From NCBI GenBank assembly GCA_016748015.1, contig JAAOMT010000009.1, positions 1,427,924 to 1,491,923 on the forward strand: a stretch of 64,000 bases of DNA, given 5' to 3'. The notes under the pieces were generated by a model that was not told the origin of the DNA, ran no database searches, and saw only the letters and a program-made list of their open reading frames with translations. This DNA is from Geosiphon pyriformis uo1 (taxonomy: Eukaryota; Fungi; Glomeromycota). A program made the position numbers and the translations under genes. Each line of letters begins with the position of its first letter. The stretch's first letter is position 1. Below are positions 1 through 64,000 of this stretch, one piece after another.

Positions 1-1024
1 TTTTGAATTTATATTCACTCTCCTATCAAACCAAAGATCCTCTTTGTTCAGCCAAAGATTTCTCAATAGTAGCCTTCCGGTGAAATACACACCATATGAA
101 TCACTTGCTTGTGCTAAGCCACTTTACGAGGAGAACATGAAATTAATGCAAATGCCTGCCATCAATGAAACTGCTTATATGTCTATCATAACTGGCCGAG
201 AATCCTTTGAGCCACAGCTTGGCTATTTTTGTAATCCATCAGTATTTGCCCAAATTTTTGATGAACATTTATCCCAAGAAATTTGTGCGTTGGTTGATCA
301 AGTTAATTCAGATTTTACAAAGAACATAAACTCCCGAACTGAATATAAGCCTATAGATGATGATTGGATGGATGGCATGCAAAAACATTATACAAAGCTC
401 TTGACACAAAATTTTTTATGCGAATTGCTTGGAGCGATTGGGATCCTATTTAACAAAAAAAATAACTGGTTGATGAATAAAAACATCTCTTTCTCTTTGA
501 CATGATCTTTTTTCAAATTATCAGTTATTGAACTTCTTATTATTCAGTGGAATGCCGTCGAAATCAGAAACCAAACGAAAATTGGAGATGGATTTCACTT
601 GGCGTAACGTTTTGGACGCTTCACTGCTTCTCCATTTGCCGCAAAGTGTTCATGAAGCGAGTTTCCAAAGAGTAGCCGAATTATACGACTGTTCAAAACA
701 GCATATGGGTATATTATTGTATGATTTTTTGCATATCTTAAGTATAAAATAAACATTTAATATTTTATTTTGAAATTTATTTCAGGTCGGTCGTACATTT
801 TACATGAACAACATCGAAGAGTCAATCAATTGCATTACATAGATGAGCTTTCCACCCAAAAAAGTGTCGCCCCGAAAATTCAGGAAGTTTCAGAAACAGA
901 AAAAGGGCCTCCTGAAGAAATCCAAAAAGTAGACAAGTTGGGTAAAAGAGTTCGAGTGCAAAAAAAAGGACTTATCCGAGAAATAGACAAAATAAATGAA
1001 CAACTAAGTAATGGATGTGAATAG
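1..1024 (+). CDS. 3' part of an intron-containing gene, hypothetical protein (5' end outside window)
   Basis: Three successive + ORFs (44-505, 528-752, 770-1024) can be joined by GT..AG introns at about 469-524 and 709-785; stop TAG at 1022-1024. No family motif recognised. Confidence 0.55.
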
Positions 1025-1669
1025 TTCCCTGGAATTCACTAAGATATTTAAGTTGATCCTGTTAAAGACTTCGAATTAATTCAGGTTGGTCACGTTCTTT
1101 TTAAATGATCAGTCAACGCTTGTAACAGGTGTGGGATTGATGAAAATTATCAATAAATCCACGTATATACAAAGCGTAGAATAAAATTGGCATTATCATA
1201 AGCTTATTCCTTTATTGACACGCGAGGGAGGAATAGAATAACCTCTTGACACCACGAAGGAGACATCTATTGCCCAATTTGGGTGAAATATTGCGTTTCA
1301 TAATCAACTTTCGTTATTTTATTTAGATCAAGTTGCAGTTGTCAGGTGGTGTGTCAGAAAGTTCCTTGATATCATTGGCTCTCAAAGATTTATTTTGCCA
1401 TTTCAGCCACAAAAAGCCTTGATTCAGGAGATTAGAACTTCTCCGATAATCTCGGATATCGAATGTGATATAATTGATAGAGCATAAAAAATAATTGAAT
1501 TCCTTCCATCTACACCAAAATTATTTTTTATTTGTAAATTTGAGTCAATCCTACATTTCCAAAGTGTGGAAAGAGCTTCTGACCTTAATATTAAAGTCTT
1601 TTGATTTCCTTTAAAGATTTGTGTGATAAATTACGCGACTGATTTCCCCCTCAAATCCTGTTTTTTGAA

Positions 1670-3115
1670 ATGAGATTGTTAAAAACCTCTCATATACTAC
1701 TGTCAATTTTGGGACTTTTCGCCTGTTCAACCATCCGAGTGGGGCAGGCAAACGAGAGCCCCCCTGATAGTGTAATTCCTCTTCGCACCCACTCTATATA
1801 CATGCCTTATATAGGTTTGTCCTGAATTTTCTTTTCATTGACATGGAATTTTTATTAACCTTCGCTGTCATTTCTAGATCAAGATCTTCAAAATCGGTGG
1901 TTTGACTTTGGCGCTGATACTGTAATCAACACCAATAAATATATTCGTTTGACTCATGATCGGCCTTCTCAAACTGGTTGGTTATGGAGTCGATTGGTAA
2001 ATTCATTTTTCACATGTATTTCGCCTATATATGATCTATCTATTAATTTAGACACTTGACTTTACAAATTCCCCAGCCACTAACTGCAACGAATTGGCAG
2101 GTGGAGATTGAATTTAAAATAGACGGTGCTAATCCAAATTTATTTGGCGATGGATTGGCAATCTGGTTTACCAAACAACGTGCAAATCCTGGTCCTGTTT
2201 TTGGCTTCCAGGATAATTTTGAAGGGCTTGGGATCATTATTGATACATATGCTAACTCCAGGCAGCATGTAAATACCTTTGCAAACTCTTTTTGATAAAC
2301 ATTTATGCCTTTATAATTTTCTAAATTTTCAAGAAATCTTTTATTTAGCACTCATTTCCATACATAATGGCAATGCTCGGAGATGGTAAAACCTCATATG
2401 ATCATGATAATGATGGTAAATCTAATGAACTAGCCGGTTGCGAGGTAATATTAATAATTCATCATAAAAAACCAGACCTTTAAAGTTAACTTGATTCTTG
2501 TTTTAGGCTGATGTTCGGTCCAAAACTATTCCCACTAAAGCACGGATTACATATTACAAGGAGAATTATCTTGAGGTATTAAATCAGCTAAGCATTTTCC
2601 TTGGCTATTTGAAAGCTAAAATACCCTTTAATATTGATTACTTTAAACAGTTAAAGTTGCAATACAAGGCATGGGACCAATGGGAATCCTGCTTCACTCT
2701 CCCGAATGTAACCCTACCAAATATTGTATATCTTGGTTTTACCGCGCTAACGGGTGAAGTTAGTGGTAAGACTAATTACATTTGTATTTGATATTTTTTC
2801 ATAATAAAATCTGAAATTTCTCATTTGCTTGGTAGATAACCATGATATAATCAGTGTTACCACCAATAATATAATTTCTTTACCAACAGGAAAACACACA
2901 TACAAGGTAAGTGTCGAAAATTTTGTTTTTCATACTTGGTTTTATAAATTATAATTTTTCTATATTCTTGATAGGCTCCATTAAGGACTCAGGATACTGG
3001 GTCAGGATGGTCTGGGTTTATATTTTTTATCAAATTGGTCGCGATAGTACTTTTCCTTAGTGCTGCAGTAATGGTATATAGAATGTATCAGTCTCAAGCA
3101 AATAAACGCTTTTGA
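1670..3115 (+). CDS. L-type (legume-like) lectin cargo receptor, VIP36/LMAN2/Emp47 family, multi-exon
   Basis: Signal peptide MRLLKTSHILLSILGLFACS; motifs NRWFDFGADT, GDGLAIW, GPVFG, GLGIIIDTYAN, YDHDNDG, YLGFTALTG; C-terminal TM helix; cytosolic tail ending NKRF* (TGA 3113-3115); short GT-AG introns. Confidence 0.9.
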
Positions 3116-3495
3116 AAAAAAATTTCTCCTATTTACCCAGTAATGGATTTACGTCTTTAGGAATATTATCTATAACTTGTTACATAGTACTCTATTATTT
3201 ATAGTCTAAAATATATGGATCAAAATACTTTAAAAGTTCGATATAAAAGAATAGAACTAAAACTAATTTTGAAATCTCTGAATTTTTGTTTTTATACCAA
3301 ATATTTCATTGTCGCAAAATTTCTTACAAATCAGCACAATACCCATATTGAAGTGATTCTATTAAGTAATTATTCTGCAATTTTTCTAATTACGAAATTG
3401 GGCTTTTAAGAAAGCTGCAAGCCAATTAAATTCCAACTCCGATGTCTTGGGATAGCAACCTGAATACATGTTCAGTTTACAGTCTCCCAAAAGGA

Positions 3496-6382
3496 TCATT
3501 CACCCTCGCTTTCATAATTAGCCAATAGACCAAACGATCCGCCAACCTGTGCTGGCGTGTCTCGGATCACTGTAAATTCCTCATCACTGGTATCGCCATC
3601 TGATTTATCCTTATAACAATATTCATTCTTAGTGACTGGCTTTTTTTCAGCATTTAATTTCTTTGTTTTCAGAGATTCTGCATCGATATCTTCACTGATT
3701 GTCAAATATTCCGCGTTTGAAAAAAAACCAGGAGGTTTAGTAGAAAGTAATATTCGTCCGTCGTTTGCCAGACGTAGTATAGCATTGGCTGCACGATAAA
3801 CATCTGGGCGAGAAGATCTATTGGTGAAAAAGCGACGCTTGATAGCATAAGCTAGTAAAGAGAAAATCATAATTAGAAATTGAAGAACGGTATTGATAAT
3901 TTGAACGATTTAATAATTTGAAACAGGAGTTGTCCATGCCTTCACAAATATCCCATGCTGACCATTGATAATCCTTTTCAGTCTCTGGAGGAGTAAGTCC
4001 TAAGATTATCTCCAAAGGGACTCTTTCCGCCTTTCGTTTATTGTCGGATGGTATGGAACGTTAATTATTAAGTAAATAAATCTCAAATGAGATCTTTATA
4101 AAATAATCAACAAACCAAATATTGAATGGTTGTATAAGGCTCCTGAACTTGTGCAATAGAATACATCCCAGATAAAATCTATGTGAAAGTAGTAAATATG
4201 AGCATTTAGATATATTATGAAGTGATATTCTGATAATCTGCAAACCTGCATGGGCTTTGGAAGTAAACTTGGAAATACTAATCCAGGAGAATCACACAAG
4301 CGGACATTTCCAGTAAGATGAATGGTTTGGAAATGCTTTGTGTGTCCTTAAATTGAAAGGATTTTCTCGATAAGAGTTTAAAGGTTAATAATTTGAAAGA
4401 ACTTTTAGTAAATACCTGGAGTTTTTGATGCACTAACTACGGTTCTTCCCAGCATGCCATTAATGAGGCTACTTTTCCCCACATTTGGGTGGCCTATATA
4501 TTCAAATAAATAAGTTAATTTTATTTTGAAAATTGACAATTTATTATAGGCACATACCCACAAGTCCAATAGTTACATAATCTTTGTGTGGTATCATCTC
4601 TGAAGGTTCGATGTCAAGCTTTAGTAATTCTAATTTTTAAGAAAATACGCCTGAATTAGAGCTATAAAGTAAACTAAATCATTTTAACCACAATGTGTTT
4701 GATCTATAACTTAGTTCATCAAGCTTGTCTTCCTGCGCGATTTTCGCTTCATCTGGCTCAATGTCTTCCTCAAAACTTTCTTCCCCACTATCTATCGCTT
4801 TCTCGTTATGATCATCCTCACTACTAGAATGTTCGACTACATCACTGTAATCTTCAGCTCGAGAATATTGTGATATCAGAGACTCCCAATCTACTTCTAA
4901 CCCTTGTTTCACAAGCTTTATTTCTTTGCACGCATTAAGTAAATCTCTGATACCGACCGCACGTTGATATTTGTGATTAGGAGGCCTAGCTTTTTTCTGT
5001 AAAAAAGCTTTTCAAAAATAAAATCAAAAACTGTATAAAATGGTACGGCCAACTCGGGTTACTTTTAATCACCTGTAGATGTATCATCCTCTAACTTGTT
5101 ATTTGTCGGAAAACAACTAAACTCTACGACATGTACGCCCGGAAATTCCCGTTCAAAATATCGAGACCAAGCATATCTAGTTTTCTTTGCCACCAAATCT
5201 ATCTAAATTTGAATTGATTTTTTTATTTCAAATCGTGATAATAGTCAAAAATTTTTATTAATTCCATCGTGATTACCTTATTAAAGACAAGTACCATACT
5301 TCGCTTTAACTCTTTAACAACATAATTGTATAAAGAGGGAGGAAAATGCAATAACGGGTGGCGGATGTCGACGATAATAAAAATTATATCAGAGATCTCG
5401 AAGACGCGCCATCTTGATTTAGGAATGTGGAAGATAAGATCACGTCCAAAACTTGTGAAAATAATAAAGTCTGGATATTCAAAACTTACAATTGCCTCCA
5501 AACCTATAATGATTGAGAGATTAATGGAAAGAAGAGGGATCTGAAGATTAAAGAGACGTTTCATACCTCAATATTATGTTCAAAGAAGCTCAATTCTTCA
5601 TTTCCCCATCTCTCGTATAAATCCTTCAGCCATTGCTGAAAATATCGTTCCTCGCTTATTACCAATTGCTCTCTGGTCATTTTGTAATTCCATGGAGGCC
5701 TTTTGGGAAATTCAATGATTACTGGGTACATATCTTGAGCAGATACTTCCAATTCCGACTTTAAATAAAAGTGTCCGAATTAATTTGTTCCTTTACATAC
5801 GCAGGTCTTGCTATTTGAGAATTAACTCACTTTAGGAAGGCGAGTCAAGGGTTTCATACTGGCTAAACGATTTTTCTGAACCTCACGAGGTGTCAACTTC
5901 TTAAAAATTGAATATAGTCTTAAATATAAAATAAAATAATGATATGGGTTAAAGAATTGTATCGCAAAGTGGGAAATCTAAAAGAATTAATGACTTGGTA
6001 TGATCCCGAGAGTCCACCGGATCTAAGGCATCAACGATTTTTCCTGATTCTTCATCTGAATTACGAGTCAACCCGCCTTGCTTTGTTGTTGTTAAGGATG
6101 ATGATGATAAGTTTTCAGTTTTTAAAGGGTCCACACTTTCATCGAGATCTAAGAAGTATTGTAATTATTCCCAGGAAATGGGAAGAGTTTATTCATTTCT
6201 TAGAAATCAGGATTATTATCGCCTTTATTTAAATTTGATTCAATCATTCTGTAATATTCCACTTTTAAAAAATTCTAAACCAAACCGTCAGTAATTCGCC
6301 CAACGTTTTTGGTGCGTCTTTCTTGTAATTGCTTGCGCTTTTGTTTTCCACTGAAGGGTTTCTTTCGATGTTTGGCATTCAT
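3496..6382 (-). CDS. GNL1: Guanine nucleotide-binding protein-like 1 (circularly permuted GTPase, YlqF/YawG family), multi-exon
   Basis: N-terminus MNAKHRKKPFSGKQKRKQLQ resembles the GNL1 start; FPKRPPW, FEHNIEV, DIRHP, G1 GHPNVGKSSLIN, TPGHTKHFQT, G3 CDSPGLVFPS, PDVYRAAN. Confidence 0.9.
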
Positions 6383-6965
6383 GACCGAAAAGGGAATCGA
6401 TAATAAAGAACTTTAATCTATGAAAAGCCTTAATTGGCCCAAATAAACGATCATCAGGGTGGAATTATTTTGATCAATTGATTTTGTTTGCTAAATTTGA
6501 CAAGTTTTCCTGTTAAGCAATTAACAATTCCCAGTAGCACCATCTTTAATTTTTATCCTTTTGAACCAATTAAGACTATATTTTTGGGTTTAAAAACTCT
6601 ATGTGAATAACTCTAAAATTTTGTTGATAGTTATAATCACACATTTTGCTGACAATGGCCTTCGCTATATAACAAAACCAAAGAGCAAAATAGAAGAAAA
6701 TTAGACAGATATTACAAGTCGTGGGTAAAATTACAATAAGGAATGTACGAAATGTGAAAAAAAGTAAAAGAGGGTCAAAGAAAATGTCCTTTTGATACGG
6801 GTTTAGGGACTAAATTCAAGATATCAAAAGCAAAAATATATAATTACAAGTAAAACGAGTGGACAGTAAAAATTGTATAACAAAGGATGAATATATAGTC
6901 AGCAAGAACGACAGGTGCAAAATGGGAATCCCAATGAAACCGGCGGATTTTACGTCTATGATTGA

Positions 6966-8344
6966 TTAGTTTGTGGTTACCACATTGTCAGAGAGATTGA
7001 CCAAAAGTTGGGCCAAGTAACGCTTGGTATGGGCATCATCTTTTAAAACTTGAGAAAATGTGGCGTCGCGAAGAGGTTCTGGTAAACATTGGCGTAAAGC
7101 CTCTCTAGCCCTATTAGTTGAAATCAATTTAATCAGCTTTGACAATAACTTATTCGATTCAATAATATAGAGTTATAAGTTACCTTGGATTTTCCGAAAG
7201 TCGAACATAACAACGTACAACGTGTTTTAACAGACGGACTGCTTGAGTCTCAACAAGTTGACTGACCATGTTGCTCAATACGGTCCCCACAGCGTAAAAT
7301 CGCTCATAGGTTTGACAAATATAAGACAAACCTAATTCGTCCAAAAGTATTTTTTGGACAATAAATATGGCCACCGTTTTGGAGAGTTCACTCCCCGTTT
7401 CCATGATACGTAAACATAGTGGGATAATTTCGGTAGATAGGAGGAAATTGATAACTTCGGTATTGTCATTCTATAATAATTTATACAATTAAAATTAAAT
7501 TTTTTATTTGCTTATTTTGCTTCCAGGAAATGTACCTTGACTAGAGCTCCAATTACACCGAGACTTGTTAGCCTTAGATATTCAAATGGCCTGGTTTTGC
7601 TCGTTGTATTGAGGAATGGGTACAGGAACAATGGAATGTGGGCTGAAAAATTGAAAATTTTCAGCCTACCAACCAATTACGATCATCAATTAACTAAGTA
7701 ACGAAAATTACCATGAAGAAACAACCCTCTTGTTTCACCGTGGCTCGCGACGCATTGTAACAATGCTAAGGCATTACAAACTCGATTTGAAATATGAGCT
7801 GTCAACGCGGGTGGGGATAACATGGGATAAACCGATACAATCTCTTGAAGCAAGGCAGCCATGACTCCTAAAGTGTGGTTGATTGCAATTTGATTGAGAT
7901 ACCACGAAAAATAAATATTTCTCAGAACTAAAATCAGAACATACCGAAAGAGTGCCAAAGGATCAAAGCCAAGTCATCGTACTGTTCGCGCTTTTTGCTA
8001 AGCTCCAGCAGAGCTTGTTCACGATTTACAGGATTTGTGAGCTCGATGACAAGTGTATAAATTTTGTCTTCTTCAATGGACTGAGCATACTTTTGTTGTT
8101 GTTGTTGCTGTTGCTGCTGTTGCATACTAGGAAGACTGATTGGCCCTCCTGAAGGATTACCCCAAAGATCGCCCATTTGAAGTCCATGTATGTTTGCAGC
8201 TGACGCATGAAGATGATTAGATAAAGAGGCTGCACCCGGAAGGTTTAAAGGATTAGGCGTTGCTAAAGCTGAGGCGGCAGCCTGTTGCAATTGCAGATAC
8301 TGTTGAAGTTGAGGATTATTGTGGTGTTGTGAAATAGAGTGCAT
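6966..8344 (-). CDS. CNOT9: CCR4-NOT subunit Rcd1/Caf40/CNOT9, multi-exon, with Q-rich N-terminal extension
   Basis: [89 protein letters not shown]; stop at 6966-6968. Confidence 0.95.
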
Positions 8345-9226
8345 GACTGTTTAAATTATTGAAAGTGGTCGTTATGTACTGGGAAATGTAGTTCCGGGAG
8401 CGTATTTTCAGTATGATATTCTAGTCAAAGGACTTCTTAAATTTTAATACAACGGCAAACCGTTTTACTGCGTTTTTTGCCAGATTTTTTTTTGTTTTGT
8501 TATAGCACTGTCTAGTCGCCAAAATTATATAATATCATCTAGGTGAATAACGTCACTGATCATCTGATCAATTCATATTTTTGTTTTATAACATTAACAA
8601 TTTTTATTATATATTTTCTTAATAATTATATTTAATATAAATTTAAATTAATTGTAACCTAAGACAAAAAAACACAAATTTTAATAAAAAAACATATAAA
8701 TTCTAATGATAATTAATTTTATTTTGTATTAAAATACAAATATTAAATATTAAAATAATATGTTTAAATAATATAAATATAAATATTATTAATTTGATTT
8801 TTTTATAATGTTCAATTAAGAAAAATTAAAATATTCAATTATTAACAAATAATAAAAAATATAATAATAATAAAACTAATTAATTAGATTTCTATAAATT
8901 TAACCAAATTTTTATTTAATTAAATACTCCAAAATTTTAATATTGTAAGTTTATAATATTTTTTTACTAATATATTAAAATATTTTATGTTATATAAATT
9001 AATAATAATAATATTTTTTATATTTATTTATTATACTTATTATTTTTAATATTTTTTAATATGTTTTTGTATTTTCAATAACTTATTTTTAAATTTATAA
9101 TGTTTTAACAGTTTAAAAATAACAAATCAGATTGAAAATTTTTTGCCAGCGATTTCTTTTTATATATATATGTTACTTTATTATCTATTTTCGCATTCTA
9201 AGATTAGATTTTCACGGGAGCACAAG

Positions 9227-9290
9227 TCGCGTTCATTTCCATTCTGATTGTTTTGACGTCACGCGAATTCGTAAATTCGCGACATAAACA
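9227..9290 (+). promoter_or_regulatory. Candidate cell-cycle promoter elements upstream of the cyclin gene (MCB/SCB-like CGCG cores and a forkhead-type site)
   Basis: TCGCGT at about 9227, ACGCGAA at about 9261, TTCGCGA at about 9276 and ATAAACA at 9284-9290 cluster 135-200 bp upstream of the ATG in otherwise CpG-poor DNA. Confidence 0.4.
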
Positions 9291-9425
9291 TTATTAAAGA
9301 ATGAAATAGATAAAAACGATTACTTTGCTTTTGGTGATTTTATTCTCAAGTTCCCACCCTTTCCTCGATTTTCTACTTTCGACTTAAATAACTAAGTATC
9401 TATAACCTAAATTTCCTACTTTAAA

Positions 9426-10927
9426 ATGTCGCCTCCAAAACCGATAACGGCCGCTCCACGTAATTTTAAGCGATCAGCTCTAAGCGATGTCAGCAATATT
9501 CCCGTCATAAAGCCATTAAAGACGAAAACGAATTCGGTCACCGATGAAAACGCTGGTCCTTCTAAACAAACTTTAACAAAACCGGTGGCACCTATTACGC
9601 TTCGAGCTCCAATACAGAAAAATGCCATTGGTGTAACCGGTACTTTCGCAAGAAGAACGCTAAGGGAAACTGTAAATCATGGCGCTCTTGAAAACGAGAT
9701 TACCGTTCGCGAAGAGAAAGTGGTTTTTACAAAAGTCGAAAAACAGACCACCACCCATGAAGTAAAAGTGGCCTTGCCAAAACCAGAAGTAAACAGACCT
9801 GTCTTTAGAAATGCAATGATTAGACAAGAACGAATAAAACAACCCTCTATAAGTACAACTTTGCTACCTAGTACATCCCATCTTGCCAAAAAACCAAAAG
9901 TATATGATTGGGATGATCTTGATGTGGATGACCACGATGATCCTTTAATGGTATCAGAATATGTAGTTGAGATATTCGAATATTTGAAAGGGCTTGAAGT
10001 GAGTATTAAATGGGGTTTGTTTGTCCACAATCAAAATAAAATGATTGTGAATATTAACTGCTTTTAAATACGTATCATAACATAGCTTGAAACGATGCCC
10101 AATCCTAATTATATGGAAACTCAAAAAGAATTAGCTTGGAAAATGCGTTCCATACTTGTAGATTGGTTGATTGAAGCGCATAACAGGTTTCGCCTCTTAC
10201 CCGAAACACTTTTCTTAGCCGTTAATATCGTTGACCGCTTCCTTTCTGCACGTGTGGTCTCTTTGGTGAAATTACAATTGGTCGGCATTACCGCGATGTT
10301 CATCGCGTCAAAATACGAGGAAACTTTGGCACCTTCCATGAAAAATTTCATATACATGTCTGATGGGGGTTATACTGAGCAAGAAATTCTTAAAGCTGAG
10401 CGTTATATTCTCCAAACACTCGACTTTAAGTTGAGCTATCCATCACCTATGAATTTTCTCAGGCGAAGTTCCAAAGCGGATAATTATGAAATTCACGCCC
10501 GCACAGTCGCCAAATATCTTCTTGAGGTAACTTTGCTTGATCACCGATTCTTAGCTATTACTCCATCAAAAGCAGCAGCCTCGGCTCTCTACCTTGCTCG
10601 CCAGATGATTGGTAGTGGTGAATGGGTGAGTTAATTAAAAATGAAGAAAAGATTCGCTTCTTATTTAGGCAAATAATTCTCACTCGATAAATTTCTTCGA
10701 TTCCTCATTAGCATGCAAACCTGGTCCACTATTCAAATTATACTGAAGAAGAACTTCGACCCTGCGTTGAATTGATCATTGATTATTTGAGAAAGCCCAT
10801 GAAATACGATGCCCTTTATAAAAAATATGCAACCAAACGTTTCATGAAGGCTAGTATATTTGTGCAAGAGACGATCAACAAGTATAACAATCAACTCGAA
10901 CGAAACTCTGGGCCTATTCAACGCTAG
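9426..10927 (+). CDS. G2/M B-type cyclin (Cdc13/Clb/NimE-like); exons about 9426-9998, 10086-10625, 10712-10927
   Basis: D-box RSALSDVSN; DPLMVSEYVVEIFEYL; cyclin box MRSILVDWL, ETLFLAVNIVDRFL, KLQLVGITAMFIASKYEE; C-terminal LYKKYATKRFMKAS; canonical splice sites. Confidence 0.95.
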
Positions 10928-11566
10928 GATATTTGGTCGTGGGCGGAAAAATGTTGAACAACATTTATGAACTCAACAACTGCGTAGGCCTGGATACTTT
11001 GAAGATGGGACATGATTTTTGACATGATAAAACCTTAGTTGCAACTGGCTTTTTCAAAGATGGACAATGACAAAGCATATTTTTTATTCTTAAAAATACA
11101 TACTAATTCCAGTTAGTAAAGTTTACCTTTACGTCTGTTATCCTAACACCCTTTAATCATATTCATAATATTTATCAAAACTTTCCACCTTCCAAACTTA
11201 TGCTATAACAGTTAATCAACTTAGTCATGAAAGTTGAAGCCTTGAAGACTTCCATTATGCGAAATGGCCGATCTCTTCGTTTGAACTTTGGAATTTTATA
11301 GCCTCCCAAAATACGAGTAAACCTAATTAACGATATCTTTTGTGTTGTCGTAATTTCATCTTTAAATCTGCGAAAATCAAGATTTAACTCGATTTTGTAT
11401 ACGTTAGTATAATTTTAATCATAAAAACAATTAGCTTTTAAACCTATTGTAAACGTCACCATAATTATTATTTTTTATATTGAGTATTTTGTAGGATTGA
11501 AATATAAACATCCCATAATTTGAATTTGAAATTTGGGTATTTTCGTTTTAAAAAACTCGGGCAAAA

Positions 11567-11760
11567 ATGGCAAAATCCTATCTAAAACACAGCACGAAAC
11601 AATTTACACTTCTGGAATAATGGCATAAGCAACGAAGATTCCAATACGAACAATATATGACAACCCGAAGAAACTGGTACTTTAGACCGAAAAAAAGGGT
11701 CTGGTCAACATTTGGCAGCTGGAGGATACAATAAAAACAATACCTGACGAAATCTTTGCA
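11567..11760 (+). mobile_element. Probable Tc1/mariner-type transposase remnant (N-terminal HTH fragment, frameshifted)
   Basis: Shifting frames give LHFWNNGI / TKIPIRTIYDNPKKL / ETGTLDRKKGSGQ, typical of the Tc1-like HTH followed by a GRP-like motif. No TIRs identified. Confidence 0.45.
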
Positions 11761-12569
11761 TGCGTGACTTTTCTAAAAAAGGTAAGCTTGTTTGCATGCC
11801 TCAATAAAACAATGATCTTAAGTATATAAGCTGTCTTTACTAAAATGTACATTATTTTTTAATATAATTATTATATAAAGATAATTTAAAGTGACTGGTC
11901 ACGTGCAAAATTTTTATAGTTTCTAAAACTATTATTACTTTCAGTTAAATAAAACATCGTAAAAATACTTTTTTTAGCTATTTTTAAATCAAAACAGTTT
12001 TTACTTATTATTCAAATAAAAATTGAAAAAATTAATAAGTTTAAAATTAACTAATTAAATTTTAGCATTATAGATAACGTAATAATACCAAAAATACCAA
12101 AAATTCTAAAAATACCAAAAAAAATATTAAATTATTTTATATTATTAAAAAAATATATACAAATAACAATGGATAAAAAAAGAATAAATTTAAATAAAAC
12201 ACTCTGTTTTGAAAAATTAGTTTATTAGAGCCAAAAATTATAGAATTTTATTTAATTAATTATTAAAAAACATAATACATAATAATTTTAATTAAGTAAA
12301 AAAGTAATAATTATGTATTTAATATAATTTTTATTTATTATTTAAATAGATAAAATAATTAAGTTGAATAATTAAATAAAAAATATATATAAATAAAAAT
12401 ATACAAATACTTAGTATTTTAATAAGTTGTATTATTTTTTTTTATTACAAGTTTAATGAATGAAGTCCAACCACTATCTAATACATAAAACCAAACTAAG
12501 TGAAACCAATTAAACACAGCTCACGTACAGATTACATATGGCCAGTCACTCAGGCCAGACAAGACAACA

Positions 12570-15500
12570 CTATATATCTATAGCAACAAAAGCATTACCA
12601 CCTAAACCAGAGAAAAAATGACACAATTTGTGTCTATCAAACTTGACAGCAAAAGATTCTATAATACCAAGCATATGGATAACACCAGCCAACAATGTAG
12701 AAACTACATTATTGAACAAGCTAGAAACCACATCATTATCCCCAACCAAGCCAGCCTTTTCTATCTCCACTCTATGCTTGGTCCTAATAGTCTATATTTG
12801 AGTATGCTGCAGTTCCACCACAAATCTAATGAATTCCACTAGGGTCTGAGTAGCTTTTTTTCTTTCCTCAAAAACTGAAACAGCTTTGGCATATCAATCT
12901 TTCATTACAAAACCCTTGTACACTGCTGTATAAAGATCTACATCTAAAGAACATGACGAGAGCAAGAGCAAAATAGCAGACAGAGATGAACTCATAAGAC
13001 CAGATATTGACATCCATTTTTCAGCAGCTTCAACCAAAATGTTCCCACAGAGACCAGAGTCATCAGAACAAGCAAAAACATGATCAGAGAACTCTACTTT
13101 GCCATACAGCAAACACAAAACACTAGAATAACTTCTGCTATACAACCTCTTTTTAACTACAACTGGCAGCTGCCTGTATACAACTTTCATTAAATACATA
13201 TGTAAATTAGCTGACTTTCTACTGGTAAACCCAGAAAGCATGTGTAAATTAGAATGCCAAACTATTACAGTAGCATCCTAATCTATTTCCTTAATTATAG
13301 TATTTAGAACTATACCAAAACCTGGACCAGTCTCCCAACAAGCACAGCATATTGACCAGTATAAGTCCCAAGCAAAATGACAAACATTGTCAGATATGGT
13401 AGTCTTTTCAGCAACTAGAAATCTCTCCCAAATATTAACTGGCAAAAAAAAAGACAAGGAAATAGTCTCATTAGCCAGCGTGTTAGCTCTTATATTGCCC
13501 AACACATCTGAATGTCCTTTAACCTTCATCCACTTAATTAAAATATTTTTGTTTTTAAGGAGATTGACAATTTGCAATCTTTCGATCCAATATTGGTTAC
13601 ACAAGTCAAGTGTAGCTAAAAAAGCCTCGGAAATGTAGGCATCAATTGCAGATTAACTATTCAAGTATAAAACCACTAAGCAAGAAGATGGAACACACTC
13701 CAAAACCAACACCACAGCTTGCAGTTCAGCTAAAGTAGAGGACAAAAGTCCAGTGATCTTAACTCCAATGCTCACATTTGCAGCCAGAAAGTATGTAGCT
13801 GCTCTATCTATCATTTCAACAGAACCAACACATCTCAAGGACCCATTTGTATACATCTCAATACAATTAGATCATATCTCTAGCAGGCTATCACAAACTT
13901 CAGAAAACCTATCAGAATTTAAAACACTCAGCATATTATTCTCAGTAGCAGTAGCAGCTCTGACCCCCAAAGAAATATAATCATTCATAAAATCAGATAT
14001 CAAAGAAAACCAGTAAGGCACAGAGCCCCTTGGGTCCAATCACTTCCAATGCCGAAATGTTTTCCAGTCCATCACTTTTCTTTTCTTGTTAAAAATTCTG
14101 TCACCAAAAGCAACACCAAAATGCTTCAATAAAAAAATGGATTTGTAATACAAAGACTAATCTAGAATGCCAAACATTGGGAAATTGCCAGATCCACGAA
14201 AGGCACAAGGTAAATTGTTTAACAAGAATAATTCATTCTCCAAAAAAATCTTCACCACCTTTGCCAAGAAATTGTTAACAAGACTAACATGCAACTTAAT
14301 AGGAAATTGCAAAGGATTCAAAAGAGACCATCCCAGAACTTGCAAATCCAAAAATTTATAATCAAATAAATGTCTAAGAATACTGTAGTTATTAGAAAAT
14401 GAAATCAGTGATGCCAGTTTTCTTTTAGACTGTACTTGCTTAAAAGGCTTTAATTCATATAAAGAAGGGTGATGCAAAACTTCACTGAGGAAGTCATGTG
14501 GTAAACCAGCTTTAACTCTAAGACCTTTTCTAACCATGATATCCCACTTACAATACACATCTAAAGTAATAAAACTGAACTGTACATGATAGCTAACAAT
14601 GGGCTGCAAAACCACTGACACCAAATAACAGAATTGTTTATCTGTAATAGCTTTTTTTAACACTATATTAGAAAAAAACTTGACATTCTTATAGACTTGA
14701 GCCAAACTGAGCTTAGAGAGACCCTCAGTTGACAAGAAAATACCCAAGTATCGGTGTAACTTACCTTTTCTAGCAATTAAAATTGGCACTTTATTGATTA
14801 ATAGCAAAGCATTCTTAACCTCTTGATTGATAGAAATTGCTACTATTGTTATAAGTGATTATTTGGGGTCTTAAATCAAATAACAAATCCATAACTTGGT
14901 GCTCAATATCTTGACAATGCTGGTAATACTGGTACGTTGGTTGTATCTAAAGGTTTTTTTTAGAGTTGAATCCTTTGTATAATGAACAGAAATTCAATGA
15001 TGATGTAGTTGGTTGGTGAGTTGTGTTTCCAATTTTTGTCTTCAGCTTGGTGGCTGGTTTATTCTGACAGTCATGCTCTTCTGATAAGCTATCTATTAAT
15101 ATATATATAATTTTACTCTTATTTCTGGGTTTTTTACCAGGCTATCCATGATGTCAATTACTTAGTGCTTTAATCTCTTAATCAGTTAGTATACACCAAT
15201 AAAATCAAGAAAAAAAATAAACAAAAATAAAAAAATGAGCCAAGGCAATATGCAAGTTAGTATCCGTCAATAGCCATGATCAAGAGCTATTGTTTCAGTG
15301 TGGTTAAGTATCACTTACAATCAACATGAAGTGTTGATAGTGGAGAGTAGATTGAAATGGTGAATAATTATTTATTAATATTTGTGAATGGAAAGTTGCT
15401 TAGATGAAATCTAAATTAAGAGGTCTCTAATGTCAGAATTCTGTTTTTTCTACTTCTAATATTACTACTATATATACATATTTGATGTTCTACGAGATTG

Positions 15501-18155
15501 CTCACATTTTCAAGCAATGTGCTATGATTTCTTGAGCAATGTGCACTAATTTTCTAATATTGCTTCACATTGCTGAGCAATGTGCTGTGTTTTCTGATAT
15601 TGCTCTATATTGCTGAGCAATATGTCATAATTTCTGTCATTGCTCTCCATTGCTGAGCAATGTGCTCACATGCTAAATACTATTTGCTTATTGGTCTATT
15701 ATTTTCTCTCTATCTGTTTTCTTTTTATGAGTAACACCGTCTTATCATTATTAATTGAGATATTATTGATCATAAAAAATTCACTTACAATATTCAAAAT
15801 ATACTGCATAGATGCCTGACTACTTCCAGCCCAAATCATATTATCAACAAAAGTACTTGCAGCCAAAAAGAAGGTTTTTTTTCCACTTGCTTCAATCCTG
15901 CCAGACTTTGCTACAAACCTAGAATCAATCCTATACCCATATAATTGCTTATGCCTTTTCACTTTACACAAAAGTGGATCATAAAATATTCTCTAAAGCA
16001 GTGGGAAAAAGACCTCTCCTTGATCTAACTCATTATGTACTCTATAACCATCCGAGAGCCCAAAATCAGTCATCACTCTGTTGAGCCAGTTTTCATGAAT
16101 GTTACCAAAAAATTGGATGAAATGTCCACACATTTTGATGCAAAGCAAGCTTGCTCACAAATAATACCAGTCTACCGAATCATAAGCTTTGTGCATATCT
16201 TGTAGCACTAACCAAAGCTCTCTGTTTTTTTTTAGAGCATTTTCAACAACTGAGCCAATTGCAAAAATAGGAGACTGGATTGAAGTACCCTTCAACACTG
16301 AAAAATTGTTACCACAAAAAACATTAAACTTACTACAAGTCAAAGATATCTGATCAGATAGGATCTTAGATAGTATTTTATGTGCTGTCTCAACCAATGT
16401 GATAGGTTTAGTATTTGTCAGAATACCATTCCACTCATAAAGTTTCGGAATCATTGAAACCCATGCTTCCTTCTACAGATTAGGAACTGCACCCATACTC
16501 AAACACAAATTCAACAATTTCAAAAGACAGACCAAAATCTTTCCACCACAATGCTTCTAAAGTTCATTCAGTATTCCAGATAACTTGGCTGCTTTATTGT
16601 TCAGCAGATTATCAACAGCCAAAAACAATTCCTCCATATTAATATCAACCATTACACCAGAGAAAGCATCATCATTCACATAATTCAAAGGCATATATTG
16701 TCAAACCCAGAGGTCAAGTATTTCCGAAAGAACTGATTGCTTTCTTGTTTACTCTTCCATAATTTTGTCAATCTTGAGCTTCACTTTATTAGGCTCAACC
16801 ACCAGCTCATTATCCACTATCAAGTGATCCAAAACCACTTTGCAAAATAGACGTTCCAGAATACTCTTTATCATTTTTTCTTTGTCAAAACAGAAATTTT
16901 CCATACAATAGTCAATTGTTTTCTTTATAGCAGTATCTTCAGCAATCTTAGACTCATAATACTTGGACTTACAATATCTTTTCTTTATTACTGACAAATG
17001 TTTAATCAATTCCATTGAGCTTACACTGTTCCAAATCATGCTATTAACCTTGGAAGCTTCGACTGCATTAACAACCAACCAAACCTTAATAAGGTGGTTG
17101 AAATTCAGGAGATTACCAGAGTTTTAATATTTCACAACCTTTGCAACAAGCAGCTCTAATTTAAAGAATTTGGAAGATTGTTTATTCCTCAAACAGTCAT
17201 ACTCACTATACTATATTCTAGAGAAAACTGTGTCAGCAGTCTGTACTATGGTCTTTTCCAACAATTTCCACATTGTATTTAAGTTACCATTGACTCTTGC
17301 CTCTTCAAACATGTCCAATCTAGCCAAAAACTTGGCAGAAGAGCAATTTTTAAAGCTTAACCATTGAACATTATCTGTATTCTTCAATTTAAACTTCCAC
17401 CAGTCTCAGTTGGCTTGTCTACAAACACTAATAAGATGTGTATCCAGCAGCCCACCCAAACCAATTGAAACAAAAACTGACTTATGATCTGTATCAAAAA
17501 ACTCAGACACACTATCGACAAAATGCGATGCCATAGCAGATGCCAAATTTTCACTAACTAGAATAAAATCAATCACTTTCTCAACATCTCTAGAATTGCT
17601 TCAAGTAGAAGCCTTGGCCAATGAGTGTCTATCAAAAGTATTAACCAGACCCAAACTTAAACAGAACTTGAAACTTGCACTTTTGCTAGACCCATTTTCA
17701 TTAAAATCACCACCCAAAACCACAAAAAAGCTGGAATTGACCACCTTGGAAACCATAGAATTGATATCAGCAGCTTGACTAAACTGTGTGCTGATGAACA
17801 CACCAGTATACAGACCCAAGATCATAACTGAAAGTTTGTTCTTGAATAAAAGACACACAGAAATTAAATGACCAGGAATCTCATCCACTTTTGAAACATG
17901 CCAAGCCAAAAAATTGTTCATAATTATGGCAACCTCAGCACCATGAAACCCAACATCCAAACCAGAAGTAAAAACCTGAAGTCCATCAAATTTATTCATG
18001 ATCCAAGACCTAATGTCAGATCTCAATTTAGTCTCAGTAACAATTGAAATCATATTTCTTGAATCCTTATGCCAATGAACAATGTTTTCCTGTTTAGCTA
18101 AATTTTTTATACCCCTAATATTGCACGTAGCCACTCTCCAAATGAGCTCACTCAT
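12570..18155 (-). pseudogene. LINE copy 1 ORF2 (APE endonuclease - RT - RNase H - zinc finger), interrupted by stops and a solo LTR
   Basis: ATCNIRG, VTETKL, LGGDFN (APE); TKPITLVE, QDMHKAYDSV, TFVDN (RT); YTNGS, AELQA, KVKGHS..GNIRAN (RNase H); CLLYGKVEFSDHVFAC. Confidence 0.85.
14847..15736 (-). repeat. Solo LTR (family A) inserted into the LINE copy 1 RT region
   Basis: TGTTA...TAACA termini; homologous to the LTRs at 35875, 45850 and 53537; removing it restores NNDKTVAISIN; 4-bp TSD CTAT/CCGT. Confidence 0.9.
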
Positions 18156-20035
18156 TGATGCAAAGAGTGCATCAAAGAACCTGAATTTATGCACAACAGA
18201 TCTAACTTCTCCAAAATTGAGCCAATAAAAATCTCAAGAGCCATTATCTTGGATTCCAAACCACCAACTTTGGAAGTAAGAACCTTTGAACTGCTCAGAC
18301 CTAAATCTGCCACCTTGTCTTCTAACACTGAAAAAGAGAGAGGAAAAAATGGCCACAGGACATTCAGAACCATATCAGTATCCTGTGATACCAATGTAGG
18401 AACAGGAGTGGCTGGAAGTACAACTTGAGTAATAAGCACCAGGAGCACAAGCTCTACACCATTAAATCTACGCATAATATCTGACACTTGATCAGCTAGC
18501 AACTCTAAAGAACATTCAAGTGAAGCTAGGTGATCATTGATTGAGGATTTACTTTGAACAACTGGCGTGTTTCTCTTAAAACCTGAAAAACCAGGAGGAG
18601 AAGAATCAGACCTAGCACTAGAGTTGAAATAGAGATTACCAAAAGGAGAAGTAAGTGAGACCACTTGTGTCCAAGATTTGCCATCAAAAGCAGCAGGTCT
18701 AGAAATAGGAACACTTTTTTTAGCATACAATTTTACTAGCTGAAGATAACAATCCTTTGAAGTAACTCTTTTAACAATTTTCAAAGATTTGGCAATGGAC
18801 AGAGATGGTGCATCACACTCCAAAGCTGAATGGCCAAAAAGACCACATTTTTCACAGCAAACTAAGTCCAATCTAGCCCAAGATAATTTAACACCATTAA
18901 ATATTGGCTCAGTATGATAAGCAGATTCCATTGCATTTTTAGATTCAAAGCCAACCACAACACAGCAAATTCTATTGCCGGAATCCAATGAACGATTTAT
19001 AATACAAGTTTTTCCACCAATACCTTCCAAAAGAGTGCCCAAATCATGAGCAGTTGTTCCCACAGGCAAAGTAAACAACAAAGCCCTGAACCAGTTTCTA
19101 GATACACATGTATCGCAATCTCTCACAGTTATAGCCACTCACACAGAATCTTTCCCAATCAAAAAAGACCATTTAGCAGCTAAATGTTTAGCCTGACCTA
19201 GTTCAGCAAATTCCACCACTGCTTTTTGCCATAATCCAATAAGTTGAATTTTGATTGACTTAATTTTACCAAACTTGGCTAGTACAGCAATAATCATTTC
19301 CTTAGGCATATCCATGGGAATTTCTTTGATAACCACAGCCCAATTTGAATGAACTCCTTGTTTTTTAAGATTGCTGTTTACATTGATTTCTTTTTTTCTG
19401 GCCAATGATGCAGCTATTTCTATGCTCTTTTCTGAAGTAAAGATAGATCGAATAATTCTTTCAAATTTTGAGGGGATAGTGGCCCCCCCAAAACCATTGA
19501 CTGTTGAAAAAAAATTTTTAATTAACTGAGTTTTCGTCATCACCAATTTTCTTTTCACAGCTAAGAGATTAATATCCAAAGTGAATAACTTTTTAACTGA
19601 TACTTCCACAGGAGTCTTAATAATCTTTGGGTCAATTCACTTTTTTTCAAGGGAGATAAGCAAGTGAGGAGAGAGCACAACTTCATCATCATCTATATGA
19701 AAGTTAGAAGAGCCGAGTGGAGAACCAAAATCAGCACTAGTGTTGACTCACTTTGCCTTGAGTATAGTAGCAGCTGAGCCCAAAAGAGACCCACTATTTG
19801 TTTTAGACATGCTAATATCCTCATCCTCACCAGATAAACTTTCCACATTAGAATAAACACTATCATCAGATCCAGATTTGCTCAAGGATATATTCTTTTT
19901 ATTACCAGAGTGTTTGACATTGCTAAAAACAACTTTCTTCTTCTGAAAAAAAGAGCCACCAGCAGAACCATGAAAAGTGCCCTTAAGAGTCTTTTTTTTA
20001 GATGTGGTGCTACTAGCAGTAGCTTCTATATCCAC
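18152..20035 (-). pseudogene. LINE copy 1 ORF1 (RRM-like region plus CCHC zinc knuckle), interrupted by stops
   Basis: CEKCGLFGHSALEC knuckle; VVIKEIPMDM..KFGKIKSIKI RRM-like segment; C-terminal coiled-coil-like SKVGGLESKIMALE; in-frame stops. Confidence 0.8.
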
Positions 20036-20181
20036 GAAAAATGAGTTATTATTAGGTAAAAAAATATTGGTATAGACTAAAAAACAAAAAAACTTCTTTT
20101 TACAGAAAATGCACTTTTTGAGGATTTTTGGAGATAAGAAAGAAAGAAGTTTTTTTAATTTTTTGTATTATTATGTTCTAT

Positions 20182-23100
20182 TAATATTTATAAAAAATAA
20201 AAATTATAATAGTTAAATAAAACAGTCAATAGGAAATAAGCATAATAAAAAAGGAATTTTTGGAATTTTTTTTAAGAAATTTCAGAATTTTAGAATTTTA
20301 GAATTCTAAATTTTTTTAAGAAATTTTGTATAACAAGAATTATATATATAATAATATTATTAGAAGTAGAAAAAACCAGTTTTTGAAGACAAAAAGTTAG
20401 TGACAAGTTAATTATAAAATTTTTTTTTTTGAAAAATAGTTTTTTATATCTTGAAATAGAATTATATTTATATTAATAAAATACTTATTTATTATTTAAT
20501 CTATGTTATTTTTATTATTGGATTAAAATTGTTATTTTTCAACTCTATTAACAATTTATGCTAATAATATTCTCTACTTAATTATATTAAACCAATAGCT
20601 CTTAATTATAGTTATTGATAAAATACTAATTTTTTTTTTTTTTTGGTATTATTATTATTTACTAATTAATTAAGATATTAAGCACTAAGATATTGATATT
20701 AAGAATAATCTGATAAAAATTCATAAAACAAAAACAAAAACTTAAAAATAGATTATCAAAAAGACATAATTGTTAGATTTAAACTGGTCTCTATGCTAAA
20801 AAAAAAATTAGAAAAATAACTATTAAGTAAATTTCTGTTCATTATACAAAAAACTCAATTTGAAAAATCTTTAAATCCGAAAATTTTTAGATAATATTAA
20901 TTTAATTAACTATTGAATACCAAGTTACAGATTTGTTATTTATTCTAACACCTTAAATAATTACCTATAATATTTGGTATTTTTTGTGAAATATAATTCA
21001 ACAGAGAACAAGCACTATTAACAACTATTCAAAAAAGTAACAGACCAAAAAACCATAAAAGAAAATTACTTAAAATTTTCAAAATCTTTATTGCAATATT
21101 ACCAAACTTATCTAAAACTAACAAGTAATTATTGGTTAGCTAAATTAATCTTTAATTTTTACATTAATAAAAAATCATATACTATTTAGGAAGCCAAAAA
21201 GATTTAAAAGCTGTTATTAAAAATTTTTATAATCAAATTTTCTATCAAATTATAATTTTATCCCAATAATCATAGAAATAAAGTACAAAATTAAAAACTA
21301 CTTCAAATAAAAGTTTTCTATTACTTTTATGAATAAAGAAAAAAAAATTACAAATTTTAACAAGAACTTCAAAAAAAATACAACTGTTTACTTAAAAAAA
21401 ACCAAAAGTTATTTTGTCCATTAATTTATTATATTATTACATGTCTAAAAGCACCATTCAGATAATATCAACAGTTGTATTCATATTAAAAGCACTATTA
21501 ATATAAGTACTATTTCAAAATAAACAAAAAAAAACCAAATTATTAGGAACTTACAATGATTATTTTGAAAAATTTAAGTTATAATCAACAATATTATTAG
21601 AATTTTAATTACTATTATCTTAACTTAATTTCGAATTTACTAGTAATTAGATAGATACTAAATTAAAAAAAAATAGTAATCAGAAAAATAATAATTAAAG
21701 CCTGATCTCAAATAATTCCAAAAATAAAACTTTAATTGTACAAACTTAAAAAAACCCAAACAATCTAAACTTTACTTTTATTATTCAACAAAATATATTT
21801 CCAATTATTTGAATTAATTTACTGCTAATTGCATTAATAATTATTTTTTATTAACAACAAATCAACTTACCTTTAGAACAAATAGCATATATACTAGTTG
21901 CCAAGCTTGAAAAGTTTATTAATAAAAAAAATAGTATTCAAGTCTGGTTAAATAATATTATAAAAGCCATTGTAGCCAATAGCTAAGATAAAATTAGAGA
22001 TTTTTAAGTAATTTTATATTTTCTATAAAATATTATTAACTTGTAGTATTAAATTTTGTAAACAAACTTAATAACTTTAATGTATTCAAAACTGTATTTC
22101 TACAATATTTAAGTAATCATAACAGTATTAACTACTTATTAACCAGCTTTACCACTTTCAAATAAAATAACATTAAAATAATTACAATTTATTTAGAACA
22201 CTTTTACAAAAATTTGCACCAAATTTAAGCAATTAATGTTAATTATTTTATAATATCTCAGATTTTAAATTAGTTTATTTATAGACTACACAGCAGTTTT
22301 CTGTAACAAGTATGCCTATTATATTCAAATATACTCTAAGATACAGTTATTTATATCAAAGATTTTAAATCAATCAAGCTTAAAACCAACCACATATAAG
22401 CTACAAATTTAGTAATAAACAAATTATTTGAATTAGATTTTAAATAAAAACAGTTTAGTAAAACAATTAACCAAAAAATAGAGAGATATTTAGCTAATAA
22501 TTAAGCAATTTATCAGTTTTTTCAATATTACAACAATTAAAAAAACTTTAATTGGTTCTAAAATTAGTCACATTTATTATTATTATTAGCAAATCAACAA
22601 TAATAGCAAGAAACACATATTTGCTATTATTGCCATAAAAAAAACATATTAAAACAGACTGCTATTTAAAAATAAATAGCTTATAATTAAAAAATCAATA
22701 TAGAAACTCCAATTACTAATTTCAAATTCCAAATTATGTTAGTAGTTTATTAAAGTCACAACTATATTAATCTTATTATACACAAATAATACATTAGTTA
22801 ATATATGCATCTTCAATATATTAAATGTTAACACTCATAATTTATTAAGCTTTACTGTTATAAGTAGTCTATTAACTTTACAAATTCAAACACCATCACA
22901 AAATCTAGCTTAAATACCAGCTAAAAACCAAAAACTAAAGATCACTTAACAAAACTGGAGACCAGTAATAATTATGTATTAATTAATTTTTAATACATTA
23001 AACCAACACTTAAAATTATGTCAGCAAAATTTGAGAAGTAAGTATATTCAAAACCCAAATTTTTAGAGCTATTTAAGTTTTTTGACCACTTTAAAAAACA

Positions 23101-26100
23101 ATTCATCTAATAATTTAAAAATTCAGCAATTACTTACCAATAATATTTTATCAATTATAGTCATAGAAAACTAGTCATTTGCCACTATTTTTCTCTTTAA
23201 ACTAGAAGATTCAAGAAAAACATCACTATTTAGTAAAGTTGTACTTAATATTAAACCAATTACTGTCATGTATATTAATATCAAAGTTAATAGTCATTTT
23301 ATTAAGCTAATCCTTAATAGTAATTTAGCAAACAGTATTATCACATAATAATTTATAAACCAATTAGATTATTGAGTTGATTAAGCTGCCAGTACCAAAA
23401 TTATCATTGTTAATAAAGTGACAAAGATTTTTATTGGTAAAATTAATAACTTTTTATTAGAAGTTAATGGCATTATTATGTCAATCAAAGTTTTGATAAT
23501 AAAAATTATATAATACTAAGCTCTTGTTAATAATGACTAACTCTTTAAAACCAATACAGTTCTTGACTGCAATATCTAAGAGCTTTAACTCAATTATAAT
23601 AATCAGCATATTTGGATTTTAAGTATTTGTAACTACTTCAAAACTATTACTAATATACAACTATTAATAGAGTTTAAAAAAAAACCTACTTAAGAAACCT
23701 ATCAAATTTTATGAGCAAAAAAAAATTACAATAAGTTATTACTAATATTTATATAGAAAAAAAAAAACAAATATCAGATTATTACTACCATAAATAAATT
23801 AATTAATAGTTAATATGTTTTATACTTAATACTAAAACCAAGAAAACAACTACTTTATATTCTACTTAAATACAAAAATTATAACAAAAAGCTTTTATGA
23901 ATAAAAATTTATATATAACCAGAAAAAAAATACAAAATATGTCTTTGTTATAACTGTAAAACTTGTTACCAAAAAACATTTTAGATGACCAAAACAACAG
24001 AAAAAATAAGACAATAAACTTTGTTTTACTTGCTAAAAAATTTTTTTAGATAAAAAAATATGGAACAATATTTTTGGTTGTGGAAAAACATGTAATAAAT
24101 TGTATTAATACATAATTTTTATCAATAACTAGATAAATAAAGAAATGTTTATAAATACTATATAAAACAAAAATCTTTTATATTTAAATAGTTATCTATA
24201 TAATAGAGACAAAATTTGAAGAATGATAACTGTTAAAGTTGAAGATATGTCTTTAAGCAAAATATTAAAAATTAAAAACAACTTATTAGAATCTATTGTT
24301 ATTAGTAGAATTTTAGTTATTAATTAACATAAAATTACTTTTATAATTTTTATTAGTAATTAGCATATATTATTATTATTTTAATTATTGCTTATTAATT
24401 AACTAAATTATTAAATATTACTATTTAATTAATAATCTAATTGGTATAATATACAAATATAATAATTAGATCATATAATATACTAAACTTTATAACATTC
24501 AAAAATTTGCAAAATATTTTAATAGTTTACCAAAATTATTTATAGTTTGTAAAAATATTTGTAATTTGTTAAAATATATTTTTAGTTCATCAAAATTATA
24601 GCAAAAAAAAAGTTCAAGTTTATAAAATAGTATTAAAATAAGTTATATAAAAAAAGAGTTTTTTTTTTAAGAAAATGTATTTTATTTTATTTTATTTTAA
24701 AACTATCAATCAAAGTTAAAATTAAGTATCTTTCACATATTTTTACAAAAATAATAAAAATATCAAATACTTTGAAAAATTTTTAGATACTTCTGACAGT
24801 TTTCTACCATATATACAAAAATTTTACAGTTATTAATATATATTATAAGTTAAACTATTTCTATCTATTATCAAATTTCTTAAATTATATACACTTAAAA
24901 TTTTTCAAATCTCAACTAATATTTTAAAATTAATTAGCTATCAATTTTAGTAATTTATTAGTAACTTCAAATTTAAACAAAAAACAATTTTCTTAACAAA
25001 TTTTTTTTTATTTTTTTATTATAATTATTAAAGTAGTTTTCAAATAAGATTTCTGTAGAAAAATTGACTTTTATAACAAGCTTTCAAATTAACAATTCCT
25101 GAAAAAAAGTTGACTTTTATTACAAAATAACTATATAAATAATTAGCACAGAATTGGCTATTCTATTTATAAATCCAGTAGTTTAAATTATAAAAGATAA
25201 TTTAAAGATAAATTTAGTTATCAAAAATTCACTAGCTTTCAATAATTATGAATTAACAACAAATCAACATTAACAATATTTAAAAAAAGAAACCAAAAAC
25301 TTTTAGTAATATCATTTTTATTTCAAATTCAGATATTTTTATTAATATTATAAATAATCCAAAACAATTCCATAAATACTACCAAGACTTAATACTTACT
25401 AAAAAAAACAAAAGCAAAGACTAAAACAACTAAATACCAGACTTTGCAAATATTGTTTAACTTCAAATATTGTAATAATTGTGATCTCATTTATAATTTA
25501 CCATCATAAATAATTTATTTAATTCTTAAAGAAAAAAAACCAATCAGCAGATATGCATAAAAATTGAAATTAAAAATCAATTGTGATTTAAATTTTGACA
25601 ATAATAACAACAATGATTTCAATATTGTCCATAATGACAATAGTAATATTAATTCAAACTTTAATTTAAATTCCAAACAATATATTACACTTCCAGATCT
25701 TTTTATAAAGCAAGAACTTAAATAGTTCAACAATAATAACAAAAATATTATGTCAGAATATACACAGATTACCAATACAGAATTTGATCTTAAATACTCT
25801 AGTTTTTTACTAACAAAAACAATTTTAGAAAAAAAAATAATAAAGTTAATTTAAGATAAAGAATTAGAAGATTTTGAAAATTTAAAAAATTTTGACAGAG
25901 TTTAATATTAAAAAAAGAATAATATTATTCATAAAAAATAAAAATTATTATAGTTAAATAAAACAGCCAATAAAAAATAGATATAGCAAAAAAAATTTTA
26001 AAATTTCTTTTAAAGAATTTCAGAATTATGTATATATAGCAATAGTATTAAAAACAAAAAAAACCAGTTCTTAAAAACAAAAAGTTAGTAACAAGTTAGT

Positions 26101-26311
26101 TATAAAATATTAAAAGATAGTTTTCTATATCTTGAAATAGAATTATATTTATATTAATAAAATACTTATTTATTATCCAATTTATATTATTCTTTTTATT
26201 GAATTAAAATTGTTATTTCTTAACTCTATTAATAATTTATATTATTAATATTTTTTATTTAATTATATTAGATTAATAGTTTTTGATTATGGCTATTAAT
26301 AAAATACTAAT
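20182..26311 (+). mobile_element. Heavily degenerate Ty3/Gypsy element (same lineage as those at 35875 and 53537), internally deleted, 3' LTR truncated
   Basis: 5' LTR about 20182-20972; decayed PBS TTTGGTATTTTTTGTGA at 20973; remnants of gag, protease (about 23250-23550) and the Cys-rich domain; dUTPase start at about 25760-25800 jumps to the ORF3 end and PPT (about 25909-25922); 3' LTR 25923-26311 repeats about 20182-20630. Confidence 0.8.
24297..25311. repeat. Degenerate solo LTR (family B) nested in the Gypsy remnant
   Basis: Colinear similarity with 58560-59539 along its length; TGTTA start and decayed TAATA end; flanks CTAT/TCAT are compatible with a CCAT TSD. Confidence 0.75.
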
Positions 26312-28800
26312 ATTATGATTAAAAATCATAGTTTTTATTAGTTATTACATATATTAACCACTAAATATTACATAATTAGCCATTCTATTTTTAGATAATA
26401 ATTATTAATCTAATTAATAATCTGACCATTAACCTGGTTATTGGCCATTTTTAATAATTATATATGTAATAAGTCTCTTAATTGTAGAAAAACATATAAT
26501 AATTGATCAAGACTAAATAAAATAACAACTATTATCTTAATTCTTTTTTTATTATTTATTTATTTTTCTTACTTTTAAGTATTCAAACATTTTGGAATAA
26601 AAAATTACTTATTAGTATTTATCTAACCTTTTTTTAAATCATATAATTATAGCATTTGAAGATAATTGAATAAAATATGATTAAAAAATACATCTAATAC
26701 CTAATATTAAATTTTAAAAGCACTAACATAAGACATAAAATTATATCAGTATATTATTATTTGTTAAAAGTATAAACTATTATTTTATCTTCAGATTTTT
26801 TGGTTATTTTTTAAAAAGAATAATAACTGAGATATTTTATAAAATTAATTATGTATATTGAATTAATATTTATTTAATTTGTTTCTTAAAGTTGAATTCT
26901 TTTTGATCTATTCTATTATCATACAATTCTGTTATTCCTTGCTATTCATTAGCTTGTTATTCTAATTAATAACATAAAAATAATACTCTCTATAAGATTG
27001 TTAAAATCTACTTTGTTTTTTATTATATAGGTGATTATTCATATTTGTCATAATTAAATTAGTTGATTTTTTTTGGTTGTATTGTTTTTAAAATTAGTAA
27101 TTTGATTTTTTAAGTTGATAACTATACTTGTTTTATTTTTTACTTTTTTGATTTTTATTATTATTAATGCTTTGCTATTATAATATTTGGTTTTTATAAA
27201 TTTTTAAATTTAGCTATTGTAAAAACTAGTACTTTACACAAATATTATATTTGATAGAAAACTTCTAAATATTGTTGCTGCTATAAATATTAAAGTTTAA
27301 ATTATTTATTTGTTAATTACAAGTTGTTTATTAAGTCTGTTATTGATTTTAAGCTTTTTATCTTAATTTTTATTAACAAAAGATCTTATACTAAAGCTTC
27401 TGTTTTTTTTGTTGTTTTTTTAAGTATTCTTGTTATTAATTTTGTAATTCAATTTATATTAAATTTTTTAAAAGTTCAAATCTTAAATTTGATTGCTTTG
27501 ATGAAATTTGTTATAGAGCTTATTGACTTTTTAATTATTTTGGTTATTAATTTTTTAGATAAAAATACATGTAAAAAACTTCAAATAAAGAAAAATTTGT
27601 TTTTTATAAAAAATACTGCTAATAACTTTGTTAATTTTTTAATTGATATTTCTAAGAATTTTAAATATTTTAAATCTAAAATAGAGTTTAGTTATATAAA
27701 TTATAATAAAGTTTGACTATATAAATTATAATAAAGTTTTTGTTACTAAAATTTTTTCTTTAAATAAAAACACTATTAATTATATAATTATATTTTAATA
27801 AATATTAAATTTTAATATTAAGTATAGTATTAAAAAACAAAATTGTTTTTTAATAAATTTATTTTTAATAGTTAAAATTTAAATAATATTATTAAAAAAT
27901 TTAGAAAACTGAATTTATTTTTAATTATTTCTGATTCAATTTAATTAGCTTAAACTAAGACTTATATTTGATCATAGATAAAAAATACATAAATTATGTT
28001 TAATTTGTATTATTTAGTTTAATATATGATGTTAGATTGTAATTAAGCTATACATTAAACTTAAAAAAATATATATATATATTATAAAATACATTAATAA
28101 AAGTTTAATTAAAAATATTAATTGAGTTAAAATAATTTAAAAAATAGTTTAAAATTTATTTAATTAATAAGTATATTGTTAACTTATATGTATATATTAA
28201 TAAAACTTTGCACAAAAAAGTTCCAATTTTTATAAAAAAAAGTTATATAATTCTAAATATTCAAGTATATTTTATATTAAATATAGAAAAAAAAATTTTA
28301 ATTATTTTTTTATTTATAGCTTTAATGCTAAAAAAAATTTATTGTTAAAAATATGTTAATGTCTAAATGATTCTAACCAAAGCTTTTATCAAAAAATTTT
28401 GCAAATATTGTATAATATTTGGTTTAAAGAATTAGTTAAATAACTGTTGCAAAAGATTTTGTTTTTAAAATTTTGGTTGGTAAAATTATTGAGAAAATTC
28501 GGCTTTGTTTGGCTTCTTAATTTCAAGTTATGAGCAAAAGTATAAAAAAAATAATTTAATTGTAAATAATAAATTTGTAATAAGTAATATTTTTGTGTTT
28601 ACTTTAAAGATAATAGTGCACAGTAACAGTTTTGCCAGGAGTATCATGGTTAATTTAAGTTTTAAGAAGTGTATTGGTCTTATTTCTTAGTTTTTCTTTG
28701 CTGCTTTTGGTTTTGTCAATGACATTAATGTAGTTTTGATCAGCTCGAGTAGTGGTTGGCCACATTCGTTAATGCTATAAGTTTCAAAATTTTATTTTGT
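26312..28800. other. Extremely AT-rich stretch, probably an ancient decayed repeat of unidentified type
   Basis: Very low GC and near-absence of CpG, as in the neighbouring decayed elements; no recognisable domain. Confidence 0.3.
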
Positions 28801-29273
28801 AATAACAATTTTTATTAGTAATTGAGAGTTTTAATGATTATAAAATAGGTTAAAGAAAACATTAAATTTGGACTTAAAACTTTTAGTAAATATATCTAAT
28901 ACATAAATTAGATTTTTTCAGATATACCAAACTAAAAATTTTTCAACATCATAAAATTCATGATAGGCAAACTTATGTGCAAACTTCAGATGGTAATTCT
29001 TGAGGTTTCTAGTCGTTCCTTGGTTGGGGTAAACCTTTGAGGAATTTATCTGCTTTACTTCGTGCAAATTTCAAATTGCTTATTTCTATGAAAAATAAAC
29101 ATATTTTAGTGTAGAAAAATATATCAACGCCAAACAGGGCAGTTTTGCGTTAATCAAAGTATCAACCAAACCAATGGTAATACAATGCGTGATGTTGGTC
29201 TTAAAATCCTTGGTTTTGTATTCCATATGAAATATTTATATAGTTACAATTTGATATCCTTACATACTTCTAG

Positions 29274-29345
29274 GAGGGGTTGGCGCAATGGTAGCGCGTC
29301 CGCCTCCAGAGCGGAAGGTTGGGTGTTCAAATCACTCACTCCTCA
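29274..29345 (+). tRNA. tRNA-Trp (CCA), intronless
   Basis: Cloverleaf: acceptor GAGGGGT/ACTCCTC+A, D-stem GCGC/GCGC, anticodon stem TCCGC/GCGGA with loop CT-CCA-GA, T-arm GGGTG-TTCAAAT-CACTC; followed by a TTCTTTTT Pol III terminator. Confidence 0.95.
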
Positions 29346-29542
29346 TTCTTTTTGAATTTTAATATAATGGGTATGATCAGCGGAATTTTTATTTGACTTT
29401 GCTAATATAAGCTTTCCCAAGCTCTAAGGTAGGAAAAACAATAAAAGCTTTACTATTATTGGAAAAAAATCTGTCAATCCTTAAGTCCAATTTTTTTACC
29501 CGATTAAGGTCACAATTCCCAACCTCCCAGGTATGGCATTTT

Positions 29543-29567
29543 TTAATAATTACGAAAGGGATCATTA

Positions 29568-29604
<37 letters not shown>

Positions 29605-32600
29605 CCTTGGCATTATTATTTTTATGAAGTTCCGGATTCTTTTTCTTTTCGAGCTTAAAAGAATCGGAAGGATCAGTTAAAGATGATAAAGGGATTTTTT
29701 GGGGCTTCTTTTTTTTCGATTTAATGGGTGATGAAGGGACGGAATTGTTATTTTCATCACTGTTGGCCTTTTCCTTTTTCTTTTCGAGCTTAGGAGAATC
29801 GGAAGAATCAGTTAAAGATGATAAAGGGATTTTTTGGGACTTCTTGTTTTTCGATTTAATCGGTGAAGGGACGGAGTTGGTCATCGACGTAATAGACACA
29901 GCCTCTTCATTATTTTTGTGAAGTTCGGCATTCTTTTTCTTTTCGAGTTTAGAGGGATCATTTGAAGAGGTTTTCTTGGACTTTCTTTTTTTCGATTTAG
30001 TAGGCGATGAAGAGACAGAGTTGGTCATTGACGTGAAATCCTCGATAATTTTTGGCTTATAATCTGACACGGAATTTATTTTATTTGTTGGCTGAACTCC
30101 CCATGATGCAGAGTTAGGTAAATCCTCGAGTTTAAGAAATGAGCGCGAATGATAAAGATCAAATGATTGCCGCTTTTTTGAGGATAGCTTAAAATTTTTT
30201 AAAGGTTGATTTATCAATTCCCGATATACCATTAAAAAAAGTACATTGACTTACCAAGATATCGTCGATTGGGGCATCTTTTCGAGATGAAGACTCGATA
30301 GAAATCCTGGTTTCTTTGACTTGTTTTAGAGCTGAATGCCCTTCAAGCCAAGGATTATCACTTCCCTCTCCAATTTCCTCATATCCACTACTTGGTCTAA
30401 AAGAAACGCCAGAATAACCGTCTGTTTTCAGAGAAGAATTATAAATATCATGACCTTTAGGTGGATTTAAACCGGCTCCATCAAAATTCAAAATAGAGCC
30501 CTGCGATACCTGTTATATTCACAGGACCCTCTTGATCCACGTTGGCTTGAAATTTATAGGTTCGTGCCTCATTTGAAAGTCTTCTATCTAGCAAATTGAT
30601 TTGTTTTGTGGCTGCCGCTAAATCATCGTCATCACTACTGTCTGTTATTCTTCCTGCTGTTGATGAAATGCTACCTTGCCGCTGCCATACATCTGTCAAT
30701 TCACTACGATATGAAGTGGATTTGTATGGACTACTAGGTTTTTCTTCGTTCTCTTGTTCGTCTTCATATTCAACCCCAACAAGATCTTCATCCACTGCAA
30801 CCATTAAGTTTGGCGTAGAAGGTTCATCTCCCTCTTCATTAATGTCAACTTTAGCAGCAATTACTGGAAGGACAACCGATTGATCAGGAATTTCGTCAAA
30901 GAAATCATCTTGCAATTGACCAGCATGGAATTCATCAATTATAGCCACATCTGGAGTAACAACTGCTCTTGTGCTTCGATCAGATAAAGATGAAATAGTC
31001 AATTCCATGGATCTCTTGGGTGAAATTGACTGTGTTGATTCCTCTAAATATTCCCAGTGAAAATCATAATAGTCATTAAATGAGAACATTAAACCTTTTG
31101 ATATGATGTAAAAATTATGAACCTATTGCTGTCTGTGAGGCCAAATATTCATTTTCTTTTACCCACAATTTTTTTAAGGTGTTTTTTTCTTGTTCCAATA
31201 TTTCATTTCCCGATTCTAGAGCAAAGAGATTTTGAGTATTATTTATGAAACATTGTTCCTAATCAAAGCGCAGATTTACCTTGCGTAGGAGCTTCATTTT
31301 GTCGGTTTCGAATATTAATTGGAACTTGTTCACTGTCGTCCAAGAGGTCAAGAAAGTCAACTAATTCCTTGGTTTTAAATTCGAGTTGTTGACGCAGAAT
31401 ATCTCTCTATCAATATGAAAAATGTGATTATAAAATCTTTGTAATATCATACAAATATACAATTGCACTACCTGCAACTGTAAAAATGGAACGCCCAAGT
31501 ATTTATATATGTATTCTAGACCAAACCCAGTGAGCATACTTGTCTCGACATAACGTATGGTGTTGGCCGAAGGATATTCTGTAACTCGTAATCTGTTGTA
31601 TTCTGAAATGGCATGATATATCTGACTCGGCTCAATTGCGCGCTGTGCACTATTTAGTTATTGGGATTGAAAAAAATCTATTTTTACATCACATAAATAT
31701 TTCTATTCAACCTTTCCATGCCTACCTAAGATCGCCAAAATTCCCCTAGATTTAATGAGTAGGATAAGGAAAAGTTTATACACTGCGTAAATATCTATAT
31801 TTCAAAACTTTCAACTATTTAGATCTACAACATGACCTACCAGAAGCAAAACTGCCAGATGACCAGGAATGTGCTTAATTTCTTTGATAGCATATTCAAA
31901 AGTCCAAGTTTTTGTGAGATCGAACATTAAAATAACCCCATGAGTATTTCGATAAACATTTATATTAGCCGCATCGAGTGTCAATTGATCCGGCGGTGGA
32001 GTGGATGGTGAACCCACTGATGTTGGTGTTATAGGTTCTTTGAAAGTATGATTGTTCAGAAACCGAGATCTTGGAAAAATAAGTTTCCAGGAAAATTAAT
32101 AGATGAATGCTTACGATTTTCAATTTTCAGCCCAATAGTACTAGGCGATGAAGGATTTCTTTTCGCCGTTTGCGTTAAATTCGTCCCTTTATCAACCACA
32201 TCCCAAACTTCAACTTTAATCACATCATTTGTAAGTTTATAAGCCCATTGAATATTTGCAACCTGAATTTGAGGGGTAGTTATATATTCTTCTTGAAAGG
32301 CTCCCCCTTGGAGCCGTGTAACTTCAAGGAAGATGATTATAAATAAAAAAACTTTCATTGAACCAATTTTTTGTCCATGAAAAAACTTACATAGGGTAGT
32401 CTTTCCGGTCCTTATGTCACCACGTATTATTATTTTCACTGTAAGCAAAAATATGGTCCACCATTCTTTTTACTAAAAAATCTGAAATAAATAACCAAAA
32501 ATTAAAGTTTATTTTACATACTATTGTATTTTACACCCTTATGAAAGTTGCCTGGCATGGGCTTGTGAGCGATGTGGGGACCATAACTCTCTGGAGCTGT

Positions 32601-32688
32601 GTAGGATTTGGTCTGTTCGTTCCCCTAAAGGCTTTTTTAACTTAGTAAAGAGACTTTTCTGTGACAAACAAAACGGCAGACTTACCAT
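29543..32688 (-). CDS. RABL6: Rab-like protein 6 (RABL6/RBEL1/PARF family GTPase) with long low-complexity C-terminus, multi-exon
   Basis: KGVKYN-MKIIIRGDIRTGKTTL, RLQGGAFQEEY, IQVANIQW, VEVWDVVDKG, VYRNTHGVILMFDLTKTWTFEY; Lys-rich C-terminus; first coding exon is the ATG alone (32686-32688). Confidence 0.85.
29563..29603. repeat. (AAT)n microsatellite encoding poly-Asn at the RABL6 C-terminus
   Basis: Run of ATT/AAT triplets with one GTT interruption. Confidence 0.9.
29620..30030 (-). repeat. Three imperfect intragenic tandem repeats (about 45-55 codons each) in RABL6
   Basis: NSV(P/S)S..P(I/T)KSK..K....KLEKKK occurs three times, with DNA-level identity such as ATCAGTTAAAGATGATAAAGGGATTTTTTGGG twice. 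Confidence 0.85.
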
Positions 32689-33077
32689 AATTTAAAAGAA
32701 CGGGTCAAACAAGAGTGAAGATAATCGATTTTTTGCTCTCCATTAAAAGGTGGGGAAATTCTATATACTTGGGATCAACATTGGTTATAACACAATAATT
32801 ATTTTAAAGTTATAAAAAACTCTTCTATAAATTATAAACTTACATATATTTTTTAACAATGTAAAATGTTCTGGAATTGAAACTTTATGTATTAATTTTT
32901 TATTCTTGAAAAAAAATATGTAATAAATAAATTGATGCAGTTTAAATAAAACACAAATTCTTAAATCTTTTCATTGGTTAACAATTATGCCCCTGAAATC
33001 TGAGGCATTGAAATCAAAATACTGGGAAATTTTAACTTCATCCAATTTCAATTGATAAAGCTTCCTTTGATCTTCAA

Positions 33078-34515
33078 ATGTCACGACCAACGGAAGAACG
33101 TAACCAAGAAGCCACCGTTTACATTGGAAATCTTGATGAACGGTGCACCGAAGCGCTTATATGGGAATTGATGCTTCAGGCGGGGCCTGTAGGTTTGTGG
33201 TTGCCTTTTTTTAATTATGAAGTTTCTGTTTTTCTGCTTTGAGAGCTTTAGCACTTCTTAGACTTGGACAAGAGAATAAAAACGTCTTTTTGTTGAAGTA
33301 AAAATTTTCGAGTCTTCATGAAAAAATTCAAGCTGATTTTTCTTTTATATTGGCAATACTTTGTAGTCAACGTTCACTTACCAAAAGACCGTGTGACTCA
33401 AACACATCAGGGATACGGTTTTTGCGAGTACATGAGCGAAGATGATGCCGATTATGCGATAAAAATTATGAACCAAATCAAACTATATGGAAAACCCATT
33501 CGCGTTAATAAGGTTTTGTATTTCTGGTTACAAAGATCCCGAAAGAGTTTAATTTTCACCTTTCAACGAAGAGCTCCATTGATGGCATTTTATAAAACTG
33601 CACAGATCATTTATATTTCTATGTTGGAAATAGGCAACATCAGACAAAAAGAATTTGGATGTGGGAGCATCATTGTTTATTGGAAATTTAGATCCAGATG
33701 TCGATGAAAAAATGCTGTACGACACTTTTAGTGCTTTTGGCGTGATTGTACAGACCCCAAAGGTACGTAGAGGCACCCTCTTCATGATTCTTAGCTGATA
33801 AAATGATTCCATTATCATTTGTAGTAATAAAATATATTAATCGCAAGGGTAGATTGCACGTGATCCCGATACCGGAAACAGTAAAGGCTATGGTTTTATT
33901 TCTTACGATAATTTCGATTCATCCGATGCTGCGATTGATGCGATGAATGGACAATATCTAATGAACAAACCTATTACTGTTTCCTACGCGTTCAAGAAAG
34001 ATGGGAAGGGAGAGCGACATGGCAGTGCTGCTGGTAACTATGATATGACTGAGCCGGATGGAAAAGAATTATTTTATTTACTTTGTGAATCTTGAAATTA
34101 GAAAGACTGTTGGCCGCTCAAGCTAAAAAGAATCAAAGCTTGCCGAATCGTCTGTTCGCAGATGTAAGGCCAAATATGGCTATGCCACCACCAATGATGG
34201 TGATGCGTCCACCAATTGCTGCACCAGTACCACAACCAATCACTGCCACTACGATTTCGCGACCTGTTATTCAAAACATGGTTCCTCCGAGCAATATTTA
34301 TGCTGCATATCCTAGTGTGATCAATACGACAAACTCAGCACCCCCACCGCCACCCCCACGACCACCTTTTATGAACGGTAACAACGGTATGTATATACAT
34401 ATATTTATTTTATTTTTAATCATATTTTTACTTATTTCAAATCGAATTTTCAGCCCCATCATCCTTCAATCCTAGCTTATCCCCAACAGGAGTTAGACCA
34501 CCTTTCACTAATTGA
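33078..34515 (+). CDS. SF3B4: Splicing factor 3B subunit 4 (SAP49/Hsh49), two RRMs plus Pro-rich tail, multi-exon
   Basis: [87 protein letters not shown]. Confidence 0.95.
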
Positions 34516-34769
34516 GTGTTCTATATCAATCTACAGAGTATATATTGCACTAGGGTTCTTTATGTTTCGATTCATTTTTCGTGCTTACTGTTAGTGTCGA
34601 AAATATTTCGGTTCAGAACCTATTTTTATTAGATATTACGATGAGGAAAAATAGAATTCTCAAGAACTAATGTCTTAATTTTTCACACAAACAAGATTCT
34701 AGGCTTAGTGCCGCATTCAAACATTTATTTGAATAAACCAACTGACGATTTCTTAATTCATTTTATATT

Positions 34770-35539
34770 TTAAGCTTTTGTTGCTGCTTGCTCTTCGACA
34801 AACGACACAGCTCGTGTCACATGACCATTAAAATCCATCTGGGAATCGAAAACGTCGCGGACGATCCCTTCTCTATCGATTAGAAAGGTTACACGACCAG
34901 GAATAATGCCAAAGGTTTTAGATACCTAATGTGGATGGTGCAAGATGTTGATCAAGTGTCTACGTTAATAAAACGCCTTAACATCAATATTAGGCCTTTT
35001 CATAAATGTTTTTGGCGGTACCTCAAAAGCCTTTTTCGCTTCACCCTTTACGTCTGCCAATAATGGGAACTGGAGTTTTTGAGCTGTAGCGAAACGTTTA
35101 TGAGAATCGGAGGAGTCTGATGATATTCCCACTAGGGTTGCACCGGCGTCTTGGAAGACTTGATACGAGTCACGGAATGAACACGCCTTATTAAAGAAAA
35201 AGAAGTATGTTGAAAATCTTGAAAGTAATGAAAAGAATTTATAAGGGCAAGTACCTGTTTAGTACAGCCGTAGCTTTCGTCTTTCGGATAAAAGAACACA
35301 ACTGCGGGACCCTGGCCTAAAAAAGACCCTAAGTCCACGGATTCACCGTCTTGGTTTTTTAGTGAAATATTCTTTGGTGCGGGCTTGTTCAAAAGTGAGT
35401 GTGGCATTTTTAAGTGGAAAGAAGAGTGAAATTGGGGAGTTGAACTTTTTATTGGTGAACAGTAGTAATATGAGCTATGGCTAAAGGTCAAAGATGTGGT
35501 AGTTGATCGTGGCACTTTTGAGATAAATCTTTGAAACAT
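34770..35539 (-). CDS. Peroxiredoxin Q/BCP family thioredoxin peroxidase with N-terminal presequence, multi-exon
   Basis: FFYPKDESYGCTKQ-ACSFRD (peroxidatic Cys with resolving Cys at +5), GISSD, FPLLAD, PGRVTFLIDREG; stop at 34770-34772. Confidence 0.9.
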
Positions 35540-36746
35540 GGTGAAATTTCATTTTGGTAAACAGAATTTATAAGAGTGTAAAACCAAAGTCATAATGATG
35601 ATATATTATGATGAAAGTCTTACATAATCATAATATTGACGTGGGAAAATTTAACATTTAATTTGAAATCTGATTTTTATTATCATTATTATTTTTAATT
35701 AATTTGTTTTTTAAATATTATATATATATTTAAATTATTATTTTATCACATTTAAAACAAATAGTAAAATGTTTGCAATTTTTATTTTTAAAGTAAAAAC
35801 AGTTAAATAGTGTTTTTTTTAATTTTTTTATTATTAAACATTTTAATGAGTAAAATCCAACTACTATTTAACATTGTTATCATTGATTATTTGGGGTCTC
35901 AAAGCAAATAATAAACTCGTAACTTGGTGCTCAATTGATATACTGCTGTTAATTTCTGAAGGTTTTCGTAATTTGAAGGTTTTGGTTGAGTCCTTTGTAT
36001 AATGAACAGAGATTCAATTGATAATTTTATCCATAGCTTTCTGAAACTACAGTTTCGTCAATTTCTTTCTCAACGTGATGGCCAGTAATCTTCTTGGTAA
36101 GCTATTCTCAAATCTGAGTGTCTACCCTTATTTCTGGGTCTTTTATTAATGCTATATCCTGATGTTAGTATCTCTGCATGTAAATCCTTTTAATTAAGTT
36201 AACAAACAACAAAGAAAATAAAGCAAGAAAAAAAATAAAGAAAATAAGAAAAATAAGCCAAGACAATTTGCATGTTAGTATCCTATCAATAGTCATAATC
36301 AAGAGCTATTGTTCCAGTATGATTAAGTATCAATTACTATCAACATAAAGTGTTGATAGTGGAGAGTGGATTAAGATAGTGAATAATTATTTATTGATAT
36401 TTGTGATGTGGAAGGTTGCTTAGATCAAATCTAAACTAAAAGATCTGTTTTTTTTTTTTCTAATGCTACCACTATATATACATAATTAATGTTCTATGAG
36501 ATTGCTCATATTCCTGAGCAATGTGTTATAATTTCTTGAACAATGCTCACATTGCTAAGCAATGTGTTTTAATTTTCTAATATTGCTCTATATTGCTGAG
36601 CAATGTGCTGTAATTTTCTGATATTGCTCCATATTGCTGAATAATGTGCTGTGATTTCTGACATTGTTTCATATTGCTGAGCAATATGCTCACGTGTTAA
36701 CTATTACTCTCTTATTGGTCTACTATTTTCTATATCTGTTTTTCTT

Positions 36747-37382
36747 TTAATATTGAGCTCTGTTAAAATCCTCATTTTGAGTTATGTCGAATATTTCTTT
36801 CTCAAGTAGTGTCTGTTCTATCCTACTTTTTATTTCTTCAATTTGTGAGTTGTTCATTTTTTCTTATTGGTTAATAGTTATTGTTTTCATATTAGAGTGT
36901 AACAATACTTCTGGGTAGTTTTGAAATATAGTGTGTAGTCAATAAATGGTCTTAACATATAGTGTTATATTTGTTTTCTTTCCAATAATGTCTTCAATGT
37001 TCTGAATTATCTCTTAATTAAAGATTTTTTTGGATTTGTCAAGATATAACTTCTGTATATCTACTTTTTATCCCAATTAATAGTAGCAGTATAGTATTGG
37101 AAATTGGTCTATTCATTGGTTCTAATTTTTTTTAGTCAATTCTTCTGTTGGAACCATGATTGTTATCTTTTCAAAAGTGTTCTTTACTTTTTCTATTATT
37201 TTATCTGACCAGTTTATTGATTGTTTCTGTGGTCGCTGATATAGTGTACTTTTTTCTTTTTGTTTGGTGTTTTGATAACAAATTGTTTGGTTGTTGATGA
37301 TAATTTCCATGTTTACTTGCTGTTGACTTAAAGCCTGAAACAATTGTTAAGCTAAAATGTGAATATAGTTTAGTATTTCCAT
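36747..37382 (-). pseudogene. Gypsy-1 ORF3 (211 codons, unknown function, several nonsense mutations)
   Basis: ATG at 37382, TAA at 36747-36749; one frame colinear with 54317-54952; the stops correspond to TGG/CAA/CGA codons hit by transitions. Confidence 0.65.
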
Positions 37383-40300
37383 TTTTTTTTGTTGCTTTTG
37401 TCATGTATACTGTGTCTTTATATAATCTTTTGGTTGTTCAATTTGACATGTTTGGTTTAATGATTATAATTGGTTTTAAATCTTATAAAATCTTATCTGG
37501 TTGAACTAATGTTCTCTGTACTCTTAATTGTAGAATATTATTAGTGGATGATGACACTATATGATAATATGGTTTTAGTCAATCACCATGTGCTGCTTTG
37601 GCTAAGATTTTGTTGTTCCATCTTAATTTAAAAGCTTTATTTCCTAAAATTTCTTCTATGTAAAATGGTTTGTCTCATTTGGGGTCAAATTTTCTATTCC
37701 ATTGTTTTTTCACTTTAGTATGATGTAAAAGTACTTTGTCTTCAATCCTGAATTTAACTGGTTTATCTGATAGTTGGTTATTATGTCTTTTTTTTGTTTC
37801 TCTTATGACTTTTGGATACTATCAGCTGCTTTTTGCCATTTGTTTTTCAGTATCTCCATTAAGTCATATGTTTTTCTCAACAATGTTCTTTGAAAATTCT
37901 TTTCTGTTATTGGTTCTGTTGAATATATTCTGACTTCTATCTTAACTGGTAATGTTGCTGTTTTACCATATACTAATTCAAATAGTGTTGTTTGTGTAGT
38001 GTCTTACTTCATTGTCCAGTAAGTGAATAATACTAATGGTATGAACAAATCCCATTTATCCTGGTTTTCTTGGCTGATCTTGGCTATTGTTTTACACAGT
38101 GTTCTGTTAAATCTTTCAACTAACTCATTTGTTTGTGAATGGTATGGTAATAATAATAGTCTTTTTATCCCAAATCTCTGACTTAATTCTGCCAATATTC
38201 TATTTACAAGTTCTTTGATCTGATAGTAGTTCTTTTGGACATTTGTGTCAACAGATCAAATCTTAATGAATGAATTCAGCAACAAATTTTGCATCTGCTT
38301 TTTGAATGGCTTTTGCTTCTGGCCATTTAGTAAGATAATCCATGGTTATTGCAATATATTTGTTGCCTCTGCTGGTGATTGTTAATGGTCTGATTAAGTT
38401 AATTCCGATATGATTAAATGGTTGTTCTATTTTGATTGGTCTCAATGGTTCACTGGGTTTTGTTCTACCTTTTCTTTGACAAGCATCACAATTTTGAATA
38501 TATTAGATAATATCTGGATACATTAATGGCCAATAGTATTTTTTTTTGGTTTTTTCTATTGTTGCTTCTTTATGAAAATGTCCTGCTGTTGGATTTGAGT
38601 ATATGTTGAATAATATTGTCTCTTTTTTTGGTTCTGTAATTACTCTGGTTGGTTGATCTAGATTTCTTTTGTTCTTCTAGTAGAGTATATTTTGATGGTT
38701 GATAAAATATTTTGATAGTTGTTTTATGTTGTTTTGTTCTTTCTGAGATAATTTTTTCTTGAACAATTGGGTATTTATATAATGTTGGAGTTGTTGGTAT
38801 TTTTGTATATTCATCTTTTGTTATATTTTTGGGTTGAAATGTTTTTAAATTTGTTTCATTCACAACAGACTGTTAGCATTTCCGTTTTCTTTTTCTTTTT
38901 TGTAATGTACTATATAATTAAATAGTAAAAGCTCTATTTTCCATCTGGCATGACAATCATTTCCAAATTTTTGCTTCTGGATTGAAATCAATTCTTTGTG
39001 ATCAGTATATACATCAAACTTTTGACTCAAGTATTTTTTTCATTTGATGACAGCCTAATAGATTGCTAAGTGTTTCAATGCTGGAGTTCCATAGTTTTTT
39101 TCAGCTGAACTTAAGCTGTGGCTAGCATATGCTACTGGGTGTTTTCATCTATCTGGTCTTTTTTGAGATAGTACTGCTCTTAATGCTTGACTTAATGTGT
39201 CTGTTGTAATTATGGATGGTTTACTATAATCTGGATAGATCAATACTAAGGCTTGAATAAACTTTCTTCTTAATGTATCAAAAACTTTTTGCTGGGTTTC
39301 TGTCCATTTATATTTCGTGTTCTTTGTTTGTAGTTGATATAGTAGTTGAGCTATTTTGAAAAAGTATTTGATAAAGCAATGGTAGTAATTAGCAAATTTT
39401 AAGAATATTCTTAATTTTGTGAGATTATTTGGTACTGGAAAGTTTTTAACAATCTTAATCTTATCTGAATTTGTTTTAATACTATCTTTGCTCATAATAT
39501 GTCCCAAAAACTTGAGTTCTGTTTTACCAAAAAAGTATTTGTTTGCATTTAATTTTAATACTGCTTATCTGAATCTTTCAAATACTTGTTGGAGATAATG
39601 CAGATGATCATCAAATGTTTTTAAAAACACATTGATGTTGTCCAGATATACAATTACTGATTTCCATAGTAGTTCCATATAAACAATTTCCATAAGCCAT
39701 TAAAATATGACTGGAGCATTCATCAAGCCAAATGGCATTACTTCAAATTCGAAATTTCTTTTTTAAGTTGTAAAAGCTGTTTTTTTCTTGTCTTTTGGTT
39801 TCATGACTACTTGCCAGTAACCACTATCTAAGTTTAAAGTCAAGAACCATTTCTTTCTTTCAAAAATATTGAACAGCTCTTGGATCTTTGGTGTTAGGTA
39901 ACTATCTTCTTTTGTTATTCTATTCAGTTTCTGGTAATTCACACAAAAGTGGATTTTTCCATTTTTCTTATGAACTAGTACTACTGGTGATAATTATAGG
40001 CTCATTGATGGCTAAATTAGCCCATTGTCAAGCATCCAATTGATTTCTTGACAAATGATCTCATAGCTGGCTGGTGGTACTCTGTATGCTCTTTGTTTGA
40101 TTAGCATTGCATTTCCAGTCTTGATCTAATGCTGGATTATGTTAGTTCTGCCAAATTCATTTTTGCTGGCAAAAATGTTATTAAAGTTGTTGAGTAACAT
40201 CTTGAGTTGTATCCATTGAAGTGGGTCTAAGTTTCCCAAGTTCATTTGTTCCAACTGTTCTGGCTGGAGCAAATAGTATTTTTCTCATCTGTATATTGTT

Positions 40301-41031
40301 TAAGATATAATATCTACATATCCATACAGTTGTGGAAAATCTGAAATGGTGTTTGGTAATTGGTCTTTAATTTCAATAGTTAGATATCCAATAGTGGTTT
40401 CTTCTAATATCTCGATGATATCTCCTGTGTTGTTGTAAATGGGAATTTTGATGTGACTGTAATTCTTGGCTGGTATGTATAGATTGACTAATCCAATTTT
40501 TCCTGATTTACAAATTGTTGCTTCTGCTTTAAAAATCTGTACTTGATTCTTTATTTTTCACTATGTACTGGTTATATAGTGGAATAGAAATTGATTGGTG
40601 GGTAGAGATAATTTTTTTCTTGTCAACAATTTCTTCTTCTGCCATATTAACTGGTACATCTATTCTACCTGTGAATCCAAAACCCTATATCCCTCTAACT
40701 GTAATCCCTAATTTTTTCTTGTTTCCCACTGATATTAATTGAGCTATTTTAACCAGAGACAAGAATATTGTCTGTGCTATCTTTTTGTTTGGCTCTATAA
40801 TGTAGGCTTTTTCTAAGTTATTTTGTAGTATTGTAATGATATTTTCTACATATCCTGTGTCAATTATTCTTCCTCTGATGTTAATTCTTTTTTTTGCCAA
40901 ACTATTCTTAGATACTAATTGAACCATTGTTGTTGCTAAGATTTCTAATGCTATTTTGAGATCAATATATGTGCACAAATGTGGTTCCAATTTAATGACA
41001 TCTTTTTCTGGATATCTCAAATCAAACCCAG

Positions 41032-41857
41032 TGTTACAAGTAATTTTTTGGGGTCTTAAATCAAATAACAAACTCATAACTTGGTGCTAAAAGTTATTCA
41101 CATTGATGTTAATAATCTAAAGATTTTATATCTGAAGATTTCGGTTTGAGTTCTTTGTATAATGGACAGAGATTCAATAGTTGTTTTATCCATAGCTTCC
41201 CAGAATCACAATTCTGTCAATTCTTCTCTTGGCGTGATGGCCAACAATCCTCTGGTAAGTATTCTGTATCTTCTGTACATGTTTTACCCTCTCACAGAGG
41301 TTTTTTACTAGACAATCCTTGATGTTAATAATCTAGCGCTTTATTCAACTAATTAGTGCACAACAATGAAACCAAAATAAAAATAAAGAAAAGAAATAAA
41401 AGAAATAATGAATAAGCCAAGGTGGTTTTGCAAATTAGTATCCTGTTAATAGCCATGATCAAGAGCTATTGTTCCAGTATGTTTAAGTATCAATTACTAT
41501 CAACATGAAGTATTAATAGTGGAATTAGGTTTGAAATACCAAATAGTTATTTATTGTGTTTGGAAGGTTGTCTAAATGAAATTTAAACTGGGAGGTCTGT
41601 CTTTTCAGCTTCTCATACTACTGCTATATATACATAATTGAGATTTCTTGATTTCTCAATTTTTCACAACAGGAATTCTGCAATTTCTTTGAGAGAATCC
41701 TGGAATTCTGGAATCCTGCAATTCCTCGTGAGAATTCTGTAATTCCTGGAATCCTGCAATTCCTGAAAGGAATCCTGGAATTCCACATTTACTATGTTTA
41801 CTTCTGATTGGCTAATAACTATGCTAATATATATTCTCTATAATTCTATGAGTAACA
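41032..41857 (-). repeat. Solo LTR (family A variant with a different U3 repeat module) inserted in the Gypsy-1 dUTPase
   Basis: TGTTA...TAACA termini; TSD CCAG/CTAG; removal restores HNTDAGFDLRY. Confidence 0.9.
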
Positions 41858-44800
41858 CTAGCATCAGTATTATGCACTCATTCTGGCATAATATCTTTGT
41901 TATTATTATTGAACTATTTCAGTTTCTGCTCTTTAGTGAGGTCAAGAAGTACAATATATTGCTTGGAGTTTAAATCTGAGTCTGAATCATTGTTATCTTT
42001 ATTGTTATATTGAGTGGAGCTGGAATCATTGTTTTCATCATTATTGTTGTTGAAATTTGAATTAGGATTGAAAATTGATTCCAATTTTGATGTGCAGCTG
42101 CCAATTGGTTCTTCCTCTTCTGGGATCATATAGATCATGCATAGTAGTGGATTGTAAATGAGATCACACTTATTACAATACTAAAAGTCACATAGAATCA
42201 AACAGTAGTTACATAGTCTTGTGTTTATTTCTTCTAACCATTGCTCTTGTTTCTTTCTAGTGGGTACTAATTCTTGGTAATACTTATGAAATTGTTTTGG
42301 GTCCATAGGCTTTAGGATAATATTTGGGTTTAGGTCTCAGTCAAATTCTATGAGTTTTGGTGAGTTGTTTTTGATCATTCTTATTTTTTTTGGTAATGCT
42401 CCTTCAATTTTGGCAAGTACTATTTACCAGATTTTGTCATTATTGTGTAGACATCCATCCAAACATTTTACTGCTCTCTTCCAGACTGCTTCTATTGGTG
42501 TCTTTTTTTTTACCCAGTCACTTAATAGGATTGTGTACTAACATAATTTGTTGTATGTTCCTCCTTTTCCAGAAATATTGTTCCACATTCCTTTGTTGAG
42601 GAGAGTTTTGCCACAAGCCAAACATGGTTTATTGTCCCATTTCTCTTTTCTTTTTGGTCATTCAAACCGTTTAATAATACATGAGCAGCAATAGAATTTA
42701 GTTGCCATCGGCCATTCTTCATCATTGCCATAGTATGTATCTATTGTGAACAATTTCTTGCCATAGTTAATGCATATTGGCAATAGTTAGATGGTGGTGG
42801 TGTGGTATAGGTATAAGAAATATGAGTAGTGGTGGTGGTTGGTGCTGGCTCTTCTTCTTTCTCTTTTTTTTTTCCTTTTGTATTCTTTTTTCACTCCCAA
42901 GTTGGCATTAATTCAATGTTATCATCATCAGTCTACTATGTTTGTTTAGCATTTTTAACAGGTTTTTCCTTTTTTTTCCCTTTCTATTGTCATCTTAAAA
43001 TAGTACTAATGGCAATTTGTTGTAATTAGTGTTAGCCCAGAAAACTTGGAAGGCTTCTCAGGTAGATTTTTTTTCTTTTTCTTCCAATTCAATAAGTGGC
43101 TTGTTATTGGTAGTGATTTTGAAATGACCACAAGTAGCTAACACACATGTGTAATGGCTATTTTGGCTAATCTGCAGTTCTTAGGTGTTTCAGTCAAGCA
43201 CAGGATTGGTTTTAGACAGCCAGTTATTTCCAACAAGAGCTTAGTACTAAGTTGCTTCCATTACCAATACTTTGATTAATATTATGATGTCATTGACTTT
43301 AAATGGGAAGTCATCTATTTCACCAATTGGAGTTTTGGTCATACCATTGGCTGTTATGATTTTAGCACTGGCAGCATGATTAACTTGGTAACCTAATTGG
43401 TTTATGAATTGTCATGTGATGATGCTATCAGCTGATCTACTGTCTAGGATCAGTTTAATGTGCTGCCTATCAACTTTAGCATCTGTATACATTGCAGTGA
43501 TGGGTTTTAATTCTAAAGTAGCTCTATTAAATAGTGGTGTTTCAGCTGGTTTTTCGAGTTCAAAAGAGAAGATAGTGGTAAGTAATTCATTCTTAGTAAT
43601 AGTTGCTGGCAGTATATTGTTGGTAAGTGGCTGCTTTTGTTTAGTTCCTAAGTTGTGGGATGTGGCATCTTCTAGAGTTATCAGAAGACTTAAATAGTTC
43701 TAAAAACTTGGGTTTTGGGCATATCTAGTCCCCAAATTCTAAGAACATGTTCCTAATTGTTGGGTGGAAAAATTGAGAATTGGTTGATGAACAACTATTG
43801 CCAATCTCCAGTTTTGTTGTATTATTTTTGGCTGTTGTGTTCCGATTTGAGGTAAGTTTTATGGTGGTGTTTGAATTTGTTGGGACTGGTATATTACTTA
43901 TAACTACAGCTAATAAATAATGGATGTTGTTGGCTGATAAATGGAAGCTTGATATATCAGTGGTTGATAAATTGGCTGTTGTGTCATTTGGGTGTAATAA
44001 AGTGAGTATTGATTCTGATTTGGATATTGATTCAGCATTTGAAACCTATAATTAGGGTTTTGGTATTGATTTCCTGATTATTGGTTATTATTATAAAAAT
44101 GGCAGTCAATTCTCAAATGGCCTTGTTTACCACAATTGTAGTAGACATGTATTTCTTGCTGCCATGGCTGATTGGATGATAGTGAAGAACATGACTGATT
44201 TTGGAAGTAATTCATGTTTTTGGAATTATTGTGCCATTGGGATGGCTGATAAATTGCACGATTGTTAGCTAAATATCCTTCTAATTTCTAATTAATTGAA
44301 TTACTGAGTTGTTTCAATTTGGAATCCAAGTCAGATAATTCATTTATAACTAAGTTTACGGCTTGGGCATGATTAGTCTTTAATTCAGCTAACTTAAAGT
44401 CTTTGGCCTATATAACTGCATCTTGGAGTGTTGCTGGATGTAATAATTGTATGCATTGAAAAAGACTACTGTACAGGCCATAGATAAACTGGTTTAAGAT
44501 CTGTGGTGCTGTAAAATAGTCAGCTTGGATTGCTTAAATTTGGCATAAGTTCCTGTAGAAGTGTCCCAAATAAGTGATAACTATTTCAGTTTCTCTTTGT
44601 TTGATTGTAGTAAAGATATTGGCTAGGTGATTAATACTATTATTATTATTGAAATATCCTAAAAATGCAATTTTAAATTCCTGGAATGTTTAAGGTTTGG
44701 CAACTAAACTTTAATACTATGAGTTGATAGTATCTTGTAAAAAATAAGAATCACTTGAAGAGCTTTGTCATTATTCTATCTATTTGGCTACAATGGCTTT

Positions 44801-45831
44801 TTCCATGTTATTGAGCCATATTTGAACATCATTTTTTTTGCTGGTAAATTTTTTTATCTTGGTAATTGGAGCGTAAACCATTAGTTGTTGTTGTGGTTGT
44901 TGTTGTGGTCATTGCTGAACTTGTTGTTGGGATAGCAGTTGTGGCTGTTGTTGCTGTTTGGCAATTGGTAGAATGGGTGGTAAATTGATTTCAATTATTG
45001 AAGGTAAGTTTTGCTGATTAATTATGTCAGAATTTAAATCATTCTGATTTTCTGAAGTTTGAATATTTGGAATTTAATTTTCCGGATTTTCTAAGATTGG
45101 TGTTCACTTGTTAATTTTCTGATCACTACCTTCTTTGGAGTCAGTTATTTTTCAAGGACTAACAGCTCCAAAATCTGGTTGTGGTGGTAGTAATCGAATG
45201 CCTGATGGTATTGGAGATTGCAATTTAAATTTCTCAAAATAATCACTGTATGTTTCTAATAGCTCTGTTTTCTTTTGTTTACTTTGGAATGGGATTCTGT
45301 TCAATAATGTTATTACACTTGCTTTAGTTGCATTTGTTATGTTGATAGTACTTCTGAATATATGGTAATATAATAGATTTGCAGATAAATTAAATCTTTG
45401 TTTCTTTCAAGTAGGTAGTTGGATTTGTTTTGGTGTTCCAGCTGGTGTTTGTAACTTTCTTTTTCCTTTATCAGCAAAAGTGATAAGAAATCTCTGCTTG
45501 GTATATCTTTTAATTTTCTTGTTTATTTTTGTGATTAGGAGTGCAAATAAGTAGTTTTGTGGAAGAATAATGCTTTGGAATAGTTTACTAAAGAAATTGT
45601 TGAAGACAGATTCTGGATCTCCTTGGCCTTCCAAATAATATACTATTTTTTTATTGATATAGTAGTTGAAAGCTGATTCTGTTGGCCAATTATTATTTGT
45701 TAATCTGAGATGGGTATGATAGTGTTGGAATAAAGATTTTACAAATCCTAAATAGTTTGTCTCTATTTCTTCAGATTTTGCCATTGTTTTGGATGGTTAT
45801 TTGTTGGTGCCAGTTTTTTGTTAAATTATAT

Positions 45832-45847
45832 CTCACAGAGAGCACCA
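45832..45847 (-). promoter_or_regulatory. Primer-binding site TGGTGCTCTCTGTGAG (complementary to a tRNA 3' end, possibly elongator Met or Ile)
   Basis: Lies 2 nt inside the 5' LTR and starts TGG; near-identical at 63678-63693. Confidence 0.75.
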
Positions 45848-48800
45848 AATATTGCAGTTGATTATTTGGGGTCTCAAAGCAAATAATAAACCTGTAACTT
45901 AGTGCTCAATTGATATACTACTGTTGATTTCTGAAGGTTTTCATGATCTGAAAGTTTTGGTTGAATCCTTTGTATAATAAACAAAGATTCAATTAATAGT
46001 TTTATCTATAGCTTCCCAAAACCACAGTTTTGTTAATTTCTTTCTTAGCATGATAGCCAGTAATCTTTCTGGTAAGCTATCTTCAAATTTAAGTGTCTAC
46101 CTTTATTTTTGGGTCTTTTACCAGTACTATATCTTGATGTCAATATCTCCATGTGTAAATTCTTTTAATCAAGTTAACAAACAACAAAGAAAATAAAGCA
46201 AGAAAAAAAATAAAGAAAATAAGAAAAATAAGCCAAAACAATTTACACATTAGTATTCTATTAATAGCCATGATTAAGAGCTATTGTTCCAGTGTGGTTA
46301 AGTATTAATTACTATCAACATGAAGTATTGATAGTAGAAAATAGATTAAGATAATGAATAATTATTTATTGATATTTGTGATGTAGAAGGTTGCTTAGAT
46401 CAAATCTAAACTGAAAGATCTGTCTTTTTTTTTTCTAATACTATCACTATATATACATAATTAATGTTTTATGAGATTGTTTACATTCCTAAGCAATATG
46501 CTATGATTTCTTGAGCAATGTGCCCTAATTTTCTAATATTGCTCCATATTATTGAACAATATGCTGTGATTTTCTGATATTACTCCACATTGCTGAACAA
46601 TATGTTGTAATTTTTAATATTGCTCCATATTGCTAAGCAATATGCTTATGTGCTAACTACTACTTTTCTATTGGTCTACTATTTTCTATATCTGTTTTTT
46701 TTTATAAGTAACAACATACAGAACCAAACCAAGTGATCTTAATTAAATGTGACTTATGTATTTACTACATGTAACCAGCCACTTAGACCAGACAAGGCAA
46801 CACTATACACCTATATAAACATTAGAACAACTACTCAAACCAAAAAAAAATAAACACAGCATATGTTTATCAAAGCTAACAGCAAAAAATTCAATAATAT
46901 CAAGCAAACAAACCATCTTATTTGACAGGCTTTTAACCAATTTACAAGACAAATCAGACATTAAATCACTATCTTTTACCAGACTAGCTCTTTTTATATC
47001 TATTTTATACTTAGATTTTATAAACCAAACTCTAAAATAATGTTCCTTTACCAGATGTCTTAAGAAACCAACCACTATTACAATAGTCTTTCTCCTTTTC
47101 TTAAGAATTATATTAGTCTTATTAGACCACATCTTTAACACAAAGTCTTTACAAATTACAGTATATAAGTCTGTATTAAATAAATATCTTAAGAGAGTAT
47201 TCAAAACCACAAAAAAAGACTTACAAGACCTAACAGATAAAATCTAAATGTCAAAAGCCTTTAATAAAAATTTTTTCTGAGTATTAATATTATTAGCATA
47301 AATAAAAACATGATTTAACAATTCAATTTTTTCACAAAATAAACACAAAACCCCAAGATACAACTTGTCATATAATCTTTTTTTAACTGTAACAGACAAT
47401 CTTTCATGCACAGTTTTTATTAAATAAGTGTATAAACTGGTTGACCTCTTGTTAGTAAAATCAAACAACATGTGAAAATTAAAATGCCAGACCTGTGCAG
47501 TAGACACTCAATTCACTTTCTCAATCAAGATATCAAAAATTACATTATAATCAGAACCAGTTTTCTATTGAGCATAATTAATTAATCTATAAATATTGTG
47601 AACAAAATAACAAACATTGTTAAATATATCATGTTTTCAATTACAACAAAATATTTACTTGCTCTAATTGGCAACAAAAAAAAAAGAGAAGTAGCTGTTC
47701 TTGTTATAGAATTAGCTTTAATATTATTAGGAACACTTGAGTAATCTTTAATCTTAATTCACTAAACTAAAAATTTTTTATTTCTTATCAAATTGGCAAT
47801 ATGTCTTTTTTCTATCTAGCATTGATTATAAAAGTCCAGCACAGTAAATTCAATCTTAGAGACACATACATCAATAGCAGCTTAACTGTCCAGATAAACC
47901 ACTACTGTATAGAAAAATAGTATGCATTCCAAAAACAAAGCCACAGTCTGTAATTCAATTATTGTAGAAAACAAAAGTCCATAAATCATAACACTAATAC
48001 CCAAATTCACAGCTAAAAAATATGCTGCAGTCTTACTAACAACTTCAATTAAATCCAAGTCTCTTAGAGAACCATTTGTGTATACTTCAATAATATTTAA
48101 CCAAATCTTAAGCAAACTTTTATACACTTTAGAAAACCCAGTAGATCTCAAAACATTTGTATTTAAATCATTATTAGCTTCTAAAAAAGCCACTTTTAAA
48201 ACACTTTTATTATACAAAAATTTTGAAATCAGATTAAACTAATAAAGCACTAAATCTTTGGTATCTAATCTCTTTTAATGCTGAAAAGTCTTCTAATCCA
48301 TCATATTACCCTTTTTATTTAGAAGTTTGTCACCAAATACAACACCAAACTGTTTCAAAGAGCATATTAAATCATAATACAAAGTCTTATCTAGAATATT
48401 TAACATCAAAAACTTTCTCAAACTGCAAAATACATTAAGCAGATTGTTCACAATAGACATTTTATTGAGCAAAAAAATCCTTATCATTCCAGCCAAAAAA
48501 TTGTTTACTATACTGATACCAAGTTTAACAAAAAACTGCAAAAGATTCAAAGAAGCCCATTTTAAGACCTGCAAATCCAAAAATTTGTGTTCAAACAAAT
48601 GCCCAAAAATACTAGAAGCATTAGAAAATATAACCAGTAAAGCCAACTTTTTCTTAGTTTGAACTTGCTCAAAAGGCTTTAAATTGTACAGAAATGGATG
48701 ATGCAGAGCTTCATTAAGAAAGTTTCTTGGCAAATTAGTCTTTAGCTTAAGATTTTTTCTGATTATAGTATTTTATTTACAACACACATCTGATAAAACA

Positions 48801-51800
48801 AAACTAAACTGTAACTGGTAGCCAATAATAAACTGCAAAATAACTGATACCAAATATAAAAACTGCTTATTTATAATCACTTTTCTTAATACTACATTAG
48901 AGAAGAATCTGATATCAGAGTAAATCTTGGCCAAGCTAGACTTGAACAAACCATTAGTTGACAAAAAAATTCTCAAGTATTTATGTGGCTCCCCACTTTT
49001 GACAATTGAAATTAACAAACCACTGATTTTTAAAATGACATCTTTGACTCTGCAATTGATAAGAATAGCCACCATTTTATCATTATTAATTAATATATTA
49101 TTTATCAAAAAAATTTACTGGCAATGTCCAATATATATTGTGTAGATGTTTGATTATTCCTAATTCAGATAGTATTATTAACAAAAGTCTCAGCCACAAA
49201 AAAAGAAGTTTTCTCTCTTTTGGCCTTAATTTTATTTGTCTTAGTTACAAAACTAGTGTTCATATAGTATATACACAAATATTTATGTCTCTTTACTTTA
49301 CACAAAAAAGAGTCATAAAAGATCTTCTAAAAAAGAGGAGAGAACACTTTACTCTAATTCAAACTATTATGTACTTAATAACTATTAGAAAGACTGAAAT
49401 CTGTTATTATTTTATTCACCCTATTTTTATAAATAGAGCCAAAAAAACTGATAAACCTTTTATACATTCTGATACATTATAAACTAGTCTTTAAATAAGT
49501 CCAGCCAACAGAATCATATATCTTTTGTATGTTTTGCAAAACCAACCAAATTTTTTTGTTCTTTTCCAAGACATCTTTAATAACAGACCCAACAACAAAA
49601 ATGGAGTGACTGTATTAAAGTACTTCTTAAAACAAAAAAGTTGTCTCTATAAAACACATCAAATCAATTATAGGCAAAAGAGATTTGGTCTAAAAGAATC
49701 TTAGAAAGAATTTTTCTGGCTGTTTTGATTAAAACTATAAGTTAAGTATTTATTAAGACCCCATTTTATTTATAAGACTTAAGTATTATTGAAATTCAGG
49801 CTCTCTTTTACAAAATTGGAGCCATATTCAAAGTCAAACACTCATTCAAAAGACCCAAAAAATACTCAAGAACATTCTCATCACAATGCTTCTACAACTT
49901 ATTAGGAATGTTATTTAATCTAACAGTCTTTTTATTGGGCAAATTTTTGACCACTTGTACCAAATCTTCTAAATTAATGGTATCTATAATACCTAAGAAT
50001 GTATTAATATCTATATAAACCAAAAGAGCATATTGATTAGCCCAAAGTCCAGACAGAAATTCATGAATCAAATGTTTTCTAGTTTAATTCTCTATAATAG
50101 TATTAACCTTAATTTTAACATCCACAGGTTCCAGAATTAACTTATTATTGATGACCAAATGGTCCAATACTACTTTATAAAAAGGCTTTTTCAAAATGTT
50201 CTTGATTATGTAACTCTTGTTCAAACTAAAGTTTTCCATTCTTTTCTTAATAGCACACTTAATAGCTGCTTTTTCAGAAGTCTTAGACTCATATATTTTA
50301 GACTTGCAATAACTTTTTTGTATTCTAGATAAATACCCAAAATTTTTTATTAACTTGGTATTACTCTAAATTATATCTTGCATTTCTAAAGCTTTATCTT
50401 TGTCAATAATCAACCAAGTGCAGAACAAGAAATCAGTTCTAAGCACATCCTCTGTTCTTAAAACATTGGCCATTTTAGCAACCAGTATTTCCAACTTAAA
50501 AAATCTTGAAGAATATTTGTTTTTTAAACAATTAAAAACATTGAACCAATATCTACAGAAAACTTCATTAGCCAAATCTGCTATTACTTTTCTCAACATT
50601 CCTCACATTAAATTCAAATCACCAACAATCTTTGCCTCCATAAATACATTTGTTATAATTGAAAATTTTTTAGAAAAGCACTCTTTAAAATAAGCCTATT
50701 TGATTTCATCTGTGTTTTTTATTCTGAATTTTCAGTGATTTTTATTAGCTTGTTTGTGCATGCTATTTAATTAAACATTCAAAAAACAATCCAAATTAAT
50801 CAAAACTGAAACAGCTTTATGGTTAGTATTGAAAAACTCAAACATAAAATCGACTTTGTAATTTGCAACTACAGATAACAGACTTTCACTTACCAAAATG
50901 TAATCAATGATTTTTTCAATACTCTTTAAGTTGTTTCAAGTAGAGGTTTTAACCAATAGATGCTTACCAAATAAATTAACCAGATCTAAATTCAAACAAA
51001 ACTTAAAATTTATACTCTTTTTAGATCTATTCTTATTGAAATCTCCATTTAAGACCATAAAACTACTAGAGTTAACTGTCTTAGCTATGAAAGAGTTAAT
51101 TTTCAAAGCTTAACCAAACCTAATCTTAACAGAAGCACCAATATACAAACCCAAAATTGTAATTAAAAGCTTGTTTTTAAAAAGAAGCCACACTGAAACA
51201 ATTCAACCAAGAACTTTTTCAATTTTTAAAACATGGTATACTAAAGAACTGTTCATTATAATGGTCATTTCAGCACCAAAAAAATCCTTATCTAAACCAG
51301 ATACAAAAATCCACATCTTTTTAACCTTGTTTATAATCTAGGAACTAATACTAAACCTTAACTTTGTCTTAGTGATAATTGAAATTATGTTGTCAAACTC
51401 TATATATCAGCATATAATGTTCTTTTGCTTAGCTAGAACATTGATATTACAAATATTACACATAACAACTTTCTATACTAAATCACTCATTGGGATGAAA
51501 AATGCATTAAAAAATCTGAAACAATACACAAATAATCTAATTTTACCAAAACAAAACTAACAAAAGCCTTAAAAGCCACCAATTTAGATTTTAAACTGTT
51601 TACCTTAGTGGTCAAGACCTTTAAATTACTTAAATTCAAAACCAAAAATTCAATAGTAATTAGAAAAGAAAATGAAAAAACAACTTTTAAGCCATCTAAT
51701 ACCATTTTCAAATCCAAATTCAAATCAGTAATAATTAAACCAGCTGAGTTATGAAGAGAAGAAAAAAGAGCCAAAAACACTAAATTCACATTGTTGAACT

Positions 51801-54316
51801 TGTACACTATACTAGACATTTGATCCAATAAAAGCTCTAAAAAGCATTCTAAAGACAACAAATAAGCATTTAGAGAAAAGTTATTAATTGAGGTGGAATA
51901 AGACTTTTTATTAAAACTTAAGGCACTAGAAGAAGGAAAACTAGAACCAAAGAAAAAATCATAAAACACAGATGCTATTAAGACCATTTAAGCCCAAGAT
52001 TTATCACCAAAAGCAGCAGAACAAAAGATAAAAATGTTCTTCTTGACATACAGCTTGGCTAGTTAAAGATAATTTGTATCTGAAGTGGTTTTTTTAAATA
52101 ATTTTGAAGGCTTAAAAGTAAACACACTTGTTGTATTACATTTCAAAACAGAATGACCAAATTTCTCATACTTTTCACATTGAACCAAATTTATCCTAGC
52201 TCATAAGAGTTTTATGTCATCAAAAATTGGCTTTATGTAAAAAACAGATTCCAGTTCTTTATTAGAATTGAAACCAATCACAGCATAGTAAATCCAGTTG
52301 CCAGTATTGAATAAACAATTAATAACACATGTTTTCCCACCAGTTTTTTTCAAAAGAGTTCCAAAATCATAAACAGTTGTTTCTATAGGCAAAGTAAATA
52401 GAAGTGTTCTGAACTAATCTCTAAACATTTAAGTACTGCAATTTTCTATAGTTATAGCTACATGCACCAAATTTTTTCCAATTAAAAATAACTATTTAAA
52501 AGCTAGTTGTTTAGTCTGACCCAATTTAGTGAATTTTACCACAGCCTTTTGCCATATACCAATTAATTAAATTTTAATTGACTTAATTTGGCCAAACTCA
52601 GATACTATGGCAATGATTATATTCTTTGACATGTCTATAGAAATTTTCTTGATTATCACAGTCCAATCTGACCTAATTTTTTGTTTTTTGAGATTAATGT
52701 TTACAATAATTTTTTTTTCTTTAGCCAATAATACAGCTCTTTTTATGCTTTCTTTAGAAGTAAATATTAATTGGATAATTTTCTTAAATTTTGAAAGGGT
52801 AGTGGTCTCCCCAAAACCATTGACAGTTGAAAAATTTTTTCTAATTAATTGTGTCTTTGCTATAGCTAATTTGTCTTCTACTGCAGAAAAATTAATGTCC
52901 AAGGCAAAAAACTTCCTGATTGGCACTTCTACTTAAGTTTTAATAATTTTAAAGTCAGCTTATCTTCTGTTTAGAGAGATACCAAAAGGAAAGAAAAGAA
53001 GTTTCACTTTATTATTCATTTTAAAATTCAGAGAACTGAGAGAAGAGCCATAAATCATTTAGTATTTATTCTTTTTGCTTTAGAAGTAGCAGCAGCCAAA
53101 CCCAAAAAAGACCCATCATGTATGCCAGCCATAAAACCATTGTTCTCACTCTTATTAAACTCGCTGCTTATATTAAAATAGATACTATTATTAGAATTAA
53201 ATCTTACCAAAGAAATATCTTTCTTATCACTTAAATGCTTAATATTTTCTAATACAACTTTTTTTCTGAGAAAAAAAACCTCTAACAGAACCATAAAAAA
53301 CTTCTTTAATGTCTTTTTTTTAGTCATAACATTGTCTAAAGCAGTCTCCAGATTTATAATAAAGGGATTATTAGATTGTAAAATATTGATAAATAACAAC
53401 AGAAAAAGCAAAAAACTTTTTTTTCAAAAAATACTCTGAAAAATTTTGGACATAAAAAAGAAAGAAGTTTTTGTGTTTTTTTTTAAAATGTTTTTTATGT
53501 AATATAAAAACAAAAAAAAACTTTTTTTTTTTATGTTGTTACAAGTGATTATTTGGAGTCTCAAGTCAAATAACAAATCCGTAACTTGGTACTTAGTTGG
53601 TACTCAGATGTTGATATTTGAAGGTTTTGGTTGTGGAGTCCTTTGTATAATAAACAGAGATTTAATAATTGTTTCAGTAGCCTCCCAGAATCACAATTTT
53701 GTCAAATTTTTTTCTCAGCATGGTGGTCAGTAATTCTCTTGGTAAGTTATTCTCAAATCTATGAGTGTTCTATCCTTGTTTCATGAGTCTTTTACCAGTC
53801 TCTATGAAGTCTGTATCTCAGCACTTAATTCTTAATCAATTTAGTAAAACCAAAGAAATAACAAAAAGAAATAAAAGAAAATAAAAGAAAATAAAGAAAT
53901 AAACAAAAGCAATTGCAAGTTAGTATCCTATCAATAGCCATGATTAAGAGCTATTGTTCCAGCATAGTTAAGTATTAATTACTATCAACATAAAGTATTG
54001 ATAGTGGAGAGTGAATTTGGATGGTAAATAGTTATTTATTTGATATTTGTGAATGGAAAGTTGCTTAGATCAAATCTAAACTGAGAGGTCTGTCTTTTTT
54101 ACTTCTAATGCTATTACTATATATACATAATTAATGTTCTATGAGATCACTCACATTTCCAAGTGATGTGCTATGATTTCTTGAGCAATGTGCCATGATT
54201 TCTGACATTGCTCTACATTGCTAAGCAATGTGCTCATGTGCTAAATACTATTTTCTCATTGGTTTGCTATTTTCTATATCTGTTTTCTTTTTATAAGTAA
54301 CATTATCTCTTTTTTT

Positions 54317-54952
54317 TTAATATTGAACTCTGTCAAAATCTTTGTTTTGAATTAATTCCAATACTTTTTTTTCAAGTATTGTTTGTTTGACTCTGTTTCT
54401 CATATCTTCTACTTGTATATTGTTCATTTTTCCCCATTGGTTAATGGTTATGGTTTCCATGTCAGAGTATAACAGTATTTTTGGATAGTTTCAAAATATG
54501 TTGTGTAGTTGGTATATTGTTTTAACATGTAGTATTGAATTCATTTTTTTTCTGATAAATTCTCCAATTTGTTGTATTATGTCTTGGTTGAATATTCTCT
54601 TGGATTTGTTAGTATACAACTCCTGAATATTCAACTTCCAACCTAACTGGTAGTAACAGTATGATATTGGAAGTTGTTCTGTCCATTGCTTCCAATTTTC
54701 TTTTGTAAGTTCTTCTGTTGGTGCCATAATAGGTATTTTTTCAAAAGTGTTTTTTACTTTTTCTATTATGTTATTTGACCAGTTTTTACCATTTTTTGGT
54801 AACTGCTAATATGGGGTGTTTTTTGTCTTTCTTTTGGTGTTTCGATAGTAAATTGTTTGGTTGTTAACAATAATTTTTATGTCTAACTGTTGTTGACTTA
54901 AGGCCTAGAACAATTGTTAAGCTATAGTGTGAATATAATCTGGTATTTCCAT
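54317..54952 (-). pseudogene. Gypsy-2 ORF3 (211 codons, unknown function)
   Basis: ATG at 54952, TAA at 54317-54319; includes the listed ORF 54491-54727; same 636-nt length as the Gypsy-1 copy. Confidence 0.65.
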
Positions 54953-57900
54953 TTTTTTGGTTGCTTTTGTTGTGTGTATTGTGCCTTTATATACTTTTTT
55001 GGGTTGTTTAATTTGACATGTTTGGTTCAATAACTATGATTGGTTCCAGATCTCGTGAAATTTCATCTGGTTGAACTAATATTCTTTGTACTCCTAGTTG
55101 TAGAATGTTATTGGTAAATGATAATACTATCTGATGATATGGTTTCAGTCGATCACTATGTGCTGCTTTGGCTAAAATTTTGTTGTCCCATCTTAATTTA
55201 TAAGCTCTATTTCTAAGAATTTCTTCTATGTAAAATGGTCCATCCCATTTGGGGTCAAATTTTCCACTCTATTGTTTTTCTACTTTGGTATGATGTAAAA
55301 ATACTTTGTCTCCAATCTTGAATTTAACTGGTTTATCTGGTAGTTGGTTATCGTGTTTTTCTTTTTGTCTCTCTTGTGATTTCTGGATGTTATCAGCTGC
55401 TCTTTGCCATTTATTTTCTAATGTTTCTATTAAGTTATATGTTCTTTTTAGTAATGTTTCCTGAAAATTATCTTTGGTTATTGGTTCTGTTGGGTAAGTA
55501 TTGACTTTTATCTCAATTGGTAATATTGCTGTTTTACCATATACTAATTCAAATGGTGTTGCTTATATAGTGTCTTGTTTCATTGTTCGATAAGCAAATA
55601 ATACTGATGGTATAAACAAATTCTATTTATCTTGGTTTTCTTGACTGATTTTGGTGATTGCTTCACACAATGTTCTATTAAATCTTTCAACTAGTCCATT
55701 GGTTTGTGGATAATATGGTGATGATAATGGTCTTTTGATTCCAAATCTCTGACTTAATTCTGCTAATGTTCTGTTCACAAAGTGAGTTTTTTAATCTGAT
55801 AATAGTTTTTTTGGACATTTGTGTTGACAGATCAAATCTTAATGAATGAATTTGGCAACAGATTTTGCATCTGCTCTTTGAATGGCTTTTGCTTCTGGCT
55901 ATTTAGTAAGATAATCCATAGCTACTGCAATATATCTGTTGTCTCTGCTGGTGATTGTTAATGGTTCGACTAAGTCAATTCCAATGCAATTGAATGGTTG
56001 TCTCACTTTAATTGGTCTTAATGGTTCACTGGGTCTTGTTCCTTCTTTTTTTTAACAAGCATCACAATTTTGAATATATTGGATAATATCTGGATATATT
56101 AATGGCCAATAGTATTTTTTTTTTGGTTTTTTCTATTGTTGCTTCTTTATGAAAATGTCCTGCTGTTGGATTTGAGTACATGTTGAATAATATTGTTTCT
56201 TTCTTTGGTTCTGTGATTACTCTGATTGGTTGATCTAGATTTCTTTTGTTCTTTCAGTAAAATATATTTTGATGATTGATAAAATATTTTGATTGTTGTT
56301 TAATGTTTTTTTGTTCTTTTTGAGATAATTTCTCTTTGAACAGTTGGGTATTTATATAATGTTATAGTTGTTGGTATTTTTGTATATTCATTTTTTGTTA
56401 TATTTTTGGTTTGAAATGTTTTTAAATTTGTCTCATTCATGATAGTTTATCAGCATTTCCATTGTCTTTTCCCTTTTTATAATGTACTGTATAATTAAAT
56501 AGTGAAAGTTTTATTTTCCATCTGGCATGGCAATCATCTGCAAATTCTTGTTTTTGGATTGAAGTCAATTCTTTGTGATCAGTGTACACTTCAAACTTTT
56601 GGCTCAAGTATTCTTTCCATTTGATAACAGCCTAATAGATAGCTAAGTGTTCTAGTGCTGGAGTTCCATAGTTCTTTTCAGCTGGACTTAAGCTTCTACT
56701 GGCGTAAGCTACTGGATGTTCTCTTTCATTTGGTCCTTTCTGTGATAGTACTGCTCCCAATGCTTGACCAGATGCATCAGTAGTAATGATGAATAGTTTG
56801 CTGTAATTTGAATACATCAATACTGAAGCTTGAATAAGCTTTCTTCTTAAGATATCAAAAGCTTCTTGTTGAGTTTCTGTTTATTCATACTTTACATTCT
56901 TTGTTTAAAATTGGTGTAGTGGTTGGGCTATTTTAGAAAAATTCTTGATAAAGCAGCAGTAGTATCCAGCAAATCCCAAGAATGCTCTCAATTCTGTAAA
57001 ATTATTTGGTACTGGAAAGTTCTTAACAGTTTCAATTTTGTTTGGATCTGTTTTTATTCCATTTTTGCTTACCATATGTCCCAAAAACTTGAGTTCAGTT
57101 TTCCCAAAGAAACATTTGGTTGCATTTAATTTCAGTCCAGCTCTTCTTAACCTTTCGAACACTTGTTGAAAATGATACAGATGATCATTAAATGTTTTTG
57201 AGAACACATTGATATCATTCAAGTATACGACTACTGACTTCCATAGTAGTCCAGTGTATACAATTTCCATTAGCCGTTGAAATGTGGTTGGTGCATTCAT
57301 CAATCCAAATGGCATGACTTCAAATTCAAAATTTTCTTCTCTTGTAGTAAATGCTGTTTTCTCTTTGTTGGCTGGATCCATGGCTACTTGCCAGTAACCA
57401 CTATCCAAATTCAGTGTCAAGAACCATTTATTTCTTTCAAAAGCATTGAACAGCTCTTGAATTTTGGATATTAAATAGCTATTTCCTTTGGTTACTTCAT
57501 TCAGTTTCCAGTAATCTACACAAAAGTGGATTTTCCCATTTTTTTTTCAGACTAGTACTACTGGTAATGACCATGGGCTCATTGATGGCTGAATTAGCCT
57601 GTTGTCAAGCATTTGGTTAATTTCTTGATGAATGATTTTATGGCTAGCTGGTAGTACTCTGTATGCTCTTTGTTTAATTGGCATTGTATCTTCAGTTTTG
57701 ATCTGATGCTGGATGATGTTGGTTCTGCCAAATTCATTTTCACTGGCAAAGATGTTATTGAAGTTGCTAAGTAATGTCTTTAGTTACATCTGTTGAAGTG
57801 GGTCTAGATTCCTCATGTTTATCTGTTCTAATTGTTCTAGTTGAAGCAGATAACATTTGCTTTATTTGTAGATGGTTTGTGATGTGATGTTTACCACAAA

Positions 57901-58559
57901 GCTGTAAAAAATCTGGAATATAGTTTGGTGGTTGGTCTTCAATTTTGGTGGTTAAATATTCAATGATGATTTCTTTTGGTATTTCAATAACATGTCTCAT
58001 TGTGTTGTAGATGGGAATTTTGATATTCTTGGGGCTGTTGGCTAATATGTAGAGATTGGTAAGTTCAATTTTTCCTGATTTGCAAATAGTAGCTTTTGCT
58101 TCAAACAACTGAGCTTGATTCTTTACTTCTCTTTTTATAGCTAACATATACTGGTCATATGGTGAAATAGAAATTGTGTGATGGGTTGAGATAATTTTTC
58201 TTTTGTCAACAATTTCTTCCTCTGCCATATTAATTGGTATATCTATTCTACCCATTGATCCAAATCTTTGTATTCCTTTAGTAGTAATCTCCAATTTTTC
58301 TCTGTTTCTTACTAACACTAACTAAGCTATTTTCACCAGAGGTAAAAATATTGTCTATGCTATCTTTTCATTTGAATTTATGGTATATGTTTTTTCTGAG
58401 TCATTTTGTAGCATAGCAATAATATTTTCTATGTATTCTATGTCAATTATTTCTTCTCTGATATTGATTTTCTTTTTTGCTAAGCTACTCCTGAATGCTA
58501 ATTGAACCATTGTTGTTGCTGAAATTTTCAGCACTATTTTCAGATCAATGCAAGTGCAC

Positions 58560-59539
58560 TGTTACCAGACAAAATTAGAGATATTATTTAGCATGAAATT
58601 ATCTTATAAATCCTATCATTAATTGGCATATATTATCGTTTCAAATTATTACTTATTACATTAGCAAAATGTCCAAAATTATCATTTAATTAATAACCCA
58701 ATTTGTACACAACACAAATATAACCTAATTGTGATGATCAAATCATGCAATATTCCGAAACTATGTAACATTTAAAAGTTCACTGAAATTTGTAGAAATT
58801 TGCCAAAATAATTGATAGTTCACCGAAATATCTAATAGTTTGCAGAAATAACTTGTAGTTCACCAAAATGTATCTTTAGTTCAGCGAAATTGTAGAAAAT
58901 AGCAAAGTTCAAGTTCATAGAATAGTGTTACGACAAGTTGTATAAAAGAAGAGCATTTTTCTTCAAGAAAATATATCTTACTTTAGATTTATCACTTAGA
59001 ACCATTCCTACACCCACACAAAAAGAAATAAATATCAAATAATTCAAAAAACCAAATTCTTTTATTATTGTACTTGGAAAATCCTTAAAAACCCAACTAA
59101 CGTTTTGAAATTGATTAGCTACCAATTTCAGTAAACTGTTAGTGACTCCAGGCCTGGATAGAAAACGTTTCTTTTGACAAAATTCTATTTCTTTTACATT
59201 TCTTTTATTTTTTTTCTTTTCTTATTACAATTATTAAGGTAGCCTACAGACAAGATTCCTGTAGAAGAGTTGACTTTCACAGCAAAGTAACTATACATTT
59301 TAGTGAGCTTTCAGACAAGCAATTTCTGGGAAAGAGTTGACATTTACTACAATGTAACTACATAAAGTAACTGGCAAGGAATTGGTCATTCCACTTATAA
59401 GCCCAGCAGTTCAAATTATAAGAGATAATTTGAAGATAAATTCAGTTATTGGAGGTTCAACTACTTCTAGAAAACGTGAATTTGCAACCAACAGACAGTT
59501 ACAACATTCAAGAAAAGAGACCAAAAACCTTTGGTAACA
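58560..59539. repeat. Solo LTR (family B) inserted in the Gypsy-2 dUTPase
   Basis: TGTTACCA...TGGTAACA 8-bp terminal inverted repeat; perfect TSD GCAC; removal restores KLEPHLCTCIDLK. Confidence 0.9.
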
Positions 59540-62500
59540 GCACAAGTGAGGTTCTAATTTGATAGAATCTTTCCCCAGATATCTCAGATCAAATTCTGCA
59601 TCAGTATCATGCACACATTTAGGCATAATACCTTCATTATTATTACTGAACTATTTCAGTTCTTGCTCTTTGATAAGGTTAGAAAGAGTGATATATGTTT
59701 TGGAGTTTGAATCAGAGTCTGAATCATTGTTATTTTCATTGTTGTTTTGAGCAGAGCTAAAACTAGTGTTTTTGTTATCATCATTGTCAGAGTTTGAATT
59801 AGGATTGAAAATTGATTTTAATTCTGATGCACAGTTGCTTATTGGTTTGTTTTTTTCTGAGATTGTGTAGATAATGCATGGTAGTGGATTGTAAATGAGA
59901 TCACACTCATTACAATACTTGAAGTCACATGGAATTAAACAGTGGTCACATAATCAGATGTTTATTTCTTCTAAGTGTTGTTTCTGTTCCTCTCTGATGG
60001 GTGCTAATCATTGGTAATGTTCATGGAATTCCTTTGGATTGTCCTTGATGTTGCCAAAGACATCAAAAGTTTGGACGTATTCAGGTTCAAGAAGTGATAG
60101 GAGGTTGTTTTTGATTTTCAGTAGTTCACTGGTTGTTATGCCTTCTGTTTTCACATACACCATTCTCCAGAGTTCGTGTTTGTCATGAGAATATCCTCCT
60201 AATTGTTGTAATGCTCTTTTCCAGATGTCATCAATTGGTATGTCTTTGCGTACTCAGTCATTGATTAGGATTGTATATTGGCACATTTCATCACACATTC
60301 CTTCTTATCCAAAAATGTTGTTCTATATTCCTTTGTCTGGGAAAGTTTCTCCACAAGCTAAACATAGTGTATTATCCCATTTTTTCATTTGTTTTGGCCT
60401 TCCAAAATGTTCAACAAGACATGCACAGCAATAAAACTTAGTTGCCATCTGGTATTTTTTGTCATTATTACAGCATGTGCCCATTAAAGACAATTTCTTG
60501 CTGCAATTGGCACATATAAGCTTTGGTCGATGATAATTCAGTTGTGGTAGTACATAAGTATATGCACGGTAAATGATGGTTGGTGTTGGAATTTCTTCAT
60601 TTTCTTTCTCTTTTCCTTTGTGGTTATTCTTTTCTTACTCCCAGGTTGTTGGTAGTTCATTTTGATCATTATCAGTTTTCCAGGCTTGATTCGGATTCCA
60701 GGTAAGTTCTTTTGTTTGTTTTCCTTTTCCCTTATTATTTCAGAATAGTATCAGTAGTAATTTGTTGTGGTCATTTTTATTGGCCCAAGAAACTTAATAG
60801 GCTTCCCAGGTAAGTTTTTTTTTTCTTTTTCCAATTCAATAAGTGGAGCTGATGATGTGATGATGGGTTTGAAATAGCCACATGTGGCTAGTATATGTGT
60901 GTGTCATCTATTCTGGCTAAGTTGGAGCTCTTGGGTGTTCCAGTCGAGTGTTGTGTTGATTTTGAACAGCCAGTCATTACCCACCAGTGCTTGGTATTAA
61001 GTGGCTTCTATGACTAATACCTTAATTGGTACAGTGATGCCATTGATTTCTATAAGCAAGTTATCTATTTCACCAATTAGAGTCTTGGTGGTTTCATCAG
61101 CTGTAATTATCCTTGAACTGGCAGCTTGATTAACTTGGCAACTTAATTGGTTTATGAGCTGTTTTGTAATAATGCTGCCAGCTGATCCACTATTTAGGAT
61201 CAGTTTGATAGACTGACCATCAATTTTGGCATCCATGTACATTGCCATGATAGATTTTTTCTCGAGTGCGGCTCCACTGAACAAAGGAGTTTTTGTTGGT
61301 TCCTCGATTTCAAAGGAAAATATTGCTGCTAAAGACTCATTTTCCATAACAGTGACTGGCAAAATATTGGTAAGTGGTTGCTTCTGGTTGGGTTCCCAGG
61401 TGTTGGATGAGGCATCTTCTGGGGTAACCAGAAGGCTTAAATAGTTCTGAAAACTCAGGTTTTGAGTATACCCAGTTTCCAAACTCTACTGTTGTGATCC
61501 TGATGGCTAGTTGGATGAACTAAAAATTAGTTGGTAAACAACCATTGCTGATTTCCAGTTTTGGGTAACTCTTGATTTAGAGTTTTCTAATATCATTTGA
61601 GCAGAGTTGGGTGATAGTGTTTGAACTGTGGGTGTCTGATAGATTATTTGTGGCTGCAGCTGATATATAGGTTGGGACTGCAGTTGATAAATGATGGGTG
61701 CTGTTGGCTGATAAATTGGTGGTTAATAAATTTGTGGCTGCATCATAGGTATGTAATTTGGTTGATATATTGCTGAGATTGATTGATAACTCGGAGCTGA
61801 AAACCTGTGATCAGGATTTCAATATTGATTTCCCGATCATTGGTTTTCTATTCTTAACTGACAATCAATTCTCAAATGTCCTTGTTTACCACAGTAATGG
61901 CAAATACATGTCTCTTGCTGCCATGGCTAATTGGATGATGATAAGAAATGCAACTGATTTTGTGGGCGATTTGTGATTCCTAAATTATTGTGTCATTGAG
62001 ATGGCTGATAAATTGCATAATTGTCAGCTAAGTACCCTTCCAGCTTCTAGTTAATGGAATTACTGAATTGTTTCAATTTGGAATCCAATTCAGATAATCC
62101 ATTCATTATTAGATTTATGGCTTGGGCATGGTTGGCTTCGAGTTTAGCTGCTTTAAAATCTCTGGTGTTGTTAACTGCAGCTTAAAAGTCTACTAGATGC
62201 ATTGGGCATATATGTTGGAGAATGCTACTGCACAGGCCTTTAATAAATTGGTTTAGGATTTGTGGCGCTGTAAAGTAATCAGCCTGCATTGCTTGAATCT
62301 GGCACAGATTCCTATGGAAGTGTCCTAAATAAGTAGTGACTGCTTTATTTTCTCCTTGTTTAATAGTGGTGAAAGTGTTTGCTAGCCAATTAATACTATT
62401 GTTGTTGCTGAAGTATTATAGGAATGCAAGCTTAAATGCAGCAAAATCTTGGGGTTTGTTAGCCAAGCTTTAATACTATGAATCGATGATATCTTAGAGA

Positions 62501-64000
62501 AAGTAAAGAATGGTCTGCATAGCTCTGGCATTATTTCAGCCATTGGCTGCAATGGCTTTCTCCACATTATTTAGCCACACTTGAATGTTGTCTTTTTCAC
62601 TGGTGAATTTTTCAAGTTTCACTATCGGAGTGTAAGCCATTGGATCGACGTTTGGTTGTTGCAGTTGTTGTTGTAACTGTTAAAACGGCTGCTGGAGTTG
62701 TTGAAGTGATTGGAGTAGCTGCTGTTGCTGTTCGTTAATTAGTAAAGCTGGATTAATCCCAATTACTGGAGGTAAATGTTGTTGATTATTGATGTCAGAG
62801 TTTCAATTGTTTTGATTGTGCTGTGTTTAGAAATTCGGAGTTCTGATTTCCAGATTTTCCAAATTTGGATTTTGCTGAGTCTAAAAATTCGGGGTTTCAA
62901 TGTTTGGTTTTCTGGAATCGGGTTCTGGTAAGTAAATTTTTAATCTTCAGATTCTTCTTCTTTTTCTTCTTGTTCTTTCTCCGATTTCATTACTTCCCAG
63001 AGACTCATGGTTCCAAAATCTGGTTGGGGTGGTGGAGATCAAAGTCCTGATGGCATTGGCGATTAGAACTTAAATCCTTCAAAATATGCACCATATGATC
63101 TTAGAAGATCTTCTTTTTTTTGTTTACTCTAAAATAAGAATTGTCCAAAGGTTAATGTCACATGTAATGTGGATGTGTCTGTTGATGTGATGTTGATGGT
63201 ACTTCCAAGTGTATAGTGGTATGATGGGATTGTTAATAATTCAATTCTGGTTTTCTTCCAAGTGAGTGGTTGTATTTGTTTTGGTGTTACTGCTGGTGTT
63301 TGCAATTTTTCTTTGCTTTTATTGACATAAGTGATTGGGTATCTTTGTTGTGTGTAATGTTCAATTTCTTTATTAATCTTAGTAATAATGGATGCGAAAT
63401 TATAATTTATTGGTAAGCTGGTGTTTTGGATTAATTTGTGGTAAAAAGTTTTTCTCGCTGATTCAGTATTTACTAGTGTTCTTAACAAATAGGCAATTTT
63501 TTTGTTGATGTAGAAATTAAAGGCTGATTCTGCTGATATCTAATTGTGGTTCAATCTCAAGTATTGACAGTAGTATTGAAATAAGGATTTTGTGAATCCT
63601 AAATGGTTTGCTTCTATACTTTCTGATTCTGCCACTGTTGATTTATTTGTTGGTGCTGGTTCTCTGTAGGATTATACCTTACAGAGAGCACCAAATATTA
63701 CAGATGATTATTTGGAGTCTCAAGTCAAATAACAAATTTGTAACTTGGTGCTTAGTTGGTACTTGGGTGTTGATATCTGAAGGTTTTGATTGTGGAGTTC
63801 TTTGTATAATAGACAGAGATTTAATAGTTGTTTCAGTAATCTCCCAGAATCACAATTCCATCAAATTTTTTTCTCAGTGTGGTGGCCGGTAATTCTCTTG
63901 ATAAGCTATTCTCAAATTTATGAGTGTTCTATCCTTGTTTCACGGGTTTTTTACCAGTCCCTATGACATCTGTATCTCAGCACTTAATCCTTAATCAATT

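Follow-up and report, generated by a model that had tools for sequence, protein, structure and literature searches.

The 64,000-nucleotide stretch of Geosiphon pyriformis DNA analyzed here (the window) holds two related LTR retrotransposons, Gypsy-1 and Gypsy-2, each with a further sense reading frame, ORF3, between the end of pol and the 3′ LTR. Sense additional ORFs are known from this position in Ty3/Gypsy elements, the functions of extra ORFs in LTR retrotransposons being mostly not known (PMC7264820), and an "add. ORF" of unknown function is described in fungal Gypsy elements (PMC2864245). Judged by its sequence ORF3 is a member of this class, and it raises the question of whether it was a working gene of the element, how it would have been expressed, and what its product might have done.

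The Host Elements and Their Third Reading Frame

Read along the minus strand, the elements consist of LTR, PBS, a long gag, protease, a Cys-rich insert, dUTPase, reverse transcriptase (RT), RNase H and integrase, followed by a 55-nt spacer, ORF3, the polypurine tract (PPT) and the second LTR. The domain order gag-PR-RT-RH-INT makes the host a Ty3/Gypsy LTR retrotransposon; LTRs of the TG..CA type, the PBS, the PPT (lost in Gypsy-1) and 4-bp duplications at solo LTRs were found as hallmarks of that group, and the closest named pol relatives are from Cetraspora. The 5′ LTR of Gypsy-2 continues past the window end. The coding features are:

60859..63693, minus strand: gag/protease region of Gypsy-2, with the PBS at 63693, an N-terminal gag extension and the capsid at 62640-61900
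61362-60859, minus strand: zinc knuckle and protease of Gypsy-2
57893..60586, minus strand: Cys-rich insert and dUTPase region of Gypsy-2, between protease and RT
56422..57759, minus strand: reverse transcriptase and RNase H of Gypsy-2
55008..56400, minus strand: integrase of Gypsy-2, with an SH3-type end and no chromodomain; frameshifted, with stops
54317..54952, minus strand: ORF3 of Gypsy-2, 211 codons plus stop, 4 internal stops (codons 12, 16, 49 and 154)
36747..37382, minus strand: ORF3 of Gypsy-1, 211 codons plus stop, 8 internal stops
25807..25911 (about), plus strand: ORF3 remnant of a third copy, the last ~35 codons, with the start of its dUTPase directly adjoining

The integrase matches Pfam rve above the cut-off and SH3_Tf2-1 below it (E 5.5e-5); no chromodomain is present at its end, where the SH3-type domain is followed by the pol stop about 40 residues on, which sets the element apart from chromoviruses. 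Fungal Gypsy elements of the PosPlaTy3-5 type likewise carry a dUTPase between protease and RT, but they come from a survey of chromodomain-bearing elements, the available part of which names no such third gene (PMC2864245), whereas the ORF3 elements are without a chromodomain.

Both ORF3 copies (54952->54317 and 37382->36747) consist of ATG, 211 codons and TAA, starting 55 nt from the pol stop (..PNMSN*). They align without gaps at 61% amino-acid identity and contain the peptides quoted in the original prediction, which had rightly given both as 636 nt long with no frameshift. It had also described a separate ORF, and ORF3 does run from ATG to TAA on the minus strand after pol, but neither frame is open, and both window copies of the gene are now dead. 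At 10 of the 11 stop positions the other window copy encodes Gln or Trp; at codon 12, where both copies have a stop, those intact relatives that span the site have Gln. Among the rows listed for run X1, another letter accounts for most of the depth at three of the four positions where Gypsy-2 has a stop. An open version of the frame exists in nature: G9A89_010852 (P0003), an intact Geosiphon pyriformis protein of 211 aa, to which Gypsy-2 ORF3 is 76% identical over 100% of its length.

Several other features of the window were noted. The third copy (20179-26314, plus strand) is very decayed (14-21% GC), with an internal deletion from the dUTPase to the end of ORF3; gene model P0023 has a similar join, and such derivatives may recur. 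Solo LTRs of another family lie in both dUTPase genes (41032-41855 in Gypsy-1; about 58560-59540, 1 kb long, in Gypsy-2), at homologous positions about 60 nt apart and each with a 4-bp duplication, for which a target preference is possible. Two related decayed elements (47304-53523 and 13074-20205) are LINE-like, with endonuclease and RT motifs recognized by eye, and the latter holds a solo LTR at about 14845-15736.

Decay and Selection

Decay of the elements is dominated by transitions. The LTR pair 35875-36747 / 45850-46713 has 107 transitions and no transversions over 846 nt; in the pair 53537-53845 / 63694-64000 the counts are 31 and 1 over 303 nt. Changes in the LTR pairs affect 13 of 14 CpG sites and also CpT, CpC and CpA (0.32-0.40), and the Gypsy elements are CpG-depleted, to 0.10-0.18 of expectation. 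From the sequence, this pattern resembles directed C>T hypermutation, and LTR divergence would overstate element age. A preprint reports that no RIP signatures were found in G. margarita.

The differences between the two ORF3 copies are distributed as in a coding sequence (49/34/72 at codon positions 1/2/3). Their dN/dS is 0.25 (200 codons; bootstrap 0.15-0.39), compared with 0.63 on average, and never less than 0.27, in 500 neutral simulations with the same substitution spectrum, and with 0.48-1.0 in the other five frames of the region. Since transversions escape transition damage, a transversion-only ratio was used as a second test; it is 0.30 for ORF3 (10 of 46 four-fold sites and 34 of 554 others, both small counts), 0.31 for the capsid, 0.07 for RT and 0.62-1.91 for LTR frames, and is 0.32, 0.26 and 0.41 in three parts of ORF3. 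With simulation and transversion tests in agreement, ORF3 was a protein-coding gene under purifying selection; the past selection suspected in the original prediction is borne out, the ratio lying below the neutral mean and not near 1. Like other conserved additional ORFs (aORFs), ORF3 shows conservation of the kind seen in the element's other proteins. Two further regions, the ~300-residue pre-capsid extension (63003-63641, minus strand) and the Cys-rich insert of ~230 residues that separates protease from dUTPase (59870-60556, minus strand), are also constrained, with transversion ratios of 0.22-0.42 and no Pfam match.

Integrase departs from the rest of the element. Between Gypsy-1 and Gypsy-2, the integrase region (55011-56358 vs 37440-38780) has 0-2 four-fold transversions per part (0.00-0.04), compared with 0.13-0.36 for gag, PR, RT and ORF3. 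On these small counts, integrase was likely exchanged recently between the two subfamilies, with ORF3 not included.

A Widespread Family After Integrase

Word-based protein searches with ORF3 found matches in Geosiphon alone, all 23 matches of a profile search among 3958 candidates were G. pyriformis gene models, and P0003 found no related loci in metagenome and viral contigs. Searching with integrase, for which none was found in viral contigs, returned 45 long proteins, and the top two, P0026 of Cetraspora pellucida and P0027 from JGI, have ORF3-like tails at their ends; compared singly with a profile, these tails match weakly (prob 3.7 and 0.3). Among the best 80 of 514 integrase relatives in metagenome contigs, 37 loci have at least 500 nt past integrase, and 21 of these 37 have an ORF3 homologue or probable homologue there. 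The ORF had been described as that of a Gypsy lineage, and it is found in both Gypsy-1 and Gypsy-2, but it is not confined to them, extending, as homologues or probable homologues, to these 21 loci and to Gigasporaceae. At 16 of the 37 loci no member was detected; a clade of six loci lacks any detected member, and some of the misses are at loci that end too early. ORF3 therefore seems dispensable in some lineages.

The closest relative, locus L001, has a full-length 230-aa homologue directly after pol (E 1.5e-11 among 150 downstream ORFs with a Geosiphon-only profile; 8.5e-10 among 2728 ORFs and reversed decoys), and L001 is sister to Gypsy-2 in a quick integrase tree (support 99). These comparisons establish, at the level of sequence, an ORF3 family member after integrase in the Geosiphon clade and L001. 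Iteration from Geosiphon sequences alone reached no further than L001, while iteration from L025 with no Geosiphon sequence collected 26 ORF pieces from 24 loci, together with the P0026 and P0027 tails. P0003 alone matches this wider-family profile at E 0.53. When 22 Geosiphon-type rows were compared with the wider family in HH-suite, the match was 85% (E 6.7e-6, 86 columns), the controls giving 0.07% when reversed and 6.8% for the best of 60 block shuffles (score 23.6 vs 40.6). Similarly, the Geosiphon-type profile matches that of 8 Gigasporaceae rows at 79% over 163 columns, N-terminal helix and hairpin included.

A search of 1.84 billion representatives gave 63 matches, with several more subfamilies at 30-45%. 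Twenty of the 63 were looked up, 10 being from Geosiphon and 9 from Gigasporaceae; it was the P0026 row that brought in the Gigasporaceae matches, whose scores on the Geosiphon-only profile are <10 bits. Representatives P0099 and P0121 look like repeat-protein noise. Identity between ORF3 families is 10-24%, and it is the profile-profile matches combined with the common position after integrase that make ORF3 and the wider post-integrase family probably one family.

Neighboring sequences at some of these loci were also observed. Loci L003, L007, L011, L025, L029 and L074 have, past the LTR region, a further ORF with a Cys-x2-Cys-x-Pro motif; this is apparently where the next gag begins. At L031:2985-3851 a longer, acidic family member lies 2 kb past pol; it resembles what we take to be an expanded set of hypothetical Glomeromycotina proteins, raising the question of relatives outside elements. 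At the distant locus L076 (4862-6610) the integrase end is chromodomain-like, and the env position holds a long envelope-like ORF that is outside the ORF3 family.

Our full-text literature search gave no description of the ORF3 family or of an internal promoter in Gypsy elements of AM fungi, the Geosiphon genome paper and the repeat library of PMC11952901 lying outside its scope. Overall, the family is real, wide and apparently undescribed. Its wide spread, like the TATA box described next, had been missed in the original prediction.

A Candidate Internal Promoter

The short spacer between pol and ORF3 contains a TATA-like sequence in both window elements:

55007-54953, minus strand: pol-ORF3 spacer of Gypsy-2, 55 nt, containing the TATATAAA box
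54986..54993, minus strand: TATATAAA box of Gypsy-2, 41 nt upstream of the ORF3 ATG, the predicted internal promoter
37417..37424, minus strand: TATATAAA box of Gypsy-1, 42 nt upstream of the ATG

The Gypsy-2 box has no variant at ≥8% among those listed for run X1. Across the family, a promoter test was applied to 23 of the 25 loci, L034 and L038 being excluded as near-copies of L033 and L047, with start codons hand-picked prior to inspection of the upstream sequence. TATAWAW occurs within 90 nt upstream of the ATG in 18 of the 23 loci, compared with 11% of random windows, and dinucleotide shuffles (n = 1000) of the same loci averaged 3.2 such loci and reached at most 9. Windows wholly outside pol gave a similar result, with TATAWAW in 11 of 13 (shuffle mean 2.6, maximum 7), and the motif appears in 7, 1 and 0 of 23 neighboring windows, the 7 being those at -180..-91. 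L001 has no TATA box within 90 nt of the ATG and one at about -124. On the strength of this enrichment, ORF3 likely had its own RNA polymerase II promoter, predicted to give a ~1-kb mRNA that ends at the 3′ LTR poly(A) site. Gypsy-1 has a CAG 27 nt 5′ of the ATG, which keeps splicing possible.

Third genes with promoters of their own are known from other elements. In Oikopleura Tor3b/4b the third gene is expressed from an internal promoter in pol or the post-pol spacer, as proposed here for ORF3, but it encodes a membrane Env glycoprotein (PMC4402516). GENE23 of maize Grande is non-env, nuclear and transcribed from its own promoter; unlike ORF3 it is antisense, and no homology was found (PMC7264820).

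U3 Repeats and a DNA Element at the End of ORF3

At the end of ORF3 and in the LTRs lie several short elements and repeat arrays:

54323..54337, minus strand: DNA element before the PPT of Gypsy-2, overlapping the last ORF3 codons; a damaged GGAGCTCAA-type motif
54303..54316, minus strand: polypurine tract of Gypsy-2, A-rich, adjoining the ORF3 stop; the LTR begins at 54302
53537..54302, minus strand: 3′ LTR of Gypsy-2, TG..CA
36497..36690, minus strand: U3 array in the Gypsy-1 3′ LTR, 41-bp units (4.8 copies) with ATTGC-N3-GCAAT dyads
46512-46646: further U3 array of the same dyad unit, in a 5′ LTR
15533-15666: further U3 array of the same dyad unit, in a solo LTR

The ORF3 stop had been said to abut the PPT in both copies; it does so in Gypsy-2 (54316-54303), where the A-richness of the tract likely comes from G>A damage, but in Gypsy-1 the PPT and the LTR start are gone through a short deletion. 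The GGAGCTCAA-type motif is found elsewhere in another frame (L001), past the stop (L059) and 770 nt beyond the ORF (L034). Because the motif is conserved irrespective of reading frame, the last ORF3 codons represent a DNA-level element. This changes the meaning of the deleted third copy, which had been noted to keep the same C-terminus: about 35 codons are indeed kept, but with a 9-residue insert and several stops, and as the stretch is conserved as a DNA element it is no evidence for protein function. The third copy likely retained the ORF3 end because of that element.

The Gypsy-2 3′ LTR has a U3 dyad at 54217-54229, a TATA-like box at 54125 and AATAAA at 54040. The U3 tandem units are 40-41 bp long with the dyad ATTGC-N3-GCAAT, all of the perfect dyad matches in the window (8/8) falling within U3 of these LTRs; other repeat units occur in the third copy and in a related solo LTR, and the U3 unit of the other subfamily is GGAATTCC-type. 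At the internal TATA box no dyad was found above chance. A dyad inside ORF3 with 2 mismatches was rejected as chance level (49 seen vs 45 expected). Repeats in U3 are a common feature of LTRs, and host factors could bind to them.

The ORF3 Protein

By hydropathy, ORF3 is not an env gene, in agreement with the original prediction: it is a sense ORF between pol and the 3′ LTR, but neither a signal peptide nor a membrane helix is indicated, the 19-residue maximum being 0.44 in the intact copy P0003 and <1.5 in 23 of 23 family rows. In position, sense orientation, many copies and conservation like that of element proteins it resembles the sense ORFs described in PMC7264820; those are env-like, with membrane helices, and are sometimes spliced, from which ORF3, soluble and preceded by a TATA box, is set apart by description. 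The isoelectric point is ≥8.9 in 14 of 23 rows and <8 in 9 of 23. Conserved columns are Y101, G104, R148, Y150, F153 and T169, position 148 being Arg or Lys in 20 of 23 rows.

A first AF2 model from a shallow alignment had a pLDDT of 48.9, and structure searches with it were uninformative. The second model, from the 23-row alignment (pLDDT 70, whole-model pTM 0.54), comprises a helix and hairpin followed by helices, with a core at 141-200 at pLDDT about 76-93. It gave no Foldseek match at E 0.001, and in VIA the best Z was 4.7, with TetR-like and other helical bundles tied and no known DNA-binding fold recognized; as these fold searches barely covered residues 1-43 and 176-211, the absent match does not mean a new fold. 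Pfam returned nothing above cut-off for P0001-P0003 and the 23 family rows, the hit to TTC3_9th (E 0.003-0.007, 17-18 bits vs a cut-off of 27) being rejected; PHROGs and PDB sequences gave no ORF3 match, a BFVD search gave no match to foamy-virus Tas, and P0003 has no Arg-rich stretch. Atlas feature matches were to unnamed clusters, RegA and closterovirus coat protein, all with low shared-feature counts. ORF3 thus remains what was originally proposed, an accessory gene with no match to a described family in Pfam, PDB and Foldseek.

Possible Functions of ORF3

The reading we favor, tentatively and at somewhat less than an even chance, is that ORF3 encodes a trans-activator or anti-silencer of its own LTR, as predicted from layout and protein features. 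Such a regulator fits best because of the probable separate promoter, the soluble and often basic protein, the adjoining subfamily-specific dyad arrays and the CpG-depleted element. ORF3, once under selection and now broken, would then be the third gene of a Ty3/Gypsy lineage with a dUTPase in Geosiphon-type fungi. A TATA promoter of its own, in the pol-ORF3 spacer, would have driven its transcription, and its soluble helical product would have acted back on the element and switched it on. Small size, basic charge, the absence of membrane helices and an Arg that hardly varies suggest that this product may be nuclear and bind nucleic acid, and the layout suggests that it may bind the 41-bp U3 dyad units and switch on the 5′ LTR in the manner of foamy-virus Tas.

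Tas (Bel1) offers a close parallel as a 3′ accessory gene with an internal promoter and candidate U3 target motifs, but Tas binds its internal promoter too (PMC3185757), and no dyad above chance was found at the predicted one of ORF3. The ORF3 elements are moreover fungal retrotransposons with no env, not enveloped spumaretroviruses, and Pfam, PDB and BFVD searches gave no sequence or fold match to Tas. VANC of Arabidopsis VANDAL elements is, like ORF3, element-encoded, adjoins tandem repeats that differ between related elements and belongs to a methylated genome; VANDALs are plant Mutator-like DNA transposons, unlike the Ty3/Gypsy host of ORF3, and no homology was found (PMC5735166). By analogy ORF3 may work like Tas or VANC while being a member of neither. 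Against an LTR regulator stand the lack of a recognized DNA-binding fold, the 9 of 23 rows with pI <8 and the missing dyad at the internal TATA box, and the only named Atlas leads, RegA and closterovirus coat protein, are RNA-binding proteins with low counts. More doubtful as a whole is the full two-promoter circuit, evolved independently of foamy viruses in a wide fungal Ty3/Gypsy clade, in which an internal TATA promoter would express a small protein without a recognized fold that binds subfamily-specific U3 dyad arrays and turns on or unsilences its own LTR.

With the same gene and promoter, the protein might instead work on RNA, through Rev- or CERV-like export or protection of genomic RNA or through a block of small-RNA silencing, which we consider rather unlikely. 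The protein is basic, soluble and helical, its Atlas feature matches at 0.92 include RegA and closterovirus coat protein (128-131 shared features, the usual number being 170), and some TE loci of AM fungi give rise to small RNAs (10.1101/2021.03.30.436303). A precedent is CERV of C. elegans Cer1, a non-env accessory protein of a Gypsy element (PMC10309623), but the CERV mRNA is spliced, whereas a TATA box marks the ORF3 family, and no homology was found. The missing Arg-rich stretch in P0003 and the lack of a sequence or fold match to such proteins (Pfam, PDB, Foldseek, VIA) also speak against it.

Action on the host, whether in spread among nuclei of the coenocytic hypha, as a toxin/antidote, or in modulating the cell cycle or, with the dUTPase, the nucleotide pool, is unlikely. 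An own promoter would permit timing separate from gag-pol, and the low identity between families suits an arms race, but no enzyme motif or toxin fold was found (Pfam, Foldseek, VIA).

Less likely still is a role in integration or in the particle, with the protein serving as a cofactor such as a chromatin tether for integrase that replaces the chromodomain. ORF3 directly follows an integrase without a chromodomain, the P0027 gene call is continuous with pol, and both nested insertions of the window lie in dUTPase genes; however, integrase was apparently exchanged recently and ORF3 was not (0.00-0.04 vs 0.13-0.36, small counts), and a particle part needs no separate promoter. The "targeting factor" of the original prediction is weakly disfavored by this apparent exchange and by the SH3-type end of integrase. 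That ORF3 is a passively carried captured fragment, or conserved as DNA or RNA elements only, is largely refuted and very improbable: both copies are broken and the last codons are constrained as DNA, but codon-specific selection runs along the whole of ORF3 in all three parts, and intact frames follow integrase in deeply diverged elements.

Implications

A set of "hypothetical" Geosiphon and Gigasporaceae proteins is explained by this family as retrotransposon genes. If the ORF3 protein proves passive or of little help to the element, a new annotation is all that is gained. The family is wide and has intact natural members, and it sharply predicts a capped RNA of ~1 kb whose 5′ end lies about 30 nt past the TATA box. 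If the two-promoter circuit is true, it would amount to a regulator in the style of complex retroviruses in a fungal retrotransposon that lacks env, and it could account in part for the LTR expansion in Geosiphon, where LTR sequences make up 41.2% of the genome (PMC11952901). With a predicted ~1-kb RNA and a defined 41-bp candidate target, escape from methylation in AM-type fungi would become directly testable.
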